In this document: positions 1 through 60,273 of the stretch, one piece after another
How the letters are laid out: each line of letters starts with the position of its first letter
Position numbering within the stretch: the stretch's first letter is position 1
NCBI GenBank assembly: GCA_964427175.1
Contig: CAYRTP010000002.1
Location: 12,084-72,356 of the forward strand
Direction of reading: 5' to 3'
Length of the DNA: 60,273 bases
DNA from: an uncultured Clostridium sp.
GTDB lineage: Bacteria > Bacillota > Clostridia > Oscillospirales > CAG-272
The notes under the pieces: generated by a model
The model's input: only the letters and a program-made list of their open reading frames with translations
What the model was told of the DNA's origin: nothing
The model's database searches: none
Position numbers and translations under genes: made by a program

Positions 1-55
1 GGTGTCCTCCTCGCACGCTCGGTGACGGAAGAGGCAAAACCTTCGACAGGCACGC
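1..55. repeat. Partial copy of hairpin-rich repeat, identical to 892-946
   Basis: ggtgtcctcctcgcacgctcggtgacggaagaggcaaaaccttcgacaggcacgc occurs at 1-55 and 892-946. Confidence 0.9.
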
Positions 56-122
56 ACCCGAAATTCCCAAAAGGAAGCCCCCATGCGCCATCTGCGCCTC
101 TCCCGGTTTCGCTTCGCTCAAC

Positions 123-295
123 CACCCTCCCCAAAGGGGAGGGCAAAAGCAGAAATTCAAAAAAGTAGCCTCTCCCGCCCTTCGGGCACCCTCCCCAAAG
201 GGGAGGGCTTGGGGACGGGGGTGGCCTGGAGTCTTCCCCTCTGGGGAGGATTTGGGGGCGGCGGAAACCAGAAGCCTTCCCCTCTGGGGAAGGTG
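123..295. repeat. Left copy of ~170-bp direct repeat flanking the DUF559 gene
   Basis: Near-identical to 723-895, offset exactly 600 bp. Built of short hairpins (ctcccc-aaa-ggggag, cttcccc-tct-ggggaag). Confidence 0.9.
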
Positions 296-335
296 GCACG
301 CCGAAGGCGTGACGGAAGAGGTAAAACCGATATTT

Positions 336-704
336 ATGAATCACAATCCCAAATTAACCAAGCGCGCGCAGTCTTTGCGTACGAACATGACCAAAGAAGA
401 ACGAAAACTTTGGTATGACTTTCTCAATCAATACCCTTTCCGCTTCCGACGTCAGATAACTGTCGGTGTTTACATACTGGATTTTTATTGTGCGGCTGCG
501 AAATTGGCCGTGGAACTGGACGGTTCTCAGCATTACACCGAAGCAGGGAAGCAACACGACGCGGTGCGGACGAAGTATTTGGAAAGTCTGGGAATTTACG
601 TGATCCGATATCCGAATTCCGCTGTTACGGACAAGTTTCACGGAGTTTGCTTGGATATTGATCGCGTTGTTCAAGAACGAATTGCAGAGATTCAAAAAAA
701 GTAG
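336..704 (+). CDS. DUF559 (Vsr-like endonuclease fold) domain protein
   Basis: ATG at 336. Motifs MTKEERKLWYDFL, FRFRRQ, YILDFYC, VELDGSQH, R..YL...G..V.R are typical of DUF559. The upstream part of the track ORF is translated repeat. Confidence 0.8.
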   Translation: MNHNPKLTKRAQSLRTNMTKEERKLWYDFLNQYPFRFRRQITVGVYILDFYCAAAKLAVELDGSQHYTEAGKQHDAVRTKYLESLGIYVIRYPNSAVTDKFHGVCLDIDRVVQERIAEIQKK

Positions 705-946
705 CCTCTCCCGCCCTTCGGGCACCCTCCCCAAAGGGGAGGGCAAAAGCAGAAATTCAAAAAAGTAGCCTCTCCCGCCCTTCGGGCACCCTCCCCAAAG
801 GGGAGGGCTTGGGGAGCGAGGGTGGCCTGGAGCCTTCCCCCCTGGGAGGGTTTGGGGGCGGCGGAAACCAGAAGCCTTCCCCTCTGGGGAAGGTGTCCTC
901 CTCGCACGCTCGGTGACGGAAGAGGCAAAACCTTCGACAGGCACGC
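694..946. repeat. Right repeat block (extra unit 695-743, direct repeat 723-895, tail 892-946)
   Basis: Unit gtagcctctcccgcccttcgggcaccctccccaaaggggaggg at 165-207, 701-743 and 765-807. The last codons of the DUF559 CDS (gagattcaaaaaaagtag) recur with one fewer A at 152-168 and 752-768. Confidence 0.9.
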
Positions 947-981
947 CCCTAAAAACACCCTATACCAAGAAAGGAGGCCAT

Positions 982-2817
982 ATGTGCCGACGATTCCCCC
1001 AATTGAATACACGGCGGTTCCTCGCCATCATTCTGGCGACGATGCTTCTCTCGGCCATGATGGTGTCCTCTCTTTCGATTCCCGTCTCCGCCGCCGAGAG
1101 CGGCACCTGCGGAGACGGGCTCACCTGGAGCTTCTCCGCGGGCACCCTGACCATCTCGGGCCGCGGTGAGATGAGCCACTTTAACGAGATGAATCTCCCC
1201 CCCTGGTACGAGCTCCGCGGTCAGATCCTGCGGGTCTCGCTTCCCGAGGGCCTGAAAAACGTTTCCTCCCTCGCCTTCTACGAATGTAAGAAGCTGCGGG
1301 TGGTCTCGCTCCCCGATTCGGTCAACCGCGTCGGAAGCTACGCCTTCGCCAACTGCGATCAGCTGGAGTCGGTCCGCTTCGGCCCCGCCCTGGCCAGAAT
1401 CGACGAGGCCGCCTTCCACAGCTGTACCTCGCTGAAGGCCATGTCCCTGCCGTATAGCCTGCAGTCCCTGGGAAAACAGGCGTTTTACCGTTGCGAATCT
1501 CTCGCCTCGGTGACCGTTCCCCCCTACCTCTCCAAGATGGGTACCTCGGTTTTCGCCTACTGCAAGAGTCTCGTCCGCGCCGAGGTCTCGGCACGCCTGG
1601 ACTCCCTGCCCGAGTGGACCTTCTACGGCTGTGAAAATCTCACCGTCCTGCTCCTCCCCGAAACCCTGGCCGCCGCAGAGGACTACGCGTTCCGGAAATG
1701 CGACAGCCTCGATACAGTCTATTTCGCGGGAACTGCCGATAAAAGACAGACCATTCTCGCTTCTCTGGAGGAGGAGGTGCCTCAGTTTTCCCAGGTGGGC
1801 GTGATCTCCAATTCGCCGCCTATGGCGAGTACGACGGCGGGCACGTTCATCGACAACGGGGACGGTTCCCTGACCCAGCAGAACACCACCGTCAAGAATG
1901 ACGAGGGCGCGTCCTACGTCACCGTCGTGGAGCACACCTACCAAACCGACAATCTCTCGGAGGGCTCCTATTCCGCGAATATGACCGTGACGGTCACGGA
2001 CAAGGATGCCTGGGAGAACGTGGTGGATACCGTCAAGGATACCCTCAAGGACTATACCGAAAGCTTTTCGGGGGACAGCTCTCCCGCTGATACCGTGGGG
2101 CTTACGGTGTACGTGCAGACGGGGGGAAGTGTGGATTCCACGCTGGTGGAAGAAATGGCGGGGCGTGACGTGAAAATGACCGTCGTGTCCCAAAACGGTT
2201 CGGAATCCCGCATGGAGTGCGAGGAGCTGGTGATCGAGGACCTCGGCGGAGTCTACGATTATTCGCATACGGTGGAGGAAGCTCCGTCGGAACGGAGCGA
2301 ATCCCTGGGAACCGAGGATTGCTTCAACGTCTCTTTCAAGGAGTCTGCTACCATCAATAGCGAGATCCTGATCCAGCTCCCGGATATTCCGGCCCATTCG
2401 AACGCCTACCTGTATCAGGTGGAAACCGACGATACCCTCACCCGCCTCCAGGCAACTGTGGTGGATGAGAACGGAAACGCTCACTTTTACGTGGGGGCCG
2501 TGGACAAGGACACCGAGTATTTGATCGGCGTGAACGTTCCGGGTGAAAATACGGCGGATGCCGTTATTCCGGACGAATTGCTGGGACAATACGCCAACAG
2601 TGATTCGGTAGAGCGGTTGCAAAAGGTTGACTACGTCATCACGGGACGGCAGTCCTCGTGGGGCCTCAATGCCGCGCAGGTGACTTGGATCATGCTGGGC
2701 GTGCTGGCGGCCTGTATCATCGTCGTGGGAACCGTGATGTACGTTCTGAATCACCGACGCTTGAAGCAAGGCTATATTCCAAACGTGGATTACGACGACG
2801 CGGGGTCGGCTGTGTAG
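982..2817 (+). CDS. Secreted BspA-type leucine-rich-repeat surface protein with C-terminal TM anchor
   Basis: RBS aaggagg 971-977, ATG 982. Signal-like RRFLAIILATMLLSAMMVSSLSIPVSAAE; tandem AFxxCxxLxxVxLP repeats; C-terminal hydrophobic helix WIMLGVLAACIIVVGTVMYVL then RRLK. Confidence 0.8.
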   Translation: MCRRFPQLNTRRFLAIILATMLLSAMMVSSLSIPVSAAESGTCGDGLTWSFSAGTLTISGRGEMSHFNEMNLPPWYELRGQILRVSLPEGLKNVSSLAFYECKKLRVVSLPDSVNRVGSYAFANCDQLESVRFGPALARIDEAAFHSCTSLKAMSLPYSLQSLGKQAFYRCESLASVTVPPYLSKMGTSVFAYCKSLVRAEVSARLDSLPEWTFYGCENLTVLLLPETLAAAEDYAFRKCDSLDTVYFAGTADKRQTILASLEEEVPQFSQVGVISNSPPMASTTAGTFIDNGDGSLTQQNTTVKNDEGASYVTVVEHTYQTDNLSEGSYSANMTVTVTDKDAWENVVDTVKDTLKDYTESFSGDSSPADTVGLTVYVQTGGSVDSTLVEEMAGRDVKMTVVSQNGSESRMECEELVIEDLGGVYDYSHTVEEAPSERSESLGTEDCFNVSFKESATINSEILIQLPDIPAHSNAYLYQVETDDTLTRLQATVVDENGNAHFYVGAVDKDTEYLIGVNVPGENTADAVIPDELLGQYANSDSVERLQKVDYVITGRQSSWGLNAAQVTWIMLGVLAACIIVVGTVMYVLNHRRLKQGYIPNVDYDDAGSAV

Positions 2818-2847
2818 CGGATACCGCGCGAAAACCATCCGGAAAAA

Positions 2848-2883
2848 GCAATGCTTGCGGGATACCCGCAAGCATTGCTTTTT
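2848..2883 (+). terminator. Rho-independent terminator after LRR gene
   Basis: 14-bp perfect stem gcaatgcttgcggg/cccgcaagcattgc, loop ata, then ttttt. Confidence 0.85.
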
Positions 2884-2918
2884 CGGTTTGCTTCGCAAGA
2901 CGTTTTTTTATTTATGAC

Positions 2919-2947
2919 TTGAAAAGTACCTCGTTTTATGCTATAAT
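2919..2947 (+). promoter_or_regulatory. Sigma-70-type promoter of GH92-CapD-TIR-TIR gene string
   Basis: ttgaaa, 17 nt, tataat. Confidence 0.7.
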
Positions 2948-2988
2948 GAACCCAATATCACCTGCCCTGCAAGCAAAGGAGACTCACC

Positions 2989-5205
2989 ATGAAATACACC
3001 CAATACGTCAGCACCAAGATCGGCACCATCGGTGACATGACCGCTACCAGCATCCACGGCGGCGGCAAGACCCACCCCGGTGCCATTTACCCCTTCGGCA
3101 TGGTCCAGTTCGGCCCCGACACCTTTGAGGGCGGGGACAACGGCGCAGGCTACAGCTACCACCACACCACCATCGACGGCTTCAGCATCAACCATATGTC
3201 GGGCGTGGGCTGGTACGGCGACCTGGGCAACTTCCAGGTCATGTCCACTACGGGCCCCCTGAATCTCCTGTCCTCCACCTACCGCGATGCCCTCACCACC
3301 CGCGACGGCCGCGGCTATGAGTCTGACTTCCGCCATGAGACCGAGGTCACCGAGGCGGGCTACTACGCCGTCACCTTGGATACCTACGGCATCCGCGCCG
3401 AGACTACCTCCCTGCTCCATACGGGTATGATCCGCATGACCTACCCCGCAGGGGAGCGCCGTCGGGTCCAGATCAACCTGGCGCGCCGCATCGCGGGACG
3501 CTCCCCCGCCCAGGAGCTGACCATCATCGACCCCCACACCATCGAGGCCGTCATCCATTGCCCCAACTCCCACGGCGGTTTCGGCCGCGGTCAGGGCAAC
3601 GTCACTTACGATCTGTACGTCCACGCCGAGCTGTCCGAGGATTGGGACACCTACGGCGTGTGGAATAAGAACACTCCTGTGGCCGAGGTGTCCGACACCT
3701 ACGCGGGCGAGGAGCTGTGGTTCTACGCCGAGTACGCTCCCTCCGACCGCCCCCTGACCATGAAGGTGGGCATCTCCTACATCAACATGGAGGGCGCGCG
3801 GGATAACTTTGAGAAGGAGGCCGCAGGGAAGGACTTCGACGGAATGCACGCCGAAAACACCGAGGCCTGGGAGAAGGCCCTGTCGGTGGTCAAGGTGGAG
3901 GGCTCGGACACCGAGAAGCTGACCATTTTCTATACTACCCTGTACCACGCCCTCCTGGACCCCCGCGTCTTCTCGGATGCCAACGGCAACTATCTTTCGG
4001 CCGACGGTACGGTCCGCAACAACACATCCTTCGTTAAGCGCACCGTGTTCAGCGGATGGGACGTGTTCCGCAGTGAGTGCCCCCTTCTGACCATCATCAA
4101 GCCCGACGCGGTCAACGACATCATCAACACTCTCATCGACATCGCGGAGTACCGCAACGTCTCCTTCCCCCGTTGGGAGCTGTTGGGCCACGAGACGGGC
4201 TGTATGCTGGGTGACCCCGGTGTCATCGTGGCCGCCGATGCCTACCGCAAGGGCATCCGCAATTTCGATACTGCGAAGGCCTACGAGATCTGCCTCAAAA
4301 CCGCCTTTGATCCCGATACCAAGCGTCACGGTGCCGAGGCTATGAACACCCTGGGCTACGTCCCCGGTCAGATCTCCGATACCCTGGAGAACGTCTTTGC
4401 CGACCACTGCATCTCCCGCTTTGCCGAGGCGGTGGGAGACACCGAAAACGCGGACCTGTTCGCTCGACGGGCGCAGAATTACCGTAAGATCTACGATCCC
4501 GAGTCGGGCTGGATGCGGAGACGCTTCGAGGACGGTAGTTGGGCCGAGTGGAAGGGCGAGTATGACGAGACGGGATGCGTGGAGAGCAACATCTTCCAGC
4601 AGTCCTGGTTCGTGCCCCACGATCCCCAGGGCCTGATGGAGCTCATGGGCCGCGACCGCTTCCTGTCGGAGCTGGAGCGTCTGATGGCGGAATCCGACCT
4701 GTCGGCCATGTGGAATACCGCCTACAACCACCCCAACGAGCCCTGCCACCACATCATCCATATGTTCACCGACGCGGGCCAGCCCTGGCGGACCCAGTAC
4801 TGGGTCAGACGGGTCCAGGATGAGGCTTATAACACCACCGAGTACGGCTACTGCGGTAACGAGGACGTGGGTCAGATGTCGGCCTGGTTCACCTTGACCG
4901 CCCTGGGTATTCACATGATGGCCCCCGGAAGCGATATCTACCATATCAATACCCCCCTGTTCCGCCGCGCCGAGATCCGCCTGTCGGAGGAGTACCACCC
5001 CCGCAAGATCTCGGACACCCTGGTCATCGAGACCGACCGCGACCCCGCCGAGAACGTCTACATCCAAGGTGTCACGGTCAACGGTACCCCCATCAACCGT
5101 GCCTGGCTCACCTGGGAGGAGATCGCCAACGGCGGTGTCATCCGATTTGAGCTGTCGGATCAGCCCAATACCGAGTGGGGTAAGGAAGTGCCGACACAGG
5201 CTTGA
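2989..5205 (+). CDS. GH92 family alpha-mannosidase
   Basis: N-terminus GDMTATSIHGGGKTHPGAIYPFGMVQFGPDT and GYSY...I.GFS..H.SG are GH92 hallmarks; RBS aaggaga. Confidence 0.85.
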   Translation: MKYTQYVSTKIGTIGDMTATSIHGGGKTHPGAIYPFGMVQFGPDTFEGGDNGAGYSYHHTTIDGFSINHMSGVGWYGDLGNFQVMSTTGPLNLLSSTYRDALTTRDGRGYESDFRHETEVTEAGYYAVTLDTYGIRAETTSLLHTGMIRMTYPAGERRRVQINLARRIAGRSPAQELTIIDPHTIEAVIHCPNSHGGFGRGQGNVTYDLYVHAELSEDWDTYGVWNKNTPVAEVSDTYAGEELWFYAEYAPSDRPLTMKVGISYINMEGARDNFEKEAAGKDFDGMHAENTEAWEKALSVVKVEGSDTEKLTIFYTTLYHALLDPRVFSDANGNYLSADGTVRNNTSFVKRTVFSGWDVFRSECPLLTIIKPDAVNDIINTLIDIAEYRNVSFPRWELLGHETGCMLGDPGVIVAADAYRKGIRNFDTAKAYEICLKTAFDPDTKRHGAEAMNTLGYVPGQISDTLENVFADHCISRFAEAVGDTENADLFARRAQNYRKIYDPESGWMRRRFEDGSWAEWKGEYDETGCVESNIFQQSWFVPHDPQGLMELMGRDRFLSELERLMAESDLSAMWNTAYNHPNEPCHHIIHMFTDAGQPWRTQYWVRRVQDEAYNTTEYGYCGNEDVGQMSAWFTLTALGIHMMAPGSDIYHINTPLFRRAEIRLSEEYHPRKISDTLVIETDRDPAENVYIQGVTVNGTPINRAWLTWEEIANGGVIRFELSDQPNTEWGKEVPTQA

Positions 5206-5220
5206 AAGCGAGGTATTCCC

Positions 5221-6438
5221 ATGCATAACGCCAAGATTCCCCCTGACCTTGCCCGGGATTGGACGGTGGAGGACCTGCTGGGGCGGGAACCCGTGCGGGT
5301 CAACCCGGATGAGATCCGAGACGAGATCTACGAATCCCTGGCGGGCAAGGTCATCCTGGTCACGGGGGGCGGGGGCTCCATCGGCAGTGAGCTCTGCCGA
5401 CAGATCGCCCCTCATCACCCCAAAAAGCTCCTCATTTTCGATATTTACGAAAACAACGCCCACGCCATCGGTCTGGAGCTGACGGACCGCTACCCCGAGC
5501 TGGACCTGGAGATCCTCATCGGCTCGGTGCGGGACAGCCGCCGCCTGGAGCAGGTGTTCAGCAAGTACAAGCCCGACGTGGTCTACCACGCCGCGGCCCA
5601 CAAGCACGTCCCTCTCATGGAGGCAAACCCCTGCGAGGCCATCAAGAACAACGCCGTGGGAACCTATAAGACCGCCTACGCCGCCCTCGCGAACGGTTGC
5701 AGGCGGTTCGTGCTGATCTCCACGGACAAGGCGGTCAACCCCACGGGCATGATGGGGGCCTCCAAGCGTATCTGCGAGATGATCCTGCAGGCCTTCGATA
5801 AAAAACTGCGGGAAGGGAAGGCCTGTGAGCTGACTCCTCTTTGCATTCATGGCGGTGACGAGGCGGAGCCCGCTTCCCACGCCGTGCTGAACGCGGAAAC
5901 CCTTCACACCGAGTTCGTGGCGGTTCGTTTCGGTAACGTGTTGGACAGCAACGGCTCGGTGGTGCCCCGCTTCAAGGAGCAGATCGCCCGAGGCGGCCCC
6001 GTCACGGTGACCCATCCCGACGTGATCCGCTATTTCATGACCATTTCCGAGGCGGTTTCCCTGGTGTTGCAGGCGGGAACTTACGCCGACAGCGGGGAGA
6101 TCTTTGTCCTGGACATGGGGGACCCCGTCAAGATCGACACCCTGGCCCGCCGCATGATCCGCCTGGCGGGTATGCGCCCCGACGTGGATATTCAGATCTC
6201 CTACACGGGGCTCCGTCCCGGGGAGAAGCTGTACGAGGAAAAGCTCCTGTCCGAGGAGGACACCTGTACCACCCCCAACCGTGCCATCCACGTCGGAAGG
6301 CCTCTGCCCTTTGACGCGGACGATTTCCTTCGCCGTCTGCCGAGACTGGCCGAGGCCGCTTATAACGGGGAGGATGAGGCTCTCCGCCACCTGGTGGCCG
6401 AGGTGATTCCCGCCTACCGCCCCATGAGCGAAAATTGA
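5221..6438 (+). CDS. CapD/PglF/WbpM-like NDP-sugar 4,6-dehydratase, short form lacking the N-terminal membrane domain
   Basis: DLLGREPV...GKVILVTGGGGSIGSEL, VRFGNVLDSNGSVVP, GGPVTVTHPD, GLRPGEKLYEE. Confidence 0.75.
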   Translation: MHNAKIPPDLARDWTVEDLLGREPVRVNPDEIRDEIYESLAGKVILVTGGGGSIGSELCRQIAPHHPKKLLIFDIYENNAHAIGLELTDRYPELDLEILIGSVRDSRRLEQVFSKYKPDVVYHAAAHKHVPLMEANPCEAIKNNAVGTYKTAYAALANGCRRFVLISTDKAVNPTGMMGASKRICEMILQAFDKKLREGKACELTPLCIHGGDEAEPASHAVLNAETLHTEFVAVRFGNVLDSNGSVVPRFKEQIARGGPVTVTHPDVIRYFMTISEAVSLVLQAGTYADSGEIFVLDMGDPVKIDTLARRMIRLAGMRPDVDIQISYTGLRPGEKLYEEKLLSEEDTCTTPNRAIHVGRPLPFDADDFLRRLPRLAEAAYNGEDEALRHLVAEVIPAYRPMSEN

Positions 6439-6480
6439 ATTTTGACCCGAAAATCTGATGAGTACCTGCAAGGAGACATC

Positions 6481-8349
6481 ATGAATCCGAATATATGTAA
6501 CCAATGCGGCGGCGAATTTGAGTTCCGCGGCGGCCGATGGATCTGCCGTTCCTGCGGAGCCTACAAGCCGGAGTCCATCACCAACGAGGAAGTGACCCTG
6601 CTTTACACGGCGTACCAAAAGCTCCGTTTGACCGAGTTTGCTGAGGCAGAGCTGGAGTTCGACGACTTTATCCACCGTTATCCCGAGAATCCCAGCGGAT
6701 ACTGGGGCAGACTCCTGGCCAAATACGGCATCCAATACGAGCGGGATTTCGACGGCCGCATGATCCCGACCTGCTACGCCGCCTCCATCGGGAGTGTGAA
6801 ATCCGCTTCCGATTTCAAGAAGGCTCTGCAGTACGCGGATGCCGAGAACCGCGTCTACTACGAAAGCCAAGCCACCCACATCGAGCGCATACGGACCGAA
6901 TGGCAGGAAAAAGCCAAAAAGGAAAAGCCCTACGACGTGTTCATCTGCTACAAGGACAGCGACCTGGCCAACGGGATCGAGCGCACCAAGGACAGCTACG
7001 CCGCCCAGGAGCTCTACACCCTGCTGACGGATATGGGCTTTCGGGTGTTCTACAGCCGTGTGAGCCTGCGCGATAAGGTGGGAGAGAAATACGAGCCCTA
7101 CATCTTCCACGCCCTTTCCACGGCGCAGGTTATGATCGTGTACGGTTCCGAGCCCGAGTATATCCAATCCACCTGGCTGAAAAACGAGTGGATGCGTTAC
7201 GCCAAGCAGATCCGAGAAGGGAAGAAGAAGCCCGAGTCCCTGCTGGTGGCCTGCGAGGGCTTCTCTCCCGATGAGCTTCCCACCACTCTTTCCTCCATGC
7301 AGTGCTTCCGTGCCGAGGATAAGACCTTCTACGGGGATCTGCAAAACCGCGTAAGCCTCTTGCTTGGCCGTGAGGAGATCGAGGTCGGGGGGCGTGAAGG
7401 AGCACCGCGAAGAACCCGTCGCAGAAAGCGCCGCAGATGGGGCTGGATCCCGCTGGCTGTGGTATTAGTTCTGGCGGTGATGTTTTTTATCAGCTATCTG
7501 CAGTCCCAAGGTCCCGCCAAGCTGTATTATGTTTCCAATCAAGACGGCACCTGCTATGTCCGCCATATTCAGCTCAACGGAGATACGCATATTGATATCC
7601 CAGCCGAGTACAACGGGGAGCGCGTGACGGGAATCGGAGATAATGCCTTTTCATTCTCCTACGACTTGATAAGCGTGACGGTGCCCGCCGGGGTGACCCG
7701 AATCGGGGAGCACGCCTTTTCCTATTGCGACGATCTGCAGAGCGTAACGCTTCCGGACGGCGTGGAGAGCATTGGAGACTATGCCTTTGCGGACTGCGCC
7801 GCGCTGACGAGCGTTGAGATTCCCGCGAGCGTGACCGAGATCGGAGAATATGCATTCTTCGGTTGTAACGGGCTGACCGAGTTGATGATCCCCGAGGGCG
7901 TGACCGACGTTGGTAATTTGGCGTTTGCCTCCTGTGAAAATCTGACGAACGTGACGATTGCGGGCCCGCTGATAAGCGTTGGCTACAATGTGTTCAGCGA
8001 TTGCAAAAAGCTGACTACCGTGACCTTCACGGGTGAAAAAGCGGTCATCGGGCAGTCCATGTTCGGCGATTGCACCCATCTGTCCGACGTAACGGTACTT
8101 GCCCCTCTGAATTTTGTGGGTAGCAATGCATTTTCGGGATGCGTGTCCCTGGAAGTGATTCGCCTCCCCGAGCAGGTGGGGAGCTTGGATTACGGTGCTT
8201 TTGAAAATTGTACCTCCCTCACCGCTATTTATTACGGCGGCACGGTAGCTCAATGGGAGAAGGTTGATTGTCGGGGTGACTGGGACTACAATACCGGTGC
8301 CTACACGGTCTACTGTACCGACGGCACCGTGGCCAAGGCCGATCCGTAG
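6481..8349 (+). CDS. Zn-ribbon + TIR domain / single TM / extracellular BspA-type LRR protein
   Basis: RBS aaggaga 6470-6476, ATG 6481. CxxC..CxxC; YDVFICYKDSD...VMIVYGS...STWLKNEW (TIR-like); RRTRRRKRRR then helix IPLAVVLVLAVMFFISYL; about 280 aa of IGxxAFxxCxxLxxV repeats. Confidence 0.8.
   Translation: MNPNICNQCGGEFEFRGGRWICRSCGAYKPESITNEEVTLLYTAYQKLRLTEFAEAELEFDDFIHRYPENPSGYWGRLLAKYGIQYERDFDGRMIPTCYAASIGSVKSASDFKKALQYADAENRVYYESQATHIERIRTEWQEKAKKEKPYDVFICYKDSDLANGIERTKDSYAAQELYTLLTDMGFRVFYSRVSLRDKVGEKYEPYIFHALSTAQVMIVYGSEPEYIQSTWLKNEWMRYAKQIREGKKKPESLLVACEGFSPDELPTTLSSMQCFRAEDKTFYGDLQNRVSLLLGREEIEVGGREGAPRRTRRRKRRRWGWIPLAVVLVLAVMFFISYLQSQGPAKLYYVSNQDGTCYVRHIQLNGDTHIDIPAEYNGERVTGIGDNAFSFSYDLISVTVPAGVTRIGEHAFSYCDDLQSVTLPDGVESIGDYAFADCAALTSVEIPASVTEIGEYAFFGCNGLTELMIPEGVTDVGNLAFASCENLTNVTIAGPLISVGYNVFSDCKKLTTVTFTGEKAVIGQSMFGDCTHLSDVTVLAPLNFVGSNAFSGCVSLEVIRLPEQVGSLDYGAFENCTSLTAIYYGGTVAQWEKVDCRGDWDYNTGAYTVYCTDGTVAKADP
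6928..7335 (+). other. Predicted TIR domain of 6481-8349 (aa ~150-285)
   Basis: beta-A DVFICYK, SxWxxxE-like motif STWLKNEW with Glu codon at 7186-7188. Confidence 0.65.
7447..7500 (+). other. Predicted transmembrane helix, N-in/C-out by the positive-inside rule
   Basis: Ten-residue Arg/Lys run directly upstream (7408-7437); 18 hydrophobic residues. Confidence 0.7.
7513..8346 (+). other. Predicted extracellular LRR_5/BspA-type repeat domain
   Basis: Repeats such as VTRIGEHAFSYCDDLQSVTLPDGV, ESIGDYAFADCAALTSVEIPASV, TEIGEYAFFGCNGLTELMIPEGV. Confidence 0.75.
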
Positions 8350-8375
8350 GCTTCGGGAAAACGTAAGGAGGAGCT

Positions 8376-9518
8376 ATGAATCCAAATATATGTAACCAAT
8401 GCGGTGGCGACTACGAATACCGCAACGGCCGCTGGATCTGCCGTGCCTGCGGCTCCTACAAGCCGGAATCGATCTCGACCGAGGAGGAGATCCTGCTCTA
8501 TACGGCGTACCAAAAGCTCCGTTTGACCGACTTTGCCGAGGCAGAGGCGGAATTCGATGATTTGATCCGCCGCTACCCCGAGAACCCGAGCGGATATTGG
8601 GGCAGGCTCTTGGCCAAATACGGCATCCAATACGAGCGGGACTTCGATGGCCGCATGATCCCGACCTGCTACGCCGCCTCCATCGGGAGCGTGAAATCCG
8701 CCTCCGATTATAAGAAGGCTCTGCGGTACGCGGATGCCGAGAACCGCGCGTACTACGTGGGTCAGGCCGAGTACATGGAGCGCGTGCGGGTGCAATGGCA
8801 GGAGAAGGCCAAGCATGAGCCGCCCTACGATATATTTATCTGCTACAAGGACAGTGACCTGGCCAACGGGATCGAGCGCACCAAGGACAGCTACGCCGCC
8901 CAAGAGTTGTACACCCTGCTGACGGATATGGGCTTTCGGGTATTCTACAGCCGTGTGAGCCTGCGTGGCAAGGTAGGCGAGAAATACGAGCCTTACATTT
9001 TCCACGCCCTCTCTACGGCGCAGGTCATGATCGTGTACGGCTCAGATCCTGAGTACATCCAATCCACCTGGCTGAAAAACGAGTGGATGCGGTACACCAA
9101 GCAGATCCGCGAAGGGAAGAAGAAGCCCGAGTCTCTGTTAGTGGTCTGCGAGGGCTTTCCCTTTGAGGAACTGCCCGTTGCGCTGTCCTCCGGGCAGTGC
9201 TTTCGCGCGGAGGACAGGACTTTTTACATGGAGCTGAAAAAGACCGTCAACCACCTGTTCGGACGCAAGAAGAAGACCGTGGTCAGCGCGGCGAGAATGG
9301 GCCTGAGCAAATGCCTGGCGTTTCTGTTCGGCGGTCTGACCCTGCTGGGACTGGGACTGATGAAAAATCTGTTCGAAATTGCCGCTCTGTTGGACGGATT
9401 CATGAAGTACGCGGTTGCCGCCATCGGCGTATTGCTTGCGCTGGTTCCGCTTCTCGTTATGATCCTGAATATCCGCTTTTTGCGGAAGCATACCGTTTCG
9501 GAAAGGCGACGAAAATAA
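8376..9518 (+). CDS. Zn-ribbon + TIR domain protein with C-terminal two-helix membrane anchor (LRR-less paralog of 6481-8349)
   Basis: RBS aaggagg. Colinear without indels with the upstream gene over the first ~290 aa; same STWLKNEW (Glu codon 9081-9083). C-terminus LSKCLAFLFGGLTLLGLGL and AVAAIGVLLALVPLLVMIL. Confidence 0.8.
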   Translation: MNPNICNQCGGDYEYRNGRWICRACGSYKPESISTEEEILLYTAYQKLRLTDFAEAEAEFDDLIRRYPENPSGYWGRLLAKYGIQYERDFDGRMIPTCYAASIGSVKSASDYKKALRYADAENRAYYVGQAEYMERVRVQWQEKAKHEPPYDIFICYKDSDLANGIERTKDSYAAQELYTLLTDMGFRVFYSRVSLRGKVGEKYEPYIFHALSTAQVMIVYGSDPEYIQSTWLKNEWMRYTKQIREGKKKPESLLVVCEGFPFEELPVALSSGQCFRAEDRTFYMELKKTVNHLFGRKKKTVVSAARMGLSKCLAFLFGGLTLLGLGLMKNLFEIAALLDGFMKYAVAAIGVLLALVPLLVMILNIRFLRKHTVSERRRK

Positions 9519-9634
9519 AGCCGTCGCCTCCCCATTTGAAATGCCCGCAACCCGATTTCGCGGCGTACGTGGAAAACGCCAAAAGCAAAATAGACAATTG
9601 TAAAACTCTATAAAGACAAGTGGCGTGTTTTCTT

Positions 9635-9774
9635 GCCCTCCCCAGCGGGGAGGGGGGACCGCGATAGCGGTGGGTGAGGAGAGCAGGTTTACGAGTCGCA
9701 ACGAGTTATTCGAGGGCCCCCGTTCTCCTCATCCACCATCCTTCGGATGGTCCCCCTTCCCCGCTGGGGAAGGC
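9635..9774. repeat. Inverted pair of double-hairpin repeat units (MITE-like), related to the units flanking DUF559
   Basis: Left gccctccccagcggggaggggggaccgcgatagcggtgggtgaggagag. The reverse complement of the right arm is ccttccccagcggggaagggggaccatccgaaggatggtggatgaggagaac. Confidence 0.8.
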
Positions 9775-9881
9775 AAAAACGGAGAAAACTACCGTTGAAA
9801 TAACCCATCAAGTTCTTTGTGTTTTAATACATTTTTGCATTTTACAATCACCTACAAAAGCAAAAGAAAAGGAGAACCAAT

Positions 9882-10757
9882 ATGAAAAACTACCTGACTC
9901 AATTCTTCGGTGACCAGCAATACACCCCCGCTGACACCGCTTACCTCCTGACGGCCTATGACCGCATTATGGCGGATCCCGAGACCTGCGGGCTGTGGAA
10001 CGAAGCTCTGGCCCTTTACGGCGAGCGGGTGGACTGCGACTACGGCGACATCATCCGCAAGGCCGATCGCGCGGCCGAGATCCTGGGCTTCCACCAGTAC
10101 ACCGCCGAGCTGCTGGTGTTCATCTGCCTGTCCAAAAAGCTCCGCGAGCGATACGTTGAGCGGGGGCTGGACCTGGCCATCTTTGAGCGGAGCATGGCTG
10201 ACCTGCGCTACAAGGTGGAGGAGTGCAAGCTGGTCTACGGCATCGTGGGCTCCTTCGTGGCCGAGTGGTTCATCGGCTTCTTCAACCTCACCCGCTTCGG
10301 CCTGGGACGGTTGCAGTTCGAGATCATCCGCTTTGGGGCGGAGTACGACAAGGACGGCCACGTCCTGACCCCCGACAGCCCTGTGGTCAACATCCACATC
10401 CCCCGTTCGGGCGAGCCTCTGACCGAGGAGGCCTGTCGGGATGCTTTCACCCGCGCCAAGGCTATGTTTAGCCCCGAGGTGGGAGATCCCTGTCCCTTCG
10501 TTTGCAACTCCTGGCTCCTCAACCCCGAACACGAGGACTTCCTGCCCAAGCACACCAATACCTACCGCTTTTTCAAGAGCTTCGACATCATCGCCTCGGG
10601 CCAGGACAAGGGCCGCAACAACCTGTGGCGGCTGTTTGACACCATGGAGCGGAACCCCGACAGGCTCCCCGCCGACACCTCCATGCGCCGCGCCTACGTG
10701 GAGCATCTGAAAAAAGGCGGCCTGATGGGCTACGGCCGCGGCGTGCAGTTTTGGTGA
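9882..10757 (+). CDS. DUF5596 / GNAT-like C-terminal (acyltransferase) domain protein
   Basis: VVNIHIPRSGEPL...FVCNSWLLNP...F pattern recalled from this family; RBS aaaggaga. Confidence 0.55.
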   Translation: MKNYLTQFFGDQQYTPADTAYLLTAYDRIMADPETCGLWNEALALYGERVDCDYGDIIRKADRAAEILGFHQYTAELLVFICLSKKLRERYVERGLDLAIFERSMADLRYKVEECKLVYGIVGSFVAEWFIGFFNLTRFGLGRLQFEIIRFGAEYDKDGHVLTPDSPVVNIHIPRSGEPLTEEACRDAFTRAKAMFSPEVGDPCPFVCNSWLLNPEHEDFLPKHTNTYRFFKSFDIIASGQDKGRNNLWRLFDTMERNPDRLPADTSMRRAYVEHLKKGGLMGYGRGVQFW

Positions 10758-10864
10758 GCCTTGACCGTGGGGCCGTGGCGGTATTGCCGTAAAAGCCGAA
10801 TCGCTGACAAGTTAACGAATATAGGGCATGTATGACAGGAACGATTCATGAAGGGAGTAGTCCA

Positions 10865-11488
10865 ATGAGAGAATACCATCTATACGAAGTCAAAAGTCAA
10901 GCTACGGGTCTGAAAATTGAATATGCAATTGATAAAAAAAAACACTTGACTCCGCTATATGTCTTTGCATTTATCGTGTTTGGCTTGGTCATGGCTATCA
11001 TGGCTATCGAGCAATTTACAGTGAGAAATTTCAATAACGTCGCCGTTCTGTGCATGCTATGCGGATATTTTGTTATCATGGCAATCGTTTTCTTCGTTCA
11101 AGAAAAAAACCAAAAGCCCTATTCCCTGATGGTGGATGCAACGGGGTTCCATGAACAATCCGTCAGTTATAAAAGCAAGGATATTCTATGGAATGAGGTG
11201 TGCTATATAAATTTTTTCCCGGATATTGTCCTTGAAGGCGGAAAAACAGTTCAATCCTACGGTGCCGTTGTCATTTCCAAGGTGGCGGCAACGGACGAGG
11301 AAAGAAAAAAGTATATAAAGAAGCATTGGGGCTCGATTTCCAAGGCGAAATCAGAGGATTCCATTATTCTTTGCACGGGGACAACACAGGCGAGAAGAAT
11401 CTATGAATTGATCGCAGCCAAAGCCGCTCTGTTCGGTGATGCAACTGTGCTCAAAAGAACAATAGATACTTCAGACGCAATCTGTTAG
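10865..11488 (+). CDS. Hypothetical two-TM membrane protein (AT-richer gene)
   Basis: ATG 10865 after gaagggag; helices LYVFAFIVFGLVMAIMAI and VLCMLCGYFVIMAIVFFV; no recognised family. Confidence 0.5.
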   Translation: MREYHLYEVKSQATGLKIEYAIDKKKHLTPLYVFAFIVFGLVMAIMAIEQFTVRNFNNVAVLCMLCGYFVIMAIVFFVQEKNQKPYSLMVDATGFHEQSVSYKSKDILWNEVCYINFFPDIVLEGGKTVQSYGAVVISKVAATDEERKKYIKKHWGSISKAKSEDSIILCTGTTQARRIYELIAAKAALFGDATVLKRTIDTSDAIC

Positions 11489-11543
11489 CGAACAAATCAG
11501 GCATTGACCGCGCCCTGTGCACAATCGGATATAATCTCGAACC

Positions 11544-11581
11544 AATCGTCGGCGTTTTTGTACGGAACGCCGACGATTTTT
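11544..11581 (+). terminator. Rho-independent terminator
   Basis: aatcgtcggcgtt/aacgccgacgatt 13-bp stem followed by ttttt. Confidence 0.85.
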
Positions 11582-11591
11582 GAAAAACGTC

Positions 11592-11620
11592 TTGCAATTT
11601 CGACGGGTTTGTGTTATACT
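11592..11620 (+). promoter_or_regulatory. Promoter of MATE gene
   Basis: ttgcaa, 17 nt, tatact. Confidence 0.6.
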
Positions 11621-11654
11621 ATATCATGAAAAAATACGCTTACGAGGTGAAAAC

Positions 11655-13052
11655 GTGAATCAGACCAACTCCAAACGTTCCTTCGGCTTTGGCCGCGGCG
11701 ACATGACCCAGGGCACCCCTTGGAAGGTCATTCTGTCCTTTACTCTGCCCATGCTGATCGGCAACATCGCCCAGCAGCTCTACAACACGGTGGACTCCAT
11801 CGTGGTGGGTAAGTACATCGGTGACAACGCTCTGGCGGCGGTGGGCTCCTGCGGACCCATCGTGAATATGCTCCTGGTGCTGTTCATCGGTATTTCGGCG
11901 GGTGCCAGCATCATGGTGTCCCAGTATTTCGGCGCCAAGAATCGGGAGGCCCTGTCCCATACCATCGGCAACTGCATCACCGCCACCGCGATCTGCTCGG
12001 TGGTGCTGATCCTGGTCATGACCCCCCTCATCCGCCCCATTCTGGTCGCCCTCAACACCCCCGCCTCCATCCTGGATTGGTGCGTGGGCTACCTGTCCAT
12101 CTCCCTGTGGGGCATCGCGGGTATGGCCTACTACAACATCCTCAGCGGTATTCTGCGCGGATTGAGTGATTCCTTCTGGCCTCTGGTCTACCTGCTGGTG
12201 GCTACGGTCATCAACATCGTTCTGGACGTGTACTTCGTGGCCGTTCTGAACATGGGTGTCCCCGGCGTTGCTCTGGCGACCATCATCGCCCAAATCATTT
12301 CCGCCGCCCTTTGTATGATCAAGCTGGCCCGCATGAAGAACTACTTTGACTTCGGCTTGAAGTTCATGAAGCCCGTGGGGGCCTATATCCGCACCCTGGT
12401 CCGTCTCGGCCTGCCCTCGGGTCTGACCCAGGCCATCTTCTCCTCGGCTATGATCATCGTCCAGTCCCTGACCAATCAGTTCGGTGAGCAGTTCATCGCC
12501 GCCAACGTAGTCATCATGCGTGTGGACGGCTTTGCCATGATGCCCAACTTCTCCTTCGGTACCGCCCTGACCACCTACGCGGGTCAGAACGTGGGCGCGG
12601 GCCTCTACGACCGCGTCACCAAGGGTGCCAAGCAGGGCCTGGCCATGGCCGTGGGCTGTTCCGCCGCAATTACGGTCCTCATCCTGTTTTTCGGCAAGCG
12701 CCTCATGGGGTTGTTCACCGAAACCGCCTCGTTGGTAGACCTGAGTTACCGCCTCATGATGATCCTGGCCGTGGGCTACATCGCCATGGCGGTGACCCAA
12801 AGCCTGTCGGGTATCATGCGCGGCGCGGGCGATACCATGACCCCCATGTGGATCTCCCTCATCACCACGGTCATCATCCGTGTGCCCGTAGCCTACGGCA
12901 TCGCCTGGCTGACCTCCCCCACGGGCCACCCCGCCGACGGTATGAAGGAGTGCATCCAGATCTCCCTGCTCTGCTCCTGGTGCATCGGTGCCATTCTCAC
13001 GGCCATTTTCTATAAGGTCGGCAAGTGGAAGAACAAGCGGATCAAGCAGTAA
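11655..13052 (+). CDS. MATE family efflux transporter
   Basis: GTG 11655 after gaggtga (ATG 11703 is the alternative). LPMLIGNIAQQLYNTVDSIVVGKYIG and 12 TM-like segments. Confidence 0.85.
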   Translation: MNQTNSKRSFGFGRGDMTQGTPWKVILSFTLPMLIGNIAQQLYNTVDSIVVGKYIGDNALAAVGSCGPIVNMLLVLFIGISAGASIMVSQYFGAKNREALSHTIGNCITATAICSVVLILVMTPLIRPILVALNTPASILDWCVGYLSISLWGIAGMAYYNILSGILRGLSDSFWPLVYLLVATVINIVLDVYFVAVLNMGVPGVALATIIAQIISAALCMIKLARMKNYFDFGLKFMKPVGAYIRTLVRLGLPSGLTQAIFSSAMIIVQSLTNQFGEQFIAANVVIMRVDGFAMMPNFSFGTALTTYAGQNVGAGLYDRVTKGAKQGLAMAVGCSAAITVLILFFGKRLMGLFTETASLVDLSYRLMMILAVGYIAMAVTQSLSGIMRGAGDTMTPMWISLITTVIIRVPVAYGIAWLTSPTGHPADGMKECIQISLLCSWCIGAILTAIFYKVGKWKNKRIKQ

Positions 13053-13101
13053 GCAGGATCTGCTTTGTGCCCCCATTTCCCTCATGAAGGAGAGAACGAA
13101 T

Positions 13102-14541
13102 ATGAAAAAGACCTTATTTCGCAGCTTTCTTTTGTCCCTGTCGATGCTGTTGTGTCTGGGCACCTGTGCCGCTTGCACCGCGAAACCTGATTCGGATCCC
13201 GCAGGCGAACAACCTACCGAACGAGAAACGTCGGGGTCTACCGAGGCCGCAACCACCGAGATCGTGACCGCCGAAGCCCCCGAGGAAACAGCCGCGGAGA
13301 CCGCCGCGGACACCTCCGTTGCCTCGGACAAGCTGTGGGAACCCGATATGGGGACCTTCAACGAGGGGAAGGTGAACTACGCCAAGGACGAGAACGGCAA
13401 CGTGACCGCTACCCCCACCGAGGGCCATTCCCTGGGCCTGGATGTCACCGACAAGACCGATCTGGTCTCCATCTGCTACTCCATTTGGTTTGACTACATT
13501 TTGCGGAAGTCGGACACGGGGGTGGACAGCTACCACGATATCTCCAAGATCCTGGCAGGCGAGCAGGAGTGGGGCGGCTCTCCCTCCTTCCACTACTGGG
13601 CCAAGCCCGCGCTGGGCTACTATTGCAGCACCAACCGTGAGGTCATCCGTACCCACATGACCCAGCTCTATACCGCGGGGGTGGATTTCATTATTTTGGA
13701 CCATACCAACCTGGGGTATGGGTATGTGGAGGATCCCGTCAATAAGACCTTGATGCTGGACGGTCCCATGATCGCTCTGTTCGAGACCATCATGGAGATG
13801 CGGGCCGAGGGCCTGGGCACTCCTTACGTGGTGGTTTGGGTCGGCGGCGGCGGAGACGAGCGGCTCTATAACTACCTGTACGACAACTTCTACGGTCAGG
13901 AAAAGTGGGCGGATTGCTTCGTCTACTGGGACGGTAAGCCCTTTCTGCTGACCACCTTCCTCCATGACGAGACTAACCCCGCCCCTTCGCAGTTTACCAC
14001 ACGCTGTATGGGCGGTCTCTTGGATAAGGATCGCATGAAGAACGGGCAGTGGAACTTCCTGTCGCTCAACAATGCCCGGTATTGCACCGAAAACGCCGCA
14101 GGCGAGGCGGAGCAGATCCCCGTGTGCGTGGCCTCCCAGGAGACCTACATGTCGGCGGACACCGCCCACGGACGCATCGGCGGTCTGTTCTGGTACGCCC
14201 AGTGGACCTCCGCCTTCAAGCACCGTCCCAAGTTCGTCACCCTCACCTGGTGGAACGAGTGGACGGCCCAGCGTCTCTACATTCAAGGCGGTGCCTACGA
14301 TGGGCAATACCATTTCACCGACGCCTACAGCCCCGAATACAGCCGCGACATCGAGCCCATGGAGGGCGGTCACGGCGATCAGTATTATCGCTGGATGATC
14401 GAGTATATCTCGGCCTACAAGAACCACCTGGAATGCCCCATGCTGGTGGAGGAGGCGTATCTCAGCGCGGAGAACAGTCGGGCCGTGGAGCTGTTTCTGA
14501 AAAAATACAGCCGAGGCTTGAGTGAGCGCACGCCTTGGTGA
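13102..14541 (+). CDS. Lipoprotein with TIM-barrel glycoside-hydrolase-like domain (GH99/GH71-like guess)
   Basis: MKKTLFRSFLLSLSMLLCLGTCAAC lipobox; FIILDHTN and LTWWNEWTAQ resemble GH99/71-type motifs. Confidence 0.45.
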   Translation: MKKTLFRSFLLSLSMLLCLGTCAACTAKPDSDPAGEQPTERETSGSTEAATTEIVTAEAPEETAAETAADTSVASDKLWEPDMGTFNEGKVNYAKDENGNVTATPTEGHSLGLDVTDKTDLVSICYSIWFDYILRKSDTGVDSYHDISKILAGEQEWGGSPSFHYWAKPALGYYCSTNREVIRTHMTQLYTAGVDFIILDHTNLGYGYVEDPVNKTLMLDGPMIALFETIMEMRAEGLGTPYVVVWVGGGGDERLYNYLYDNFYGQEKWADCFVYWDGKPFLLTTFLHDETNPAPSQFTTRCMGGLLDKDRMKNGQWNFLSLNNARYCTENAAGEAEQIPVCVASQETYMSADTAHGRIGGLFWYAQWTSAFKHRPKFVTLTWWNEWTAQRLYIQGGAYDGQYHFTDAYSPEYSRDIEPMEGGHGDQYYRWMIEYISAYKNHLECPMLVEEAYLSAENSRAVELFLKKYSRGLSERTPW

Positions 14542-14549
14542 AAAATGGA

Positions 14550-14585
14550 CCCGCAGGGCTTTGAGTCCTGCGGGGCTTTTCTTTC
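14550..14585 (+). terminator. Rho-independent terminator
   Basis: cccgcagg/cctgcggg stem then gcttttctttc. Confidence 0.7.
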
Positions 14586-14613
14586 AATGAGAGCTCTTTT
14601 TTTAAAAATCCCC

Positions 14614-14642
14614 TTGCAAATTCAGACGGGATTTGCTATAAT
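14614..14642 (+). promoter_or_regulatory. Promoter of nagA
   Basis: ttgcaa, 17 nt, tataat. Confidence 0.65.
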
Positions 14643-14681
14643 AGAGTCGAAACCAATTCCCATCCGAAAGGAGAATTTCAT

Positions 14682-15848
14682 ATGAATAACTGTCTCATCC
14701 ACAACGCCCGTGTCTACAATACCGTGACCCGTAGCTTTTACCACGGCTCTGTGCTGGTCATGAAGGGCAAGATCGCTATTCTGCACCGCGGTGACGTGAC
14801 CGCTGCCCCCGAAGGGGTGGAGCTCTATGATGCCGAGGGACGTATGGTCATCCCCGGTATGGTGGATATCCATACCCACGGCCGCGCAGGCGGGGATTTC
14901 AATACCGCTGACGGAGCCGCCATGTCCAACATGGCCAAGTCCTACCTGGACAGCGGCGTGACCACCGTTCTGCCCACCCTGGCATCGGCTCCCCTGGAGT
15001 CCTTGGAGCGCTCCATCGACCTCATCAACGCTCTCCGTACCGAGGCCCTGGCCTCCGAGGGTCAGCAGGCCTACGTGGCAGGAACCCACCTGGAGGGCCG
15101 TTACCTCAACCCCAAGCGTCGGGGAGCCCACGCCGCCGATCTGCTGGTGGCCTTGGATCCCGCCGAGCTGGAAGCTCTGCTGACCCGTATTCAGGGCGCA
15201 CGCCACATCTCGGCGGCCCTGGAGCAGGAGGGCGGGGAGGAGTTCCTCCGCCGTGCTCTGTCCCTGGGAGCCACCGTCAGCCTGGGCCACACCGATGCCG
15301 ACTATGAGACGGCCACCCGCCTGATCAGGGCCGGAGTCAGCGGTATGACCCACCTGTTCAACGCCATGCCTCCCCTCCACCATCGGGACGGCGGTGCCGT
15401 GGCCGCAGGTCTCCTGTCGGATACCGCTTACTGCGAGCTGATCTGCGACGGCTTCCATATCGCTCCCCACATGGTCAAGATGGCGTATCGCCTGGCGGGC
15501 CGCCGCCTGACCCTCATCACCGACTCCATGGAGGCCACGGGCTGTCCCGACGGCGAGTACTCCATCGCGGGCAACCCCGTTACGGTCAAGGACGGTAAGG
15601 CCCGCACCCACGACGGTGCCATCGCGGGCAGTACCCTCTCTATGTGGGAGGCGGCGCAGAATCTCTGCTCCTTCGCGGGGGCGGACTTTGCCGATGCCGT
15701 CTACGCCGCCACCATGGCTCCCGCCTACGAGGCAGGCCTGGAGTCCGAGGTGGGCTCCATTGAGGTCAATAAGCGGGCAGACCTGCTGATCCTGGATGAC
15801 GAGCATACCATCGGCCGCATCCTGTGCGGCGGCTACTGGCACAACTGA
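14682..15848 (+). CDS. nagA: N-acetylglucosamine-6-phosphate deacetylase
   Basis: PGMVDIHTHG, HLEGRYLNP, LGHTDA, THLFNAM, ELICDGFH, LITDSM. Confidence 0.9.
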   Translation: MNNCLIHNARVYNTVTRSFYHGSVLVMKGKIAILHRGDVTAAPEGVELYDAEGRMVIPGMVDIHTHGRAGGDFNTADGAAMSNMAKSYLDSGVTTVLPTLASAPLESLERSIDLINALRTEALASEGQQAYVAGTHLEGRYLNPKRRGAHAADLLVALDPAELEALLTRIQGARHISAALEQEGGEEFLRRALSLGATVSLGHTDADYETATRLIRAGVSGMTHLFNAMPPLHHRDGGAVAAGLLSDTAYCELICDGFHIAPHMVKMAYRLAGRRLTLITDSMEATGCPDGEYSIAGNPVTVKDGKARTHDGAIAGSTLSMWEAAQNLCSFAGADFADAVYAATMAPAYEAGLESEVGSIEVNKRADLLILDDEHTIGRILCGGYWHN

Positions 15849-16732
15849 TGGAGACTATGACGGATATGCGTGACGTGAATCCTACGCCTCAAAGCTCCGA
15901 GCCCGCCCGAGGCCTCGGCATGACGGAGCTCCGTCATCGGGCCCGCCGTATCCTGGACGGAACGGGGAAGCGGAGCAATCGCCTGACCCTGGTCCTGGCT
16001 GTCACCATCCTGCTGACCGTGGCGGTGGGGAGCTACATGGCGGCCTCGGGGGCCTATATGCTCAGTCTCCTGCTGGGGGCAAGTGTCTTTGTGTCGGACC
16101 TGATCGCCTACGGCTTGATGGGGGTGCTGGGCTTGTTCGTGGTCCTGCCCCTGGGAGCCTCGGTGTTCCGCCTGGCTTGTCTGGCCGTCCTGGAGAGCCG
16201 AGCCTATACCTCCCCCATGGAATTCGAGGTAACCGATGACATTCCCGATCTGATCGAACTGCTCCACCCCTTTACCTCACGGAGCGCCTACGGCCGATGC
16301 ATGGCTGTGGGGCTGGGAGCCTGTGGCTGGGCCATGCTGTGGGGCGGAATCCCCGTCGGGGCCTACCGCTTGCTGGCCAATCAGTACGATCGCATGGCCA
16401 ATCAAGGGTTCTCCGCCGAGCTCTGTAATCTGCTGACCATCCTTACCCTGGTGGCCTGCCTGTGCTTTGGCTTGCTTATGCTGTTCCTCTCGGGTTATCG
16501 GGCCGGCTTTGGTTTCTTCGTGTTCGTCCACCCCAGCTTGTCCGTGCGGGAGGTCAACCGTTACTTCAAGGGCTTCCGACGGAACAGGGTTTGTCCCTTT
16601 TCCCTGCGCCTGGGCTTTGTGGGATGGATCCTGCTGTCCCTTTTGGCGGTGCTGGTCCCCTTTGTCCTGCATACGGTGCCCTGGGCACTCTGCAGTGCCG
16701 CCTTGTACGGCGCGACGTTAAGGAGGTCGTGA
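15848..16732 (+). CDS. Multi-pass integral membrane protein, unknown function
   Basis: ATG overlaps the nagA stop (tgATG); several hydrophobic helices. Start may be one of several nearby Met codons. Confidence 0.5.
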   Translation: METMTDMRDVNPTPQSSEPARGLGMTELRHRARRILDGTGKRSNRLTLVLAVTILLTVAVGSYMAASGAYMLSLLLGASVFVSDLIAYGLMGVLGLFVVLPLGASVFRLACLAVLESRAYTSPMEFEVTDDIPDLIELLHPFTSRSAYGRCMAVGLGACGWAMLWGGIPVGAYRLLANQYDRMANQGFSAELCNLLTILTLVACLCFGLLMLFLSGYRAGFGFFVFVHPSLSVREVNRYFKGFRRNRVCPFSLRLGFVGWILLSLLAVLVPFVLHTVPWALCSAALYGATLRRS

Positions 16733-16736
16733 AATC

Positions 16737-17786
16737 GTGAAAACAAGAAAAATTATGGTTCTCGTTTGTTTGCTTTCGCTTATCTCGGCAGTTTTTATGG
16801 CTTGTGACTCGGATGCTGAGGCGTATGTGCAAATGGAAGAAACCACCGATACGGAGACTCAGTCGGATGAGTCCTCACTTGAAGAAACAACCGCCGCACA
16901 AAATGATGAGGAGCTCACGGTGGAGGAAACAACCGAGGCCGAGACAGAGGAGTCCGAGGAATGGATTACAATAGCCGTAGAGTCTTTTTACAGACCGTCG
17001 ATTCAAGTATGGAAAAGTGGATTCGATATTCATTTGAACCAACGTGCCGATAAAACCTTTGAGCCGGAGCGGCCGTCCGTATCCATGGATATCAGCGATG
17101 AGAAGACCGTAACGGGCGTTTACGATCATCGGGTGGAATCCCCGCATTATCGGGATAGCTATTTGATTTATCGTGTCTCGGGTGAAAACGGTGATTCGGC
17201 GCGGTTTGATCTTGCGGAGGATACGGGCAGATTGGTCCGGTATATGGACTTTGAATTCGACCGGAAGGTTGAAGATGGCACTATCAATGGACCCATACTT
17301 CCCAAAGAGGAATGCATAGCCATTGCACAAAAATATATGTATGATTTTTTGGGCGCTTCGGGGAACTACGTTTTGGTAAACGAACAGTACACGAAGGATC
17401 CGGACAGTACGTATGGAACGTATACGTTTCATTTTCGTCGATATATGGATCAATTGCCAACAGATGAACATATGCTGCTTTCGATGGGCGAAATGGGCGT
17501 GATCAAGGGCTTTTCCTCCAAAATGCTCGGCGGTATGGACGACATCGATCTTCTTGATTATGACGAGGAAGAATTGATGAAAGCCATTGGGTATAAATTG
17601 GCAAGGATTTATGCCATGCGCCTGGCGCACACGGTTGGCCAGTATCTCATTGATGACGTTTGTCTGACCCGTCTTCAAGATGGAGAGCTCTATTTACAGT
17701 ATCGGCTCACGGTACGGTTCGTAAGCCAAGAGACCGTCTCCCCGGAGGAGGAGGTCAGCCTGCTCGTCTGCATCGGTTCATACTGA
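16737..17786 (+). CDS. Lipoprotein, unknown function (AT-richer gene)
   Basis: GTG 16737 ten nt after aggagg (ATG 16755 is the alternative); LLSLISAVFMAC lipobox; acidic T/E-rich linker. Confidence 0.55.
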   Translation: MKTRKIMVLVCLLSLISAVFMACDSDAEAYVQMEETTDTETQSDESSLEETTAAQNDEELTVEETTEAETEESEEWITIAVESFYRPSIQVWKSGFDIHLNQRADKTFEPERPSVSMDISDEKTVTGVYDHRVESPHYRDSYLIYRVSGENGDSARFDLAEDTGRLVRYMDFEFDRKVEDGTINGPILPKEECIAIAQKYMYDFLGASGNYVLVNEQYTKDPDSTYGTYTFHFRRYMDQLPTDEHMLLSMGEMGVIKGFSSKMLGGMDDIDLLDYDEEELMKAIGYKLARIYAMRLAHTVGQYLIDDVCLTRLQDGELYLQYRLTVRFVSQETVSPEEEVSLLVCIGSY

Positions 17787-17865
17787 TATGAATAAATCCT
17801 CGCGGGGGCATAATGCGTATGCCTTGAGGGGGTATACCGGCAGCGGAATACAATGCTCCTAACAG

Positions 17866-17912
17866 AAAACAGACCCATCCAACGGCCAAAGCCGAGGATG
17901 GGTCTGTTTTGC
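17866..17912 (+). terminator. Rho-independent terminator
   Basis: aaaacagacccatcc/ggatgggtctgtttt 15-bp stem with T-run. Confidence 0.85.
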
Positions 17913-18030
17913 TGTGGGGCACCACTTCGCGCGTTCTCCCGTTCCCAAAATCTATCGCGGGGATGGGGCCCCGCTGACGTAGGATATCCTTCCGTCAAAC
18001 AGCAAGTAAACACATATACGAAATATGTTT

Positions 18031-18102
18031 TAAAAGTTCTTGGGGTCAAGCCCTTCTTTCAAGAAGGGCTTGCGGGTGCAGGGCAGAGCCCTGCCGCTCC
18101 CC
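18031..18102 (+). repeat. Bipartite-hairpin intergenic repeat (REP family 2), copy a
   Basis: aaagttcttggggtc + hairpin aagcccttc-tttc-aagaagggctt + gcggg + hairpin cagggcagagccctg. Confidence 0.85.
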
Positions 18103-18107
18103 TTTCC

Positions 18108-19238
18108 TTATTCCCAAATTCTTCTGACGGGCTTGTGAGCCTTTACCGAATGAACCATACCGATGAGGATGTAGGTGGCCAGCAGAGAGGAGCCGCCGCA
18201 GGAGAGGAAGGGAAGGGTAATACCCACCACGGGCAGGATGGCCAGGCACATTCCCACGTTTTCGAGGATCTGGGCGATGAGTACCGCCGCAACGCCCGCC
18301 GCGATGAACATACCGTAGTCGTGGCTTGCCTGCCGACCGATCCACAGCACCCGTACCACCAGCACCGCCAGGGCCAGGATGACCAGGGTTCCGCCGATGA
18401 AGCCGAACTTTTCGCAGATGGTGGCCAGGATGAAGTCGGTGTGGGAGGCGGTGAGCTGTTCGTAGTCGCCGCCATTCTGCCAGCCGACTCCGAACAGACC
18501 GCCGTTTTCCATGCATTGCTTGGAGAGCAGAGGCTGCCAGCCCTTGTCCATGGGGTCCAGCTCGGGATTGAAGCCCACCACGATGCGGTCCTGCTGGTAG
18601 GAGGCCAAAAAGTCCCACAGGAAGGGGAAGGCCACCGCCACCACACCGCCCAGGGCGGCGAAGTACCCCCAATGGAGTCCCGCGGCAAAGAGCATGATGA
18701 GCACCATCACCATGTACACCAGGGCCACGCCCAAATCTCCCGAAACCAGGATGAGTCCCACGATCAGCAGGGCGTGAAGTCCCAGCCCCACGATGGAGCG
18801 GAACTGGTTGATGGTGGCCCGTACCGAGGACAAATGCTTGGCAAAGGTGCAGGTGAAGGTGATCTTGACGAACTCCGAGGGCTGGATGGCGATGCCGATG
18901 CCGGGAATGGTCAGCCAGCTCTTGTTGGCGGTCTCTACGCCCGCGCCGGTGTCACCCGCCACCAGGGTCAGTCCCAAAATGCCCACCGAGAAAAGGAGCA
19001 TGACCGCCCACAGACGGTCCAAAATCACGTGATAGTCCAGATTGGCCACGACGAAGGTGAGGATCACCCCCATGACCGTCATGGCGAACTGCATCCTCAG
19101 CTTGCTCATACCGAAGTTGTCCACCGCGCCGTACACCGTCAAAAGGCTGACCAGCGACAGAAACGTGGTGCAGATCAAGAGAATGGGGTCCACGCGGCGC
19201 ACCGCGTCGGACAGAAATAATTTCATTTTCTCACCCAT
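18108..19238 (-). CDS. rodA: FtsW/RodA/SpoVE family peptidoglycan glycosyltransferase
   Basis: IQPSEFVKI, GDLG, SHTDFI, EKFGFIGG, GITLPFLSCGGSS motifs; RBS aaaggag. Confidence 0.85.
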   Translation of the reverse strand: MGEKMKLFLSDAVRRVDPILLICTTFLSLVSLLTVYGAVDNFGMSKLRMQFAMTVMGVILTFVVANLDYHVILDRLWAVMLLFSVGILGLTLVAGDTGAGVETANKSWLTIPGIGIAIQPSEFVKITFTCTFAKHLSSVRATINQFRSIVGLGLHALLIVGLILVSGDLGVALVYMVMVLIMLFAAGLHWGYFAALGGVVAVAFPFLWDFLASYQQDRIVVGFNPELDPMDKGWQPLLSKQCMENGGLFGVGWQNGGDYEQLTASHTDFILATICEKFGFIGGTLVILALAVLVVRVLWIGRQASHDYGMFIAAGVAAVLIAQILENVGMCLAILPVVGITLPFLSCGGSSLLATYILIGMVHSVKAHKPVRRIWE

Positions 19239-19267
19239 AACGGTGCTCCTTTCGTGGGGGATGCATA

Positions 19268-19380
19268 AGTGAAGAGTGAAAAGTGAAGGAGCAAACCCCT
19301 GCGGGGTTTGTCCGTTTTATTTATATATCAGAAACCCGAAGGGTTTCTTTCCTCACTTTTTCACTTTTCACTCTTCCTTC
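19268..19380. repeat. Complex palindromic element between proS and rodA
   Basis: 17-bp perfect inverted repeat gaagagtgaaaagtgaa (19271-19287) / ttcacttttcactcttc (19360-19376). It encloses hairpins caaacccc-tgc-ggggtttg and gaaaccc-gaa-gggtttc. Confidence 0.8.
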
Positions 19381-19389
19381 TTCACTGTT

Positions 19390-19428
19390 AAGATTCAAAA
19401 GGAGGGCAGAGCCCTCCTTTTGAATCTT
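19390..19428 (-). terminator. 18-bp perfect stem-loop overlapping the proS stop codon (terminator or REP-like; no U-run)
   Basis: aagattcaaaaggagggc-aga-gccctccttttgaatctt. Confidence 0.5.
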
Positions 19429-20869
19429 AATACTGACGGCCCCAGACAACCAGGTGCTTGGCGGGCTTGCCGCAGCAGGCGCAGACATCGGAGGGAGCCT
19501 CGTGCTCGCCGAAGGGGATGCAACGGGACTTGACACCGCCGGTCTCATCCTTGAGCTGATCCTCGCAAGCGGAATCACCGCACCACATAGCCTTGATGTA
19601 GCCGGGCTTGTTGGCGGCAATGTCCAGGAACTCCTCGTGGTTGTGGGCGACGTGGGTCTTCTCGGCCAGGTTGCGCTCGCAACGGGCTACCAGCTCGTTG
19701 TGGACCTGATCCAGCATAGCGGCGACCTCGGCCTCGATATTATCCAGGGAGACGAACTTCTTCTCGCGGGTCACGCGGCTGACCAGGACGCAGGAGTTGT
19801 TGGCGATATCGCGGGGACCGATCTCCAGACGGACGGGCACACCCTTCATCTCGTACTGGCTGAACTTCCAACCGGCGGAGTTGTCGGAGTCGTCCAGCTT
19901 GACGCGCAGACCGGCGGCGATCAGGCGGTTCTTGAGGGTGTTGGCGTTCTCCAAAACCCCCTCCTTGTGCTGGGCGGCGGGGATGATGACCACCTGGATG
20001 GGGGCGATACGGGGAGGCAGGATCAGACCGCTGTCGTCACCGTGGGCCATGATGATGGCACCGATCATACGGGTGGATACGCCCCAAGAGGTCTGATGGG
20101 GATGACGGACCTTGTTCTCGCGGTCGGTGAAGGTGATGTCAAATGCCTCGGCAAAGCCGGTGCCGAAGTAGTGGGAGGTACCGCCCTGGAGGGCAACGCC
20201 GTTGTGCATCATGGGCTCGATGGTGTAGGTCTCCACGGCACCCGCGAACTTCTCCTTCTCGGTCTTCTGACCCGTGATGGCGGGGATAGCCAGGGAGTCG
20301 CGGTAGAAGTCCTCGTAGACCTTCAGCATCTGGATGGTCTCGGCGCGGGCCTCGTCCTCGGTCTCGTGCATGGTGTGACCCTCCTGCCAGAGGAACTCGG
20401 AGGTACGCAGGAAGGGACGGGTGGTCTTCTCCCAACGGACCACGTTGCACCACTGGTTGTACAGCTTGGGCAGGTCGCGGTAGGAGTGGATGATGTCCTT
20501 ATAGTGCTCGCAGAACAGGGTCTCGGAGGTGGGACGGACGATGAGACGCTCGGCCAGGGTATTCTGACCGCCGATGGTGACCACGGCGCACTCGGGCGCG
20601 AAGCCCTCAACGTGGTCCTTCTCCTTCTGGAGCAGGCTCTCGGGAATGAACATGGGCATACAAACGTTCTCGTGGCCCAGCGCCTTGAAGCGGGCATCCA
20701 GGTCCTTCTGAATGTTTTCCCAAATGGCGTAGCCGTAGGGACGGATGACCATGCATCCCTTCACGCCGGAGTAATCGGCCAGCTCGGCCTTCTTGACCAC
20801 GTCGGTGTACCATTGGGTAAAGTCCACGTCCATGGAAGTGATTTGTTCGACAAGTTTATCCTTTGCCAT
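19427..20869 (-). CDS. proS: Proline--tRNA ligase (short archaeal/eukaryote-like form)
   Basis: [24 protein letters not shown], class II motifs, C-terminal CxxC...CC Zn-binding tail. Confidence 0.92.
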
Positions 20870-20914
20870 ATTGTAAAACCTTCTTTCTCGGTGTGATAAT
20901 CATATAGATATTTT

Positions 20915-20943
20915 ATTATAACTCATGGCGGGGATTTTGTCAA
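20915..20943 (-). promoter_or_regulatory. Promoter of proS
   Basis: Minus strand reads ttgaca, 17 nt, tataat. Confidence 0.75.
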
Positions 20944-20964
20944 GGGGGGCAGGGGATTTTTTGG

Positions 20965-20998
20965 AAAAAACACGGCACCCCAAAAAGGATGCCGTGTC
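20965..20998 (-). terminator. Rho-independent terminator of GH3 gene
   Basis: Minus strand acacggcatcc-ttttt-ggggtgccgtgt followed by tttttt. Confidence 0.85.
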
Positions 20999-21012
20999 AA
21001 ATATCAAAGGAA

Positions 21013-23265
21013 TTAACGAATGGTAATGGTCTCGGTCAACCGAATATCCGCCGAGGACGCGCCCACCATGATCTTGAAGTCACCGGGCTCGACCACCCAC
21101 TTCCAGTCGCGGTTCAGGAGCTTGAAGTCGTCAAAGCCCAGGATGAAGGTGATCTCGCGGGACTCGCCTGCCTCCAGGCTGATGCGCTTGAACTTGCGCA
21201 GGAGCTTTTCGGGGGTGACGATGGAGGATTCGGGATCGTTGACGTAGAGCTGGGCAACCTCATCACCGGCTACGTCGCCCACGTTCTTGACCGTGAAGGT
21301 CACCTCCTGGCGGTAATCGCCCAGGGGCTTGATGGCCAGGTCGCTGTACTCGAACTTGGTGTAGGACAGACCGTGACCGAAGGGGTACTTGGGATCGGTG
21401 GGACCCTCGTAGTACTGGCAGGAGCCGCCGGGGAGACGGGTGTAGTAGCAGGGAACCATGCCCTCATGATGGGGGTAGGATACGGTCAGACGGCCCGCAG
21501 GGTTGATATCGCCCGCCAGAGCCTTGACGATGGCCTTGGCACCGAACTCACCGCCGAAGCCGGCCACCACCATGGCCTTACAAACGGGAGCCTCCTCCGA
21601 GAGGTCAACGGCCTTACCGTTCTCGAGAACCAGGACCACGGGGGTGCCCGTCTCGGCTACCTTGAGGATCAGCTCACGCTGACGGCCTGCCAGTACCAGC
21701 TTGGAGCGGTCGTGACCCTCGCCGCTGGTGATGGTGTTGTCACCGCAGACCAGGATGGCCAGCTCGGCCTCCTTGGCGATGGCGACTGCATCCTCGATCA
21801 TATCGTCGATGTCCGCCTCCAGAACCTGGGTCAGGTGGGGCTGACCGTCCACGTACAGGACGCTCTGGCCCTTGGTGTGGGAGATGGCGCAACCGTCGCA
21901 CTGGCGGATCTCGGCCTCGGGATAACGCTCCTTCAGCTCATCGTACACCGACTTGATGGTGTAGCCGCGGGGCTTGGAGGAGTAGCCGCCGATCTTTTGA
22001 GAAGCGGAGGAAGGACCGATGACGGCGATCTTCTTGTAGCCGTCCTTGAGGGGCAGGATGCCGTCGTTGGTCAGAAGCACCATAGCCTCCTCGGCGGCCT
22101 TCAGGGAGACGGCGGCGTGCTTGTCGCAACGCATGACCGACTTGTAGGTATCGGGGTCCACGTAGGGATTCTCAAAGAGACCCAGCTCGAACTTCATCTT
22201 CAGGATACGGAGCACCGAATCGTCGATGCCCGACTCGGACAGCTTGCCCTCCAGCACCAGTCCGCGGACCATGGATGCCCAGTGGCGGGCATCGAAGTCA
22301 CAGCAGCCCTGCATATCCAGGCCGCCCGACAGGCAGCGGCGGACGCACTCCTCGGCGGTGGTGGCGACGTGGTGATGGTTGCGCAGACGGCCTACACCGC
22401 CCCAGTCAGCACGGGAAATACCCCGCATACCCCAACGCTCCTTGAGGACTTCCTTCATATAGTAGGGGCTCTCGGTGACCACCTCGCCGTCGATGCTGTT
22501 GTAGCAGGACATGACGTTGTAGGCACCGCCGCGGGTAATGCCCGCCTCGAATACGGGCAGGTAGACGGTCTCCACCTCGCGGCGGCCGACGCGGGCGGGG
22601 GCGCAGTTGATACCGCCCTCGGGAATACCGTAGACGCAGTAGTGCTTGGGTTCACAGATGATGGCATCACCGCGGGAGATGTCGCCCTTCTGCTCACCCG
22701 AAATGATGGCCGCGGCCATCTCGGAGGACAGGTAGGTATCCTCACCGAAGGTCTCTTCGGTACGGCCCCAGCGGGGATCGCGGGCCACGTCCAGGTTGGG
22801 GGCCAGGATCTCGTGGTGGCCCAGGGCGCGGGTCTCGGTGGCGATGCCGTCACCGATGGCGTTGATCAACTCAGGGTCGAAGGTCTGGGACAGGGTCAGA
22901 GGAACCGGGAAGATGGAGCAACCGGCGAACTCCAGACCGTGGAGGGCCTCACCCGTGAAAATGGCGGGGATACCCAGGCGGGTCTTCTCCACCAGGATCT
23001 TCTGCAGGCGGTTCTTGATGTGGGGAACCGAGTAGATATCGTGGATGTAGCCGATACCCTCGGTCTTCACGTATTCCGTATACTTGTCCTCGATGAAGGT
23101 GTCATCGGGCTCGACGGTGCAGGAATACACCCGATTGCTTTCCTCGTGGAATTCCGAGCCGCGGATGATGTTGATCTGGGCGATCTTCTCCTCCAGGGTC
23201 ATTCTGGCCAGCAGGTCGCGGGCACGCTCCTCGGGGGTCAGAGCGGGATTCTTGTATGCTTCCAT
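21013..23265 (-). CDS. Glycoside hydrolase family 3 (beta-glucosidase/xylosidase-like)
   Basis: LTPEERARDLLARMTLEEKIAQ, GH3 N- and C-terminal domains and a fibronectin-like tail recognisable. Confidence 0.85.
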   Translation of the reverse strand: MEAYKNPALTPEERARDLLARMTLEEKIAQINIIRGSEFHEESNRVYSCTVEPDDTFIEDKYTEYVKTEGIGYIHDIYSVPHIKNRLQKILVEKTRLGIPAIFTGEALHGLEFAGCSIFPVPLTLSQTFDPELINAIGDGIATETRALGHHEILAPNLDVARDPRWGRTEETFGEDTYLSSEMAAAIISGEQKGDISRGDAIICEPKHYCVYGIPEGGINCAPARVGRREVETVYLPVFEAGITRGGAYNVMSCYNSIDGEVVTESPYYMKEVLKERWGMRGISRADWGGVGRLRNHHHVATTAEECVRRCLSGGLDMQGCCDFDARHWASMVRGLVLEGKLSESGIDDSVLRILKMKFELGLFENPYVDPDTYKSVMRCDKHAAVSLKAAEEAMVLLTNDGILPLKDGYKKIAVIGPSSASQKIGGYSSKPRGYTIKSVYDELKERYPEAEIRQCDGCAISHTKGQSVLYVDGQPHLTQVLEADIDDMIEDAVAIAKEAELAILVCGDNTITSGEGHDRSKLVLAGRQRELILKVAETGTPVVLVLENGKAVDLSEEAPVCKAMVVAGFGGEFGAKAIVKALAGDINPAGRLTVSYPHHEGMVPCYYTRLPGGSCQYYEGPTDPKYPFGHGLSYTKFEYSDLAIKPLGDYRQEVTFTVKNVGDVAGDEVAQLYVNDPESSIVTPEKLLRKFKRISLEAGESREITFILGFDDFKLLNRDWKWVVEPGDFKIMVGASSADIRLTETITIR

Positions 23266-23303
23266 AAGAGTGATCTCCTTTGGTTGTAAATTTTTGTATA
23301 AAA

Positions 23304-23332
23304 ATTATACCATGGTTTTTCCTGCTTGTCAA
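23304..23332 (-). promoter_or_regulatory. Promoter of GH3 gene
   Basis: Minus strand ttgaca, 17 nt, tataat. Confidence 0.7.
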
Positions 23333-23442
23333 GCAATATTGCGAAATTGTCCGATAATATTGCAAAAAATATCCTCCTCCGCAGATGGGCAAAAGAACAA
23401 AATTTTCCCGACAAAATTCACAAATTTCCTGTCCAAACCCTC

Positions 23443-23471
23443 TTGCTATTCCTTCGCATATATGGTATAAT
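23443..23471 (+). promoter_or_regulatory. Promoter of maf-mreB cluster
   Basis: ttgcta, 17 nt, tataat with TGn extended -10. Confidence 0.6.
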
Positions 23472-23527
23472 AATATATTATGATTACTATGGGGGACTGT
23501 TCCCCTGCCGAAAGGAAGCCCCGCGAC

Positions 23528-24112
23528 ATGAAACTGATCCTGGCATCCGCCTCTCCCCGCAGGCGGGAGATCCTGACCACCCTGGGGGTGGATTTCACCG
23601 TCCGTACCGCTGACGCGGACGAGACCTGTTTTCTGACCGATCCCGGGGAGCGCGTGGAGGCCATTTCCCTGAAGAAGTGCCTGGCCGTGCGGGATCTGTT
23701 GGAGTCCGAGGGGGCTTTGGATCCCGAGACCGTCATCCTGGCCTCGGATACCCTGGTGACCCTGGATGGGCAGTTTTTGGGCAAGCCCGCAGACGAGGCG
23801 GATATCTACCGCATGATAGCCCTGTTGCAGGGACGCACCCACACCGTGGCCAGCGGATTGGCCATCTGGAAGGACGGTCGGACGGTCACATCCCACGAGC
23901 TGACGGGGGTGACCTTTGCCCCCATGGATGAGGCCGAGATCTGGGCCTACGCGCAGACGGGGGAGTCCTTCGGTAAGGCGGGCGCCTACGCCATTCAGGG
24001 CTACGCATCCCGTTACATCACGGGCATTGAGGGAGACTACTTCAACGTGGTCGGCCTCCCCGTCAGACGGCTGTACGAGACCCTCCGCGAGGGCTTCGGC
24101 ATAATTTTGTAA
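23528..24112 (+). CDS. maf: Maf-like nucleoside triphosphate pyrophosphatase / septum formation protein
   Basis: MKLILASASPRRREIL, GKAGAYAIQG. Confidence 0.88.
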   Translation: MKLILASASPRRREILTTLGVDFTVRTADADETCFLTDPGERVEAISLKKCLAVRDLLESEGALDPETVILASDTLVTLDGQFLGKPADEADIYRMIALLQGRTHTVASGLAIWKDGRTVTSHELTGVTFAPMDEAEIWAYAQTGESFGKAGAYAIQGYASRYITGIEGDYFNVVGLPVRRLYETLREGFGIIL

Positions 24113-24166
24113 GTTTCGATAGCAGTACCGCGCGCCTCGGCGCATCAACAGGAAAGGAGGGGCATC

Positions 24167-25174
24167 ATGGCCCGTATGGTTGGACTTGACATGGGAACCA
24201 CATATACCCGCATCTGGACCCAGGACGGCGGGGTCGTTTTGCGCTGTCCCTCGGCGGCGGCTATTGACGGCCAGACCCGCAAGCTGGTGGCCCTGGGCGC
24301 GGAAGCACGCAAGATGCTGGGCAAGACCCCCCAGGATATCCTGGCCTCCTGCCCCATCAAGGAGGGCATGGTCTCGGAATTCGACGTGGCGGCCCGTATG
24401 GTCCGCGCCATGTTCCTCAATAAGAAGATCTGCACCACCTTCAACCGCCCGGCGGTTCTCCTGGCTACCCCCTACCGCATCGACCAGGTGCTGCAGTTGG
24501 CCGCCGAGAATACCGTCATTGAGGCGGGGGCGCGGGCGGTAGCCCAAATTCCCGCCATCTTCGCCGCCGCCGCGGGCGCGGGCTTGCGGGTGGCCTCCCC
24601 ACGCGGGTGCATGATCCTGGACATTGGCGGAGGCCTTTCGGAGGTCGCCGTCATCAGCCTGGGCGGCATCATCGCAGGCCGCTCCCTCAAGGTCGCGGGC
24701 GAGCGATTCGACGCGGCCATCATGAATTACTTAAAGCAAAAGCGTAACCTGGTGGTGGGAATCGCCACCGCCGAGGAGCTGCGGGTCCGCATCGGAGTCT
24801 GCATCCCCAGCCTGGACCGAGGCAGTATGACGGTCTACGGGCGGAACGCCCGCACGGGACTGGCCTCCCGCCAGGAGGTCTTTTCCTCCGAGATCTGCGA
24901 GGCCATCACCCCCGCCATCGTGGCCATCGCCCGCACCGCCACCAGCCTTCTGGAGGAGGTGCCCCCCGAGATCGCCACCGACATCTACAATTTCGGCATC
25001 ATGCTGACCGGCGGATGCGCCCTGCTTCCGGGCATTGCCGATGCCCTGGCCCGTGAGACCGGCCTCCGCATCACCGTAGCCCCTCAGCCCCGCGACTCGG
25101 TCATCCACGGCCTGGGCCGTATCCTCCGCCAGCCGACCCTGTGGGGAACCCCCATCGAGTATCGCTTAAAGTAA
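24167..25174 (+). CDS. mreB: Rod shape-determining actin homolog MreB/Mbl
   Basis: GLDMGTTYTRIW, ILDIGGG, MLTGGCALLPG; RBS aaaggagg. Confidence 0.88.
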   Translation: MARMVGLDMGTTYTRIWTQDGGVVLRCPSAAAIDGQTRKLVALGAEARKMLGKTPQDILASCPIKEGMVSEFDVAARMVRAMFLNKKICTTFNRPAVLLATPYRIDQVLQLAAENTVIEAGARAVAQIPAIFAAAAGAGLRVASPRGCMILDIGGGLSEVAVISLGGIIAGRSLKVAGERFDAAIMNYLKQKRNLVVGIATAEELRVRIGVCIPSLDRGSMTVYGRNARTGLASRQEVFSSEICEAITPAIVAIARTATSLLEEVPPEIATDIYNFGIMLTGGCALLPGIADALARETGLRITVAPQPRDSVIHGLGRILRQPTLWGTPIEYRLK

Positions 25175-25242
25175 AAACCATATGCCCGCAGGGCATATAT
25201 CATGCGCCCCCTCCGCAAAAACCTTTCTCCAAGGAGTTCATC

Positions 25243-26316
25243 ATGGACAACCCCTACTACACCACCCCCGATGCCCCCGAGGCATCTGAAGCCCTCGCCC
25301 CCGTTACGGCCGAGCCCTCCGAGGTGCGCCGTCACTTCTCCAAGCTGGGCCTGGCCTACCTGACCATGACCGTGGCCTTCATGGCGGCGGCTTACGCGGT
25401 CCAGTTTGCCCTGCTGTTCTTTTGTCCCGATCTGTTGAACGCCTGGTGGATGCGCTGGGCGGTGTCCCTGATCCCCCTGTACGGGGTGGGTCTGCCCGTG
25501 CTGTGGCTCATGCTGCGAAAGATCCCCGCGGGACCCCACAATCCCGATTGTACCGAGAAGGGGCTGATCTGCGATAAGCCCGCCTTTAGCTGGAAGCACT
25601 GGTTCATCCTGCTGATCATCGCCTTCGGCTGTGTGACGGCGGGAAGCATCCTGGGCAACATCATCATGGCGGTCATGTCGGCCGTCATGCAGTACGATTA
25701 CGCCTTCGCCCTCAACAGCATGGTCTACGATACCCCCATCTGGTTCACCTTCATCTGCACCTGCGTCTGCGCCCCCCTGGGGGAGGAGCTGTTGTTCCGC
25801 AAGCTTCTCATTGACCGCACCCGCCGCTTTGGTGACTGGACCGCCATCCTGCTCTCGGGGCTTTTGTTCGGCCTGTTCCACGGCAACCTGTTCCAGTTCT
25901 TCTACGCCGCCCTGGTGGGTATGCTTCTGGCCTACGTCTACACGCGGTCGGGGAATATCCGATGGTGCGTGGCGATGCACGCCGCCATCAACTTCATGGG
26001 GAGCATCGTCATCCCCGCCCTGGGTAAGCTGATCACCCCCTACCTGTCGGCGGAGGAGCTTACTCCCGAGGTGATGATGGACCCCTCCTTCCTGCTGGCC
26101 ATGATGGTGAGCCTGCTCCTGTCGGCCTGGCAGTACGGGATGCTCATCGCGGGCATCACCCTGTTCTGCATTTACTTCAAACGCCGTAAGCTGTCCCGCG
26201 GTATCGCCCTCCCCGAGGGGAGCCGTGCCTCGGCCCTGGCCCTGGTCAACCCCGGTATGATCGCCTGTTTGGTCATCATGTTGTTGTTGCTGGCGGTCAA
26301 TCTCATTCCCGTCTGA
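25243..26316 (+). CDS. CPBP family intramembrane glutamic endopeptidase (CAAX protease-like)
   Basis: PLGEELLFRKLL, LFGLFHGN, AMHAAINF motifs; RBS aaggag. Confidence 0.8.
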   Translation: MDNPYYTTPDAPEASEALAPVTAEPSEVRRHFSKLGLAYLTMTVAFMAAAYAVQFALLFFCPDLLNAWWMRWAVSLIPLYGVGLPVLWLMLRKIPAGPHNPDCTEKGLICDKPAFSWKHWFILLIIAFGCVTAGSILGNIIMAVMSAVMQYDYAFALNSMVYDTPIWFTFICTCVCAPLGEELLFRKLLIDRTRRFGDWTAILLSGLLFGLFHGNLFQFFYAALVGMLLAYVYTRSGNIRWCVAMHAAINFMGSIVIPALGKLITPYLSAEELTPEVMMDPSFLLAMMVSLLLSAWQYGMLIAGITLFCIYFKRRKLSRGIALPEGSRASALALVNPGMIACLVIMLLLLAVNLIPV

Positions 26317-26365
26317 TCAGGATCCGAAATCCCATCCCCAAGAATCCCCGAAAGGAGCCACCGCC

Positions 26366-28513
26366 ATGAACACCCCCGTCCGCAATCCGCATATATCCCG
26401 CCTGTGGGGGCTGGGGGTGGCTTTTTTGCTGGTCTGCGCGCTCTATATTGTCCGCCTGGCGGCCCTGGAGCTGACCCCCGAGAACATCGGCGGCCACAAG
26501 CAGGACGGCACCACCAGCCGTACCGTCATCGTCCAGGCGGTCCGCGGGCAGATCTACGACCGCAACGGCGTGCCGCTGGTGGTCAACGATTACACCTACC
26601 ATCTGACCATGGACTATTCGGTGCTCCCCTCGGATCAGAACGAACGCAACCGCGCCATCCTGCAAGCCCTGTATATGCTGGAGGAGTGCGGCCAGGTGGG
26701 TCAGTTCTGCACCTACGATTTCCCCTTTGAGGGCTACTACCCCGACTACACCTACCGTTCGGTGGCCTCGGATCCCGTTTCCAACACATACGGTACGGTC
26801 ACCGAGGTGATCCGCACCAACGGTCTGCGCAGAGAGGCCATCCTGCGGATCAAGAGCGACCGCCACATGAACACCGCCGAGGCTACAGACCTCTACGAGT
26901 CGGCTCCCCTGGAGCACATCACGGCCGAACGTCTGACCGACTATTTCGTGGAGGAATACGAGCTGGATGCCACCGACAGCCACGGCACCCCCCTGTTCTC
27001 CGACGCGGACATCGACCGCCTCATCCGAGTCCTGTGGGGCATGGAGGCGGTGGGGTTCTCCCGCGTCAACGATTACGTCATGGCCCGAAACGTGACCATG
27101 GAGACCATCACCTGCGAAAAAGAGCTGGGCATCCCCGGCATCGGCTTTACAACCGACGTGACCCGTGTGTATTGCTATCCCGGCATCGCCTCCCATATCC
27201 TGGGTCAGACGGGTCCCATCTACGCCGAGGAGTGGGCCTACTACAAGGACCTGGGCTACTCCATGAACGCCATCGTGGGTAAATCCGGCTGTGAGGCTGC
27301 CTTTGAGAAGTATCTCCACGGACAGGACGGTGTCAAGGTCATCGTGGAGGACGAGGACGGCCACATCGTGGAGGAGTACATGAAGACCCCCGCCGTGGCG
27401 GGACAGGACGTGTACCTGACCATCGACATCAACCTTCAGATCGCCGCCGAGGAGGCCCTGGCCGAGAACATCGCCTACATCCGTGCCACATTTGAGCGCG
27501 AGGACTGCGAAAAGGGAGCCATCGTAGCCATGGATCCCCGCAACGGCGAGGTGCTGGCTATTGCCTCCTATCCTACCTACGATCTGACCACCTTCAATCA
27601 GGATTACAATGACCTGGCGGCCAACTCCGCCCAGCCCCTCTTGAATCGGGCCTTGAGCGGTCTGTACGCCCCCGGCTCCACCTTCAAGCCGGGCATGGTG
27701 GCCGCCGCCCTGATGGAGGGTGTGGTCACCGCCTCCACCACCCTGGAGTGCGCGGGCACCTACACCTACTACAAGAGCTACCAGCCCGATTGTTGGATCC
27801 ACAACAGTAGCAGTAGCACCATACGCCAGCACGGCTGGATCAACGCCGCCGAGGCCCTGCGGGTCTCCTGCAACTGCTATTTCTACGAGGTGGGACGGCT
27901 TTTGGGTATTCAGAACATGAACCTCTACAGCCGCCTGTTCGGCCTGGGGGAGTCCACGGGCATTGAACTGGGCGAGCAGAAGGGCTCCCTGGCGGGTCCC
28001 GACCACCGCGCGGACCTCCACGGGCTGGAGTGGCAACCCACCGACACCATCGCCGCCGCCATCGGCCAGTCGGACAACGCCTTTACTCCCCTGCAGTTGG
28101 GTGTTTACCTGTCCACCCTGGTCAACGGCGGGGACCGCTACGCCGCCCACTTGCTCTATCGGGTGCGGGATTTCACCACCCATCGGGACGTGGTGACCTC
28201 CGCGACCCAGTTGGTCAGCTCCTTCACCCTCCCCGATGCCCATCGTCTGACCATTATCGAGGGCATGGAGCAGATGGTGGCCACCTCAAGCTCGGTGAGT
28301 CGCTATATGCGAAACGTCCCCGTGACCGTAGCGGGCAAGACGGGTACCGCCCAGACGGGCTCGACCTCCACCGAAAACGGTCTGTTCGTCTGCTGTGCCC
28401 CCTCCCGCAACCCCGAGATCGTGGTGGTCTCGGTCATCGAGCGGGCAGGCGGCGGCTCCTACTCCGCCATGTCGGCTGGGGCGGTACTGGAGGCGTACTA
28501 TAAGAACAAATGA
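26366..28513 (+). CDS. mrdA: Penicillin-binding protein 2 (peptidoglycan D,D-transpeptidase)
   Basis: N-terminal TM, RGQIYDRNG, STFKP, SCN, KTGTA motifs. Confidence 0.88.
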   Translation: MNTPVRNPHISRLWGLGVAFLLVCALYIVRLAALELTPENIGGHKQDGTTSRTVIVQAVRGQIYDRNGVPLVVNDYTYHLTMDYSVLPSDQNERNRAILQALYMLEECGQVGQFCTYDFPFEGYYPDYTYRSVASDPVSNTYGTVTEVIRTNGLRREAILRIKSDRHMNTAEATDLYESAPLEHITAERLTDYFVEEYELDATDSHGTPLFSDADIDRLIRVLWGMEAVGFSRVNDYVMARNVTMETITCEKELGIPGIGFTTDVTRVYCYPGIASHILGQTGPIYAEEWAYYKDLGYSMNAIVGKSGCEAAFEKYLHGQDGVKVIVEDEDGHIVEEYMKTPAVAGQDVYLTIDINLQIAAEEALAENIAYIRATFEREDCEKGAIVAMDPRNGEVLAIASYPTYDLTTFNQDYNDLAANSAQPLLNRALSGLYAPGSTFKPGMVAAALMEGVVTASTTLECAGTYTYYKSYQPDCWIHNSSSSTIRQHGWINAAEALRVSCNCYFYEVGRLLGIQNMNLYSRLFGLGESTGIELGEQKGSLAGPDHRADLHGLEWQPTDTIAAAIGQSDNAFTPLQLGVYLSTLVNGGDRYAAHLLYRVRDFTTHRDVVTSATQLVSSFTLPDAHRLTIIEGMEQMVATSSSVSRYMRNVPVTVAGKTGTAQTGSTSTENGLFVCCAPSRNPEIVVVSVIERAGGGSYSAMSAGAVLEAYYKNK

Positions 28514-28569
28514 GACGGGAGTTTACATTCCCTTCATAAAAATGCGTATCATATAGGAAAGGACATCCC

Positions 28570-28917
28570 ATGGAACAAAAACGCTTTTCCAAGCTGGACG
28601 ACGGCTTCACCTGCGTCCATTGCGGCCGCGAGGTCAAGCCCCTGGGCTACTCTTCCCGCAATCATTGCCCCTTCTGCCTGTGGTCCCGTCACGTGGACAT
28701 CAACCCGGGTGACCGCGCCAACCCCTGCGGCGGCGACTTGGAGCCCATCTCCGCAGAGCCCGATCCCAAAAAGGGTTACATCATCATCTCCAAGTGCCAA
28801 AAATGCGGCGAGATCCGCCGTTGCCGCGCCGCCCACGAGGCCAAGGTACAGCCCGATGACCTTATGCTCATCATTCAGTTGACCGCAAGAGGGAAGGCTG
28901 AGAGGCCGAAAAGATAA
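28570..28917 (+). CDS. RNHCP domain protein
   Basis: FTCVHCG...SRNHCPFCLWSRHVD...CGG...KCQKCGE. Confidence 0.8.
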   Translation: MEQKRFSKLDDGFTCVHCGREVKPLGYSSRNHCPFCLWSRHVDINPGDRANPCGGDLEPISAEPDPKKGYIIISKCQKCGEIRRCRAAHEAKVQPDDLMLIIQLTARGKAERPKR

Positions 28918-28971
28918 GGGGGCACTGGGCAGAGCCTTGATTCCCCCAATACAAAAAAAGGACACAAAACC

Positions 28972-29481
28972 ATGAAATCATTACTTCAAACCAAAGGTAA
29001 GCTCCTGGGCGTGGATTTTGGCGACAAACGCACGGGACTGGCCATATCCAACGATATGCGGACCCTGGCATCGGGCATCACCCAGATTTCGGTGGGGGGG
29101 ATGCAAAAGACCGCCGCCGCGGTGGCCGAGGCCGCCCGTGAGCGGGGCGTGGTCGGTGTGGTGGTGGGGCTTCCCGTCAACATGGACGGCTCCCACGGCC
29201 CCCGCGCCCAGCACGCCGAGAAGTTTGCGGGGCTCCTGACTGAGCGGCTTTCTGAGCTGGGGGTGGAGATCCCCGTGGTGATGCAGGACGAGCGCATGAC
29301 CACCATGGCCGCCTCTCGCTACCTCAACGAGACTGACACCCGCGGTTCCAAGCGCAAAGGGGTCATCGATACCCTCTCGGCCGAGATCATCCTGCAAAAC
29401 GCCCTGGATAAGCTCCGCTTCATGAAGGAGCGGGAGCAGACCGAACAAAATCAATCTACATCCACGGAGGAACAAGCATGA
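28972..29481 (+). CDS. ruvX: Holliday junction resolvase-like RuvX/YqgF
   Basis: LLGVDFGDKRTGLAIS, DERMTT, SAEIILQ. Confidence 0.88.
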   Translation: MKSLLQTKGKLLGVDFGDKRTGLAISNDMRTLASGITQISVGGMQKTAAAVAEAARERGVVGVVVGLPVNMDGSHGPRAQHAEKFAGLLTERLSELGVEIPVVMQDERMTTMAASRYLNETDTRGSKRKGVIDTLSAEIILQNALDKLRFMKEREQTEQNQSTSTEEQA

Positions 29482-30227
29482 GCGAGCACAGAAGGGAATC
29501 GCTTCCCATCCGCATCATCAAGATCATTGTTAAGGCCATCGGCTACACCCTGGTGTTCGGTACCACCATCTTCTTTTTGTGGCGGGCTTTTATCTCCACC
29601 AATATTCCCGACGAAGTAGACGGCCTGTCCCCCAACCCCGCGCTCCATGCCGCTTGGCAGGCCGCCCGCGACGGGGGTGAGGAGCTGACCTACTTCACCC
29701 AGGAGCAGAACGAGACCACCACCGCCGAGCATAACTACAGCTACTTTACCGCCAAGGAGGTCTCCTTTATCGAGTCCGCCAACCAGATCCAGGTGCTGTT
29801 CCGCTACAATAACGCCACCATCCGCAGTCTGGCCGAGGACTACGACCTCCCCGCCATTCCCGACCGTGAGGCAGAGCTCTATGACGTGACCCTCTACGTG
29901 GCCTACGATCTGACCCCCAACGATCTGACCGATAACGACGGCAATGACCCCGAGAGCGTTAAGTTCGTCCGCTATTTCCCCTCCTCCACCGAGTCGGCCT
30001 CCACCCTCATGTACAACTACCGCCGTCTGACCTTTGACGGCGTGGATATGACGGTCACCGACAACCCCGTCCTGGCGGTCTACGTGGACGTGTACTACGT
30101 GGAGGACATCGACTATGAGAAGGACTCCTACGGTACCCTCTGCATCTACGATTACATCACCGAAAAGCAGTATTACAATTTCAGTAAGTCCGAGATCAAG
30201 GCATTGGAGAGTTACGTGGCTCCTTGA
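29478..30227 (+). CDS. Membrane-anchored hypothetical protein
   Basis: ATGA overlap with ruvX; single N-terminal helix IGYTLVFGTTIFFLW; no recognised family. Confidence 0.55.
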   Translation: MSEHRRESLPIRIIKIIVKAIGYTLVFGTTIFFLWRAFISTNIPDEVDGLSPNPALHAAWQAARDGGEELTYFTQEQNETTTAEHNYSYFTAKEVSFIESANQIQVLFRYNNATIRSLAEDYDLPAIPDREAELYDVTLYVAYDLTPNDLTDNDGNDPESVKFVRYFPSSTESASTLMYNYRRLTFDGVDMTVTDNPVLAVYVDVYYVEDIDYEKDSYGTLCIYDYITEKQYYNFSKSEIKALESYVAP

Positions 30228-30245
30228 ACCGCGCCGTTATATACG

Positions 30246-30276
30246 AAAACTGCCCCTTACGCCGAGGGGCAGTTTT
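30246..30276. terminator. Bidirectional terminator between convergent genes
   Basis: aaaactgcccc-ttacgccga-ggggcagtttt. Confidence 0.8.
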
Positions 30277-30280
30277 GACT

Positions 30281-30965
30281 TTATTGAAAATCGTTATTCC
30301 ATCCCCCATTCGAGGACTTGGCAGAGTCCTCGGTGTGGGTGAAATAGTCGTATTCACCGTTGCCGCCGTAGCCGTCCACAATGGGATTCTCGTAGACGGG
30401 ATGGTTGCGGGACAGCACGAACAGGACAATGGGCACCGCTACGCTGACAAATACCGAGAGCACCGTCAGTCCCACCGCGCTGTCGGGGGAAAACAGCTTG
30501 TAGATCTTGTACAGCACGATGTAGTAGTACACCATAAACACGATCTCCAGGGCGTACAGGGGGATCATGAGCAGAAAGACCCAACTCAGTGCCTCGGGGC
30601 GGACGGCCTCTGCCGCGTTGATGGAGGGGGCGGTATAGAAGTCCTCCGAGACACCCTGCGTCATGATGACGATAAAGGCCACGAAGAACAGCGCTAAGAA
30701 CACGATAAACGCGATGGTCCAGATCAACAGCTTGCGGCGGTAATGCTTGTCACGGCCCTCGTTGCGGGTGGCCTGATGGTCAGCCACGGCACCCAGCGCG
30801 TAGTAGTTGCAGAGGGGCACCCAAGCGGTCCAGGCGTGGGGGAGCCCCGTAGCCCGCATCATGCGGTAGGTACCCAGGGCCTGGCCTACGTAGATCAGGG
30901 CGTACACACCGAAAATAATCAAGAAAAAAGAAGGCGAAAAGGAAAAAAGAGAAAATGGTTCCCAT
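30281..30965 (-). pseudogene. Multi-pass membrane protein whose RBS-proximal ATG is out of frame with the long ORF (1-nt frameshift in an A6/T6 run)
   Basis: ggagg 30975-30979, 9 nt, ATG 30965 reads MGTIFSFFLFAFFF then nonsense. The long ORF frame (…FLIIFGVYALIYVGQ…) has no good start. The span is 685 nt (3n+1). Confidence 0.5.
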
Positions 30966-30999
30966 AGAAATTTACCTCCGTATGTAGTGTAATTGGAAA

Positions 31000-32325
31000 T
31001 CAACAGCAGATCCACAGCCCCACCAGAGCCGCGGTCAGAGCGGGGACTGCCACCGTCGCGCCGTACTTGACGAAGCGGACGAAGGAGAAGGGAACCCCGT
31101 GGTCGTGGAGCTGACCCGTCCACATGATGCCCGCCAGGGCACTCGTGGGGGTGAAGAAGGCACCGAGATTGGAGCCGATCACCGCCGCGTACAGACCCGC
31201 CGTGGTGAGAGCCCCCGCCTCCATACTGCTGATGACCGAGCTGTACAGCACGCTCATGGGGATGTTGTTGACCACGTTGGCGGCGAAGAAGGAGCTGACA
31301 CCGAAGGAGGCCACGGTCCCGCCCACCGTCTCGGGGGTGGAGAGGAAGCCGCCCAGGGCGTTGGTGATGCCGTACTTATCCAGGGCCAGCACCAGGATGA
31401 ACATGGAAATGACGAAGGGAGCCAGGTCCCAGGGGGCGCGGATGATGCATCGGGCAATGAGGAAGATACCCCGTCGGCGGAAAAAGCTGATGGCCATGGT
31501 GAAGACCAGCAAGCTCACAAAGAACAGGCAGGTAATCAGCCACATGGGGAGGTTGATGAACGAGGATACCGACAGAAGCAGGATGCAACCGCCCAGATGG
31601 ACCAGTCCCACCACCTCGGTGGGGAGATCTACGCGGGGCGCGGGGGAATCCTCGGGGTTGAGGGGATCCTTCAGCTTCTTGCGGAACAATAAGTAGAGCA
31701 CGCCCAGGGAGACCAGGCCCGCCAGGACGGTGGGCAGGATCATGCGGGCGGTGTAGGCGGGGAAGGAAACCCCCGTGCCGCTCATGAGGTAGATGTTGGT
31801 GGGGTTGCCGATGATGAGGGCCATGCTCCAGGTGTTGGCCGCCACGAACTCGGACACCAGGTAGGGCAGGGGATCAATGCGGGCACTCTTGGCGAAATGG
31901 CAGATGAAGGGGGTGAAGGTCAGCACGATGATGTCGTTGGAGGTGAATACCGTCAGCACCGACACCAGGGCGTAGAGCAGGAAGAACAGGGTGATCTGGC
32001 TCCCCTTGGCCCGCGCCAGCACCTTGTGGGCCAGCAGGCGGAAGAATCCGATCTCGTCCAGGTAGACCGACATCATGGTCATGGAGAAGAACAGAAGCAG
32101 GATCTTGATGGGGTTCACGTCTCCCGCGGCGGTCAGCCCCGAGGCGATTTCGGAGGGGGTAATGTAGCCTCCGATCATCAGCGCGACCGCACCCAAGAGG
32201 GGTGCCAGCCAGAAGATGCTGATCTTTTTTCCGCCGATCATCACCGAGGGCTTGGCGAACACCAGGGCGATCAGGGCGGCGCAGGTAATCAAAAAGAGAA
32301 TGAGAACGGCGATGGTGGGGGACAT
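31000..32325 (-). CDS. ArsB/NhaD (CitMHS-like) family permease
   Basis: MSPTIAVLILFLI..., FFSMTMMSVYLDEIGFF, NDIIVLTFTP, GNPTNIYL. Confidence 0.75.
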   Translation of the reverse strand: MSPTIAVLILFLITCAALIALVFAKPSVMIGGKKISIFWLAPLLGAVALMIGGYITPSEIASGLTAAGDVNPIKILLLFFSMTMMSVYLDEIGFFRLLAHKVLARAKGSQITLFFLLYALVSVLTVFTSNDIIVLTFTPFICHFAKSARIDPLPYLVSEFVAANTWSMALIIGNPTNIYLMSGTGVSFPAYTARMILPTVLAGLVSLGVLYLLFRKKLKDPLNPEDSPAPRVDLPTEVVGLVHLGGCILLLSVSSFINLPMWLITCLFFVSLLVFTMAISFFRRRGIFLIARCIIRAPWDLAPFVISMFILVLALDKYGITNALGGFLSTPETVGGTVASFGVSSFFAANVVNNIPMSVLYSSVISSMEAGALTTAGLYAAVIGSNLGAFFTPTSALAGIMWTGQLHDHGVPFSFVRFVKYGATVAVPALTAALVGLWICC

Positions 32326-32389
32326 GGGGGGACCTACCTTTCGTGATGCCGATTTTGATATGCTTTCGTCTTGTGGCACAAACGGGAAT

Positions 32390-32418
32390 ATTGTAGCACA
32401 GGCCGGGAAAAATGTCAA
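32390..32418 (-). promoter_or_regulatory. Promoter of ArsB/NhaD-family gene
   Basis: Minus strand ttgaca, 17 nt, tacaat. Confidence 0.65.
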
Positions 32419-32456
32419 GCGGGTACAAGAAAAAAGGGGCTTTTTGAGAAAAATAC

Positions 32457-32485
32457 TTGACAAATCTGTCGGGTTGTGGCATAAT
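32457..32485 (+). promoter_or_regulatory. Consensus promoter driving a short plus-strand transcript into the shared terminator
   Basis: ttgaca, 17 nt, cataat. Confidence 0.65.
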
Positions 32486-32491
32486 ATAGAC

Positions 32492-32635
32492 GGTCTCTTG
32501 ACCCTTAGGGGTTACCTGTTCTGCGCTCGCAGAACAACGGTGGCGGCCTGCTTCCTCTGAAACGGTTGTAATCTGAACAATAACAAAAAGAAATAACCGC
32601 CTACAACCTCGCACGTTAAGACGGTTATTTTTAAC
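32492..32635 (+). ncRNA. Candidate ~145-nt transcript, convergent partner of sRNA copy B, carrying a decayed small-peptide frame
   Basis: Bounded by promoter 32457-32485 and hairpin aaataaccg/cggttattt + tttt. Frame TTG 32498 … TGA 32558-32560 … NLNNNKKK TAA 32594-32596. Confidence 0.4.
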
Positions 32636-32671
32636 TTGTAAGGGTAGCAAGCCGTCAATGGTAGCCCCTTC
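32584..32671 (-). ncRNA. Candidate small RNA, copy B (homolog of 51217-51301)
   Basis: Consensus promoter 32678-32706. 5' ACGAAGGGGCTACCATTGACGGCTTGCTACCC; terminator AAATAACCG…CGGTTATTT + CTTTTT. Confidence 0.55.
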
Positions 32672-32677
32672 GTATTT

Positions 32678-32706
32678 ATTATACCGCAAAGCGTTGGATT
32701 TGTCAA
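32678..32706 (-). promoter_or_regulatory. Promoter of sRNA copy B
   Basis: Minus strand ttgaca, 17 nt, tataat. Confidence 0.7.
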
Positions 32707-32835
32707 CCCCTTTGCGGCATTTTCTTTTCATGCAGATTTTCTCAAAAAATTTTCCAAAAATGCTAACCGTTCCGAAAAACCTTCACTATATAGGCAGATG
32801 CATCTGAAACGTAAATACCCCATCAGGAGGAACCC

Positions 32836-33510
32836 ATGACCGACGAACAGCTGAACCAAACCATCACAGAGGTCTCCAAGACCATCTTCAACTACTGTAT
32901 GGCCAAGACCCCCACCCGCGAGGAGGCGGAGGATCTGTCCCAGGATATCCTGTACGAGCTGGTGAAGTCTTCTAAGAATATCCGCGACGACAACGCCTTT
33001 TACGGCTTTATGTGGGCGGTGGCGGACAACGTCTATAAGCAGTGGTGCCGTAAGCGGGCCCGCAGACCGTACAGCGAGCTGACCGATGACATCCCCGCCG
33101 AGGAGGAGCCCCGCCCCTCGGAAGATGACGCAGACCACGATGTCTACCGTCTGCGCCGTGAGCTTGCCCTGCTTTCGGAGCGGCATCGCCGCGCCACGGT
33201 CCTGCATTATATCCACCGCAAGTCCTGCGCGGAGATTGCCGAGCAGTACCCCCGCGTGCGCGCCATGGCCGAGCGCTTCGTGGCCGATACCCTGAAGCCC
33301 ACCCTGGATCAGCTTCATACCACCCTCGTTACCGTTATGAGGGAGCACACCCCCAAGCACCTGCAGGACCAGGTCGAGCTCATCGCGCACATGGAAAAGC
33401 ACACCAGCGCGGTCTCACTCCCCGCCCTCAGCTTGATCGAGGAAGGAAAGCTCATCCCCAACTGGCACCCCGGAGAGATGCCCACCACCTATATCATTCT
33501 GAACGCATAA
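32836..33510 (+). CDS. Sigma-70 family (ECF-like) RNA polymerase sigma factor with atypical C-terminal part
   Basis: Region 2-like EEAEDLSQDILYEL…FYGFMWAVADNVY; region 4-like RRATVLHYIHRKSCAEIAEQ; ~70 extra C-terminal residues. Confidence 0.55.
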   Translation: MTDEQLNQTITEVSKTIFNYCMAKTPTREEAEDLSQDILYELVKSSKNIRDDNAFYGFMWAVADNVYKQWCRKRARRPYSELTDDIPAEEEPRPSEDDADHDVYRLRRELALLSERHRRATVLHYIHRKSCAEIAEQYPRVRAMAERFVADTLKPTLDQLHTTLVTVMREHTPKHLQDQVELIAHMEKHTSAVSLPALSLIEEGKLIPNWHPGEMPTTYIILNA

Positions 33511-33570
33511 CCCATATCCCATAACAAACAGCCCGCCGGGAACCATCCCGACGGGCTGTCATGTCTTATT

Positions 33571-33673
33571 CAAGGTTCTTGAAGATTCTTAAGGAACTTC
33601 TTGCAAGAAGTTCCTTAAGCGGGTCCAGGGCAGAGCCCTGGCGGGGGTCAGGGGCAGAGCCCCACGCTCTCCC
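33571..33673 (+). repeat. REP family 2, copy c (three hairpins)
   Basis: cttaaggaacttcttgcaagaagttccttaag, ccagggcagagccctgg, ggggcagagcccc. Confidence 0.85.
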
Positions 33674-34531
33674 TCACTCTCTGACCGCCATCTTCCGCGC
33701 GATGCGGATCATGTCCATCAGGGTGCCCAGCATGGGCTCAAACTTGACACCGTAGGTGTGGTTGGCATCACCGCGGGTGTTCTCCATGCAGAGCAGGGTG
33801 TAGTCGGCGGCAATCTTGGCGGCGGTGTAGGCATCCAGACCCTTCAGGAGCGCGCCCACAAAGGCCGAAGCGTACACGTCGCCCGTGCCGTGGCAGTTCT
33901 CGCTGAGACGGCGGTGGCGGTAGTAGGACACCACGCCCGACTCCGAGATCATTACGCCAGTCTCGGAGGGGTGGAAGCCCACGCCCGTGAGGATGATGTT
34001 CTTGGCACCCAGCTTGTGCAGAGCGGTCAGAAGATCGTTGACGTAGACCTCGTCGTAGACCTCGCGGTACTCCATGCCCGTGAGGAAGCAGGCCTCGGTG
34101 ACGTTGGGCAGGAGATAGTCGGCGGTGGCGCAAAGGGTCTTCATGGCCTCCACGTACTCCATGTCAAAGGCGGGGTAGAGCTTACCGTGGTCCGCCATGG
34201 CGGGATCCACGATGCGCAGCCCCTCGGGGGTCAGGGAGCTGTTCATGATGGCCTTGACGTAGTCGATCTGGCGGGTGGAGCCCAGGTAGCCGGTGTAGAC
34301 CGCCTCAAAGCGCAGACCCTCCTTGTTCCAGTGGGTGTTGATGGCGGGCATATCGTCGGTCAGATCGCGGAAGGTGAAGCCGGTAAAGCCCGCCGTGTGG
34401 GTGGACAGCACCGCCGAGGGAAGAATGGCGGTCTCGTGTCCGCAGACGGACAGAATGGGCAGAGCCACGGTCAGAGAGCACTGACCCACGCAGGAAATGT
34501 CTTGGATGGTGAGGATTCTTTTGTATGCCAT
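33674..34531 (-). CDS. pdxK: Pyridoxal/pyridoxamine kinase
   Basis: ILTIQDISCVGQCSL, YTGYLGS, VDPAMADHGKLY, GTGDVYASAF; RBS aaggagg. Confidence 0.85.
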   Translation of the reverse strand: MAYKRILTIQDISCVGQCSLTVALPILSVCGHETAILPSAVLSTHTAGFTGFTFRDLTDDMPAINTHWNKEGLRFEAVYTGYLGSTRQIDYVKAIMNSSLTPEGLRIVDPAMADHGKLYPAFDMEYVEAMKTLCATADYLLPNVTEACFLTGMEYREVYDEVYVNDLLTALHKLGAKNIILTGVGFHPSETGVMISESGVVSYYRHRRLSENCHGTGDVYASAFVGALLKGLDAYTAAKIAADYTLLCMENTRGDANHTYGVKFEPMLGTLMDMIRIARKMAVRE

Positions 34532-34541
34532 AACGGCCTCC

Positions 34542-35078
34542 TTATATAGGCTCCCCGTCAAAGTGGGAGCAGAGTGTGTTCAGGACGTCTCCGATGCGGT
34601 CGGTTTGTGTCTCGTCCACAATGATGTCGGCATAGGCCTCGTACAGAGCGCAACGCTCTTCGTAGAGGTCGCGGAGGGTGTAGCCCTCGGGCATGACCAC
34701 TCCGCGGTGGGTGAAGTTGCCCAGGCGTTTCTCCACCGTCTCGAAGGACAGGCGGAGGTAGACCACGGTGCCCACCGATTTGAAGTGCTCCATGGCGGCC
34801 TTGCTGTAGACCGCGCTCCCGCCCGTGGCGATCACCGAGGGGGTAGCATCCCGCCCCAGGGTCAGGTTGACCCGCTCCTCGATGGCAAGGAAGCCCGCCT
34901 GCCCCTCCTCGCGGATGATGCGGTGGAGACGGCGGCCCTCGGTCTCCTGTATGACCAGGTCGGAGTCCACGAAGCGGTAGCCCAGAGTCTTGGCGGCCAG
35001 TACCCCCACGGTGCTTTTCCCGCAGGCGGGCATACCGATGAGGATGACGTGCTTCTTTTGGTTGGGCTGACGGTTCAT
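34542..35078 (-). CDS. aroK: Shikimate kinase
   Basis: ILIGMPACGKSTVG, FVDSD, ATGGSAV. Confidence 0.88.
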   Translation of the reverse strand: MNRQPNQKKHVILIGMPACGKSTVGVLAAKTLGYRFVDSDLVIQETEGRRLHRIIREEGQAGFLAIEERVNLTLGRDATPSVIATGGSAVYSKAAMEHFKSVGTVVYLRLSFETVEKRLGNFTHRGVVMPEGYTLRDLYEERCALYEAYADIIVDETQTDRIGDVLNTLCSHFDGEPI

Positions 35079-35112
35079 GGCTGGGCCTCCCGAGGATGAT
35101 TTATCACTTTGC

Positions 35113-35141
35113 ATTATACTACTTTTTGGGATGGTTGTCAA
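35113..35141 (-). promoter_or_regulatory. Promoter of aroK-pdxK
   Basis: Minus strand ttgaca, 17 nt, tataat. Confidence 0.75.
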
Positions 35142-35227
35142 GGAATAGATGGTACAAAATTTATAGGGGTGTGGGTGGGGGATTTCGTGGAAAATCGTTG
35201 AAAAACATTGATTTTTTTCGCCAAATA

Positions 35228-35263
35228 TGGTAAAATAGGGCTACCACCCCCTGTGGTAGCCCC
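35228..35263 (-). terminator. Terminator of HTH-TPR regulator gene
   Basis: gggctaccac/gtggtagccc 10-bp stem, then tattttaccat on the minus strand. Confidence 0.7.
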
Positions 35264-35282
35264 GATTTGGGATCAAAGTCAA

Positions 35283-36398
35283 TTATGCCTGCTCTGCTGT
35301 CATGTCCCGAACGGCGAAGGGACGATAGGAGTCCAAAAGCTTCTGATATAAAGGATCATCCTCATAACGCGGGAAGCGGAAGCACTCGTCATTCTGCAAC
35401 CGCTCCAACAGCCACCATACTTCGTTGCATTTACTGCCGTTCCACGTGGTGGTCATGTCGAAGGTGTGCCCACGGAGTAACGGAGAGGTGTGGGTGACAA
35501 CGCTGAAGTTGCAGTCATCCGAGGCTTTCGCGTGTCGAAATGCGTTCGTCAGAGCCTCGATGGCGCGGATGGTCTGCTGTTCTTCGCTATACAGGCGAAA
35601 GAGCGCAAGATAGATCTCTAACATGGAGCTGTAACAGATTCCGTGGTCGAAATCCGGGTAGATGGCATCCGCCATGGTGCAAGCATTCTCCAAAATTTGG
35701 ATGCGGTCAGCCGTGGTCAAGGCGGTTCTGTCAACGGCGATGCAGCAGATCAGCCATAGCATACGCTCGGTGGCTCCCTCGATGAATGTGGCCATGGCAT
35801 GAAAATCCCGCTCGTCATCCCGGGGATAGATCATGCAGGCGGCAAATTCACGGCAAGCCTGCATATCCGGGAGCATCTGTACGCAGTCCATGGCCTGCCT
35901 GTAGTTGCCGCATTGACTGTACAGCTCCGAGAGATGCACAATAGCATCGGCACGGTACAGATCCTCGGTGCAGGTTTGGATGATGTACCGACAAAGACGC
36001 TCAATCTCGTTTTTGTTGGTCTGAATGTCTTCGGTATCGAAAAGGGAGTTGACGTATCGCAGGATGATGCGAACATCGAAGGGAAATTCGCGATAAGCCT
36101 CCCATGCCAGTTGACCGCCCGATTCATGGTCTCCCATGTGGCGGAAGTGGTCCAAACGGGTGAGGGTCTCTTGGATTTTCATTTCGCTTTTCTCCTGGTC
36201 CCGTCCCATGAGTATGTCCAGAGACACGTCAAAAAATTCGGCCAGGGGGATGAGGGTGGTAATGTCGGGATAGGCTTCTCCGCGCTCCCACTTGGAGACG
36301 GATTGGGGGGCAATATTCAGATGCTCAGCCAGCTTTTCCTGGGACATCCCGCGTTTGGTGCGTAGGTCTTTGATAATTTTTCCAATAGTCAGGTTCAT
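35283..36398 (-). CDS. XRE-family HTH transcriptional regulator with large helical (TPR-like) C-terminal domain
   Basis: IKDLRTKRGMSQEKLAEHLNIAPQSVSKWERGEAYPD; ~300 aa alpha-helical tail; AT-richer than its surroundings. Confidence 0.8.
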   Translation of the reverse strand: MNLTIGKIIKDLRTKRGMSQEKLAEHLNIAPQSVSKWERGEAYPDITTLIPLAEFFDVSLDILMGRDQEKSEMKIQETLTRLDHFRHMGDHESGGQLAWEAYREFPFDVRIILRYVNSLFDTEDIQTNKNEIERLCRYIIQTCTEDLYRADAIVHLSELYSQCGNYRQAMDCVQMLPDMQACREFAACMIYPRDDERDFHAMATFIEGATERMLWLICCIAVDRTALTTADRIQILENACTMADAIYPDFDHGICYSSMLEIYLALFRLYSEEQQTIRAIEALTNAFRHAKASDDCNFSVVTHTSPLLRGHTFDMTTTWNGSKCNEVWWLLERLQNDECFRFPRYEDDPLYQKLLDSYRPFAVRDMTAEQA

Positions 36399-36443
36399 AG
36401 TATCCTCCGAAAAAGGGAATCAGGTTGCGCATCCTGTGAGTAT

Positions 36444-36472
36444 AGTATAACCCAACTGTTCGGAAATGTCAA
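36444..36472 (-). promoter_or_regulatory. Promoter of HTH-TPR regulator
   Basis: Minus strand ttgaca, 17 nt, tatact. Confidence 0.7.
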
Positions 36473-36896
36473 TAACCGTTGAGGCGACTCGTCTCAACCG
36501 ACGGGCGAATACTCGTGGTTTGGTTGATAGGCTGAAAACAAATCGGGGCCATTCTACGGAATGAACCCGATTCATAATTTTTACTGCAGCCCCGGCATCT
36601 CCCGCACCATATTATCCAAAAGCTCCATCCGCCAAGCGATTCATTTTACGGAAGGCGGTTCTTGATTATTTGCCGATGGTTGCATTTATAATTTGGAAAT
36701 TTGCACGAAATTTTACAGATCAAACTTACAAATGCGACAATCCCCCTTGCAAGGTTTCACTTCGGATCGTGGATCGATCATATTCCCAAAACGATTGGGA
36801 ATCAATCAGGCAGGCCGCACCGAATATCCTGCCTGAAACACGATTTTCGGATGTCCTCTCGCGGCAACATTTTTCTCGGTTTTTCGCGAATAGATG

Positions 36897-36925
36897 TTGA
36901 CAATAGCCTATAATTCGTGTATAAT
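36897..36925 (+). promoter_or_regulatory. Promoter of the three-gene secreted-protein operon
   Basis: ttgaca, 17 nt, tataat. Confidence 0.7.
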
Positions 36926-36963
36926 GTTTATGATAAACCAAAAAGATTGAAGGAAACAAGTCT

Positions 36964-37503
36964 ATGAACCTAAGCAAAAAAGCCACAATGCTTATCATCA
37001 TCGTCCTTGCTTTGATCACCGTTGCCGCCGTATGTGTGACAATGTGGGCCTTATTCCTTCGAAAGCCATCCGAGGATGATCCGCCCATCCTCACCCCTGA
37101 TTACGCGCCGCAACAGAAGGAAGAAAATGCTGAGACTATCCCCAATGACACGGGTGACAAGATGGAACACCCCGAGGGCGGCGGTGCTGTCAGTTTGACC
37201 TACTCCAACCAGGTCACGATCGATCTGAGCGATAAAGCCGCGTCCCTCTATTTCGCAAATCCCGGCAGATCCCATCAAGATATGATTGTCCAAATTGCCA
37301 TTCAGGACACCATCATCCTGCAGTCAGGCACGCTGACCCCGGGGCATCAGATCAAACTATTGAAATTATTGGATGGGGCCGAAAAGATGCTCCAACCCGG
37401 TGGCTACGAGGGCAAATTTATTGTTCTCTATTACGACCCGACCACCGGCGAAAAAGCCATAGTCAACACAGAGATTCCCGTCACAATCAACGTGGTGGGA
37501 TGA
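36964..37503 (+). CDS. Signal-anchored small protein, unknown family (paralog of 39966-40514)
   Basis: N-terminal helix MLIIIVLALITVAAVCVTMWALFL; shared motifs ANPG, GTLTPG, YYDPTT. Confidence 0.6.
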   Translation: MNLSKKATMLIIIVLALITVAAVCVTMWALFLRKPSEDDPPILTPDYAPQQKEENAETIPNDTGDKMEHPEGGGAVSLTYSNQVTIDLSDKAASLYFANPGRSHQDMIVQIAIQDTIILQSGTLTPGHQIKLLKLLDGAEKMLQPGGYEGKFIVLYYDPTTGEKAIVNTEIPVTINVVG

Positions 37504-37557
37504 CGTGCGGGAATTTCACGCCCGCCCAAACGAAACACCGAAAGGAAAAACCCGTAC

Positions 37558-39927
37558 ATGAAGAAATTCTTATCGACACTTTTAGGATTCGTTCTTCTAT
37601 TCTCTCTCACCGTACCGGCCATAGCGTCAGGCATCATCGGAAGCACCGAGGGAGACGTCACCGCAAGCTTTAACCCCGATATTGCCATCACCGGTGTCAG
37701 CGTTGTCGGCGATACCGTCACCTATGATGCCGCGACCAAAACCTATACGGTGATGATCCCGATCGGGGCAGAGCTTGTTTCATACACGAAGGTGATCGAG
37801 GGAGCGAATTTGACATACATTCCCGAAAGTGATGAGACCTATTTCATTAAGGAGGTCGTTGGTACCCAAGAAAACAGCAAACCGATCGGTGCCGATATCG
37901 ACCAGGCTTACGATGAAGGAACCGGAACGCTTCGAATTGAAGGTGCGGTTTCCTCCGAGGATGCAAACACGTCTTCGAAATACGCCTTCTCCAATGACGG
38001 CGGCGAAACTTGGAGTGACCCTGTAACCATTGTAATCAAGCAGGCACACGCCATCACCGTAAACACCACCGCCAACGGAACCGTCACCGTTGGTGGTAAC
38101 AAGACCTCCGCCGTGGAGGGCGAGACAGTCGAGTTGTTCGTCAACGCCGCCGAAGGCTACGCGCTGGATACTTTGACTGTCACCGACGCGCACGGCGCCG
38201 ATGTGCCCGTCAGCGCAAACCACACCTTTACTATGCCCGCGTCCGACGTGACCGTCAGCGCGACCTTCAAGGTATCTGTCATCACCTACACGGTGACGAT
38301 TAACCCTGTGGAAAACGGAACCGTCTCCGCCAACAAGAGCGGCACTCACGCAGGCGACAACGTGACCCTGACCATCAGCCCCGGCAATGGTTACAGACTG
38401 CATAGCCTGACGATTACCGATTCGTCCAACGGCAGCGTACCTTACACCGACAGCTACTCCTTCGTTATGCCTGCCTCCAACGTCACCATCACCGCCACCT
38501 TTCAGGCCGTATACGCCATTACAACAGAAATCAACGGAGACGGCACCATCCAAACGCCCGCTATCGCAGCAGAAGGAGAGTCCGTCACGGTAACTTTGAA
38601 TCCGGCTGACGGCTATACACCCACGAATTTCAAGGTATTCAGCGGAGCGGAGCCTATTGCGCATAACCAGGTAAATGACACGACTTATTCTTTTAGAATG
38701 CCCAACAAAGCAGTTGTCATGTCTGTTGACTTTTTCCTTCCCGGCACCACGCTGGAAACCATCTACTATAAGGGATCTTGGACCAACGTTCTGTTCGAGT
38801 TCTTCAACTCCGCAGGCACCCAAACGGGAACGGCTACCGGCACCATGGCGGAAGCCGGTGTCTATGCGGTTACGGGAATTCCCGATTGGACCACCGTGAT
38901 CATTTTCCGAAATACGGACAACGCGGAGGAGTTCATTCGCCAAACCATTCCGACCAATGATCAAAATATGTACGATGCCGTCAACTCCGCATGGTCCACC
39001 TATGCCCCCTCCCAACCGCCCGAGGACACCGTTTCCGCTGAAATCACCTGGGGCAGTATGAGCTTCACATACGATGATACCATTGCCGAAGGCGCAATCG
39101 CAGAAAACGGGTGGACCAACGACGGCTCTGATGGCGCAGCCACCATTACCGTGAAGAACACAGGCGACACCGGGATCACCGTCAGCGTTTCTTACATCCC
39201 TGAAGGCACCTACTCCGGAATTAACGGAACCTTCGACTCAGACTCCGCCGACCTGGAGACCGCGGTTTCCCAAACCTTCACCCTGACCCTGAGCGGCAAA
39301 CCGAAAAAGGTGATTCCCGCAGGAACCAAAATCGGTCAGGTGACCATCACCATCACAGCGTCTCCCAATCAAGACAATGACCCCCAGCTAACCGGCATTA
39401 CGACCCCTGAAGCCTTGGCGGAGGCTATCGCCGCAGGCGGGGATATTAAGTTGGGTGGGGATATGACTATCGAAACCCTCTCGATCTCAAATTCGGTAAA
39501 TATTGATCTGGGCGGACACACCTTAACCACAGAATTAACCATAAAGAGCGGGGCAGCTCTGCACCTTTCAGGCGGCACCATCAGAGGAAGCAACACCACC
39601 GCTGTGCGGAACGATGGAGGAACCGTTCACATTGAAGACTGTATATTGATCGCACCCAGAAATGCGTTTTACCATACACAGGGTACTTCCACATTACAAA
39701 ATTGCGAGATACATGGTTATGTAGAAGTTGCTTCCATTCAACAGACTGATGTAATAATGCTGAAACCGATCGTCTGGCGTTCCGGTACAGGTTCCACGGA
39801 TTATACAGGAATGCACGTATATTGGCAAGCCTCTGTCCTCTGCGACTTCGACCCCGCAGGCCATACTAACGGCACCGTCACCCAAAATCTTACCGACGGC
39901 ACCTGGACGGTCACCGCCGTCTCATAA
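37558..39927 (+). CDS. Secreted multidomain protein: signal peptide, three InlB-B-repeat-like modules, CBM-like module, C-terminal beta-helix-like region
   Basis: MKKFLSTLLGFVLLFSLTVPAIA signal. Repeats end in MPASDVTVSATF / MPASNVTITATF / MPNKAVVMSVDF. Confidence 0.7.
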   Translation: MKKFLSTLLGFVLLFSLTVPAIASGIIGSTEGDVTASFNPDIAITGVSVVGDTVTYDAATKTYTVMIPIGAELVSYTKVIEGANLTYIPESDETYFIKEVVGTQENSKPIGADIDQAYDEGTGTLRIEGAVSSEDANTSSKYAFSNDGGETWSDPVTIVIKQAHAITVNTTANGTVTVGGNKTSAVEGETVELFVNAAEGYALDTLTVTDAHGADVPVSANHTFTMPASDVTVSATFKVSVITYTVTINPVENGTVSANKSGTHAGDNVTLTISPGNGYRLHSLTITDSSNGSVPYTDSYSFVMPASNVTITATFQAVYAITTEINGDGTIQTPAIAAEGESVTVTLNPADGYTPTNFKVFSGAEPIAHNQVNDTTYSFRMPNKAVVMSVDFFLPGTTLETIYYKGSWTNVLFEFFNSAGTQTGTATGTMAEAGVYAVTGIPDWTTVIIFRNTDNAEEFIRQTIPTNDQNMYDAVNSAWSTYAPSQPPEDTVSAEITWGSMSFTYDDTIAEGAIAENGWTNDGSDGAATITVKNTGDTGITVSVSYIPEGTYSGINGTFDSDSADLETAVSQTFTLTLSGKPKKVIPAGTKIGQVTITITASPNQDNDPQLTGITTPEALAEAIAAGGDIKLGGDMTIETLSISNSVNIDLGGHTLTTELTIKSGAALHLSGGTIRGSNTTAVRNDGGTVHIEDCILIAPRNAFYHTQGTSTLQNCEIHGYVEVASIQQTDVIMLKPIVWRSGTGSTDYTGMHVYWQASVLCDFDPAGHTNGTVTQNLTDGTWTVTAVS
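38047..38733 (+). repeat. Three tandem ~73-codon coding repeats (InlB B-repeat-like) inside 37558-39927
   Basis: aa 164-237, 243-315 and 319-392 share NGTV…G..V.L…GY.L..L.V…F.MP...V.V.A.F. Confidence 0.75.
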
Positions 39928-39934
39928 CCCAAAA

Positions 39935-39965
39935 CGGTCAAGGCAGGATACTCCTGCCTTGACCG
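39935..39965 (+). terminator. 14-bp perfect hairpin between genes 2 and 3 of the operon (attenuator or terminator candidate)
   Basis: cggtcaaggcagga-tac-tcctgccttgaccg, followed by atgcttttcc. Confidence 0.5.
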
Positions 39966-40514
39966 ATGCTTTTCCCAAGAAAACGCGAAAGGAACGTCAC
40001 CGCTTTGAAACCGGAAACACGAAAAAAGAATTTCATATTGCCCCTGGCGGCTGTGCTGTGCGTCTTGTCTCTGATCGGGATGATATTTGCGTTGACTCGG
40101 CAAGATACGCGGGCTGAAACGGGTGAATTCGTTCCGCCGCCCTTTGATCCCGGCGCGGTGGTTGGTACACCCACCGTTCCGGATGGCTTAGGTTGGCAGA
40201 TGCTCGATGCCAAGGCCTATCAAGTCGGCATTTGCGGTAAGATCATTCCCCATGGCCATACCACTGATATATGGCTCTCGAATCCGCAAGGCAATTCTGT
40301 GTGGTTGAAGGTTCGCGTGTTAAACGAGAAAGGTAACCTCCTGGGCGAAACAGGCTTGATCAAGCCGGGCGAATATCTGCGATCCATCACACTGGACTCC
40401 GCCGCAAAGGCTGGGGAACCCATTGTATTGAAGATCATGGCCTATCAACCCGACACCTATTATTCCGAGGGGGCTGTATCGTTCCATACAACCATCGGCA
40501 AAAGCGGTCTTTAA
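39966..40514 (+). CDS. Signal-anchored small protein, paralog of 36964-37503
   Basis: ATG 39966 has no SD (TTG 40005 is the alternative). Helix ILPLAAVLCVLSLIGMIFAL; motifs SNPQG, GLIKPG, YQPDT. Confidence 0.55.
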   Translation: MLFPRKRERNVTALKPETRKKNFILPLAAVLCVLSLIGMIFALTRQDTRAETGEFVPPPFDPGAVVGTPTVPDGLGWQMLDAKAYQVGICGKIIPHGHTTDIWLSNPQGNSVWLKVRVLNEKGNLLGETGLIKPGEYLRSITLDSAAKAGEPIVLKIMAYQPDTYYSEGAVSFHTTIGKSGL

Positions 40515-40637
40515 GTATGCGAGGACTTTTTTTGAGGCTTTGCAGACCATTCAGCCGATCGCCGCTTCATAAAAAATACGGCACGAGCGGATTTATCTGA
40601 AACCATCTTTGATACGTACTTGTTTACCGGTATCGGA

Positions 40638-40667
40638 TAAAGAAAGCCGGGGCAAGTTGCCCCGGCT
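40638..40667 (-). terminator. Terminator of spoIVB
   Basis: agccggggc/gccccggct stem, then tttctttat on the minus strand. Confidence 0.75.
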
Positions 40668-40672
40668 ATGCT

Positions 40673-41788
40673 TTACCCCGCCAGATTTCCCATTTCATTC
40701 AACATATTTTCAATAAAGATCCCATACCCGCAGGTCGGATCGTTGATCAGCACGTGGGTCACCGCCCCCACCAGCTTGCCGTTCTGGATGACGGGGGAGC
40801 CGCTCATGCCCTGGACGATGCCGCCGGTCTTTTCGATCAGCGCGGGGTCGGTCACCGAGATGGTGAAGCACTTGGAGCCCGTGGCGGCGGGATCCACCGA
40901 GGTGATCTCGATTTTGTACCGCCCTACCTTTCCGTTGTCCAGGGTGCAGAGAATGGTGGCCTCGCCCTCGCGGACCTCCCCGCGGGTGCCGATGGGGAGC
41001 CGGTCCACCGCCTCGGCGGGCAGGGAAGCGAAGATGCCGTAGACTCCGCACTCGGTGTTCCCCAGCAGGGAGCCCGTTTTGCCCGGGGCGAAATAGCCCT
41101 TGATGGCTCCGGGCGCGCCTACCTCGCCCTTGTCGATCCCGCTGACGGTCACGTCGGTCACTTGGCCTTTTTGCATGGGGATCAGCTCACCCGTGTCACC
41201 GTCGCAGATGCCGTGGCCCAGGCCCGCAAAGGCGTTACTGCCCGGGATGATGAAGGTCACCGTCCCGATGCCCGCCCCGCTGTCCCGCACCCACAGGCCG
41301 GTCTTGTAGCGGTTCTCCGAAGCCGAGTAAGCGGGGGTGACGGATAGGGTCAGCTCGGTGGCGCGGGGCTCGCCCTCCCGCTTGGAGGCGGTGATGGTGG
41401 CCCCGTGGGTCATGCGCTTGATGGTCAGGGTCACGGGCTTGCCTCCCGATTCCTCGACCGCCTTGGTCAAGGTGGCCGCCCCCACGGGAGCCTTGCCATT
41501 GACCGCCGTGATGACGTCCCTCAGCTTGATCCCCGCGTTTTTGGCGGGATTGACGTGGCGGGTACCGCCGCCCCCCGACGTAACGTCTACGTCACAGAAT
41601 CCCACCACCAGAATCCCTTCTGTGTAGAATTTGACCCCAAAGGGCATACCGCCCACGTAGACCCGATCGGGCGTTTTCCCGCCGCCCGACTCTGCCTCGG
41701 GAGCGGCACCGACGGTGAGCGCACCTCCCGTAATCAGCAGAAGGACCGCCAGCAGGAGCGCCCATAGCTTGCTATATCTGTTCTTCAT
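40673..41788 (-). CDS. spoIVB: SpoIVB peptidase (S55), stage IV sporulation protein B
   Basis: PDRVYVGGMPFGVK, PDZ-like segment, GIGTVTF, GLGHGI, IVQGMSGSPVIQNGKLVGAVTHV. Confidence 0.88.
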   Translation of the reverse strand: MKNRYSKLWALLLAVLLLITGGALTVGAAPEAESGGGKTPDRVYVGGMPFGVKFYTEGILVVGFCDVDVTSGGGGTRHVNPAKNAGIKLRDVITAVNGKAPVGAATLTKAVEESGGKPVTLTIKRMTHGATITASKREGEPRATELTLSVTPAYSASENRYKTGLWVRDSGAGIGTVTFIIPGSNAFAGLGHGICDGDTGELIPMQKGQVTDVTVSGIDKGEVGAPGAIKGYFAPGKTGSLLGNTECGVYGIFASLPAEAVDRLPIGTRGEVREGEATILCTLDNGKVGRYKIEITSVDPAATGSKCFTISVTDPALIEKTGGIVQGMSGSPVIQNGKLVGAVTHVLINDPTCGYGIFIENMLNEMGNLAG

Positions 41789-42021
41789 TTCCGAAATCCT
41801 CTTTGAAAGCTGTTTTGGTCCGGCCTAAGCCTGTGACTCGGGCCGCGGCGTAAGACTTGCCGTAGTTACTATGTGCCGAAACTGCCGCCGTCATGTGTAA
41901 CAGATTCTGCGGGCTTGGGGAAAAAGAGTCAACGCGCGGATTGATTTCATTTTATAACAACAGTATGCGGCGACAAACCCGCCGTGATTCCTTGGTTTTT
42001 TGCCATTATTTGCATCAATTT

Positions 42022-42100
42022 ATAAAAGTTTTTGGGATTCCAAAGGACTCTTTTTCAAAAAGTCCTTTGGCGGGTCCGGGGCGGTGCCCTGGCGCTCCCC
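42022..42100 (+). repeat. REP family 2, copy d
   Basis: aaagtttttgggattc + ccaaaggactctttttcaaaaagtcctttgg + cgggtccggggcggtgccctgg. Confidence 0.85.
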
Positions 42101-42121
42101 CGCCCCCCGAAAGGAGTTGTC

Positions 42122-43021
42122 ATGCCCCCTAAACTCATACCCGTTGAAGGTGCCGTCACCCCCGCTGAGGTTGCTCGGTTCGGCGAGATCGCCGACGAGG
42201 TGATCACCTCCCCCAAATACCGCCTGGCAGGGAAGTTAGCCTCGGTCGCCGATGACGGCTCACCCCATATCGGTACCCTGCGGGAAAAGCGGCTCCACGC
42301 CGCCATTAAGCTCTACCTCTGCCCCGACGAGACCTGCCACGAGCGTCCCGTGGCGGACCTGCTGGCCTCGGCCGACGGGGAAGCACCCGACAAAAAACGC
42401 CGTATGGTGGCGGATATCCTCACAGAAGGCCGCATTTTTGAGGTCCAGACAGGGGGATTCTTCCCGCTGAAGGAGAAAATTTCCTGGTATCTGACCCACA
42501 CCCCCTGCCGCATCACCGTGGTCCACCCCATCCCCGCGGTGCGCTACCTGTCCTGGATCAACCCCGAGGACGGTTCCATCATCAGCCGCCGTAAATCCCC
42601 CAAGCGAGGGCGGGTCCGCGACGTGGCCAAGGAGCTCTACTGGCTGTCCGAGTTCGTGGGTAACCCCCGATTCTCCCTGCGCCTGCTTCTCATCGAGCTG
42701 GAGGAGTACCGCATGGCCGACGGTTGGAGCCGTGACGGCAAGCGGGGTTCCAACCGCTACGAGCGGTTTCCCACCGCCCTTTTGGGGGACGTGACCCTGG
42801 AGACCCCTGCCGATTACGCCGCATACTTTCTGCCGTCTACCCTGGCGGACTTTCCCAACGAGGACGGGGAATACCCCCTGTTCACCGCCGCTGAGTACGC
42901 CAAGCTCACGGGCATCCGCGGTAAGGCCACCTACAGCACCATCCACCTGTTGGAGCACCTGGGACTCATTGCCGAGACTGAGGAGCGGGTGGGGAGGAGT
43001 AAGACCTATCGGAAGGTGTAA
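42122..43021 (+). CDS. Hypothetical protein with PD-(D/E)XK-nuclease-like core and C-terminal winged-helix-like tail
   Basis: RBS aaaggag. VADILTEGRIFEVQTG resembles a D…E.Q/K nuclease motif; tail TAAEYAKLTGIRGKATYSTIHLLEHLGLI. Confidence 0.4.
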   Translation: MPPKLIPVEGAVTPAEVARFGEIADEVITSPKYRLAGKLASVADDGSPHIGTLREKRLHAAIKLYLCPDETCHERPVADLLASADGEAPDKKRRMVADILTEGRIFEVQTGGFFPLKEKISWYLTHTPCRITVVHPIPAVRYLSWINPEDGSIISRRKSPKRGRVRDVAKELYWLSEFVGNPRFSLRLLLIELEEYRMADGWSRDGKRGSNRYERFPTALLGDVTLETPADYAAYFLPSTLADFPNEDGEYPLFTAAEYAKLTGIRGKATYSTIHLLEHLGLIAETEERVGRSKTYRKV

Positions 43022-43023
43022 AA

Positions 43024-43068
43024 ACACCCGCATTTCAGAAAATCCCTGAAATGCGGGTGTTCTTTTTT
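43024..43068. terminator. Bidirectional terminator between convergent genes
   Basis: acacccgcatttcag/ctgaaatgcgggtgt 15-bp stem, tctttttt after and aaaa before. Confidence 0.85.
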
Positions 43069-43069
43069 G

Positions 43070-43783
43070 TCAGGCCAGCAGGCTTTCGATAAAGGCGTTC
43101 AACTCCTCAAATCCTCCGTGCGGATAATCGTTCACGTCCGCTCCGGGAGTATTGATGAGGCAGTCGGTGAGCAGGAAGCCGCGCAGTCCTGCCTGCGCGC
43201 CCGCGATCATGTCCTCGGCTACGTCGTTGCCCACCATGATGCAGTCGGCGGGATCAAGACCCTGCCGTTCCAGGACGGTGCGGTAGTAGTCGGGATTGGG
43301 CTTGCAGGTGCCGATGTCCTCATAGGTGGTGTAGAGCTCGAAATCCTCGGGCTCCATCCCCGCCCAGCGGATGCGCTTTTGGGTGGCGATGCGGGGGAAC
43401 AGGGGATTGGTGGCCAAAATCACGCGGATGCCCCGCGCCTTGAGGGAGTAGACCAGCTCGGCGGCCTTGGGGTTGAACCCGCAGGTGGGGGCCACCTCGT
43501 CGAACTCGTTTTCGTAGAAGTCCTCAAAGACCGACATATGGTTCAGGATCTCCTTGCCGCTGATCGCGGTGTAGGCATCCCAGTAGGCTTCCTCGTTGGT
43601 GCGGGTCCCGTCATTGGAAACCATCGCGTCGATGCCCGCCTGCATGGAGGCCAGGAAGCATTCGGGGGTGTAGCCCAAGGGGGCCAGGCGGCGGATGAGA
43701 CGGCTGAAGTAGTCCTTCATGAACCGCTTTTGGTCCATGGGGAGCAGGGTTCCGTCCAGGTCGAAGAGTACGGCTTTGAGCAT
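43070..43783 (-). CDS. HAD-superfamily hydrolase
   Basis: MLKAVLFDLDGTLL motif I; VGNDVAEDM motif IV-like. Confidence 0.8.
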   Translation of the reverse strand: MLKAVLFDLDGTLLPMDQKRFMKDYFSRLIRRLAPLGYTPECFLASMQAGIDAMVSNDGTRTNEEAYWDAYTAISGKEILNHMSVFEDFYENEFDEVAPTCGFNPKAAELVYSLKARGIRVILATNPLFPRIATQKRIRWAGMEPEDFELYTTYEDIGTCKPNPDYYRTVLERQGLDPADCIMVGNDVAEDMIAGAQAGLRGFLLTDCLINTPGADVNDYPHGGFEELNAFIESLLA

Positions 43784-43903
43784 GGTGTGCTCCTTTCAAG
43801 TGGTGTGTATGAGGGTATTATACACCATTTTTCGGAGGTTGTCAAGCACCTGTTTTGCGAATCGGGGATGGATCGGATTTCAAAGCCGTCCGTGAGAACC
43901 TGC

Positions 43904-44545
43904 TTATCGGCGGATGCGGTTTTCCGCCCAGGTTTTGTGGGCGTAGACCCGCACGAAATACGTAAAGGCAAACATGATACCAAGACCCAGCACGAGCCCG
44001 ATCCATGCATTTTGGAAGGGCTCACACAAGCCAATGAAGCCCACGAAGAACTGCTCCAATCCCCATGCGCCGGCGTAGCCGAAGCCTATACCCGACATGG
44101 AGAGGGAGACGGTGTAGAAGATGGTGGGAATCATCCACAAAATGCCGGTGGATAGTGTGCAGACCAAGCTCTCCACGATGGCCAGTTTGCGGTAGCGGGC
44201 GATGCCCTCGGCCACATTTTCGGCGCCGCGGATCTCAACCGAGGTGGCCGCGAGGAAGGCGCGCTTGCGCTCGCTGTCCTTCAGATAGAATACGGCGACA
44301 ACCGTAGCGATCACCAGGACCGAAACCAAGCCGAACGCGAACATGGTCCAGCGGATGCGCGTGCTCAATCCGTCCCGCACCATGAGCTGTTCCACCGAGT
44401 TGCTGAGGAACAGCGTGTAAAACAGCCAGGTGACCGCGTGGTAGATCAGGATGAAAAACAGGTGTCGGATGGCGGTTCGCACGTGGTTGGTTTTTTCGGG
44501 CGTGTAGGTGGGGGCTTGGGGCTTGGATGTGTAATTTTGTTTCAT
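43904..44545 (-). CDS. Multi-pass membrane protein, unknown function
   Basis: Strong RBS aaaggagaa; several hydrophobic helices; no recognised family. Confidence 0.5.
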   Translation of the reverse strand: MKQNYTSKPQAPTYTPEKTNHVRTAIRHLFFILIYHAVTWLFYTLFLSNSVEQLMVRDGLSTRIRWTMFAFGLVSVLVIATVVAVFYLKDSERKRAFLAATSVEIRGAENVAEGIARYRKLAIVESLVCTLSTGILWMIPTIFYTVSLSMSGIGFGYAGAWGLEQFFVGFIGLCEPFQNAWIGLVLGLGIMFAFTYFVRVYAHKTWAENRIRR

Positions 44546-44566
44546 GGCTGTTTCTCCTTTCCTTTT

Positions 44567-45160
44567 TTAAGTATCGTTATGGATTAGCTTCCAAAAATCC
44601 TGCATATTCATTACCGTATGCTCGGCCACGGTATCGCCGGAATGGATCTCCGTGTATTTGTGGTCGGCGTAGGTGATGCGCATGGGTGCGGGATAGACCA
44701 AGAGAATTTGCATGGCGTATTCCTCCTCCTTGGGGGTCAGCACGAGCGCCTTTCGGCTCAGACGCAACTCGTTCTTGCGCTCGTGAACCGAGTCTGCTAC
44801 GCTCAAATGGCGTTTTTTGGAGTAGAAGAACTCGGGAGGACGGCGCGCCTCGATCAGATGCCCCGTGCGGGTTTTCTCAAAGCTCCATCGACCGTGAACC
44901 GAGATGAAGGAGATCACACTCACCTCATACCGCTTGCCTTTCACGGTTACGTAGTAGTCCGCCTCCCCCTTTGTCCCGAACAGAATCCCCTTGAGTCCGC
45001 GCAATTCCTCTACCATGATCCCCTCCTTCCTGCCCAGCTTTCGCATTTTGGAGCGGAAGGAAAACATTTTGACGATGTACCAAATCACCTTGTAAACCGT
45101 GTAGAAATAAAGGATCCACGCAAGAATGATCAACAGATAAATGACAATTTGAATAACCAT
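44567..45160 (-). CDS. N-terminally anchored hypothetical protein (AT-rich; shares C-terminal domain with 45885-47147)
   Basis: Helix IVIYLLIILAWILYFYTVYKVIWYIV; RBS aaggagg lies inside the upstream gene end. Confidence 0.5.
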   Translation of the reverse strand: MVIQIVIYLLIILAWILYFYTVYKVIWYIVKMFSFRSKMRKLGRKEGIMVEELRGLKGILFGTKGEADYYVTVKGKRYEVSVISFISVHGRWSFEKTRTGHLIEARRPPEFFYSKKRHLSVADSVHERKNELRLSRKALVLTPKEEEYAMQILLVYPAPMRITYADHKYTEIHSGDTVAEHTVMNMQDFWKLIHNDT

Positions 45161-45161
45161 A

Positions 45162-45782
45162 TCAGTCCTCCTTATGGGAAGTTTCGTTTTGTGAAGTCAG
45201 TGTGGGCGCATCTCCCTGACTCGCTCTCTGCCACCGCCACATGAATCGGTACACGAGCGCGATGAGTATGCCGTAAACAGCCGCATACAGGAGATACCAA
45301 AGGGCAAAAACAAAGAAATCGGCGGGGATGTATTCGAGATCATTGCGAATCGCTTCATGACGTTTTGTGGCGATCATATATGTATTTTCAAAAAGGAAAC
45401 ACGCGAATTTGCTGAAACGACCTCCGATTTGACTCTGATGTCCCAAGCATATGAAGCTGATCAAGAAGCGAATGATCTCGCCTGGCAAAACAAATTTCAG
45501 GAAATGTTTTTTCCAATGGCTTTTCTTATCATACTGTTTGGGGATGAAAAAGAAAAACACAATTCCTACCGCAAAAACAGGGAGTATAAGGTCAATAATC
45601 AGATAAAGCGAAAAACCCAAAACGAACAAGAATTCAAGGGGAATTTTGTTATATATCGGAGCAATAAAAACGCCAGCCACGGATGCGGACAGGTCTTTTG
45701 TAATGGTGTAGTAGGCAAACAGAAACAAAACGTACAGGATAATGTGCGGGATCGTAACTTTTTTCTTCTTGAAAAAACTCAT
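45162..45782 (-). CDS. Multi-pass membrane protein, unknown function (AT-rich)
   Basis: ATG 45782 eight nt after aaggagg (the track start at 45788 is TTG). Confidence 0.5.
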   Translation of the reverse strand: MSFFKKKKVTIPHIILYVLFLFAYYTITKDLSASVAGVFIAPIYNKIPLEFLFVLGFSLYLIIDLILPVFAVGIVFFFFIPKQYDKKSHWKKHFLKFVLPGEIIRFLISFICLGHQSQIGGRFSKFACFLFENTYMIATKRHEAIRNDLEYIPADFFVFALWYLLYAAVYGILIALVYRFMWRWQRASQGDAPTLTSQNETSHKED

Positions 45783-45884
45783 AGGCAAGCCCTCCTTGGT
45801 AAGAAATCATGGGTTTTTTCTATTATAACATTATAGTCAACTATAAAGTCAAGCCCCTTTCTTGAAATTTCTTCAAAAAATTTT

Positions 45885-47147
45885 TTAAGTCCTCTCCAGC
45901 ATATTCAAAAAAGAATTTTTCCCATACACCGTATAGTCAAAGACCTTGGAGGCGTTGTCCAGGGGCAAATATTCTCCGTCTCGTGTTCCCCGCAAGCAAA
46001 GAGTGTAGGGGACGGGGTCGAGCAATAGAATCTGCGCGCCTTCACCCTTCGGAAAATCAAAATCATGGTTGGTGAACCAGGAGAGCGTAGGCATAGTCAA
46101 GGTGCGCATTCCCGCGGCTTGCGCCCCGCCTGCCCGCATCATACCGATGCCGCCGGCCATATTCCGAGCGATGCGGATATTGATGGTGTACATGAACTGG
46201 TAGACGTGATCTTCGCACAGAATTATGGCGAAACGGCGGCGGTGACAGTTGGCCACGGTCACCTGGTAGGTGGTGACGGATGGGTGCTTGCCGTCGGGAT
46301 GAGGGTAGTCTGTGATGGTCAAATGAAAATCATTGGCAAAGCCGAACAGGGAACGGTAGGGATGACCGTGGATCTCGTATGAAATTTCTTCCTTATCCCG
46401 TAAATGCGCCAACCGATGCAAAAACTTCCGTCTCTCCAGAATGCGGCGAATGCAGTGCAGAATCTCCAAGGCAACCAGAATGCCCAAAAGAATCAAGAAG
46501 GGGATTTTCAGCAATGCGATGACTGCGTTGACGATCGAGCCGAAAATGGGGAAGAAAATGGTGATTCCGCTGTAAACCAGTGCCACAAGGGAGCCAAAGT
46601 AGATCAAGGCATAGATGATGCGTCCGATGAGCTTGTACTTTTTATCCTTGAAGCTACGGAGATTTTTCTGCACGGCCCAGATACGGTTCAACCGTGTGAT
46701 ACGGAGGAGGGATGCGGCCGAGACAAACAGGAGGGCGCCGCCTGCTGCAAGCGCAACCTTCCCTGCTTCAGGCAGAGTGATATACTGCAACGGGGCAAAC
46801 CCGGCAAGGGTCAGAATAGGGGAGGCTCCCAAAACCGTGAGGATGTATCCGGTCAAAAAACCAGGGTCGTGGAGCAGATTGGGGGTGTCGGCTGCTTGAC
46901 AGAAACGGTTGAAGCTGTAGTCATCAATGTGGTCATAATACCACCACAGGGCAATAAATATGGCTATGTCTGTAAGCAGAGGGATGACGGCGAATTTTGC
47001 GTTTTTCTGTTCTACCCATTGAAAGAGCAGATTGTCCAACGCCATATTGGCAATGGTGTTCAGAAGAAATAATTGTACAACGCAGAGAAGGGCTTTGAAG
47101 CCATGCCAAAGCACGTCCTTTTGTCGGGGGGAGATGCGTGGTTTCAT
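45885..47147 (-). CDS. Polytopic membrane protein with soluble C-terminal domain, unknown family (AT-rich)
   Basis: About six N-terminal helices. C-terminal part by eye resembles 44567-45160 (…QILLLDPVPY… versus …QILLVYPAPM…). Confidence 0.5.
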   Translation of the reverse strand: MKPRISPRQKDVLWHGFKALLCVVQLFLLNTIANMALDNLLFQWVEQKNAKFAVIPLLTDIAIFIALWWYYDHIDDYSFNRFCQAADTPNLLHDPGFLTGYILTVLGASPILTLAGFAPLQYITLPEAGKVALAAGGALLFVSAASLLRITRLNRIWAVQKNLRSFKDKKYKLIGRIIYALIYFGSLVALVYSGITIFFPIFGSIVNAVIALLKIPFLILLGILVALEILHCIRRILERRKFLHRLAHLRDKEEISYEIHGHPYRSLFGFANDFHLTITDYPHPDGKHPSVTTYQVTVANCHRRRFAIILCEDHVYQFMYTINIRIARNMAGGIGMMRAGGAQAAGMRTLTMPTLSWFTNHDFDFPKGEGAQILLLDPVPYTLCLRGTRDGEYLPLDNASKVFDYTVYGKNSFLNMLERT

Positions 47148-47186
47148 GACGGAGTCTCCTTTTTGAAGCGGAATTTGGGAACGGCA

Positions 47187-48419
47187 TTACTTCTTAAACA
47201 TGATCTTCTCACTATGGAACATCCGTGTCAGCACCAGGGCGAACACACCCGCGGTGACCAGGTTGGCCGCCACCGTGACAACCACCTGCAGGGGCTCACA
47301 GCTCATGGAGAAGACTCCGCTGATGCATTGGACGCTGTTGTACACGGGAATGAGGAACAGAGCGAGGTTTCCGCCGCCGCCTCCGAACATCCCGCTGACA
47401 CCAATGACCGTGACCACCAGCATGAGGGGGGATACCAGGCCCGAGGCCTCCTTGACAGACCCCGCCAGGGCCGACAGGATGGCGATGAGGGAAACGAACA
47501 CCAGCACCGTGGACAGGATCACGGCCAGGATCATGAGGTAGTCGGTGACCCCGTAGACCGTGGCATCCACCATGCCCAGCTCCTCTCCGCCCATCAGCTT
47601 GGGCAGAGACAGGATGACACCCAGGAAGTTGCACATACCCGCCAGCAGGGAGATCACCGACAGGGCGGCGATCTTGCCGATGGCCAGCTCGCTTCGCTTC
47701 ACGGGAGTGATCAGCAGGGTGGCGATGGTGCCCCGCTCCTTCTCGCCCGCGATGGATTCGGTGGTCATGGCCATACAGCTGGAGAAGGTCAGCATCACCA
47801 GGAGCATGGGCATGAGCATGGAGAAGAGCATCCCCGTCAGGTCCTCCTCGGTGGCCACGTCAAAGACCGCGTCGGGGGAGATGTTCACGTCAAACCGATT
47901 GGCCATGGAGGACTCAAAGACGTTCAGAAGGCTGAGCACTGTGGAATACGCCGTCGAGGAATCGGGATCGGCGGAGTTGTAGTAGATCCTGACCTCGGGG
48001 GCGGGGAGGCCGCTTGCGGGATCGTAGGCCGCTACCTCCGCGTCAAAATCCTCGGGAAATACCAGGTACAGGTGGTAGGATCCGCTGTTGATGGCCTCGG
48101 TGATGGTCTCTTGATCGTGGACCTCGTCGCAATCGGGACAGCGGTAAAAGCTCATATTCAGCCCGCTGTTCAGGGCAATGGTCTGCACCGTCTCGGAGGA
48201 GTTGTGGGTGAGGATGCGGTACTCCACGTCCTCGCCGCCTCCCATCAGATTCTCCGACAGCACTCCGCCCATGAGGGAGTAGATGACGTAGATCAGGATA
48301 CCGGGCAGAATGATGGTCATGAGCATCCGCCGATCCCCGAAGAAACGGCGGAGCTCCTTTTTCATGATGGTCAGTATGTTATTCTTGCGCTTGTTCTTTT
48401 GAACGGTCAAAACGGTCAT
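47187..48419 (-). CDS. ABC-2 type transporter permease (NatB-like)
   Basis: ILTIMKKELRRFFGDRRM, large loop after TM1, C-terminal cluster of TM helices. Confidence 0.75.
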   Translation of the reverse strand: MTVLTVQKNKRKNNILTIMKKELRRFFGDRRMLMTIILPGILIYVIYSLMGGVLSENLMGGGEDVEYRILTHNSSETVQTIALNSGLNMSFYRCPDCDEVHDQETITEAINSGSYHLYLVFPEDFDAEVAAYDPASGLPAPEVRIYYNSADPDSSTAYSTVLSLLNVFESSMANRFDVNISPDAVFDVATEEDLTGMLFSMLMPMLLVMLTFSSCMAMTTESIAGEKERGTIATLLITPVKRSELAIGKIAALSVISLLAGMCNFLGVILSLPKLMGGEELGMVDATVYGVTDYLMILAVILSTVLVFVSLIAILSALAGSVKEASGLVSPLMLVVTVIGVSGMFGGGGGNLALFLIPVYNSVQCISGVFSMSCEPLQVVVTVAANLVTAGVFALVLTRMFHSEKIMFKK

Positions 48420-48422
48420 GGC

Positions 48423-49199
48423 TTATACCTCCTCGCCCGCCTGGGCCTTGTAGAGCTCAAAGAAGCGATCTTCCAGGGAGAGCTCCCCACAGACGGCTTC
48501 CAGGGAATCACAGGTGATCATGCGGCCGTCGATGATGATGCCCACACGGTCGCAGAGCTTCTCCACCAGGCTGAAAATATGGGTGGACAGGATGACGGTC
48601 TTCCCCCGCTCCCGAAGCTCCAACAGGAAATCCGTGACCACCTTGGCGGTCAGTACGTCCAGGCCGTTGGTGGGCTCGTCGAAAATGATGATGTCGGGAT
48701 CGTGGACCACCGAGATGACCAGGGACACCTTCTGCTTCATGCCCGTGGACAGGTTGGCCACCTTGACCTCGGCAAAGCGGTCGATGCCGAACTTGCCGAA
48801 AAGCTCGGCTTTCCGCGCGGCGGATACCGCGGGCTCAACCCCGTGCAGGGAAGCGAAGAAGTCAAAGAGGTAGTTGGGGGTGAAGAAATCCTCCAGCTTG
48901 AGCTCGCCCGTGAGAAAGCCCACACGGCTCCGCACCGTGTCGGGGTCCCCCGTGATGCTGACCCCGTCCACAAAGGCATCCCCCTCGTCGGGACGGATCA
49001 GGGTAGCCAGCATCCGCAGGGTGGTGGTTTTTCCCGCTCCGTTCGGGCCTAACAAGCCGAAAATCTCTCCGCGGTTGGCGGTAAAGGACAGCCCGTCCAC
49101 GGCGACCTTGACCTTTTGGTTGGTCTTTTCCAGCTGTTGCTGTTTTCGGGACAGGGTGAAGGTCTTACGCAGACCCTCGGCGCGTAAAATGGTTTCCAT
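48423..49199 (-). CDS. ABC transporter ATP-binding protein
   Basis: GLLGPNGAGKTT Walker A, LSTGMKQKV signature, IIIFDEPTNGLD Walker B. Confidence 0.9.
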   Translation of the reverse strand: METILRAEGLRKTFTLSRKQQQLEKTNQKVKVAVDGLSFTANRGEIFGLLGPNGAGKTTTLRMLATLIRPDEGDAFVDGVSITGDPDTVRSRVGFLTGELKLEDFFTPNYLFDFFASLHGVEPAVSAARKAELFGKFGIDRFAEVKVANLSTGMKQKVSLVISVVHDPDIIIFDEPTNGLDVLTAKVVTDFLLELRERGKTVILSTHIFSLVEKLCDRVGIIIDGRMITCDSLEAVCGELSLEDRFFELYKAQAGEEV

Positions 49200-49260
49200 A
49201 GCGATTCTCCTATTTTTATTTATCGTTTTATTTATTGGAAGCGTTCGATAAGCTGATTCT

Positions 49261-49332
49261 GTAGGGGCGGCCATTGGCCGTCCGCGTACTCTCCCATATC
49301 TCGCATGGCGGACGAGCGATGCTCGCCCCTAC
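49261..49332. repeat. GTAGGGGCGG-type palindromic element (REP family 3)
   Basis: gtaggggcg…cgcccctac outer arms, inner cgtccgc/gcggacg, internal palindromes ggccattggcc and gagcgatgctc. Confidence 0.75.
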
Positions 49333-49358
49333 ATCAGCGAAACGGTTATCGAACATAT

Positions 49359-49988
49359 CTATTGAAAAAACGTTTCGTCATCCCGATCCAACACGATCAG
49401 GGAGCACCCGCAGCCGCGGCATTCGCCCTTGCCGTCATCGTCCATGTAACCGCAGACCACGCAGAAGGGGGTCTTACAGCCCAGGATCACGGGGTAGGGA
49501 AGCCCCCGGAATTTCACGATCCGATCCCCCACGCGGAGGGGGAAGGTCTCGGAGTCCCCGGGAAGTCGGACGGTGCGGGTCTGAACGGCTTCGTCATCCG
49601 AGCGGATGGTCATTTTGCAGTAGTTGACCTGATTGTAGCCGCGGGTAGAGGCGTATGGCCGTCCGCCTTTGCCGATGCCTCCGCCAATGCGGCTGAAGGT
49701 CTCCAGCCGTACCGAAAACTGGGTGGAGAGTACGGTTCCCACAAAGCTGGTGTCCCGCACCCACGCAGGACCGCCGAAGGCGAAGAAGGGGACCGTCAGC
49801 AGGGCGATACAGAGCAGGGAGGCCTGTAGCCACCCCACGTATTCCGCCGCGGTGGGGAGCAGGAACAGTGCCTCAACCAGCAGGATGGCGGCGGTGGTGC
49901 AGAGCCATTTGAGCAAGAAGCGGCGGTCGTTGGCCTTCACGATCTCCCGAAGATCGGGGTTTTCGAAGGGGATCTTGGGGGTGTTCAT
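49359..49988 (-). CDS. Two-TM membrane protein with C-terminal Cys-rich (zinc-ribbon-like) tail
   Basis: ATG 49988. CVVCGYMDDDGKGECRGCGC; coupled to the upstream LURP-one-like gene. Confidence 0.5.
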   Translation of the reverse strand: MNTPKIPFENPDLREIVKANDRRFLLKWLCTTAAILLVEALFLLPTAAEYVGWLQASLLCIALLTVPFFAFGGPAWVRDTSFVGTVLSTQFSVRLETFSRIGGGIGKGGRPYASTRGYNQVNYCKMTIRSDDEAVQTRTVRLPGDSETFPLRVGDRIVKFRGLPYPVILGCKTPFCVVCGYMDDDGKGECRGCGCSLIVLDRDDETFFQ

Positions 49989-50005
49989 CTCCGGATCCCC
50001 TCCCC

Positions 50006-50479
50006 TCAATCATTGTCCTGCTCCATGGCGCAGTCGATGGCCAGGACCAGGGCGAGGGCTTGGATCTCGTCGGCGGGGTCGCGGATGTCCAGGGCGTAGC
50101 AGTCCCCCCAGGTGAACCATTCCTTGGCGATGGTGACGATGGGCTCCCCGCCGCGGTAGACGGTGTAATCGTGGGACCAGAACTCCCCTTCCACGTCCCA
50201 ATCGGCCCCCTCCACGGTGTAGCGGGGGCGGAAGAAGGAGAACTCGCGGACCACCTCACCGACCAGCTGACCGTAGGCGTAGACCTCGTAGCGGGGCTTG
50301 AAGGTGAAGATCTGTTGCTCGATGTAGGCCACCTCCCGCCCGTCGGGGGTGCAGACGTGGAGCTTCTTGCCCCAGGAGAACAGCTCGCCCTCCACGTAGT
50401 AGCGGTCATTGCCCGCCTCGTCCTTGACCGTAAAGCGGTCGTTCCAGGTGAAGATCTTTTCTTCAATCAGCAATTTCAT
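50006..50479 (-). CDS. LURP-one-related (DUF567, tubby C-terminal-like) family protein
   Basis: IFTWNDRFTVKDEAGNDRYYVEGELFSWGKKLHV…FTFKPRYEVY…WSHDYTVY repeat pattern typical of DUF567. Confidence 0.7.
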   Translation of the reverse strand: MKLLIEEKIFTWNDRFTVKDEAGNDRYYVEGELFSWGKKLHVCTPDGREVAYIEQQIFTFKPRYEVYAYGQLVGEVVREFSFFRPRYTVEGADWDVEGEFWSHDYTVYRGGEPIVTIAKEWFTWGDCYALDIRDPADEIQALALVLAIDCAMEQDND

Positions 50480-50794
50480 AGAATATAATCATCCTTTCCT
50501 AAAATATCTTGTTTAATTGTCTACATTATAACATACAATCGAATGATTGTCAATAGGTTTTCAAGGAATATGTTAAAAAATCTACAATTTTCTTGCCTGA
50601 ATGTAAACCAAGCGACTATTTAAATGCCTGAATGGGAAAAAAGAGATCGGGAAAAGAGATTTTACGTTGTTCGGTAGACAATTATAACTCTTAAAATCTA
50701 AGAAGTCAATATGATTTTTCAAAATTTTCCGAATTTTTAAGAAATTTGTGCAATATATCTTACAATATAAGAAAAAAGATGCGAGGTATTGTAC

Positions 50795-51130
50795 ATGGAT
50801 CAAATTCCGAATCTTAGTCAAATACTGAAAAACACCCGCGAGGATCTTGATCTCACGCAACTGAAGGTAATGGAACTGACGGGAATTAACCATAAAACCT
50901 TGTCGGGCTATGAAAACGGTGTGGCTGAGCCTGATTTGCAGGCACTGGCGACCTTGTGTCGCCTGTATAAGCTCTCCATGGATGTGGTCCTTGGCCTCAA
51001 GCCTACTCCGGATGCGCTACTGTTAAGCCGCCGAGAAAAGGATTTGGTTGAGCTATACCGGCGGCTTCCCTCGGATAGCCAGCGTGCCTTGGTGACTCTT
51101 TTAAGTGGCCTGATTGAGCGGAACTCATAA
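50795..51130 (+). CDS. XRE-family HTH transcriptional regulator
   Basis: LKNTREDLDLTQLKVMELTGINHKTLSGYENGVAEPD. Confidence 0.8.
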   Translation: MDQIPNLSQILKNTREDLDLTQLKVMELTGINHKTLSGYENGVAEPDLQALATLCRLYKLSMDVVLGLKPTPDALLLSRREKDLVELYRRLPSDSQRALVTLLSGLIERNS

Positions 51131-51181
51131 GCATATGTAAATAAAAAATCCGCCCGAGGGCGGAAAAAATGCGAAAAGGTG

Positions 51182-51210
51182 TTGACAAAACCGCGTCGGC
51201 GGTGTATCAT
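51182..51210 (+). promoter_or_regulatory. Promoter of sRNA copy A
   Basis: ttgaca, 17 nt, tatcat. Confidence 0.65.
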
Positions 51211-51216
51211 AAAAAC

Positions 51217-51301
51217 GTAGGGGCTGCCGGTGACGGTTGCTTCCTCGTAATACGATTAAGATAACCGTTTTGTTTGGAAGACTGGGCGGTTATCTTTTTT
51301 T
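51217..51301 (+). ncRNA. Candidate small RNA, copy A (homolog of 32584-32671)
   Basis: 5' ACGTAGGGGCTGCCGGTGACGGTTGCTTCC; terminator AGATAACCG…CGGTTATCT + TTTTTT. Confidence 0.55.
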
Positions 51302-51364
51302 ACTGTTCAAGTAAGACATGATGACGAATGCCAATGTAACAAGGTCGATCAAGAGATAGATCAA
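51290..51364 (-). CDS. Candidate 24-codon hydrophobic/basic peptide (type I toxin-like), convergent with sRNA copy A
   Basis: TTG start; translation LIYLLIDLVTLAFVIMSYLNSKKR; stop inside the shared terminator stem. SD weak or ambiguous and no clear promoter. Confidence 0.35.
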   Translation of the reverse strand: MIYLLIDLVTLAFVIMSYLNSKKR

Positions 51365-51414
51365 TTCGCCTTTTCCACTCCGAAAAATTTTTTCAAAAAA
51401 ATTTGAAAAACCCC

Positions 51415-51443
51415 TTGACAAATCCGCCGACATGATGTATAAT
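51415..51443 (+). promoter_or_regulatory. Promoter of Rrf2-rubrerythrin-rubredoxin cluster
   Basis: ttgaca, 17 nt, tataat; inverted repeat TTTCAAA-N4-TTTGAAA just upstream (51391-51408). Confidence 0.7.
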
Positions 51444-51485
51444 TAAATCACACCAAAACAGTGTCATTTGAGGAGGCAACCAAAG

Positions 51486-51938
51486 ATGAAGATCACACAG
51501 GAAGCGGATTACGCCCTGCGTATGATGTGCCTTCTGGCGAAGCAGTCCGCCGCGGGAGTTCCCACCGTGGGCGCGTCGGTTTTAGCCGAGGGGGTGGCCG
51601 TCCCCAGCCGATTCGGGCTGAAGATCCTCCACAAGCTCTCCCAGTCGGGCCTGGTCAAGACCAGCCGAGGGGCGACAGGTGGTTACAGCCTGAACTCCGA
51701 CCCCGCAACCATAACGGTGCGGCAGGTCATTGAGGCCATCGACGGACCCATCGAGATCAATCGATGCCTGTCCAAGACCCACATCTGTCTCAATAATCCC
51801 AACAAGGACTGCTGTCGCTTGCACCACGTCTTCGAGGAGCTCAATCGGATGCTCACCGAACGGCTGGACCGCCTGACCGTGTCCATGGTGGTGGATGAAG
51901 GGATCGGAATGGGTGACCTCATACGCACGATCGTCTAA
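51486..51938 (+). CDS. Rrf2 family transcriptional regulator
   Basis: [19 protein letters not shown]…[14 protein letters not shown]; Cys cluster [17 protein letters not shown]. Confidence 0.85.
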
Positions 51939-52018
51939 AGCCCGCCGAGAAAGGCGGCATTATACGAGCCAAAGGCTCAAAATCAAATTTTAAATTCAAA
52001 TTTCAGGAGGAATTTACC

Positions 52019-52567
52019 ATGAAAAAGTTCAGATGCAAGGTTTGCGGCGAGATCATTGAGAGCGAGAACTACCCCGAGCAGTGCCCCAGATGCAAGGTCA
52101 AGGGCGACGACAAGTTTGAGGAGGTCAAGGAAGGCAACCTGACTTGGGCCGCTGAGCACATCGTCGGTGTAGCTAAGGACGCTCCCGAGCACATCAAGGA
52201 GGGCCTGCGCGCCAACTTCGAGGGCGAGTGCTCCGAGGTCGGTATGTACCTGGCTATGGCCCGCGTGGCTGCCCGCGAGGGTTATCCCGAGATCGGCCTG
52301 TACTGGGAGAAGGCCGCTTACGAGGAGGCCGAGCACGCCGCTAAGTTTGCGGAGCTGCTGGGCGAGTGCCTGACCGACTCCACCAAGAAGAACCTGGAGA
52401 TGCGTGTTGAGGCCGAGAACGGTGCTACCGCCGGTAAGTTCGAGCTGGCTAAGGCCGCTAAGGAGCTGAACCTGGACGCTATCCATGACACCGTCCACGA
52501 GATGGCCCGCGACGAGGCCCGCCACGGCAAGGCTTTCGCAGGTCTGCTGGCAAGATATTTCGGTTAA
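52019..52567 (+). CDS. Reverse rubrerythrin (N-terminal rubredoxin-like, C-terminal ferritin-like domain)
   Basis: FRCKVCGE…CPRCK then [10 protein letters not shown]…EEAEHA…EARH diiron ligand pattern. Confidence 0.85.
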
Positions 52568-52572
52568 TCAAG

Positions 52573-52649
52573 GAGAGCGCCAAGGGCTCTGCCCTTGGGA
52601 CCCGCCAAGAACCTTTTGCAAAAAGGTTCTTGGATCTACAAAAACTTTC
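52573..52649 (-). repeat. REP family 2, copy e (inverted orientation)
   Basis: The reverse complement reads aaagtttttgtagatc + ccaagaacctttttgcaaaaggttcttgg + cgggtcccaagggcagagcccttgg. Confidence 0.85.
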
Positions 52650-52656
52650 AATATAT

Positions 52657-52707
52657 GATCGTAGGGCGGGGGCGGTTTTCGCAGAAAACGGATCCCGCCG
52701 CACGATC
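52657..52707. repeat. Imperfect palindrome of GTAGGGCGGGG type (REP family 3-like)
   Basis: gatcgtagggcgggggcggttttc-gca-gaaaacggatcccgccgcacgatc. Confidence 0.6.
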
Positions 52708-52795
52708 CACACGGAGGAGCCGAGATGGCCTTGATCGGCGGTGCAGCTCCGCTGTCCTCCTCAATAAATTATGGATCTTGAAAGGAGATATGATT

Positions 52796-52951
52796 ATGAA
52801 ATACGTTTGCCCCTGTGGCTATGAGTACGACCCTGCAGTAGGTGATCCCGACAACGGCATCGAGCCCGGCACCGCCTGGGAGGACCTGCCCGAGGATTTC
52901 GCCTGCCCCGTTTGCGGGTTGGACAAGGATGCTTTTGAGAAGGAAGAGTAA
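52796..52951 (+). CDS. Rubredoxin
   Basis: [13 protein letters not shown]…DFACPVCG; ATG 52796 eight nt after aaaggag. Confidence 0.9.
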
Positions 52952-52989
52952 TTCCTCTCGGAGCGCGATGGAATGAATATAACAAAGAT

Positions 52990-53017
52990 GGGAGCCCCGA
53001 TTGTGGGGCTCCCTTTT
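52990..53017. terminator. Bidirectional terminator after rubredoxin
   Basis: gggagcccc-gattgt-ggggctccc + tttt; A/T-rich on both flanks. Confidence 0.8.
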
Positions 53018-53029
53018 GTGGTGGCTATT

Positions 53030-53265
53030 TTATCGCAAAACCTTTTTCCGCTTCTTGGCCTCCGCGATGGCCCAGGGGTCATCGTATATGTAGGCGGGGC
53101 AGGCGTGATGGGGGTTATAGCAAACGGGGCGGGCGTATCGTCGCCCGGACAGCAGTAGTCCACACAGGTGTGACAGCGTTCCGCCGGTTCATAGCCGCAG
53201 TGGACGCAAAAACGGGCTCTTGTGGAGACGATTTTTTTGCATTCGGTGCATCTTTTTAGTGACAT
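53030..53265 (-). pseudogene. Small zinc-ribbon protein gene, apparently frameshifted or with an uncertain 3' end
   Basis: ATG 53265 gives MSLKRCTECKK…FCVHCG. Only a different frame (…CYNPHHACPAYIYDDPWAIAEAKKRKKVLR, stop 53030-53032) ends before the terminator. Confidence 0.35.
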
Positions 53266-53386
53266 GATGAGTTCGCATCCTTTTCAATGGCATATCTAAT
53301 GTACACATTATATCATGTATAAGTCTATTTGTCAAGAACCATTCTGATATATAATTTATACATTAGATAATGCGGGGGTGTACAGA

Positions 53387-53605
53387 ATGAAATTGCGGAT
53401 ACTTGATCTGTTGGAAGAAAAGGGTAAAACCAAGTATTGGCTGTATATTCAATTGGGGTTGAGCTACCAAAATTTCAACAAAATGGTCAATAATCAGACC
53501 AACGGAATCAAATTTGAGAATCTGCAGGCCCTGTGCGATATTTTGGAATGTACCCCAAACGATTTGTTTGAGGAGTATTGCAAGCCTGAAAAAACAGGAG
53601 AATGA
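53387..53605 (+). CDS. Small Cro/CI-type HTH protein
   Basis: MKLRILDLLEEKGKTKYWLYIQLGLSYQNFNKMVNNQT. Confidence 0.75.
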   Translation: MKLRILDLLEEKGKTKYWLYIQLGLSYQNFNKMVNNQTNGIKFENLQALCDILECTPNDLFEEYCKPEKTGE

Positions 53606-53626
53606 CATGACCATTAACCCAATTCC

Positions 53627-53698
53627 CAAAAGTTTTTGGGGGATTCCAAAGGGGGCTTTTTTCAAAAAGCCCCCTTTGGCGTTCCCCTCGCTCTCCCC
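53627..53698 (+). repeat. REP family 2, copy f (second hairpin degenerate)
   Basis: aaagtttttgggggattc + ccaaagggggcttttttcaaaaagccccctttgg. Confidence 0.8.
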
Positions 53699-53702
53699 GC
53701 TC

Positions 53703-54176
53703 CTACACCTCCCGCAACAGCCTCTCCAGCCGCTCGTAGTGCTCCTGCTCCTCCGAGATGATGGCGCGGAGCTCCGAGAGGACGGCCTCGTCCCGGGCGG
53801 CGGCGGCCAGGGATTCCAGCTCGGTGATGCCCGCGGCCTCGGATTGCAGGTCCTGGCGGAGCATCCGCCGCACCACGGGCAGGGCGCGGCAGGAGGCATC
53901 CCCCGCCAGGTCCACCCGCGGGGTGCGGAGACGGACCGCTACTCCGGGGTCGCCTCCCAGGGCGCGGATGAGCCGTCCCAGGGTGTGGAAATGGGCCATG
54001 TCCTCACGGGCCAGGTCCAGAAACAGCTCCGAGGCCTCGTTGTCCAGCCCCTCGGTGAGCAGATGCTGGTAGTTGTAGGTGACCACCTGGTTGATCTCGT
54101 CGTTGTAGGCCCGCATCATGCGGGCGGCCAGGCGGGGGTCGGGTCGGATGAAAGGGGTAGGGAAGGATTGATCCAT
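53703..54176 (-). CDS. Ferritin-like (bacterioferritin-like diiron) domain protein
   Basis: AREDMAHFHTLGRLIRALGGDP and ISEEQEHYERLERLL resemble Bfr E..H helices. Confidence 0.6.
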   Translation of the reverse strand: MDQSFPTPFIRPDPRLAARMMRAYNDEINQVVTYNYQHLLTEGLDNEASELFLDLAREDMAHFHTLGRLIRALGGDPGVAVRLRTPRVDLAGDASCRALPVVRRMLRQDLQSEAAGITELESLAAAARDEAVLSELRAIISEEQEHYERLERLLREV

Positions 54177-54412
54177 GGTATGACGCACCTCCTATGTACG
54201 TGATCTCTGTCCAGTATATGCCGTCCTCGGTCGGGAGGTCGGCGTTTTTTGATTTTTTTCACGAAAGAACAGGATTTGTATAGCGGACATATTGACATTT
54301 TGCCGAGTTTGCGGTAAAATAATAGAGAGAAAGCAGAGCCCGCCATCCTTGCGTGGGGCCACGCTTTAAACCTGCGTTTCACGAAAATTCTCACATAAAG
54401 GAGATCACAACC

Positions 54413-55378
54413 ATGTCCAATCTGATTCAAGCCATTCGAATGCAATCTCCCGAAACCATTCCCGTCGGTGTCAATATCCTCCCCGCCGCCTGGCTCAAAT
54501 ACGGCTCGGAGCTGCAGAGACTCACCGACCAGTATCCCCAGTTCTTCGGCGGACACCAGGTCGATTTGGAGCATATCCGTGACGGCCTGAGAGAAACCTA
54601 CCGCAAGGGCACCCACGTGGACGAGTGGGGCTGTGTGTGGGAAAATGAGATCGACGGTGCCGAATCCATCGTCAAGGGCCACCCCCTCAAGACCGAGGAG
54701 GACGTGCTCAACCTGAAGATCCCCGATTGCCGCGACGGCCGTTTGCCCCACGGCTTCATGTACCTGCGCCTCCTGGACCTCTGCGGATTTGAGAACGCTA
54801 TGATCTATTTTGCCGAGGAGGGCGAGGTCATTCAGACCCTCATCGACAAGGTGCTGGAGTACAATCTGTACCAGATCGCCGCCATCCTGCCCCACACGGG
54901 AGAAATGGTGGGCTTCGGTGATGATCTGGGTATGCAGAAGGGCCTGGCCATCGGTGCCGAGCGTTGGAGAAAGTACCTGGGTCCCTGCTTCCGCAAGATG
55001 TACGGCCTGATCAAGGCCTACGATCCCTCCAAGCTGGTCTATATGCACACCGACGGCTGTATCTACGAGATCATGCCCGACCTGGTGGCCTGCGGTGTGG
55101 ACATGATCAATCCCCAGTACCGTGCCAACGGCCTGGACAACCTGGTCCGTGTCTGCCGTAAGGAGCAGATCATTCCCATCAATCTGGATCTGGACCGCCA
55201 GCTGTTCCCCTTCGCCACCCGTTCCGAGCTGTTCGACCACGTGGGCGCGTGCGCGGAAGCGCTGTACCTGCCCCAGGGCGGTCTGGGCTTCAACGTAGAG
55301 CTGGACCACGGCGTACCGCTGGAGAACATGGCAGCCGTGCTGGACGCGGTAGAGAAGTATCGACATTATAAGGGCTGA
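54413..55378 (+). CDS. Uroporphyrinogen decarboxylase (URO-D) family protein
   Basis: RBS aaaggaga; overall URO-D/MtaA-like layout (…FGDDLGMQKG…HTDGC…INPQ). Confidence 0.65.
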   Translation: MSNLIQAIRMQSPETIPVGVNILPAAWLKYGSELQRLTDQYPQFFGGHQVDLEHIRDGLRETYRKGTHVDEWGCVWENEIDGAESIVKGHPLKTEEDVLNLKIPDCRDGRLPHGFMYLRLLDLCGFENAMIYFAEEGEVIQTLIDKVLEYNLYQIAAILPHTGEMVGFGDDLGMQKGLAIGAERWRKYLGPCFRKMYGLIKAYDPSKLVYMHTDGCIYEIMPDLVACGVDMINPQYRANGLDNLVRVCRKEQIIPINLDLDRQLFPFATRSELFDHVGACAEALYLPQGGLGFNVELDHGVPLENMAAVLDAVEKYRHYKG

Positions 55379-55420
55379 TGACCGAATTTCCCCCGAATCA
55401 AAATAAAGGAGAAATAAAAC

Positions 55421-56845
55421 ATGATCAAATTCGGAACAGGCGGCTGGCGTGCCGTCATTGGCTCGGACTTCATCGAGCGGAATATCTGCCTGGTCACCGA
55501 GGGCATCTGTGCCCTCATGCGTGAGGAAGGCAAGACCGACAAGCCCCTGATCGTGGGCTACGATCACCGATTCCTGTCGGACGTGGCCGCCAAGTGGATG
55601 GCCGAGGTGTTCGCCGCCTACGGCGTGACCGTGTGGTTCATGAACCGTTCGGCTCCCACCCCCTTGGTGATGCACACCGTCAAGCGGCAGAACCTCCACT
55701 ACGGCGTGGAGATCACCGCCAGCCATAATCCTTCGGACTACAACGGCATCAAGCTCATCGTGGAGGAGGGCCGCGACGCGCCCCTGGAGACCACCGCCCG
55801 CGTGGAGGCACTCATTGCCGAGATCGAGGCCAAGAATATCCCCTCCCCCCGCGTGCCCTTTGAGGAGGCCTGCAAGCAGGGGCTGGTGATCTACCGCAAG
55901 AATCCCTTCAACGAATTTATCGACGATATCCTGGACGTGCTGGACGTGCAGACCATCCGCAACCACGGTGCCCGCGTGCTGTTCGACCCCATGTACGGTT
56001 CAGGTACCTACCCCCTCATGGTCATCCTCTGTACCGCCCGCTGTACCGTGGATATGATCCACAACACCCGTGATGCCCACTTCGGCGGCCATCTGCCCGC
56101 GCCTTCGCTGGCGGGCCTGGAGGAGCTTCGCACCCGCGTGGTGGACGGCAAGTACGAGCTGGGTATCGCCTTCGACGGCGACGGCGACCGCCTGGGCATC
56201 ATCGACGGCAACGGCCGATACCTGAGCGCCAACGAGATCCTGGTCATGCTCTACTGGTATCTCCATGAGATCAAGGGCTGGAAGGGCCCCGTGGTCCGCA
56301 ACCTGGCCACCACCCATATGCTGGACGTGATGGCGGCCGACTTCGGTGAGGTCTGCTACGAGGTGCCCGTGGGCTTCAAGTACATATCCTCCAAGATCGA
56401 CGAGGTGGATGCCGTCCTGGGCGGTGAGTCCTCGGGCGGTCTGACGGTTCGCGGCCACATTCACGGTAAGGACTCCATCTACGCCGCCTCCCTGTTCGTG
56501 GAGATGATCTCGGCGGTGGGCAAGTCCCCCTCGGTCATCATGGACGAGCTGGAGAAGAAATACGGCCACTTCGAGCTGGTGGAGGACAACATTACCTTCA
56601 CCCCGGAGCAGAAGTCCACCGTCAACCGCATCATCTTTGAGGAGAAGAAGCTCCCCTTCTTCGGCAAGCCCATCGACCGCGTCAGCTACGAGGACGGCTG
56701 TAAGGTCTACTTTGCCGACAACAGCTACGTCATCTGCCGCTTCTCGGGTACCGAGCCCCTGCTCCGCATCTTCGCCGAGGCAGGCAACGCCGACACCGCC
56801 AAGGGCTACATCCAGGCCTTCCGCGACCTGCTGGCGTTGGCGTAA
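55421..56845 (+). CDS. Phosphoglucomutase/phosphomannomutase family protein
   Basis: GTGGWRA, active-site TASHNPSDYNGIK, FDGDGDR, GGESSGG. Confidence 0.88.
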   Translation: MIKFGTGGWRAVIGSDFIERNICLVTEGICALMREEGKTDKPLIVGYDHRFLSDVAAKWMAEVFAAYGVTVWFMNRSAPTPLVMHTVKRQNLHYGVEITASHNPSDYNGIKLIVEEGRDAPLETTARVEALIAEIEAKNIPSPRVPFEEACKQGLVIYRKNPFNEFIDDILDVLDVQTIRNHGARVLFDPMYGSGTYPLMVILCTARCTVDMIHNTRDAHFGGHLPAPSLAGLEELRTRVVDGKYELGIAFDGDGDRLGIIDGNGRYLSANEILVMLYWYLHEIKGWKGPVVRNLATTHMLDVMAADFGEVCYEVPVGFKYISSKIDEVDAVLGGESSGGLTVRGHIHGKDSIYAASLFVEMISAVGKSPSVIMDELEKKYGHFELVEDNITFTPEQKSTVNRIIFEEKKLPFFGKPIDRVSYEDGCKVYFADNSYVICRFSGTEPLLRIFAEAGNADTAKGYIQAFRDLLALA

Positions 56846-56895
56846 ATACCGATCAAAAATCATAAAATCATAACATACAGAAAGGAACCACCACT

Positions 56896-58041
56896 ATGAA
56901 CAAGTTCATGCTCAACGAGACCTCCTACCACGGCGCGGGCGCGATTGCCGCCATCACCGACGAGATCAAGGCCAGAGGCTTCAAGAAGGCCTTTGTCGCT
57001 ACCGACCCCGACCTGATCAAGTTCGGCGTGACCGCCAAGGTCACCGACCTGCTGGATGCCGCTGACATTCCCTACGAGGTCTTCTCGGACATCAAGCCCA
57101 ACCCCACCATTGAGAACGTCCAGAACGGCGTAGAGGCCTTCAAGGCCGCCGATGCGGATTGCATCGTGGCCATTGGCGGTGGCTCCTCCATGGATACCGC
57201 CAAGGCCATCGGCATCATCATCACCAACCCCGAGTACGCCGACGTTCGCTCCCTGGAGGGCGTGGCTCCCACCAAGAACCCCTGCGTGCCCATCATTGCC
57301 GTCCCCACCACCGCCGGCACTGCCGCCGAGGTGACCATCAATTACGTCATCACCGACGTGGAGAAGAAGCGGAAGTTCGTCTGCGTGGACGCTCATGATA
57401 TTCCCGTAGTGGCCGTGGTGGATCCCGACATGATGGCCACCATGCCCGCAGGCCTGACCGCCGCGACGGGTATGGACGCGCTGACTCACGCCATCGAGGG
57501 CTACATCACCAAGGGTGCCTGGGCTCTGTCGGATATGTTCCACATCGAGGCCATCCGCATCATCGCCGCCTCCCTGCGGGGCGCGGTGAACAACACCGCC
57601 GAGGGCCGTGAGGGCATGGCTCTGGGCCAGTACGTGGCCGGTATGGGCTTCTCCAACGTAGGCTTGGGCGTGGACCACTCCATGGCACACACCTTGTCCG
57701 CTTACTACGATATGCCCCACGGTAAGGCCTGCGCTACCCTGCTCCCCGCCGTCATGGCCTACAACGCCGAGGCTACGGGTGAGAAGTACCGCGAGATCGC
57801 CCGCGCCATGGGTGTCAAGGGTGTGGATGACATGACCCAGGACGAGTACCGCGCCGCCGCCGTGGAGGCTGTCCGTCAGCTGGCCGAGGACGTGGGCATT
57901 GTCACCTCCCTCAAGGGTGTGGCCCGCGAGGAGGATATCCATCAGATGTCTGTGGATGCCTACAACGACGCTTGCCGTCCCGGTAACCCCCGCGAGACCT
58001 CGGTGGAGGATATTGAGGCGATCTATCGGAGCTTGATGTGA
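56896..58041 (+). CDS. fucO: Lactaldehyde reductase (iron-containing alcohol dehydrogenase, FucO-like)
   Basis: Close colinear resemblance to recalled E. coli FucO: ADVRSLEG, PTTAGTAAEVTINYVITD, RKFVCVD.HDIP, DALTHAIEGYIT.GAWAL, GQYVAGMGFSNVGLG. Confidence 0.88.
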   Translation: MNKFMLNETSYHGAGAIAAITDEIKARGFKKAFVATDPDLIKFGVTAKVTDLLDAADIPYEVFSDIKPNPTIENVQNGVEAFKAADADCIVAIGGGSSMDTAKAIGIIITNPEYADVRSLEGVAPTKNPCVPIIAVPTTAGTAAEVTINYVITDVEKKRKFVCVDAHDIPVVAVVDPDMMATMPAGLTAATGMDALTHAIEGYITKGAWALSDMFHIEAIRIIAASLRGAVNNTAEGREGMALGQYVAGMGFSNVGLGVDHSMAHTLSAYYDMPHGKACATLLPAVMAYNAEATGEKYREIARAMGVKGVDDMTQDEYRAAAVEAVRQLAEDVGIVTSLKGVAREEDIHQMSVDAYNDACRPGNPRETSVEDIEAIYRSLM

Positions 58042-58060
58042 TCGGGCTCTACTTGAACAG

Positions 58061-58172
58061 GAGAGCGTGCCTCCGGCGGCTTAAGGGCCTTTTGAAAACC
58101 TCCTCACTTCGTTCGGGGCAAATTCGCCTGCGGCGAAGTTTGCGAGGCCCTTAAGAATCCCAAAAACTTAAA
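58061..58172 (-). repeat. REP family 2, copy h (inverted, enlarged first hairpin)
   Basis: The reverse complement reads aagtttttgggattc + cttaagggcc…ggcccttaag with an inner acttcg/cgaagt stem. Confidence 0.7.
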
Positions 58173-58305
58173 AAAGGATTATAGGGAGGCGAGAGAACAC
58201 CAAGTGCCATAGAGGACATCACCATGGGGCCCCTGCCCCATTGGTATATATGAACGCACGCTTGTTCTCGAATTTTAATCTTCTCATTAGAGATAATATC
58301 AATAA

Positions 58306-58344
58306 CGCAAAAAGCCGCCCAACGGATTTCGGTCCGTTGGGCGG
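58306..58344 (-). terminator. Terminator ending the minus-strand BMC/ParA operon
   Basis: ccgcccaacgga/tccgttgggcgg 12-bp stem, cttttt on the minus strand (T-run on the plus side too). Confidence 0.85.
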
Positions 58345-58361
58345 TGATTATTTTTGATTCT

Positions 58362-58745
58362 TCAGAGCAAATAATGCGGCATCTTCTGCCCCACCTGTAC
58401 GTGCTCCACCTTGGCGTTCTCCTTGTGGCCCACAACGGCCTCCACCGTCTCGGGGGCTATGTTGGCCATGACCGCGGTTTCAACCGCAGTTTCCACTGCG
58501 GTAACGGGCTCCTTGGCGGGATCGGCCACCACTTCGGCGGGCTTTTCTGCGACCGTTTCGGCTACAGCCTCGGCAGGAGCCTCGGCCTTGGGGGCGGCGG
58601 GCTTCTTCTTGGCAGGAGCTCGTTTCTTAGGGGCGGGCTTGACCTCTGCGGGGGTATCGGCCGCGGCCTCCGCTTTGGCCTCTACGGCTTCGGGAGCGGC
58701 CGCCTTGGCTACGCGATTCTGAATGCTGTCTTTACCGATGGGCAT
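58362..58745 (-). CDS. Intrinsically disordered A/E/P/K/V-rich protein, translationally coupled partner of the ParA-like ATPase (McdB/ParG-like candidate)
   Basis: RBS aaggagg, 9 nt, ATG 58745; overlaps the ParA stop by 14 nt. MPIGKDSIQNRVAK then low-complexity PAPKKRAPAKKKPAAPKAEAPAEAVAE. Confidence 0.7.
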   Translation of the reverse strand: MPIGKDSIQNRVAKAAAPEAVEAKAEAAADTPAEVKPAPKKRAPAKKKPAAPKAEAPAEAVAETVAEKPAEVVADPAKEPVTAVETAVETAVMANIAPETVEAVVGHKENAKVEHVQVGQKMPHYLL

Positions 58746-59529
58746 ATTCCATAACCTCCTTGGATAGTGTCAGATATTCCTGGGCCGCACGGCTGGTCTT
58801 CTTGTAGGCCATGACGGGCAGACTGTTTTCCTGGGACCACTCAATGGCCGAGTCGATGCGGATGTAGGTGTCGAACAAACGGACGTTGTCCAGGGACCCC
58901 AGTACGTCGATGGCCTGCTTGAACTGGTTTTTGCGCTCGTTGGCCTTGGTCACCACCACGCCGAGGATCTTCAGCTCGGGTGCCAGCCGCTGGAGCTTTT
59001 CGTAGAACTCAAAGAGGTTGGCCAAACCGAACAGGCCCCAGGGGGAGGCCTCCACGGGGATCAGCACGAAGTCCGAGGCGCACATGATGTTCATGACCCA
59101 GCAACCCAGGGTGGGGGGCGCGTCGATCAGAATGTAGTCATACTCCCCCGACTCGCGGATCTTGGACAGGCCCTGCTTGAGGACGAATTCTCTCTGCCAC
59201 ATGGTGAACAGGTCCACCTCAATGCCGCTCATGAGGATGGAGGAGGGAATGAGGTCCAGCCCCTCGTAGGCGGTGTGGCGGATGAAGGGGGTCAGTTCCT
59301 TCTGTCCCTTCATGGCGGTGTAGAGATTCTCCCCGCTCTCGTTGAAGCCCAGGGCGGTCTCCTCGTCAAAGAAGGACAGGGTGAGGTTCATCTGCATATC
59401 GCCGTCGATGAGCAATACGCGCTTGCCCTCGGTGACCATGCTGTACCCCACGTTGGCGCAGGTGGTGGACTTGCCGCTTCCGCCCTTGTTGTTGGCGAAG
59501 CAGATGATCTTGGTTTTCGTCTGACTCAT
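58732..59529 (-). CDS. ParA/MinD-family (deviant Walker A) ATPase
   Basis: IICFANNKGGSGKSTT, LLIDGDMQ, ILIDAPP; RBS agggag. Confidence 0.85.
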   Translation of the reverse strand: MSQTKTKIICFANNKGGSGKSTTCANVGYSMVTEGKRVLLIDGDMQMNLTLSFFDEETALGFNESGENLYTAMKGQKELTPFIRHTAYEGLDLIPSSILMSGIEVDLFTMWQREFVLKQGLSKIRESGEYDYILIDAPPTLGCWVMNIMCASDFVLIPVEASPWGLFGLANLFEFYEKLQRLAPELKILGVVVTKANERKNQFKQAIDVLGSLDNVRLFDTYIRIDSAIEWSQENSLPVMAYKKTSRAAQEYLTLSKEVMEYAHR

Positions 59530-59545
59530 AATAGAACTCCCTTTA

Positions 59546-59616
59546 TTAAAGTTCTTGGGGTCAAGCCCTTCTTTCAAGAAGGGCTTGCGGGGGTCAGGGG
59601 CGGAGCCCCTCGTTCT
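59546..59616 (+). repeat. REP family 2, copy b
   Basis: Nearly identical first hairpin to copy a: aaagttcttggggtc aagcccttctttcaagaagggctt gcggg ggtcaggggcggagcccc. Confidence 0.85.
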
Positions 59617-60072
59617 TCACACAGGCAATGCGTCGGGCGCGTCGCCGGGCTCGCGGAGGTAGTCAATGATGTCGGTCAGCCCCTCACCGGTGTAGGAGCT
59701 ACAGGGGAAAATGCGGGTGCAACCGCAGAGCTTCAGCCAGCGTTCGGCCTGCTCCACGTTGGCCGCGGGGCGGTCGATGCCCGAAATAATGCCAACGACC
59801 TCCCGATTGACCAGGCAGGTACAGCAGGGCGGGAACACGCAAAAGGGCTCGTCCGCGCCGATGACCAGACCGACGATGTCGGCCTCGTAGGCGTACAGAG
59901 CCAGCGCGGCTCCCAACTTGGCTACCTCGGTGTACTCACCGGGGGTGTCGATGATGGTGTTGTGGTAGTTGATGTATTGGGTCTTGCAGTAGTGGAGCTG
60001 TTCACCCCGCAACGCCTGGGTCAGCGTGGTCTTGCCCGCCGCTACACGGCCCATAAGAATCAATTTCTTCAT
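59617..60072 (-). CDS. eutP: EutP/PduV family microcompartment-associated GTPase
   Basis: MKKLILMGRVAAGKTTLTQAL…IDTPGEY; typical size. No SD; a REP copy abuts the start. Confidence 0.8.
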   Translation of the reverse strand: MKKLILMGRVAAGKTTLTQALRGEQLHYCKTQYINYHNTIIDTPGEYTEVAKLGAALALYAYEADIVGLVIGADEPFCVFPPCCTCLVNREVVGIISGIDRPAANVEQAERWLKLCGCTRIFPCSSYTGEGLTDIIDYLREPGDAPDALPV

Positions 60073-60081
60073 AAGACATTT

Positions 60082-60160
60082 TTAAAAAGTTTTGGGGATT
60101 CATAAGGGACTTTTCCTAAAAGTCCCTTATGCGGGGGACAGGGGCAGAGCCCCTCGTTTT
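60082..60160 (+). repeat. REP family 2, copy g
   Basis: aaagttttggggattc + cataagggacttttcctaaaagtcccttatg + cgggggacaggggcagagcccc. Confidence 0.85.
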
Positions 60161-60162
60161 CT

Positions 60163-60273
60163 TTACGTTCTGGTCTTCTCGCAGACCGTGAACTTGAGGG
60201 TATCGCGGAAATAATCACCGATGGCGGTGAAGGCGGAATCCACCTCGGAGACCCGACCCGTGATGATGAGGGT
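60163..60273 (-). CDS. BMC shell protein, EutS/PduU type (C-terminal 36 codons; continues beyond window)
   Basis: TLIITGRVSEVDSAFTAIGDYFRDTLKFTVCEKTRT parallels the recalled E. coli EutS tail [36 protein letters not shown]. Confidence 0.75.
   Translation of the reverse strand, partial: TLIITGRVSEVDSAFTAIGDYFRDTLKFTVCEKTRT

Follow-up and report, generated by a model that had tools for sequence, protein, structure and literature searches.

The window, i.e., the entire stretch of 60,273 nucleotides analyzed here, carries at 6481–8349 on the forward strand (+, as for all features described below) an uninterrupted reading frame of 622 aa. This long gene encodes a zinc ribbon, a helical domain, a TIR domain, a transmembrane helix, and LRR_5 repeats. 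ATG 6481 was taken as the start instead of the upstream TTG 6442, because a Shine–Dalgarno-like AAGGAGA read from the sequence (6470–6476) ends 4 nt 5' of this ATG and because M1, conserved in homologues, coincides with it. A database search returned thousands of homologues of the long protein, and AlphaFold2 modeled it with a mean pLDDT of 90.9. The gene is under purifying selection: compared with an orthologue, dN/dS is 0.08 in the N-terminal module and 0.24 in the ectodomain; where the N-terminal module is 83–86% identical, the ectodomain is 61% and 40% identical. An artefact or a pseudogene is ruled out by conservation, dN/dS, and the recurrent architecture. Every sequence feature listed in the original prediction was found where it had been placed, and the anatomy described there for the long gene is confirmed as real.

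Domain architecture of the long protein and its short paralog

The zinc ribbon comprises aa 1–28 (6481–6564). Its four cysteines C6, C9, C22, and C25, noted originally as CxxC...CxxC, are present and invariant across 40 homologues, and AlphaFold2 placed a beta-hairpin at residues 12–22; zinc-ribbon matches in Pfam were weak for this stretch. The following helical domain (aa 29–146; 6565–6918) was modeled at a pLDDT of about 80–97 as three TPR-like helices, a beta-hairpin, and a long helix, without a family match in Pfam or NCBIfam. Of the proposed "TPR-like" stretch, the three helices (residues 35–81) stood up, while the TPR proteins Tah1 and PP5 were weak hits in Foldseek (E about 0.05–0.1), which leaves this as the least-supported part of the original prediction. 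The N-terminal module as a whole was modeled with a pTM of 0.85.

The TIR domain spans aa 150–296 (6928–7368). Pfam TIR_2 (PF13676) matched aa 153–279 with 33.4 bits (E 7e-8), above the gathering score of 28 bits, and the modeled domain (pLDDT about 90) returned the TIR domains of SARM1, SPARTA, AbTir, MyD88, RPS4, and TIR-STING in Foldseek, so both the identity and the flavodoxin-like fold of a TIR hold for this region. TM-scores, normalized to target length, were 0.6–0.72 for isolated TIR chains of SARM1, AbTir, and MyD88, and the fold matches also included MyD88 and MAL filaments. A PDB search with an alignment of the whole N-terminal module was swamped by the LRRs of homologues; with a TIR-only alignment, the TIR of TLR2/15 was matched at E 6e-5. 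Within the domain, W232-L-K-N-E236 is invariant in homologue alignments, and the stretch GEKYEPYI, which we infer to be the BB loop, is like W232 invariant or nearly so. Glu236 (codon 7186–7188) is the putative catalytic residue of the W232-x3-E236 motif of helix alpha-C, and in alignments it falls on the Glu of WCQYEL (TLR2/15 TIR) and of WTEYEL (chain 7uxr). Its codon and its position in the TIR fold are as originally proposed. This alignment column has been identified as that of the NADase Glu; the same Glu is common in the non-enzymatic TIRs of TLR1/2/6/10 and hence no guarantee of NADase activity (PMC7075850). The Glu is thus necessary, not sufficient, for such activity, and at this putative catalytic position the long protein has it.

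A disordered juxtamembrane linker follows (aa 297–321; 7369–7443), with a pLDDT below 50 at residues 299–320. It contains the run RRTRRRKRRR (aa 310–319; 7408–7437) and leads, as had been described, into one hydrophobic helix at aa 322–341 (7444–7503), a predicted signal anchor with a Kyte–Doolittle 19-residue mean of 2.5 at aa 322–340 and an AlphaFold2 helix at residues 323–341. The Kyte–Doolittle scan detected no hydrophobic stretch at the N-terminus of the long protein, which bears out the absence of a signal peptide. Nine K/R residues fall within the 15 residues before the helix and one within the 15 after it. A membrane segment also follows the module in 54 of 63 relatives, with the TIR side richer in K/R in 51 of these 54. 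The placement of the N-terminal half in the cytoplasm by the positive-inside rule therefore holds as a prediction. Zinc ribbons and the substrate NAD+ are cytoplasmic features as well; judged from the sequence, the TIR half is predicted to be cytoplasmic and the LRR half extracellular. In some relatives the C-terminus is multi-pass, or no membrane segment is predicted, so not all family members have an ectodomain.

The predicted extracellular part is a BspA-type LRR solenoid (aa 342–622; 7504–8346). Pfam LRR_5 (PF13306) matched with 210 bits (E 8e-63), whereas LRR_8 reached 14.8 bits on the long protein, below its cutoff of 27, which identifies the repeats as LRR_5. AlphaFold2 built a beta-solenoid over residues 347–618, for which Foldseek returned 4fs7, 4gt6, 4h09, TpLRR (6mlx), and PcpA at E 1e-13 to 1e-8, with 1e-13 for 4fs7 and 4gt6; the profile match of the LRR region to 4gt6 reached E 4e-53. 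The tandem LRR_5/BspA repeats proposed originally were thereby recovered as a right-handed solenoid resembling solved "cell surface protein" structures. The ectodomain is acidic (35 D/E versus 11 K/R). PDB entry 8suf, a "TIR domain-containing protein" that also matched the LRR region, is the C. elegans TLR TOL-1 and not bacterial.

Only 26 nt downstream lies a second gene (8376–9518), preceded by a Shine–Dalgarno-like AAGGAGG read from the sequence (8365–8371). Its product of 380 aa is a short paralog, with aa 1–302 being 83% identical to the long protein (251/302; BLASTP) and TIR_2 matching at 31.8 bits. It has the same zinc ribbon, helical domain, and TIR, continues into a two-helix membrane hairpin (aa 308–364; 9297–9467) with a basic C-terminal end, and lacks an ectodomain. 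The hairpin, recognized by a Kyte–Doolittle scan as hydrophobic segments at about 308–328 and 346–364, is kept in short-form orthologues. The long-plus-short pair is conserved in four loci (L078, L079, L080, and L081), and the cassette was found in three different flank contexts. This adjacent paralog without ectodomain had been missed by the original prediction.

The long gene is neighbored by genes for GH92, Polysacc_synt_2, the short paralog, a GNAT-like protein, and MatE. Genes on the flanks have housekeeping or glycan-related roles and do not form a defence island. No effector for a TIR-made signal (e.g., a SLOG, Macro, SIR2, or SAVED protein) was recognizable in the window. Matches to defence models were weak (ThsB1, E 4e-4; ThcB4, E 1e-5; PDC-S66, weak), and with no adjacent ThsA-type effector, membership in Thoeris was rejected. 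Free-standing surface proteins of the same domain types are encoded at 913–2817 and 37558–39927, the former with a signal peptide and a C-terminal membrane helix. An Rfam scan of the window found no RNA family, and promoter and terminator sites were no more numerous than in shuffled sequence.

A family with a common N-terminal module and a recurrent operon

Residues 1 to about 295 define a module family, unnamed and delimited here by the CxxC...CxxC motif, the helical domain, and the TIR, with the motifs KYEPYI and W[LMV]KNEW, all of which the long protein possesses. The module was found in at least 3,486 protein clusters (50% identity; match threshold E ≤ 1e-30), always at the N-terminus of proteins of 373–5169 aa. 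The C-terminal parts vary greatly across the family, ankyrin and TPR being among them; those of 63 relatives included LRR_5 (23), Flg_new (13), and DUF6273 (13), and further FNIP, Glug, SH3_3, and Lectin_C. Module genes form tandem arrays of up to five genes, and a single genome may hold several loci. The family is found in gut-associated organisms and in sediment-type Izemoplasma genomes as well. The existence of this very large, often tandemly arranged family with interchangeable C-terminal parts had gone unnoticed in the original prediction. We found no published description of it in the literature; the family is unstudied, and the layout of TIR, membrane helix, and surface LRR is not yet characterized in bacteria.

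In 44 of 77 related loci, the module genes follow an operon with SPFH proteins, and many of these loci add a Vps4/CdvC-like AAA ATPase and a zinc-ribbon trypsin-like protease. The operon of type A loci encodes SPFH, a coiled-coil protein, and a very conserved helical protein, in most cases together with the Vps4/CdvC-like AAA ATPase. The association takes two forms, with the module gene directly downstream either of the genes for SPFH, the coiled-coil protein, the 194-aa helical protein, and the AAA ATPase, or of an SPFH-zinc-ribbon gene, usually accompanied by a membrane protein. Up to five paralogs with different ectodomains can follow one SPFH operon. The zinc-ribbon trypsin-like protease gene lies near module genes, usually directly 3', in 13 listed related loci. 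The operon's AAA ATPase resembles IetA of the ATPase-plus-protease defence system IetAS (E 7e-39), and its protease resembles defence-associated proteases. For the 194-aa protein, 675 close relatives, all without a name or a Pfam domain, were found; an ESCRT-III/PspA-like identity is not claimed for it, with a PDB profile search giving chance-level matches and Pfam, NCBIfam, and PADLOC giving none. A "Tir" reported together with Band-7 in a phage-shock-protein paper (PMC11237479) is an unrelated CesT/Tir chaperone. None of the seven clusters of operon partners had a homologue in the 60-kb window by tblastn. The recurrent operon, a link also overlooked originally, is at least as suggestive of membrane assembly or sorting as it is of sensing. 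It is itself uncharacterized and may link TIR chemistry to membrane remodeling.

Possible functions of the paired cassette

As the best reading of the long protein we consider an outside-in TIR receptor, to which we assign a probability of roughly 45%. Such a receptor would be a type-II single-pass protein that holds the zinc ribbon, helical domain, and TIR at the inner face of the membrane and displays the BspA-type LRR solenoid on the cell surface, the two halves being connected by the flexible polybasic linker and one transmembrane helix. It would act together with the presumably co-transcribed short paralog, in which the same module sits on a membrane hairpin. A multivalent extracellular ligand, such as a phage particle, the surface of another cell, or a host or dietary polymer, would bind the LRRs and cluster the receptors, and the clustered cytoplasmic TIRs would form the oligomers required for TIR enzyme activity. 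These could cleave NAD+, resulting either in NAD+ depletion or in an ADP-ribose-derived signal. Family paralogs with interchangeable ectodomains would then constitute a recognition repertoire.

More tentatively, this could extend to an immune function of the whole family: a prokaryotic repertoire of cell-surface TIR receptors, with thousands of paralogs and exchangeable ectodomains (LRR, Listeria–Bacteroides repeats, lectin, and others), that would recognize particles or cells outside, in the most plausible case phages during adsorption or rival cells, and would switch on a cytoplasmic TIR NADase by clustering, with the hairpin-bearing TIR-only protein as co-receptor or adaptor and with coupling to SPFH, Vps4-like AAA ATPase, and protease in many genomes. 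We regard this version as possible, though doubtful. If true, bacteria would have their first functional analogue of Toll-like receptors, and TIR immunity its first outside-in trigger.

The adjacent paralog, the interchangeable C-termini, and the operon link fit other readings as well, namely an anchored, variable surface protein or a tethered toxin set free by cleavage. Tandem arrays of genes that share a conserved N-terminal module and vary in their C-terminal surface domains are also typical of variable surface-protein and adhesin families, which speaks against a receptor. It is conceivable, with odds well short of even, that the ectodomain is an adhesin and the cytoplasmic module a handle for anchoring, clustering, or sorting. 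The module would dock onto a sub-membrane scaffold of SPFH, the 194-aa helical protein, and the Vps4/CdvC-like AAA ATPase, so that the protein could be positioned in membrane microdomains or loaded onto vesicles that are shed; the TIR would mainly serve as an oligomerizing scaffold, and information would run inside-out or not at all. The frequent SPFH operon upstream of family genes is in line with this, as is the succession of a single operon and several paralogs differing in their ectodomains. LRR_5, Flg_new, DUF6273, Glug, and SH3_3 are typical of Firmicutes surface proteins, of which the window itself holds the two free-standing examples, and TIR domains are well-known scaffolds, as the MyD88 and MAL filaments among the fold matches illustrate. 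However, the invariant Glu of W-x3-E and the conserved putative BB-loop stretch argue for retained catalysis, and a 300-aa module at such a low dN/dS would be a costly anchor. Furthermore, no SPFH, AAA ATPase, or protease gene accompanies the cassette in its 60-kb window, and the 194-aa protein lacks a PDB or Pfam match that would support an ESCRT-III-like identity.

An abortive-infection TIR toxin, whose NADase would be silenced by the membrane tether and the N-terminal domain, appears unlikely. Membrane damage or proteolytic release at the exposed linker, e.g., by the operon's trypsin-like protease, would trigger it instead of a ligand bound to the ectodomain, and the ectodomain would be a decoy or irrelevant to signaling. 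The disordered, Arg/Lys-rich linker would suit a trypsin-like enzyme, and such a protease gene is found near family genes in the loci listed above; the resemblance of the AAA ATPase to IetA and of the protease to defence-associated proteases points in the same direction. The membrane helix of the amoeba TirC restrains a bacterial-type TIR NADase (PMC13142454), TIR proteins with membrane segments were reported among E. coli antiphage systems (PMC11350192), and a membrane-anchored TIR is precisely what the short paralog is. Protease and AAA ATPase genes are, however, absent from the window, the neighborhood is not a defence island, and large, diversifying ectodomains under purifying selection would be left unexplained. 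Highly improbable is a host-directed mimic that interferes with TLR signaling in the manner of Brucella TcpB/BtpA or E. coli TcpC. The organisms are gut-associated and the TIR shows weak sequence matches to the TcpB/BtpA structures 4lzp and 4lqc (E 0.3–0.9), but the protein lacks a signal peptide, the TIR is found on the predicted cytoplasmic side of the helix, where K/R residues are enriched, its fusion partner, the zinc ribbon, requires a reducing compartment, and the family extends to sediment-type Izemoplasma genomes.

If its function is confirmed, this large, conserved family, in which a catalytic-type TIR is joined to a membrane helix and diversifying surface domains, would offer bacterial TIR biology a candidate for surface sensing that can be tested directly, and it would imply an unexpected cytoplasmic signaling or assembly role for the very abundant BspA-type and Listeria–Bacteroides-repeat surface proteins of gut Firmicutes.

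Comparison with known systems

The ectodomain belongs to the same family as those of BspA-type surface proteins such as Tannerella BspA, T. pallidum TpLRR, pneumococcal PcpA, and 4fs7/4gt6/4h09. These are secreted or anchored by a signal peptide, a lipid, a choline-binding domain, or a C-terminal anchor and, unlike the long protein, have no cytoplasmic enzymatic domain. In its predicted topology, the long protein follows the plan of the type-II receptors of Firmicutes, i.e., the PASTA Ser/Thr kinases PrkC/PknB/StkP and the RsgI anti-sigma factors. In these, the N-terminal output domain, roughly 300 aa long, lies in the cytoplasm; a charged stretch next to the membrane, a single membrane helix, and extracellular repeats binding cell-wall or polysaccharide ligands come after it. 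NCBIfam accordingly gave weak anti-sigma-factor matches over the juxtamembrane and membrane-helix stretch. Their output is a kinase or sigma-factor binding and their ectodomain a PASTA or carbohydrate-binding one, in contrast to TIR and LRR_5 here.

To our knowledge, every bacterial TIR system characterized so far detects infection from within the cell. The long protein shares the W-x3-E TIR fold with the bacterial TIR defence proteins (Thoeris ThsB, TIR-STING, SPARTA TIR-APAZ, AbTir, and the E. coli TIR systems of PMC11350192), and oligomerization-gated NADase chemistry would be the expected output, which here is predicted. Those sensors are cytosolic and encoded beside a dedicated effector or sensor gene, whereas in the long protein a membrane helix connects the TIR to what is predicted to be a large extracellular domain, with no ThsA-type effector nearby. 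The literature agrees with the original statement that no membrane-spanning LRR-TIR sensor has been characterized in bacteria; a recent survey remarks that bacterial TIR systems seem to lack the membrane-spanning and LRR features of TLRs (PMC11350192). In Dictyostelium TirC, a single membrane helix restrains the toxicity of the TIR, and release by cleavage was proposed (PMC13142454, preprint). TirC differs in being eukaryotic, in having its helix N-terminal to the TIR, and in lacking an ectodomain, a zinc ribbon, and a paralog pair.

With the Toll-like receptors (Toll, TLR1-13, and C. elegans TOL-1), the long protein has in common an LRR ectodomain, a single membrane helix, and a cytoplasmic TIR, here as predicted, and TLR1/2/6/10 carry a Glu in the column of Glu236. 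A multi-gene repertoire with variable ectodomains is found in both families, and the membrane-bound TIR-only partner loosely recalls the membrane-associated adaptors of TLRs. However, Toll-like receptors are type I proteins, with a signal peptide, N-terminal LRRs, and a C-terminal TIR, and their LRRs are typical ones with N- and C-terminal caps, whereas the long protein is predicted to be a reversed, type-II protein, with LRRs of the BspA/LRR_5 class. It has an additional zinc ribbon and helical domain, and death-domain adaptors or kinases are not present here. Of the originally suggested TLR compartment logic with reversed domain order, the layout is upheld as a prediction by TIR_2, LRR_5, and the charge bias, and the likeness is one of layout only. 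Given the reversed orientation and the different class of LRR, the resemblance does not imply that the long protein descends from TLRs, and the architecture was most likely assembled independently, i.e., by convergence. Should the function be confirmed, the solution "LRR outside, TIR inside" would have arisen more than once.

Sequence features and predicted structure of the TIR-LRR protein

The long gene is an uninterrupted ORF of 622 aa at positions 6481-8349 (+) of the window. We place its start at the ATG at 6481 and not at the upstream TTG at 6442, because a Shine-Dalgarno-like AAGGAGA (6470-6476, +) lies immediately 5' of this ATG and M1 is nearly invariant in homologues, whose consensus start is MNxNICNxCGG. 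All features named in the original prediction were recovered in the translation, i.e., the cysteine tetrad C6, C9, C22, and C25, the TIR signature YDVFICYKDSD, VMIVYGS, and STWLKNEW, the ten-residue Arg/Lys run RRTRRRKRRR (aa 310-319), a single hydrophobic helix (aa 322-340), and tandem BspA-type repeats (IGxxAFxxCxxL). An N-terminal hydrophobic segment was not found by hydropathy, in line with the claimed lack of a signal peptide. Pfam assigned TIR_2 to aa 153-279 (33.4 bits; gathering score 28) and LRR_5 to two stretches, the best spanning aa 384-512 (210 bits in all). Defence-system and NCBI models gave weak TIR matches only (ThsB1 4e-4, PDC-S66 4e-5, and ThcB4 1e-5).

An AlphaFold2 model built from a 40-sequence alignment (mean pLDDT 90.9) comprises a zinc-ribbon hairpin (aa 12-22), helices (aa 35-49, 53-66, and 71-81), a beta-hairpin (aa 85-97), further helices (aa 110-146), an alternating beta/alpha domain (aa 153-294), a disordered linker (aa 299-320, pLDDT below 50), a membrane helix (aa 323-341), and a beta-solenoid (aa 347-618). 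The N-terminal 305 aa modelled by themselves reached a pLDDT of 90.3 and a pTM of 0.85, which predicts that the zinc ribbon, the helical part, and the TIR pack as a single unit, referred to as the module (aa 1 to ~300). Foldseek searches against the PDB returned the two folds that had been expected. The solenoid matched gut-bacterial BspA-type surface LRR proteins, TpLRR, and PcpA (E 1e-13 to 1e-8), and the module matched known TIR domains, namely those of SARM1, SPARTA TIR-APAZ, AbTir, MyD88, RPS4, and TIR-STING, with TM-scores of 0.6-0.72 (normalised to target length) that are valid for isolated TIR chains. The TIR region also matched the TLR2/15 TIR by sequence (E 1e-3 with a single sequence, 6e-5 with a profile). 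Glu236 (codon 7186-7188), for which a catalytic position had been proposed, sits in the W-x3-E column, because STWLKNEW aligns with SCWCQYEL in the TLR2/15 TIR and with KNWTEYEL of chain 7uxr ('TIR domain protein'). This column holds the NADase Glu in a survey of TIR domains, and the same Glu is common in the non-enzymatic TLR1/2/6/10 too (PMC7075850). Invariant or nearly so in homologue alignments were Glu236, W232, N235, W237, and the stretch GEKYEPYI, which we infer from its location after strand B to be the BB loop.

Topology was judged by hydropathy, charge bias, and the AlphaFold2 model. Lys and Arg account for nine of the 15 residues before the membrane helix and for one of the 15 after it, and the C-terminal 282 aa are acidic (35 D/E versus 11 K/R). 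Species-representative genomes supplied 63 complete relatives, of which 54 carry one or more hydrophobic segments after the module, and 51 of these 54 show a K/R excess on the TIR side; by hydropathy scan, 29/63 are single-pass, 25/63 multi-pass, and 9/63 without a predicted pass. Charge bias, together with the zinc ribbon and an NAD+-using fold on the same side, strongly favours a predicted N-in/C-out layout for the long protein.

The two-gene cassette and its surroundings

Comparison of the long gene with its orthologue in the related locus L078 gave a dS of ~1.15, which is near saturation, with dN/dS at 0.08 in the module and at 0.24 in the ectodomain. Ectodomain identity was 61% and 40% where module identity was 83-86%. 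As judged from these substitution patterns, both halves of the long protein are functional, and the ectodomain evolves about three times faster than the module.

A 26-nt gap separates the long gene from the short paralog (8376-9518, +; 380 aa), which has its own AAGGAGG. Its module is identical to that of the long gene at 251/302 positions (83%), with TIR_2 scoring 31.8 bits, and its C-terminal end consists of a two-helix membrane hairpin and a basic tail, without an ectodomain. The pair behaves as a two-gene cassette, since relatives have it too but next to other genes. In the window, GH92 and Polysacc_synt_2 lie upstream of it and a GNAT-like gene downstream; in the related loci L078, L079, and L080, it is flanked by GH43 upstream and MFS downstream, and in L081 by other genes. 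Long and short modules within one genome share 84, 86, and 79% identity, compared with 83-86% (long-long) and 80-81% (short-short) across genomes. In-genome pairs are as alike as cross-genome orthologues, which hints at concerted evolution. Between the near-identical relatives L078 (10001-13027) and L080 (4686-7712), dS was 0.011-0.016 for the long gene and 0.16 for the adjoining short paralog; this tenfold jump over an 18-nt gap suggests that the cassette has undergone recombination or gene conversion.

The window represents part of the chromosome of an endospore-forming Firmicute (GC ~58%); its gene products include a SpoIVB peptidase, a PBP, a phosphoglucomutase, and glycoside hydrolases. 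The cassette is directly followed by a NAT_N/GNAT_C acyltransferase-like gene (9882-10757, +) and a 218-aa ORF without a family (10832-11488, +); both are probably unrelated to the cassette, as neither accompanies it in related contexts. A conventional surface LRR protein is encoded 3.7 kb upstream of the TIR-LRR gene (913-2817, +; 634 aa from the GTG at 913). In this separate BspA-type LRR_5 protein, a hydrophobic segment resembling a signal peptide (aa 36-54) and a C-terminal membrane helix (aa 593-611) were recognised, and its LRRs share ~32% identity with the repeats of the TIR-LRR ectodomain. An open frame of 1,467 aa at 2941-7344 (-), antisense to the GH92, Polysacc_synt_2, and TIR genes, most likely arises from the high-GC codon usage of the opposite, coding strand rather than being a gene. 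Within or beside a low-GC patch (36-38 kb, GC 0.49), the ORF at 37558-39927 (+) encodes a protein of 789 aa in which the Flg_new_2 (InlB B-repeat-like) domain occurs three times; domains of this type form the C-terminal part of some family members elsewhere. Further low-GC patches lie at 44001-46000 (0.485) and 50001-52000 (0.497), compared with ~0.58 overall, and long ORFs are few around 50-53.5 kb. An Rfam scan of the whole window gave no match, and neither of these two patches matched an RNA family.

Relatives and the associated SPFH/AAA ATPase operon

The first 300 aa of the long protein matched at least 3,486 clusters (50% identity) at E ≤ 1e-30; the best 150 of these matches all begin at the N-terminus or close to it, and the matched proteins range in length from 373 to 5,169 aa. 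A genome scan yielded 126 relatives in 77 loci, with multiple loci per genome in several genomes. Uncultured Clostridia from gut and rumen, with the labels Christensenellaceae, Oscillospiraceae, Ruminococcaceae, or Lachnospiraceae, make up most of the hosts; the remainder comprise Mollicutes-type Bacilli (Izemoplasma, Anaeroplasmataceae, and Acholeplasmataceae), Synergistaceae, one Elusimicrobiaceae, and one Sodaliphilus bin. Ruminococcaceae bacterium YRB3002 (L053) may be a cultured carrier, as its record title does not mark it as a metagenome-assembled genome. The closest species-representative genomes encode proteins with 42-46% identity over the full length and up to 65% over the module, so that the source species is not represented in this set. 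The proposed survey of what replaces the LRR ectodomain revealed highly varied domains after the module in the 63 relatives: LRR_5 (23/63), Flg_new (13), DUF6273 (13), Flg_new_2 (8), ankyrin, TPR, and FNIP (4 each), as well as Glug, SH3_3, and Lectin_C. In two loci (L043, 5895-15543; L058, 7137-16057), one operon copy is followed by four to five tandem family genes with differing C-terminal parts.

Clustering of all ORFs of the 77 loci revealed a conserved and apparently undescribed SPFH/Vps4-like AAA ATPase operon preceding family genes, with two patterns covering 44/77 loci (examples: L018, 4438-8000; L020, 2312-8000; L003, 1258-4826). In type A, genes for a Band_7_1 SPFH protein, a ~340-aa coiled-coil protein, a helical protein of 194 aa, and a classic AAA ATPase precede one to five family genes, after which a zinc-ribbon trypsin-like protease is often encoded. 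In type B, the family genes come after the gene for an SPFH protein with C-terminal zinc ribbons and, usually, that for a membrane protein of ~230 aa. The ATPase can be aligned over its full length with CdvC, the archaeal homologue of Vps4 (E 3e-65, below the cutoff of the model), and IetA from the IetAS defence system was a further match (7e-39). The 194-aa protein shares 76-97% identity among the best 120 of 675 relatives and had no match in Pfam, NCBIfam, PADLOC, or the PDB; a likeness to ESCRT-III/PspA was looked for with family models and the PDB and was not demonstrated. Its conservation (e.g., L012, 3928-4512) is unusual; by comparison, TIR modules from GTDB-locus relatives often share no more than ~35-65% identity with that of the window. 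Operon partner genes were not found within the 60-kb window; however, its TIR-helix-LRR architecture belongs to the operon association, because L003 carries a TIR/membrane-helix/LRR gene directly 3' of a type A operon.

Possible functions and comparison with known systems

The best-supported reading, to which we assign a probability of roughly 0.45, is that the long protein would act as a type-II receptor in the membrane and that binding at the surface would govern TIR assembly in the cytoplasm. It is favoured because the TIR is of catalytic type and strongly constrained, the juxtamembrane linker is flexible, ectodomains diversify in multi-gene repertoires, a TIR-only membrane partner is conserved, and TIR enzymes are generally activated by oligomerisation. 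The latter is established for SARM1, AbTir, SPARTA, and TIR-STING, proteins which the model resembles. A genuine repertoire of outside-in TIR receptors is doubtful.

An artefact is ruled out by conservation. The conserved N-terminal handle and variable surface domain in tandem arrays, like the SPFH/AAA ATPase operon, would also fit an anchored surface protein, whose module serves anchoring, clustering, or sorting and whose TIR is mainly a scaffold; we consider this a serious rival, although less likely than the receptor. The polybasic disordered linker and, in relatives, the trypsin-like protease and IetA-like ATPase are consistent with a tethered toxin, its TIR let loose by cleavage or membrane damage. 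Such a toxin has a precedent in amoeba TirC, a bacterial-type TIR NADase restrained by a membrane helix (PMC13142454), and is likewise a serious rival, although the less probable of the two. Host-directed TIR mimicry is unlikely, as the TIR is predicted to be cytoplasmic.

Regarding known systems, the TLR-like layout with reversed domain order holds as a predicted arrangement; membership in the TLRs does not, because orientation is reversed, the LRR class is different, and extra domains are present. The predicted fold of the TIR is closest to enzymatic TIRs, and an effector neighbour of the Thoeris type is lacking beside the long gene. We take PASTA kinases and RsgI-type anti-sigma factors to be the nearest bacterial architectural analogues, with a different output domain. 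The full-text literature, whose coverage was incomplete, yielded no account of a membrane-spanning TIR-LRR protein in bacteria, which agrees with the original prediction that no such sensor has been characterised, nor of the N-terminal module or its operon association. Transmembrane and LRR features of TLRs seem to be absent in bacterial TIR systems (PMC11350192). The combination of TIR and LRR domains is certainly already visible in public domain databases; the novelty of the long protein lies in a bacterial TIR protein with a receptor-like membrane architecture.

What the first reader, a model, noticed from the sequence alone, without database searches (positions are those of the whole stretch)
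51182..51443. Convergent small-transcript module A: strong-promoter sRNA overlapping the 3' end of a 24-codon hydrophobic/basic peptide ORF (type I TA-like)
On the plus strand, ttgaca-17-tatcat is followed by an ~85-nt transcript ending in the terminator AGATAACCG…CGGTTATCT+T6 (51259-51301). On the minus strand an ORF (51364 to 51290, TTG start) encodes LIYLLIDLVTLAFVIMSYLNSKKR, one hydrophobic helix plus a basic tail. Its stop codon lies inside the same terminator stem, so the two RNAs would be complementary at their 3' ends. This is the layout of 3'-overlapping type I toxin-antitoxin pairs such as B. subtilis bsrG/SR4 or txpA/RatA. Caveats: the peptide has only a weak or ambiguous SD (GGAG 13 nt upstream, AAGG 4 nt upstream), a non-ATG start, and no convincing promoter that I can see.
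Basis: partly seen in the sequence, partly recalled or inferred. Interest (0 to 1): 0.65.

Follow-up and report, generated by a model that had tools for sequence, protein, structure and literature searches.

The report
Decayed toxin-antitoxin locus, antisense RNA intact
This is the remnant of a small "type I" toxin-antitoxin module of a family common in gut Clostridia: the gene for the roughly 85-nt antisense RNA looks fully intact, but the toxin gene has lost its promoter, leader, ribosome-binding site and first seven codons.

Summary
A near-consensus promoter (51182-51210) precedes an ~85-nt RNA (51217-51301) made of a 5' hairpin and an intrinsic terminator. The stop codon of a minus-strand hydrophobic/basic ORF lies in the terminator stem.

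Comparison with about 75 related loci shows a conserved module:
- a 25-33-aa peptide ending in (N)KKR, with a strong Shine-Dalgarno (SD) sequence
- its own consensus promoter and a 60-230-nt leader that sequesters the SD
- a convergent ~85-nt sRNA with a consensus promoter
- one shared terminator holding the stop codon

The peptides are under purifying selection. They link to Pfam Hol_Tox, the TxpA/BsrG family, directly for one subfamily and by profile comparison for the window's subfamily. The sRNA is not in Rfam, and its 5' hairpin shows compensatory changes.

The window copy is an outlier. Homology to intact modules stops at codon 8, and about 205-280 nt are missing: toxin promoter, leader, SD, ATG and codons 1-7.

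A second relic lies at 32457-32706, with its toxin ORF almost wholly deleted and its sRNA retained.

Verdict: a new member of a known kind of system, locally a disarmed relic. Expression and toxicity are untested.

The parts
51182..51210 (+). Promoter of the antisense sRNA (TTGACA-17-TATCAT).
   Evidence: It matches 11 of 12 consensus positions. The same position holds an 11-12/12 promoter in about 50 homologous modules. The TATCAT -10 variant also occurs in intact modules L106, L121, L131 and L138.
51217..51301 (+). sRNA of about 85 nt, the putative antitoxin. It has a 5' hairpin (51220-51243) with a GUGA loop, a variable linker, and a terminator hairpin (51258-51296) followed by U7.
   Evidence: Fold: -34.3 kcal/mol, z = -4.25. 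The covariance model R1 scores it at 89.9 bits, although this sequence was in the seed. All 9 pairs of the 5' hairpin show changes on both sides across 61 sequences, 90% of cells are paired, and 0 of 500 shuffles reach the observed values. There is no Rfam match.
51290..51367 (-). 5'-truncated remnant of the toxin gene: codons E8-R32 plus the stop codon of a 32-aa Hol_Tox/TxpA-like peptide.
   Evidence: tblastn with the intact 32-aa homologue aligns residues 8-32 only. DNA homology to all intact modules ends at 51363-51369. Intact homologues P0001, P0002, P0004 and P0005 are 32 aa and start MD[FY]VTW. There is no SD, ATG or promoter here, whereas 60 intact homologues have them.
51368..51382 (.). 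Deletion junction. Homology to the toxin gene ends to the left, and homology to the conserved region upstream of the Rrf2 promoter resumes to the right.
   Evidence: Homology to the Rrf2-upstream region of L001-L016 starts at 51379-51384. The same interval is 216, 293 and 223 nt long in L008, L010 and L011, where it holds the toxin start, SD, leader and promoter.
51139..51164 (-). Second terminator on the toxin strand, just downstream of the sRNA promoter: stem 51164..51149, then TTTTTTATTT.
   Evidence: Found by the terminator scan. It has no U-tail on the + strand, so it cannot serve the upstream XRE gene. An equivalent hairpin plus T-run is present in every member of the window's subfamily and in 24 of 48 modules overall.

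Best explanation
The locus is a decayed copy of a portable type I toxin-antitoxin-like module.

In intact copies, one strand carries a consensus promoter and a 60-230-nt leader. A pyrimidine stretch in the leader (CCUUCCCU) pairs with the strong SD. A 25-33-aa peptide follows, with one hydrophobic helix and an (N)KKR tail. The other strand carries a consensus promoter and an ~85-nt sRNA. The two transcripts converge on one terminator hairpin that contains the toxin's stop codon.

The RNAs are therefore perfectly complementary over at least the ~40-nt terminator. Where the toxin transcript reads on to a second terminator behind the sRNA promoter, they are complementary over the whole sRNA.

By analogy with txpA/RatA and bsrG/SR4, the sRNA would pair with the 3' end of the toxin mRNA, starting at the complementary terminator loops. 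This would trigger RNase III-dependent decay and perhaps reinforce SD sequestration. This step is inferred, not shown.

In this window, a deletion of about 205-280 nt removed the toxin promoter, leader, SD, start codon and codons 1-7. What remains is an apparently intact, strongly promoted sRNA gene and a promoterless 25-codon toxin remnant. The sRNA is thus an orphan. It is either a recent leftover or is kept because it can neutralise related toxin mRNAs made elsewhere.
For: Shown by tools:
1. Three orthologous Rrf2 loci (L008, L010, L011) carry the same sRNA plus a full 32-aa ORF, with GGAGGGAGGTGATGGA-ATG and a TTGACA-17-TATTAT/TATAAT promoter. The window lacks exactly that interval.
2. Protein search found 31-32-aa relatives (P0001, P0002, P0004-P0006) in other genomic contexts.
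3. Scans with the terminator pattern found 69 metagenome loci and 2 related viral-contig loci. About 55 carry the complete architecture: a peptide with an SD, a toxin promoter 62-230 nt upstream, and a convergent 82-96-nt sRNA with a 12/12 promoter.
4. Of 76 distinct loci with the sRNA, 60 have an intact toxin ORF. The window is among the exceptions.
5. dN/dS is 0.04-0.34 over codons 2-24, with synonymous sites near saturation.
6. Nine of 12 peptides of a sister subfamily hit Pfam Hol_Tox (best E = 1.7e-6). That subfamily matches the window's subfamily by hhalign at 96.4% probability, E = 1.3e-9. TxpA and BsrG hit the same Pfam family.
7. The sRNA 5' hairpin is supported by covariation.
8. The SD is sequestered in the consensus fold of the leader.
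9. All DNA homology to intact modules stops at 51363-51369.
10. L007 keeps only the toxin -35 remnant, and L089 has an independent 5' deletion, so decay is recurrent.

From the literature: RatA and txpA overlap at their 3' ends and are degraded via RNase III (PMC3531473). The SR4 terminator loop makes the first contact with bsrG mRNA, and SR4 has a dual action (PMC3834814).
Against: No expression data could be obtained for either strand.

No member of this Clostridial family has been tested for toxicity or for neutralisation by the sRNA.

The window-type peptide does not itself reach any Pfam or NCBIfam threshold. The link to Hol_Tox is transitive and rests on short hydrophobic sequences, which can inflate profile scores.

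The 25 remaining codons show almost no non-synonymous change (pN 0.03-0.10 against pS 0.45-0.92 when compared with subfamily members L081, L087, L088, L090 and L008). The truncation is therefore either recent, or the remnant is still constrained.

The remnant stays in frame with an upstream ATG (a 47-aa ORF). A second, independent truncation (L089) ends within 1-3 nt of the same point.

Family members were retrieved with the terminator sequence as bait, so the invariance of the terminator stem is partly by construction.
Confidence: 0.75

Rival explanations
1. The window copy is a working type I toxin-antitoxin pair. A 24-aa peptide (TTG 51364) or a 47-aa peptide (ATG 51433) is made from a minus-strand transcript and held in check by the convergent sRNA.
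For: The remnant keeps the whole hydrophobic helix and the KKR tail, with hardly any non-synonymous change. The ORF is open to an ATG at 51433. A weak promoter-like site (ATGACA-17-AATTAT, 9/12) sits at 51467..51439, which would place a transcription start near that ATG. The minus-strand terminator at 51164..51149 is intact. L089 shows a truncation at almost the same codon, fused to a promoter in leaderless geometry.
Against: All 60 intact homologues found with the sRNA have a strong SD (mostly GGAGGTGA) with an ATG, GTG or TTG start, and nearly all have a 10-12/12 promoter. The window has none of these. The 9/12 site lies inside the conserved Rrf2 leader and operator and is not a promoter in relatives. 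The 47-aa product is in no protein collection, and its N-terminal 22 residues have no homologue.
Confidence: 0.1
2. The family is not a toxin-antitoxin system. The peptide would be a benign small membrane protein with some other role, for example a regulator like ComI. The antisense RNA would simply tune its level. The window copy would then be a pseudogene of that.
For: Toxicity has not been tested for any member. Fozo et al. (PMC2887945) found that YhzE-2, a predicted type I toxin with an antisense RNA, was not toxic. Weak NCBIfam similarity goes to both ComI and PepG1.
Against: The peptides link to the experimentally toxic TxpA/BsrG family. The architecture matches type I toxins point by point: a sequestered SD, a long structured leader, a stronger or consensus antisense promoter, and 3' overlap. 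The module occurs in unrelated genomic contexts, and once sits between an integrase and a holin on a 65-kb viral contig. The peptide gene is lost recurrently while the RNA is kept.
Confidence: 0.12
3. The + strand RNA is a cis-acting element of a neighbouring gene rather than an independent sRNA. It would be either a leader or attenuator of the Rrf2-rubrerythrin operon, or the 3' UTR and terminator of the upstream XRE gene.
For: It lies between the two genes on their strand. The XRE gene has no terminator of its own on the + strand, so its transcript may end at 51301.
Against: It has its own 11/12 promoter and an efficient terminator about 185 nt before the Rrf2 start. Rrf2 has a perfect 12/12 promoter downstream of that terminator. 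The Rrf2 promoter region is conserved in relatives L001-L016, 13 of which lack the sRNA. The sRNA travels with the peptide gene into unrelated contexts, such as ECF sigma, DUF4304 and prophage. There is no riboswitch or leader match in Rfam.
Confidence: 0.03

Closest known systems
bsrG/SR4 of Bacillus subtilis prophage SPbeta (type I toxin-antitoxin)
   Same: Both have a short hydrophobic peptide with a basic tail; BsrG is 38 aa and hits Pfam Hol_Tox (sequence recalled from memory). The antisense RNA is convergent and complementary to the 3' end of the toxin mRNA. The antitoxin promoter is the stronger one. The SD lies in a local helix. The terminator loop of the antitoxin is the expected first contact (PMC3834814). 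Family leaders here also sequester the SD.
   Different: SR4 is about 180 nt, and bsrG mRNA about 294 nt. Here the sRNA is about 85 nt, and the toxin stop codon lies inside the shared terminator stem. There is no detectable sequence similarity between the RNAs and no Rfam match. The window copy lacks the 5' half of the toxin gene.
txpA/RatA of the B. subtilis skin element and Enterococcus faecalis
   Same: TxpA is the founding member of the Hol_Tox/'holin-like toxin' family (PMC2887945). [quoted passage not shown] The location is often a prophage; compare L096.
   Different: TxpA is 59 aa and the predicted overlap is about 120 nt (PMC3531473). The peptides here are 25-33 aa. The window-type subfamily does not reach the Pfam threshold directly.
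par (fst/RNA II) of Enterococcus plasmid pAD1
   Same: Both have convergent transcripts that share one terminator. In most intact relatives the hairpin has a U-run on both strands. RNA II pairs at the 3' end and also at the 5' end, near the start of translation (PMC3834814, introduction). Here the sRNA 3' arm is anti-SD-like, and its pairing with the cognate SD is slightly better than with non-cognate SDs (-14.9 against -13.9 kcal/mol, permutation p = 2e-4, not corrected for relatedness).
   Different: The toxin family is different, with no Fst match. No direct-repeat complementarity was found: duplex energies of the sRNA 5' part against the leader do not beat shuffles.
Clostridioides difficile type I modules (CD2517.1/RCd8 and others)
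   Same: Both are from Clostridia and have convergent overlapping toxin and antitoxin genes, a hydrophobic peptide with a charged C-terminus, and a frequent prophage location (PMC6563280).
   Different: The C. difficile toxins are 34-59 aa and have no sequence homology to known families (PMC6563280). There is no similarity to the peptides or the sRNA here.

Membership tests
Type I toxin-antitoxin system (generic) | A small (under about 60 aa) hydrophobic peptide with a transmembrane helix and a charged C-terminus. | tested here: met
   Intact relatives are 25-33 aa with one hydrophobic stretch and an (N)KKR end. They are under purifying selection. The window keeps only residues 8-32.
Type I toxin-antitoxin system (generic) | An antisense RNA gene with its own promoter that overlaps the toxin transcript. 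| tested here: met
   Met at the sequence level only. There is an 11/12 promoter plus a terminator in the window. A 12/12 promoter and the same RNA are found in about 50 loci. The hairpin shows covariation. Transcription itself was not observed.
Type I toxin-antitoxin system (generic) | The peptide is toxic when overproduced, and the RNA neutralises it. | not testable with these tools
Type I toxin-antitoxin system (generic) | An expressible toxin gene (promoter, ribosome-binding site and start codon) at this locus. | tested here: not met
   Homology ends at codon 8, and the interval holding the promoter, leader, SD and ATG is missing. There is only a weak AAGG/GGAG and a TTG start.
TxpA/BsrG family (Pfam PF16935 Hol_Tox) | The peptide scores above the Pfam gathering threshold of 23.3 bits. 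| tested here: inconclusive
   The window-type peptides have no hit. In the sister subfamily from the same module family, 9 of 12 members hit at E <= 0.01; one member checked individually scored 26.9 bits. hhalign between the two subfamilies gives 96.4% probability, E = 1.3e-9. TxpA and BsrG score 31.3 and 34.5 bits.
TxpA/BsrG family (Pfam PF16935 Hol_Tox) | The antitoxin RNA is convergent and complementary to the 3' end of the toxin mRNA. | tested here: met
   The stop codon lies inside the sRNA terminator stem, and a second toxin-strand terminator lies beyond the sRNA promoter.
Fst/par family | An Fst-type peptide, and 5' repeats that give a second region of complementarity over the start of translation. 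| tested here: not met
   There is no Fst match in Pfam or NCBIfam. Duplexes of the sRNA 5' part with the leader are no better than shuffles. Only a modest excess of cognate anti-SD/SD pairing was seen.
Any described RNA family (Rfam 15, including known antitoxin sRNAs) | A match at the family's gathering score. | tested here: not met
   There were no matches in the whole window at gathering thresholds. Only two chance-level matches (E = 0.27 and 1.1) were found in 50900-51700.

The most novel reading that the evidence does not exclude
These modules form a widespread type I toxin-antitoxin family of gut and rumen Clostridia that I could not find described. It has its own structured antitoxin sRNA of about 85 nt, which is absent from Rfam. 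The sRNA's 5' hairpin repeats an element of the toxin leader (GUAGGAGC...CGGUUGCUUCCUC). Its terminator, with an almost invariant stem, holds the toxin's stop codon. About one locus in eight has lost the toxin but kept a consensus-promoter sRNA, including both copies in this window. This would mean that orphan antitoxin RNAs are retained by selection, either as immunity against related toxins brought in by prophages (anti-addiction) or as recruited trans-acting regulators.
Probability: 0.2. Interest if true: 0.6.

Novelty: new member of a known kind. Interest (0 to 1): 0.42.

Why it matters
Type I toxin-antitoxin systems are hard to find and are almost uncharted in commensal Clostridia. A 2019 review lists only C. 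difficile's own families and a TxpA-like hit in C. bolteae (PMC6563280).

This locus led to about 60 intact modules in animal- and human-gut metagenomes. They have a clear, compact architecture and an sRNA that could become a new RNA family.

For annotating this genome, the practical result is different. The two loci in the window (51139-51382 and 32457-32706) should be labelled as sRNA genes with toxin pseudogenes, not as active toxin genes.

The recurrent pattern of 'toxin lost, antisense RNA kept' is a testable example of how such modules decay or are domesticated.

Tried and rejected
- Rfam: nothing at gathering thresholds for the whole window, and nothing at E <= 10 around the locus beyond two chance-level matches.
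- tRNA/tmRNA scan: none found.
- An exact look-up of the 47-aa ORF found it on no record.
- Self-BLAST of the window found no second copy at the DNA or peptide level. Module B was found only later, with the covariance model.
- RNAalifold on a plain MAFFT alignment recovered only the terminator, because the 5' hairpin was misaligned. A hand-checked seed and a covariance model were needed.
- RNAduplex of the sRNA 5' part against the toxin leader gave z-scores around 0, so there is no support for an Fst-like second pairing region.
- A third covariance-model hit at 42989-43068 (20 bits) is an ordinary gene terminator.
- blastn of an intact module against cultured plasmids and phages found no match.
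- The 9/12 minus-strand promoter-like site at 51467..51439 was rejected as the toxin promoter, because it lies in the conserved Rrf2 leader.

Full report
**1. The observation**

- TTGACA-17-TATCAT lies at 51182-51210 and matches 11 of 12 consensus positions. The surrounding 3.5 kb holds 11 promoter-like sites, against 2.0 +/- 1.4 in shuffles.
- The downstream 91 nt fold into a 5' hairpin and a long terminator hairpin (-34.3 kcal/mol, z = -4.25).
- The terminator arms are 51258-51267 and 51287-51296, followed by T7.
- On the minus strand, the ORF 51364..51290 (LIYLLIDLVTLAFVIMSYLNSKKR) has its TAA inside the 3' arm of that stem.

- The ORF stays open upstream to an ATG at 51433, giving 47 aa.
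- A hairpin at 51164..51149 has its T-run on the minus strand only. It is therefore a terminator for a minus-strand transcript that would cover the whole sRNA gene.

Rfam has no match.

**2. Relatives show the complete module**

The downstream gene (51486-51938) encodes an Rrf2-family regulator. Its orthologues in 80 genomes place the window among uncultured Oscillospiraceae/Clostridia from animal guts.

The Rrf2 promoter region is conserved in L001-L016. The sRNA and ORF region is present only in L008, L010 and L011.

In those three loci the minus-strand ORF is 32 aa, for example MDFVTWSELIYLLIELITLAFVILSYLNSKKR. It is preceded by GGAGGGAGGTGATGGA-ATG, a leader of about 130-200 nt, and a TTGACA-17-TATTAT/TATAAT promoter.

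The interval holding these parts is 216-293 nt long in those loci and about 10-15 nt long in the window.

**3. The family**

A protein search with the 47-aa window ORF found six proteins. Five are 31-32 aa and begin MD[FY]VTW or MYVTW.

Their contigs place the module in unrelated contexts: beside an ECF sigma operon and an AP-endonuclease-fold gene, or beside a DUF4304 gene.

The terminator with its embedded stop codon was then used as a pattern.
- Two related loci were found on viral contigs.
- Sixty-nine loci were found in metagenomes from rumen, human gut and other sources.

The peptides are very diverse, for example MSVATVVAILNLVINIVRLVLDICNKKR, MYITWEALFLFCTLILAIISLVIEIYNKKR and MDEVSVLYLIVILYLIKEIIRISNKKR. 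The architecture, however, is constant:
- a strong SD
- a 10-12/12 promoter 62-230 nt upstream of the start codon
- a convergent 82-96-nt RNA with a perfect TTGACA-17-TATAAT promoter

The coding signal is clear. Over codons 2-24, which lie outside the overlap with the short sRNA, synonymous sites are near saturation (pS 0.5-0.9) while pN is 0.05-0.3. This gives dN/dS of 0.04-0.34.

**4. The sRNA is a structured, conserved RNA**

All 53 distinct sRNAs fold a 5' hairpin with the same geometry:
- a purine-rich 5' arm
- an inner CCG/CGG stem with a 4-5-nt loop
- a pyrimidine-rich 3' arm of the GCUUCCUC type

A covariance model built from 12 hand-checked sequences finds the RNA in the loci.

On the resulting 61-sequence alignment, all 9 pairs of the 5' hairpin have changes on both sides and 90% of cells are paired. 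No shuffle of 500 reaches the observed values, and slid controls fall to 28-57% paired. One caveat applies: the alignment was fitted to the model.

The terminator stem is invariant, but it was the search bait.

**5. Link to known toxins**

The window-type peptide hits nothing in Pfam or NCBIfam.

Twelve of 47 family peptides hit Pfam PF16935 Hol_Tox, with a best E-value of 1.7e-6. In the MYITWE subfamily, 9 of 12 do.

hhalign of the window's subfamily against that subfamily gives 96.4% probability, E = 1.3e-9 over 31 columns.

Membership of the window's subfamily, though, rests on a transitive link.

**6. How it probably works (inferred)**

In the window's subfamily the consensus fold of the leader has three hairpins. 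The last one pairs CCUUCCCU with the SD GGGGGAGG.

The two RNAs share the terminator. In most intact relatives the hairpin has a U-run on both strands. Half of all modules, and all of the window's subfamily, have a second toxin-strand terminator behind the sRNA promoter.

Complementarity therefore ranges from about 40 nt to the full sRNA.

By analogy with two studied systems, the sRNA should pair at the 3' end and promote decay.
- RatA/txpA: 3' overlap and RNase III (PMC3531473).
- SR4/bsrG: the terminator loop makes the first contact, and both decay and translation are affected (PMC3834814).

A second contact at the SD is possible but weakly supported.
- The sRNA 3' arm is anti-SD-like.
- Cognate arm/SD duplexes are slightly more stable than non-cognate ones (-14.9 against -13.9 kcal/mol, permutation p = 2e-4, uncorrected for relatedness).
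- Whole 5'-part duplexes do not beat shuffles.

One more feature was seen by eye in the alignments and not scored. The sRNA 5' hairpin resembles a segment of the toxin leader in the same sense (CGUAGG...GGUGGCGGUUGCUUCCUC).

**7. The window copy is a relic**

Every alignment of the window to an intact module ends at 51363-51369, which is codon 8. To the right, homology to the Rrf2 upstream region starts at 51379-51384.

The toxin promoter, leader, SD, ATG and codons 1-7 are therefore gone.

The sRNA gene is complete. Its promoter is 11/12, and the same TATCAT -10 variant occurs in intact modules. All structural features are present.

Decay is recurrent.
- L007 keeps only the toxin -35 region.
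- L089 has an independent 5' deletion plus a frameshift.
- Of 76 distinct sRNA loci, 60 have an intact toxin ORF.
- About 8 have lost the toxin but keep a 10-12/12 sRNA promoter.

Points against a long-dead relic:
- The 25 remaining codons show pN of 0.03-0.10 against pS of 0.45-0.92 relative to subfamily members L081, L087, L088, L090 and L008.
- The frame is open to an upstream ATG.
- L089's deletion ends within 1-3 nt of the window's.

I could not decide between a recent deletion and a still-used 24-aa core. The absence of any SD, ATG or promoter makes expression unlikely.

**8. Second copy in the window**

The covariance model finds a second sRNA at 32671..32585 on the minus strand (44.6 bits, E about 1e-9). 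It has a perfect promoter at 32706..32678.

On the + strand, a TTGACA-17-CATAAT promoter (32457-32485) and the first part of a toxin-type leader (GGUGGCGGCCUGCUUCCUCUG) run straight into ...NLNNNKKK-TAA. The toxin ORF has been deleted internally.

Both modules in this 60-kb window are thus disarmed, with the RNA retained.

**9. Novelty and score**

The kind of system is known: a type I toxin-antitoxin of the TxpA/BsrG type with a 3'-overlapping antisense RNA.

The Clostridial family and its sRNA do not appear in Rfam or in the reviews I read (PMC6563280, PMC2887945).

The subfamily is small among called proteins, with 19 representative clusters in 1.84 billion.

The local finding is a pseudogenised module. 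I rate it a new member of a known kind, of moderate interest.

Noticed in passing
window 32457-32706: A second, paralogous relic module ('module B'). The sRNA is on the minus strand (32671..32585; 44.6 bits with model R1) with a perfect TTGACA-17-TATAAT promoter (32706..32678). On the + strand there is a toxin-type promoter (32457-32485) and a partial leader, but the toxin ORF is deleted down to its last codons (...NLNNNKKK*, stop at 32594-32596). It lies between a permease gene and an ECF-type sigma factor gene (32836-33510).
   Followed up: partly
window 51379-51485, and L001-L016 at about 2390-2500: The Rrf2 gene has a perfect 12/12 promoter (51415-51443). It sits in a block conserved across at least 16 related genomes. 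The block contains the repeated motif CACCAAAAC(G/A)GTG and its near-palindromes around the -10 element and the leader. This is probably the Rrf2 autoregulatory operator. Rubrerythrin and rubredoxin genes follow downstream.
   Followed up: no
window 50500-50790: The intergenic region between the LURP-one-related gene (50006-50479, minus strand) and the XRE-type HTH gene (50795-51130) is AT-rich. It is packed with promoter-like sites, including a 12/12 site with an extended TG at 50553..50525, and with several long imperfect inverted repeats (I1-I3, 21-27 nt).
   Followed up: no
L089 1100-1300: This is an independent toxin truncation in a locus otherwise orthologous to the intact L081 and L088. 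The toxin -10 element is fused by 7 nt to the internal ATG (codon 9), which is the geometry of a leaderless mRNA. One extra A in the A-run frameshifts the KKR tail. The inner end point is within 1-3 nt of the window's.
   Followed up: partly
L096 2750-3290 (IMGVR_UViG_3300029906_000187, 65.5 kb): An intact family member (MAYVTWNDLLQVVTLAFVILSCYINSKKR plus its sRNA) lies between a phage-type integrase and a phage holin on a predicted viral contig. At least some modules therefore ride on prophages.
   Followed up: partly
window 51385-51412, and similar short matches near 45865, 20950, 32735 and 53657: An A/T-rich motif of the type GAAAAATTTTTTCAAAAAAATTTGAAAAA precedes the -35 of strong promoters and recurs in the window. 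It may be an UP-element-like signature of this organism's strong promoters. The matches are short and of low complexity.
   Followed up: no
toxin leaders of L081, L113, L123, L138 and others (alignment A2, columns ~390-520): The toxin 5' leader carries, in the same sense, a near copy of the sRNA 5' hairpin (CGUAGGAG...GGUGGCGGUUGCUUCCUC). This suggests that the sRNA arose by inverted duplication of part of the leader, or that both bind a common partner. It was not tested statistically.
   Followed up: no

Follow-up and report, generated by a model that had tools for sequence, protein, structure and literature searches.

A ParA-type ATPase and a disordered partner at the end of a glycyl-radical-enzyme microcompartment operon as a probable McdAB-like positioning pair

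The window, by which the whole analysed stretch of 60,273 nucleotides from an uncultured gut Clostridium is meant, ends inside a bacterial microcompartment (BMC) operon, and the last two genes of that operon probably encode a system, akin to McdAB and driven by ParA, that positions and segregates a glycyl-radical-enzyme (GRE) metabolosome with GRM5 gene content. Judged from the DNA, the two genes are co-directional, translationally coupled and the last of the operon; the ATPase is, by its motifs, a complete ParA with the signature lysine, and the partner is, as its composition and AF2 model indicate, disordered, with short conserved motifs at either terminus. An earlier note on this DNA had proposed McdAB-like metabolosome positioning, and the BMC operon, the lack of ParB and parS in the surroundings, the disorder of the partner and the linkage of the genes all favour it. 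The novelty of the idea did not stand, since in the accessible parts of two papers it is already published as a sequence-based prediction (MacCready 2021, Basalla 2024), and it is thus less new than first thought. A characterised system for placement and inheritance exists only for carboxysomes among the BMCs, and the field lists other BMC operons as future work for positioning studies. A literature search found no experimental support for any metabolosome ParA system, which counts against the positioning model.

The minus-strand gene order described in the earlier note (EutS/PduU-type shell gene, eutP, ParA ATPase gene, gene for a partner of 127 residues) is present in full. The 3' part of the permuted BMC-H shell gene of EutS/PduU type (60162-60273) runs past the window end and its partial product matches the Pfam BMC domain; the full-length protein of 122 residues, on a contig whose ParA is 100% identical (L002), has a EutS/PduU match (NF012012, 9e-29). 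It is followed by eutP/pduV (59617-60072), encoding a small GTPase-like BMC protein of 151 residues (PF10662, 1e-45; TIGR02528, 5e-37). In the minus-strand spacer between eutP and parA (59530-59616) lie a 29-nt box (59586-59614), a hairpin with a perfect 12-bp stem (59562-59587) and the Shine-Dalgarno sequence of parA. The box recurs, again with a hairpin, between pduU and eutP (60101-60158), and it has a third copy at 33640-33668. The ParA gene (58732-59529, minus strand) starts with ATG and encodes 265 residues, the TTG-initiated frame of 281 residues being merely the longest one. The partner gene (58362-58745, minus strand) has its own strong Shine-Dalgarno sequence, AAGGAGG, and its ATG start lies within parA, giving a 14-nt overlap with the parA stop. 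The same overlap of -14 nt is found in 93 of the 94 related loci with a complete partner reading frame, so the arrangement of the two genes is not due to chance. A strong terminator had also been noted past the partner gene, and the GC-rich stem at 58314-58345 (12-14 pairs, nine of them G-C, with T-runs on both strands) is a bidirectional intrinsic terminator common to the partner gene and the convergent fucO. The latter, a lactaldehyde reductase gene on the plus strand (56896-58041; NF007911, 1e-195), lies outside the operon and serves as metabolic context only; it is found downstream of the partner only in the closest relatives.

The type of the operon was established from contigs that extend further upstream. 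In L002, the genes upstream of ParA encode a PduS-like protein, a PduT-type shell protein, a GRE (PFL-like and Gly_radical domains), its radical-SAM activase (AE), EutS/PduU and EutP, with BMC genes alongside. The GRE belongs to the PFL2/glycerol-dehydratase family (TIGR01774, 794 bits, over its cut-off), and CutC was ruled out by a score under its cut-off. The loci of relatives also contain AckA, a class II aldolase, an aldehyde dehydrogenase, Zn-ADH, three BMC-H proteins, PduL and BMC-P. In L099, AckA, Aldolase_II (1e-46), Aldedh and Zn-ADH stand upstream of the shell genes, and this gene order recurs in L094, L098, L136, L140, L143 and L144. By its gene content, the operon of the window is a glycyl-radical-enzyme microcompartment operon of the GRM5 (fucose/rhamnose) kind, the aldolase end being known solely from relatives with a ParA of 60-72% identity and the window's own strain being covered as far as PduS. 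The earlier note had suggested a fucose/rhamnose or 1,2-propanediol-type BMC, and the upstream locus, on whose being a BMC operon the positioning idea had been made to depend, is one. Gut anaerobes process fucose and rhamnose in BMCs of the GRM5 type, and proper organelle inheritance therefore bears on gut carbohydrate metabolism.

The linkage of the pair to this operon is strict. About 100 loci with upstream sequence, from 80 species-level genomes, all keep the order GRE-AE-PduU-EutP-ParA-partner on one strand. ParA and partner are always the last two operon genes, both in these loci and in the contigs with identical ParA, and the genes downstream of them vary. Two fully typed loci that keep the GRM5 gene order and have no GRE (L135 and L160) have no ParA. 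About 25 kb annotated alongside the locus consists of housekeeping and sporulation genes (SpoIVB, ABC transporters, shikimate kinase, phosphoglucomutase, rubrerythrin and an Rrf2 regulator), with no fucose or rhamnose catabolic genes besides fucO. A parS site or a ParB-HTH gene nearby had been named as evidence that would speak for DNA partition; no ParB or HTH gene occurs in these 25 kb, and the parS consensus, with up to three mismatches allowed, is absent from the 60-kb window.

The ATPase matches AAA_31 (1e-51) and CbiA (9e-19) in Pfam. Its deviant Walker A motif, NNKGGSGKST, is as first reported, and both the signature Lys15 and the Walker Lys20 are invariant in 82 homologues. The Walker A' (LLIDGDMQ) and B (ILIDAPP) motifs are near-invariant; of their aspartates only D43 varies, and it is kept in at least 70% of the homologues. 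The C-terminus is an ordinary ParA helix. A basic cluster (K195/R199/K200/K204/K243/K244/R247) is likewise invariant in the 82 homologues. Within it, R199 aligns with the arginine of the DSRAN segment in the ParA structure 8RAY, which we take to be B. subtilis Soj R189, and K204 pairs in the alignment with what by our count is native Lys199 of H. pylori Soj, presumably a DNA-binding lysine. Of the four H. pylori Soj lysines that we take to be DNA-binding, just one aligns with a basic residue of this ParA, a point against the positioning model. In NCBIfam and the PDB, the ATPase finds its best matches among partition ParA/Soj proteins; the nearest solved structures are a ParA (8RAY, 6e-32) and H. 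pylori Soj (7e-26). The Cyanothece structures 6NON/6NOO, the sole McdA-like structures compared, score 1e-13, and the greater nearness of the ATPase to chromosomal Soj/ParA than to this cyanobacterial McdA-like protein again counts against the model.

The partner had been described as a low-complexity, disordered protein, and this description is borne out by its composition (A 25%, V 13%, E 13%, K 12%, P 11%) and by the AF2 model, which has a mean pLDDT of 59.5, a pTM of 0.15, three short helices and no strands. It has no significant match in Pfam or NCBIfam, and its N-terminal 30 residues and the family profile found no relative in the PDB, the lone match (E 2.4) being compositional. No DNA-binding, ParB, RHH or HTH fold was detected in the window's partner by the Pfam, NCBIfam and PDB searches or in its AF2 model, and the protein has no match in a plasmid collection of 72,556 records. 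Its large and well-delimited family comprises 1320 proteins in at least 400 clusters at 50% identity, none of which carries an existing annotation. The members share four parts: at the N-terminus the peptide MPIGKxSIxKRVAK, next a variable linker carrying a lysine-rich patch, then an APETV helix and, at the C-terminus, the tail [ML]Px[YFHW]L[LM].

The short basic N-terminal peptide noted earlier, MPIGKDSIQNRVAK (58704-58745, minus strand), is not only present but conserved, and it is a candidate ParA-binding and ATPase-stimulating motif. Among 88 sequences, M1, G4 and I8 are invariant, K5 is found in 87, K or R at position 10 in 73, R11 in 62 and K14 in 71; AF2 predicts a helix over residues 6-14. 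The disordered A/P/K/E/V-rich linker of the window's partner (residues 15-96; 58458-58703, minus strand) has AF2 pLDDT values of 42-67 and contains the lysine-rich patch KPAPKKRAPAKKKPAAPK. Linkers across the family consist to 70% of A, K, T, P or E, with less than 1% aromatic residues, and a lysine-rich patch whose net charge is +5 to +8 over 20 residues is present in 86 of 88 homologues. Beside identical ParA proteins the partner may be 115, 127 or 135 residues long. The C-terminal module (58365-58457, minus strand), proposed as the BMC-binding end, consists of the helix APETVEAVVGH followed by KVEHVQVGQKMPHYLL, which closes with the conserved tail, and is the most confident AF2 region of the protein (pLDDT 76-79). 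In the 88 tails, P at -5 and L at -2 are invariant and position -3 is occupied by Y (57 tails), F (17), H (11) or W (3). An invariant C-terminal tryptophan like that of McdB is accordingly lacking, and its absence, together with histidine at -3 in the 11 tails, counts against the positioning model. A reading of the tail as a beta-clamp-binding or degron motif was rejected because the QLxLF consensus is missing and the BMC locus is the sole feature common to the three carrier families of the tail.

A mechanism of positioning can be proposed from these features. ParA-ATP dimers would bind the nucleoid through the two parts of the invariant basic cluster, K195/R199/K200/K204 and K243/K244/R247, while the partner would attach to the outer face of the BMC by the APETV helix and MPxYLL tail of its C-terminal module. 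The N-terminal helix of the partner, with Lys5 and the basic positions 10, 11 and 14, would then bind the ParA dimer and stimulate ATP hydrolysis. As the partner would in this way clear ParA locally, the BMCs would climb the ParA gradient by a Brownian ratchet, stay apart on the nucleoid and pass to both daughter cells. The lysine-rich linker would serve as a flexible spacer and may add weak DNA binding or a condensate-forming ability. Both of the short motifs involved, the N-terminal ParA peptide with its nearly invariant K5 and the six-residue tail with its invariant proline and leucine and usually aromatic -3 position, lend themselves to mutation.

The published proteins closest in description are the McdB-like proteins of GRM and PDU loci, which were predicted from sequence (MacCready 2021, Fig. 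8f; Basalla 2024, Fig. 4). McdB docks on carboxysomes via a C-terminal aromatic motif, and the McdB-like proteins of GRM/PDU loci have Tyr or Phe there, according to the accessible parts of these papers (MacCready 2021; Basalla 2024). The partner of the window occurs in the same class of locus (GRM) and matches the hallmark of that group as given in those parts, namely no Trp and Tyr/Phe in the last four to five residues, and it is very probably a member, as its sequence suggests. What could be consulted of the two papers offers a handful of examples and no family definition, so the likeness is one of description only, and none of the N-terminal consensus, APETV motif, FtsK-gamma variants and tail-bearing HTH proteins is mentioned there.

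Among characterised systems, the alpha-McdAB pair of Halothiobacillus neapolitanus offers the closest architecture. It likewise has a signature-lysine ParA in a BMC operon, followed by a small partner gene; its McdB is nearly wholly disordered, with a basic N-terminal peptide of about 20 residues and a key lysine (K7 there, K5 in the window's partner) and a short C-terminal aromatic cargo-binding motif to which the conserved tail may correspond. This likeness is one of architecture. The differences lie in the cargo, here a catabolic GRM5-type metabolosome of a Gram-positive anaerobe, in a tail of fixed form, [ML]Px[YFHW]L[LM], with Tyr, Phe or His at -3 in place of the invariant Trp of McdB, in the extra APETV helix, and in a ParA nearer to Soj than to the solved McdA-like protein. 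The ATPase is matched best, in sequence and in structure, by the chromosomal and plasmid ParA(Soj)-ParB(Spo0J) systems (8RAY, 6IUB, 1WCV), and their partner activates through an N-terminal Lys/Arg peptide, a mode of action that may hold for the window's partner as well. The sequence MAKGLGKGINALF, which we take to be the N-terminus of B. subtilis Spo0J, resembles PIGKDSIQKRV of the window's partner. In contrast to Spo0J, this partner has no ParB/Srx, HTH or RHH domain and no parS to bind, and its cargo would be a protein organelle.

A different role tied to the BMC would be that of a mainly passive tether between BMC and DNA, or of a tail that brings DNA-binding proteins to the shell for regulatory feedback, with ParA acting only as a modulator. 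The model for such a tether is PhaF/PhaM, which link PHA granules to the nucleoid and act without ParA. By analogy, their combination of a cargo-binding part with a lysine/alanine/proline-rich, histone-H1-like DNA-binding segment, by which a protein-coated inclusion is shared between daughters, may be compared with the architecture of the window's partner, and the histone-H1-like character of the patch in 86 of 88 members is in keeping with it. The same may be said of the inserted FtsK-gamma winged helix in three partner clusters, one of them verified beside ParA in a GRE-type locus, and of sister BMC loci without ParA, which end in an ArsR- or AraC-type HTH protein with the same tail. Pfam HC2 is matched weakly by 13 of 71 members, but these matches are compositional and under the Pfam cut-off, and the window's partner itself has a net charge of -2 with a single short basic patch. 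Moreover, ParA and the putative ParA-binding peptide are always present in the window's family, and DNA binding by the linker is only putative. An active ATPase cycle is favoured because the full set of catalytic ParA residues and the N-terminal peptide of the partner are conserved. A role as a mainly passive tether or as a recruiting tail of this kind is considered unlikely.

Rather less likely again is a function of the pair in the BMC that is unrelated to positioning, with ParA as an assembly, shell-remodelling or maturation ATPase (compare the MinD/Mrp-family NTPases for metal centres) or as a co-worker of EutP. Such a role would suit the strict tie of the pair to the GRE-containing version of the locus, directly after activase, PduU and EutP, and the want of ParA in the GRE-less L135 and L160; the superfamily also includes Fe-S carrier and maturation ATPases, seen as weak NCBIfam matches. 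However, an Mrp/NBP35-like Fe-S carrier role was rejected because the CxxC motif is absent from the sequence, the top NCBIfam and PDB matches are partition ParA/Soj proteins, and the basic N-terminal peptide, the disorder and the C-terminal aromatic tail make up the architecture of a ParA-family cargo adaptor. As for EutP, encoded directly upstream of parA, PduV/EutP has itself been proposed as the mover of Pdu BMCs, linking them to filament-associated movement, which counts against the positioning model. This protein is a Ras-like small NTPase with a fold unlike that of ParA and is common to most PDU, EUT and GRM loci, whether these have a ParA or not; the Salmonella PduV/EutP protein is now listed in NCBIfam as an acetate kinase.

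That the pair is an ordinary partition module of a plasmid, chromosome or integrated element, placed beside the BMC operon by chance, is highly improbable: the ATPase is indeed most like Soj/ParA proteins, a few partners carry the FtsK-gamma DNA-binding domain and the nearest ParA of the plasmid collection comes with a ParB (a ParB/Srx-type gene follows it and no BMC genes are close by), but plasmid ParAs, this one included, are at most 40% identical to that of the window, the BMC synteny holds over all the loci while the downstream genes change, the partner is missing from the plasmid records and is without a ParB, RHH or HTH fold, no parS lies within the window and the surrounding genes are of the housekeeping and sporulation kind.

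Beyond the positioning pair of the window, the distribution of the tail deserves attention. The FtsK-gamma winged-helix DNA-binding domain is inserted in its three partner clusters with scores of 1e-13 to 4e-18. Two further partner variants, P0200 with a zinc ribbon and P0258 with IF2_N, were set aside, because each sits on a single contig, of 732 and 836 nt respectively, and could be an assembly chimera. Each type of tail-bearing protein is the final gene product of a homologous BMC operon. The tail on ArsR- and AraC-type proteins of sister BMC loci and the FtsK-gamma insertions in partners appear to be new observations, and a literature search found no paper describing FtsK-gamma or HTH fusions with BMCs. 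Together they hint at a portable BMC-docking tail that links metabolosomes to DNA. Four heads that engage DNA or the nucleoid appear to be joined to it, namely the ParA-activating peptide, as in the window, the same peptide with the FtsK-gamma winged helix, the ArsR-type HTH and the AraC-type HTH. The [ML]Px[YFW]LL tail after a disordered linker could thus tentatively be regarded as a portable docking peptide for Clostridial metabolosomes, a reading that is possible though by no means the favoured one. If it is true, metabolosomes are routinely coupled to the chromosome, actively via ParA or passively via DNA-binding tethers; alternatively, the shells may hold back their own transcription factors, a feedback by which assembly would be sensed. 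A transferable docking tail with its cognate ParA could also keep engineered BMCs in production strains from polar aggregation.

The minus-strand gene order proposed in the earlier note is confirmed in full at the 3′ end of the window. A shell gene, cut off by the window edge so that its 3′ portion alone is present (60162–60273), is followed by eutP/pduV (59617–60072; Pfam PduV-EutP, 1e-45), a gene with an ATG start for a ParA-family ATPase of 265 aa (58732–59529; Pfam AAA_31, 1e-51) and an ORF of 127 aa (58362–58745), called here the partner, which has no significant match in Pfam or NCBIfam. The NNKGGSGKST P-loop with the signature lysine is present in the ATPase, and the claimed 14-nt overlap and strong SD were both seen, the partner ATG standing behind the sequence AAGGAGG and 14 nt ahead of the ParA stop codon. 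The terminator said to follow the partner is bidirectional, GC-rich, 12–14 bp long and located at 58314–58345, and the convergent gene, as suggested, matches the lactaldehyde reductase FucO (NCBIfam, 1e-195). The window is otherwise ordinary chromosome, with genes for SpoIVB, shikimate kinase, phosphoglucomutase and rubrerythrin.

A ParA 100% identical to that of the window is present on six metagenome contigs, the longest of which (L002) reaches 6.7 kb upstream and types the locus as a bacterial microcompartment (BMC) operon. Its genes encode, in order, a PduS-like flavoprotein, a PduT-type tandem shell protein, an 843-aa glycyl radical enzyme (GRE), a radical-SAM activase, a 122-aa EutS/PduU-type shell protein, EutP, ParA and the partner. 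By curated score cut-offs the GRE is assigned to the PFL2/glycerol-dehydratase family and not to choline lyase, whose threshold it misses. Of 127 relatives found by a genome scan, 80 (66–95% identical) were kept; these belong to MAGs of gut and rumen Clostridia (Oscillospiraceae, Christensenellaceae, 'Eubacteriales'). In relatives, a PduL-seeded metagenome scan extended the operon to its 5′ end, with the aldolase. The complete operon, with all genes on one strand, comprises AckA, class II aldolase, aldehyde dehydrogenase, Zn-ADH, three to four BMC-H, PduL and BMC-P in its 5′ half and PduS, BMC-T, GRE, activase, PduU, EutP, ParA and the partner in its 3′ half. In the literature, an aldolase together with a GRE characterizes the GRM5 fucose/rhamnose BMC type, and because both occur here the predicted gene content matches that type, one of the two kinds (fucose/rhamnose or 1,2-propanediol) suggested in the earlier note. 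PduU and EutP lie upstream of ParA in all of the ~100 loci with upstream sequence. The genes downstream of the partner differ among loci, fucO being there only in the closest relatives.

The closest solved structures to the ATPase are a ParA (8RAY, 6e-32), Helicobacter pylori Soj (7e-26) and Thermus thermophilus Soj, and a Cyanothece McdA-like structure is a more distant match (1e-13). Across 82 distinct homologues, Walker A, A′ and B vary little or not at all, with no variation in the Walker A P-loop, and a basic cluster (K195, R199, K200, K204, K243, K244 and R247) is invariant. R199 aligns with the arginine of the ParA DSRAN segment, which we take to be Soj R189, and K204 with the H. pylori Soj residue counted from the alignment as Lys199, presumably a DNA-binding residue; three further H. 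pylori Soj lysines that we take to bind DNA have no match in the window ParA. The basic cluster and the R199 and K204 alignments make nucleoid binding plausible, with those three lysines unmatched. The best plasmid ParA among 72,556 plasmid records is 40% identical and is followed by a ParB/Srx-type gene with no BMC genes nearby. The BMC-linked ParAs, with at least 59% identity to that of the window, are a separate clade in which ParB is swapped for the disordered partner. One replicon (L177; NZ_CP154629.1, 2.63 Mb), whose ParA is 40% identical to the window ParA and adjoins a ParB/Srx-type gene, is filed as an Acetoanaerobium noterae plasmid, yet is chromosome-sized.

The −14 nt overlap is found in 93 of 94 loci with a complete partner ORF. 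The 88 distinct partner sequences (63–159 aa) have four features in common. The first is the short basic N-terminal peptide already remarked on in the earlier note, which is conserved as M-[PS]-[ILV]-G-K-x-S-I-x-[KR]-[RV]-[VA]-[AK]-K, with M1, G4 and I8 invariant, K5 in 87/88 and [KR] at position 10. The second is a linker whose length and sequence are hypervariable; it is rich in A, K, T, P, E and V, aromatics are nearly absent from it, and in 86 of the 88 partners it has a lysine-rich patch with a net charge of +5 to +8 per 20 residues. The third is the motif TAVLxNVxPETVxAVxGH, which some lineages duplicate as NIAPELVAT and the most distant ones lack. The fourth is the C-terminus KVxIGxx[ML]Px[YFHW]L[LM]-COOH, with P−5 and L−2 invariant and Y (57), F (17), H (11) or W (3) at position −3. 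The expected disorder is borne out by an AlphaFold2 model (71-sequence alignment; mean pLDDT 59.5, pTM 0.15), in which the only helices are short (6–14, 84–92 and 98–105) and confidence is highest (76–79) in the last 20 residues. At E ≤ 1e-3 the family has 1320 proteins in a 90% database, named at most 'hypothetical protein'. In a 50% identity clustering it counts 400 clusters, 248 with E ≤ 1e-10. A search of solved structures found no relatives. Partners beside identical ParA proteins have 115, 127 or 135 aa, and the 135-aa one (L006:2771–3178) belongs to the clade of the L016 partner, a different one from that of the window partner (58362–58745), with ParA 100% identical. Since identical ParAs adjoin partners of differing length and clade, the sequences point to recombination of the partner gene or to its much faster evolution than parA. 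A second subfamily (clusters P0096–P0120) has a longer head, MPIGKNAIKRVxNNGYSxVKxxAPDMENS, and a KKSMExEPxLxPVKT motif; all three members with locus context (L084, L086, L140) are in GRM5-type loci. In the MAG locus L027:10785–11156 (CP091718.1), the partner ORF is frameshifted, with the N-terminal peptide and the MPDYLL end in separate frames, reflecting either an assembly error or a pseudogene.

In McdAB, the carboxysome positioning pair, the N-terminal 20 amino acids of McdB from Halothiobacillus neapolitanus are necessary and sufficient for binding the ATPase McdA, with K7 critical, and modelling places its N-terminal helix at the McdA dimer interface. Carboxysome binding by α- and β-McdB requires a C-terminal motif with an invariant Trp, for which Tyr is a partial substitute. 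By its anatomy, the partner is a putative ParA-family cargo adaptor, and a positioning mechanism is proposed because these N- and C-terminal functions of McdB parallel that anatomy. ParA-ATP dimers would coat the nucleoid and the C-terminal module would hold the partner on the BMC surface. Its N-terminal helix with Lys5 would stimulate ATP hydrolysis and release of ParA, and the resulting depletion zones would keep BMCs apart and distributed over the nucleoid. ParA and its partner probably form a McdAB-like positioning pair for metabolosomes. The sequences themselves show strict genetic linkage, translational coupling, an intact ATPase and conserved motif architecture, and no more than these; the earlier interpretation is supported as a candidate.

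All ORFs ending in Px[YFWH]L[LMIV] were collected from every fetched locus. Partners and one obvious false positive aside, only four proteins have this tail, all of them HTH proteins encoded directly after PduL, two of ArsR type (HTH_20/HTH_5) and two of AraC type (HTH_18). L147 and L149, the two loci of sufficient length, are aldolase-type BMC loci without ParA or GRE, and both have PduL as their last gene. The ArsR-type winged-HTH proteins (~130 aa; L147:10603–11019, L156:2195–2590, L171:10001–10399, L173:10001–10405, each the last gene of a GRE-less aldolase-type locus) have an acidic E/K/P/V linker and the conserved end EVYRVVDSDIVRPDPVKIELPIYLL; 42 of 44 database clusters end in the tail, mostly as PVK[IV]ELP[IFY][YW]LL, and one exception is a truncated fragment. 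The AraC-type regulators in the same last-gene position (L149:10782–11687, L133:1455–2234, L175:10001–10792, L176:10001–10894) end in [LM]P[DN]YLL in 39/39 clusters (LPDYLL in 37), and ahead of this end stands a basic S/T/P/K linker that is hypervariable. Where contigs are long, the locus closes with the gene of either type, on the same strand. The order is aldolase, HbpS-like, Zn-ADH, four to five BMC-H, BMC-P, PduS, BMC-T, DeoR, AckA, AldDH and PduL, which an Fe-ADH follows in one locus; a DeoR regulator is already inside. In three partner clusters (P0145, P0152, P0160) the linker holds an FtsK-gamma winged-helix DNA-binding domain (Pfam, 1e-13 to 4e-18), and the N-terminal peptide and the C-terminal module are retained; P0160 (L168:6641–7555), on a 30-kb contig, directly follows ParA in a GRE-AE-PduU-EutP-ParA locus. 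The C-terminal module also seems to be fused to a zinc ribbon (L169, P0200) and to an IF2_N-like head (L170, P0258), both lacking the N-terminal peptide; each lies on a single contig of <1 kb and may be a chimeric assembly. The searchable literature yielded no description of an FtsK-gamma or HTH link to microcompartments.

Judged by sequence, the same hexapeptide after a disordered linker ends three unrelated families, whose only apparent common ground is homologous BMC operons, and their heads are either a putative ParA-binding peptide or a DNA-binding domain. Most simply, such a distribution would mean that the tail binds a BMC component, shell or shell-associated protein, which supports the cargo-binding role given to it. 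These metabolosomes may also be physically coupled to DNA, or their shells may sequester regulators. That tethering or capture of this kind is what the pair itself serves is rather unlikely, even with the tail on HTH proteins of homologous loci and the winged helix in some partners in its favour. A BMC-related role besides positioning, such as assembly or maturation, seems unlikely; it would accord with the pair being confined to the version of the locus that has the GRE. Two fully typed loci without a GRE (L135:12798–15431 and L160) keep the GRM5 gene order and end after BMC-T, followed in L135 by an OmpR-type two-component system; within the stretch examined ParA is absent, and no tail-bearing protein was found in either, so not every such locus has a tail protein. 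That the pair is a plain DNA-partition module is very unlikely, given the invariant synteny with the BMC operon, a partner without any centromere-binding fold and absent from the 72,556 plasmid records, and the absence from the window of both ParB and parS, either of which, by the earlier note, would have spoken for partition.

The general idea of BMC-linked pairs for McdAB-like positioning has been published before. MacCready et al. 2021 (section 2.9, Fig. 8f) place McdA- and McdB-like genes in or beside four non-carboxysome BMC operon types, the McdB-like proteins carrying Tyr in place of Trp among their four C-terminal residues. In Fig. 4 of Basalla et al. 2024, GRM and PDU are named as such types, and a 2024 review and a 2025 preprint describe non-carboxysome systems as still to be studied. 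The window's pair is a new member of this predicted, uncharacterised kind. Its partner lacks the invariant Trp by which McdB is strictly defined. As a candidate McdA-like ATPase with its adaptor, the pair fits the working model of an α-McdAB-like system in every feature that could be tested. The definition of the adaptor family, the FtsK-gamma variants and the tail shared with HTH proteins appear to be new.

A 29-nt GC-rich box, AACGAGGGGCTCYGCCCCTGWCCCCCGCA, lies on the minus strand immediately 3′ of stop codons, with two copies in the operon spacers (59586–59614 and 60130–60158) and one elsewhere in the window (33640–33668). Both operon copies precede perfect 12–14 bp hairpins (59562–59587 and 60101–60131, minus strand), and the box resembles a REP-like intergenic element or one that processes or stabilises mRNA. 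No copy is expected by chance in the window, and close relatives carry the box too.
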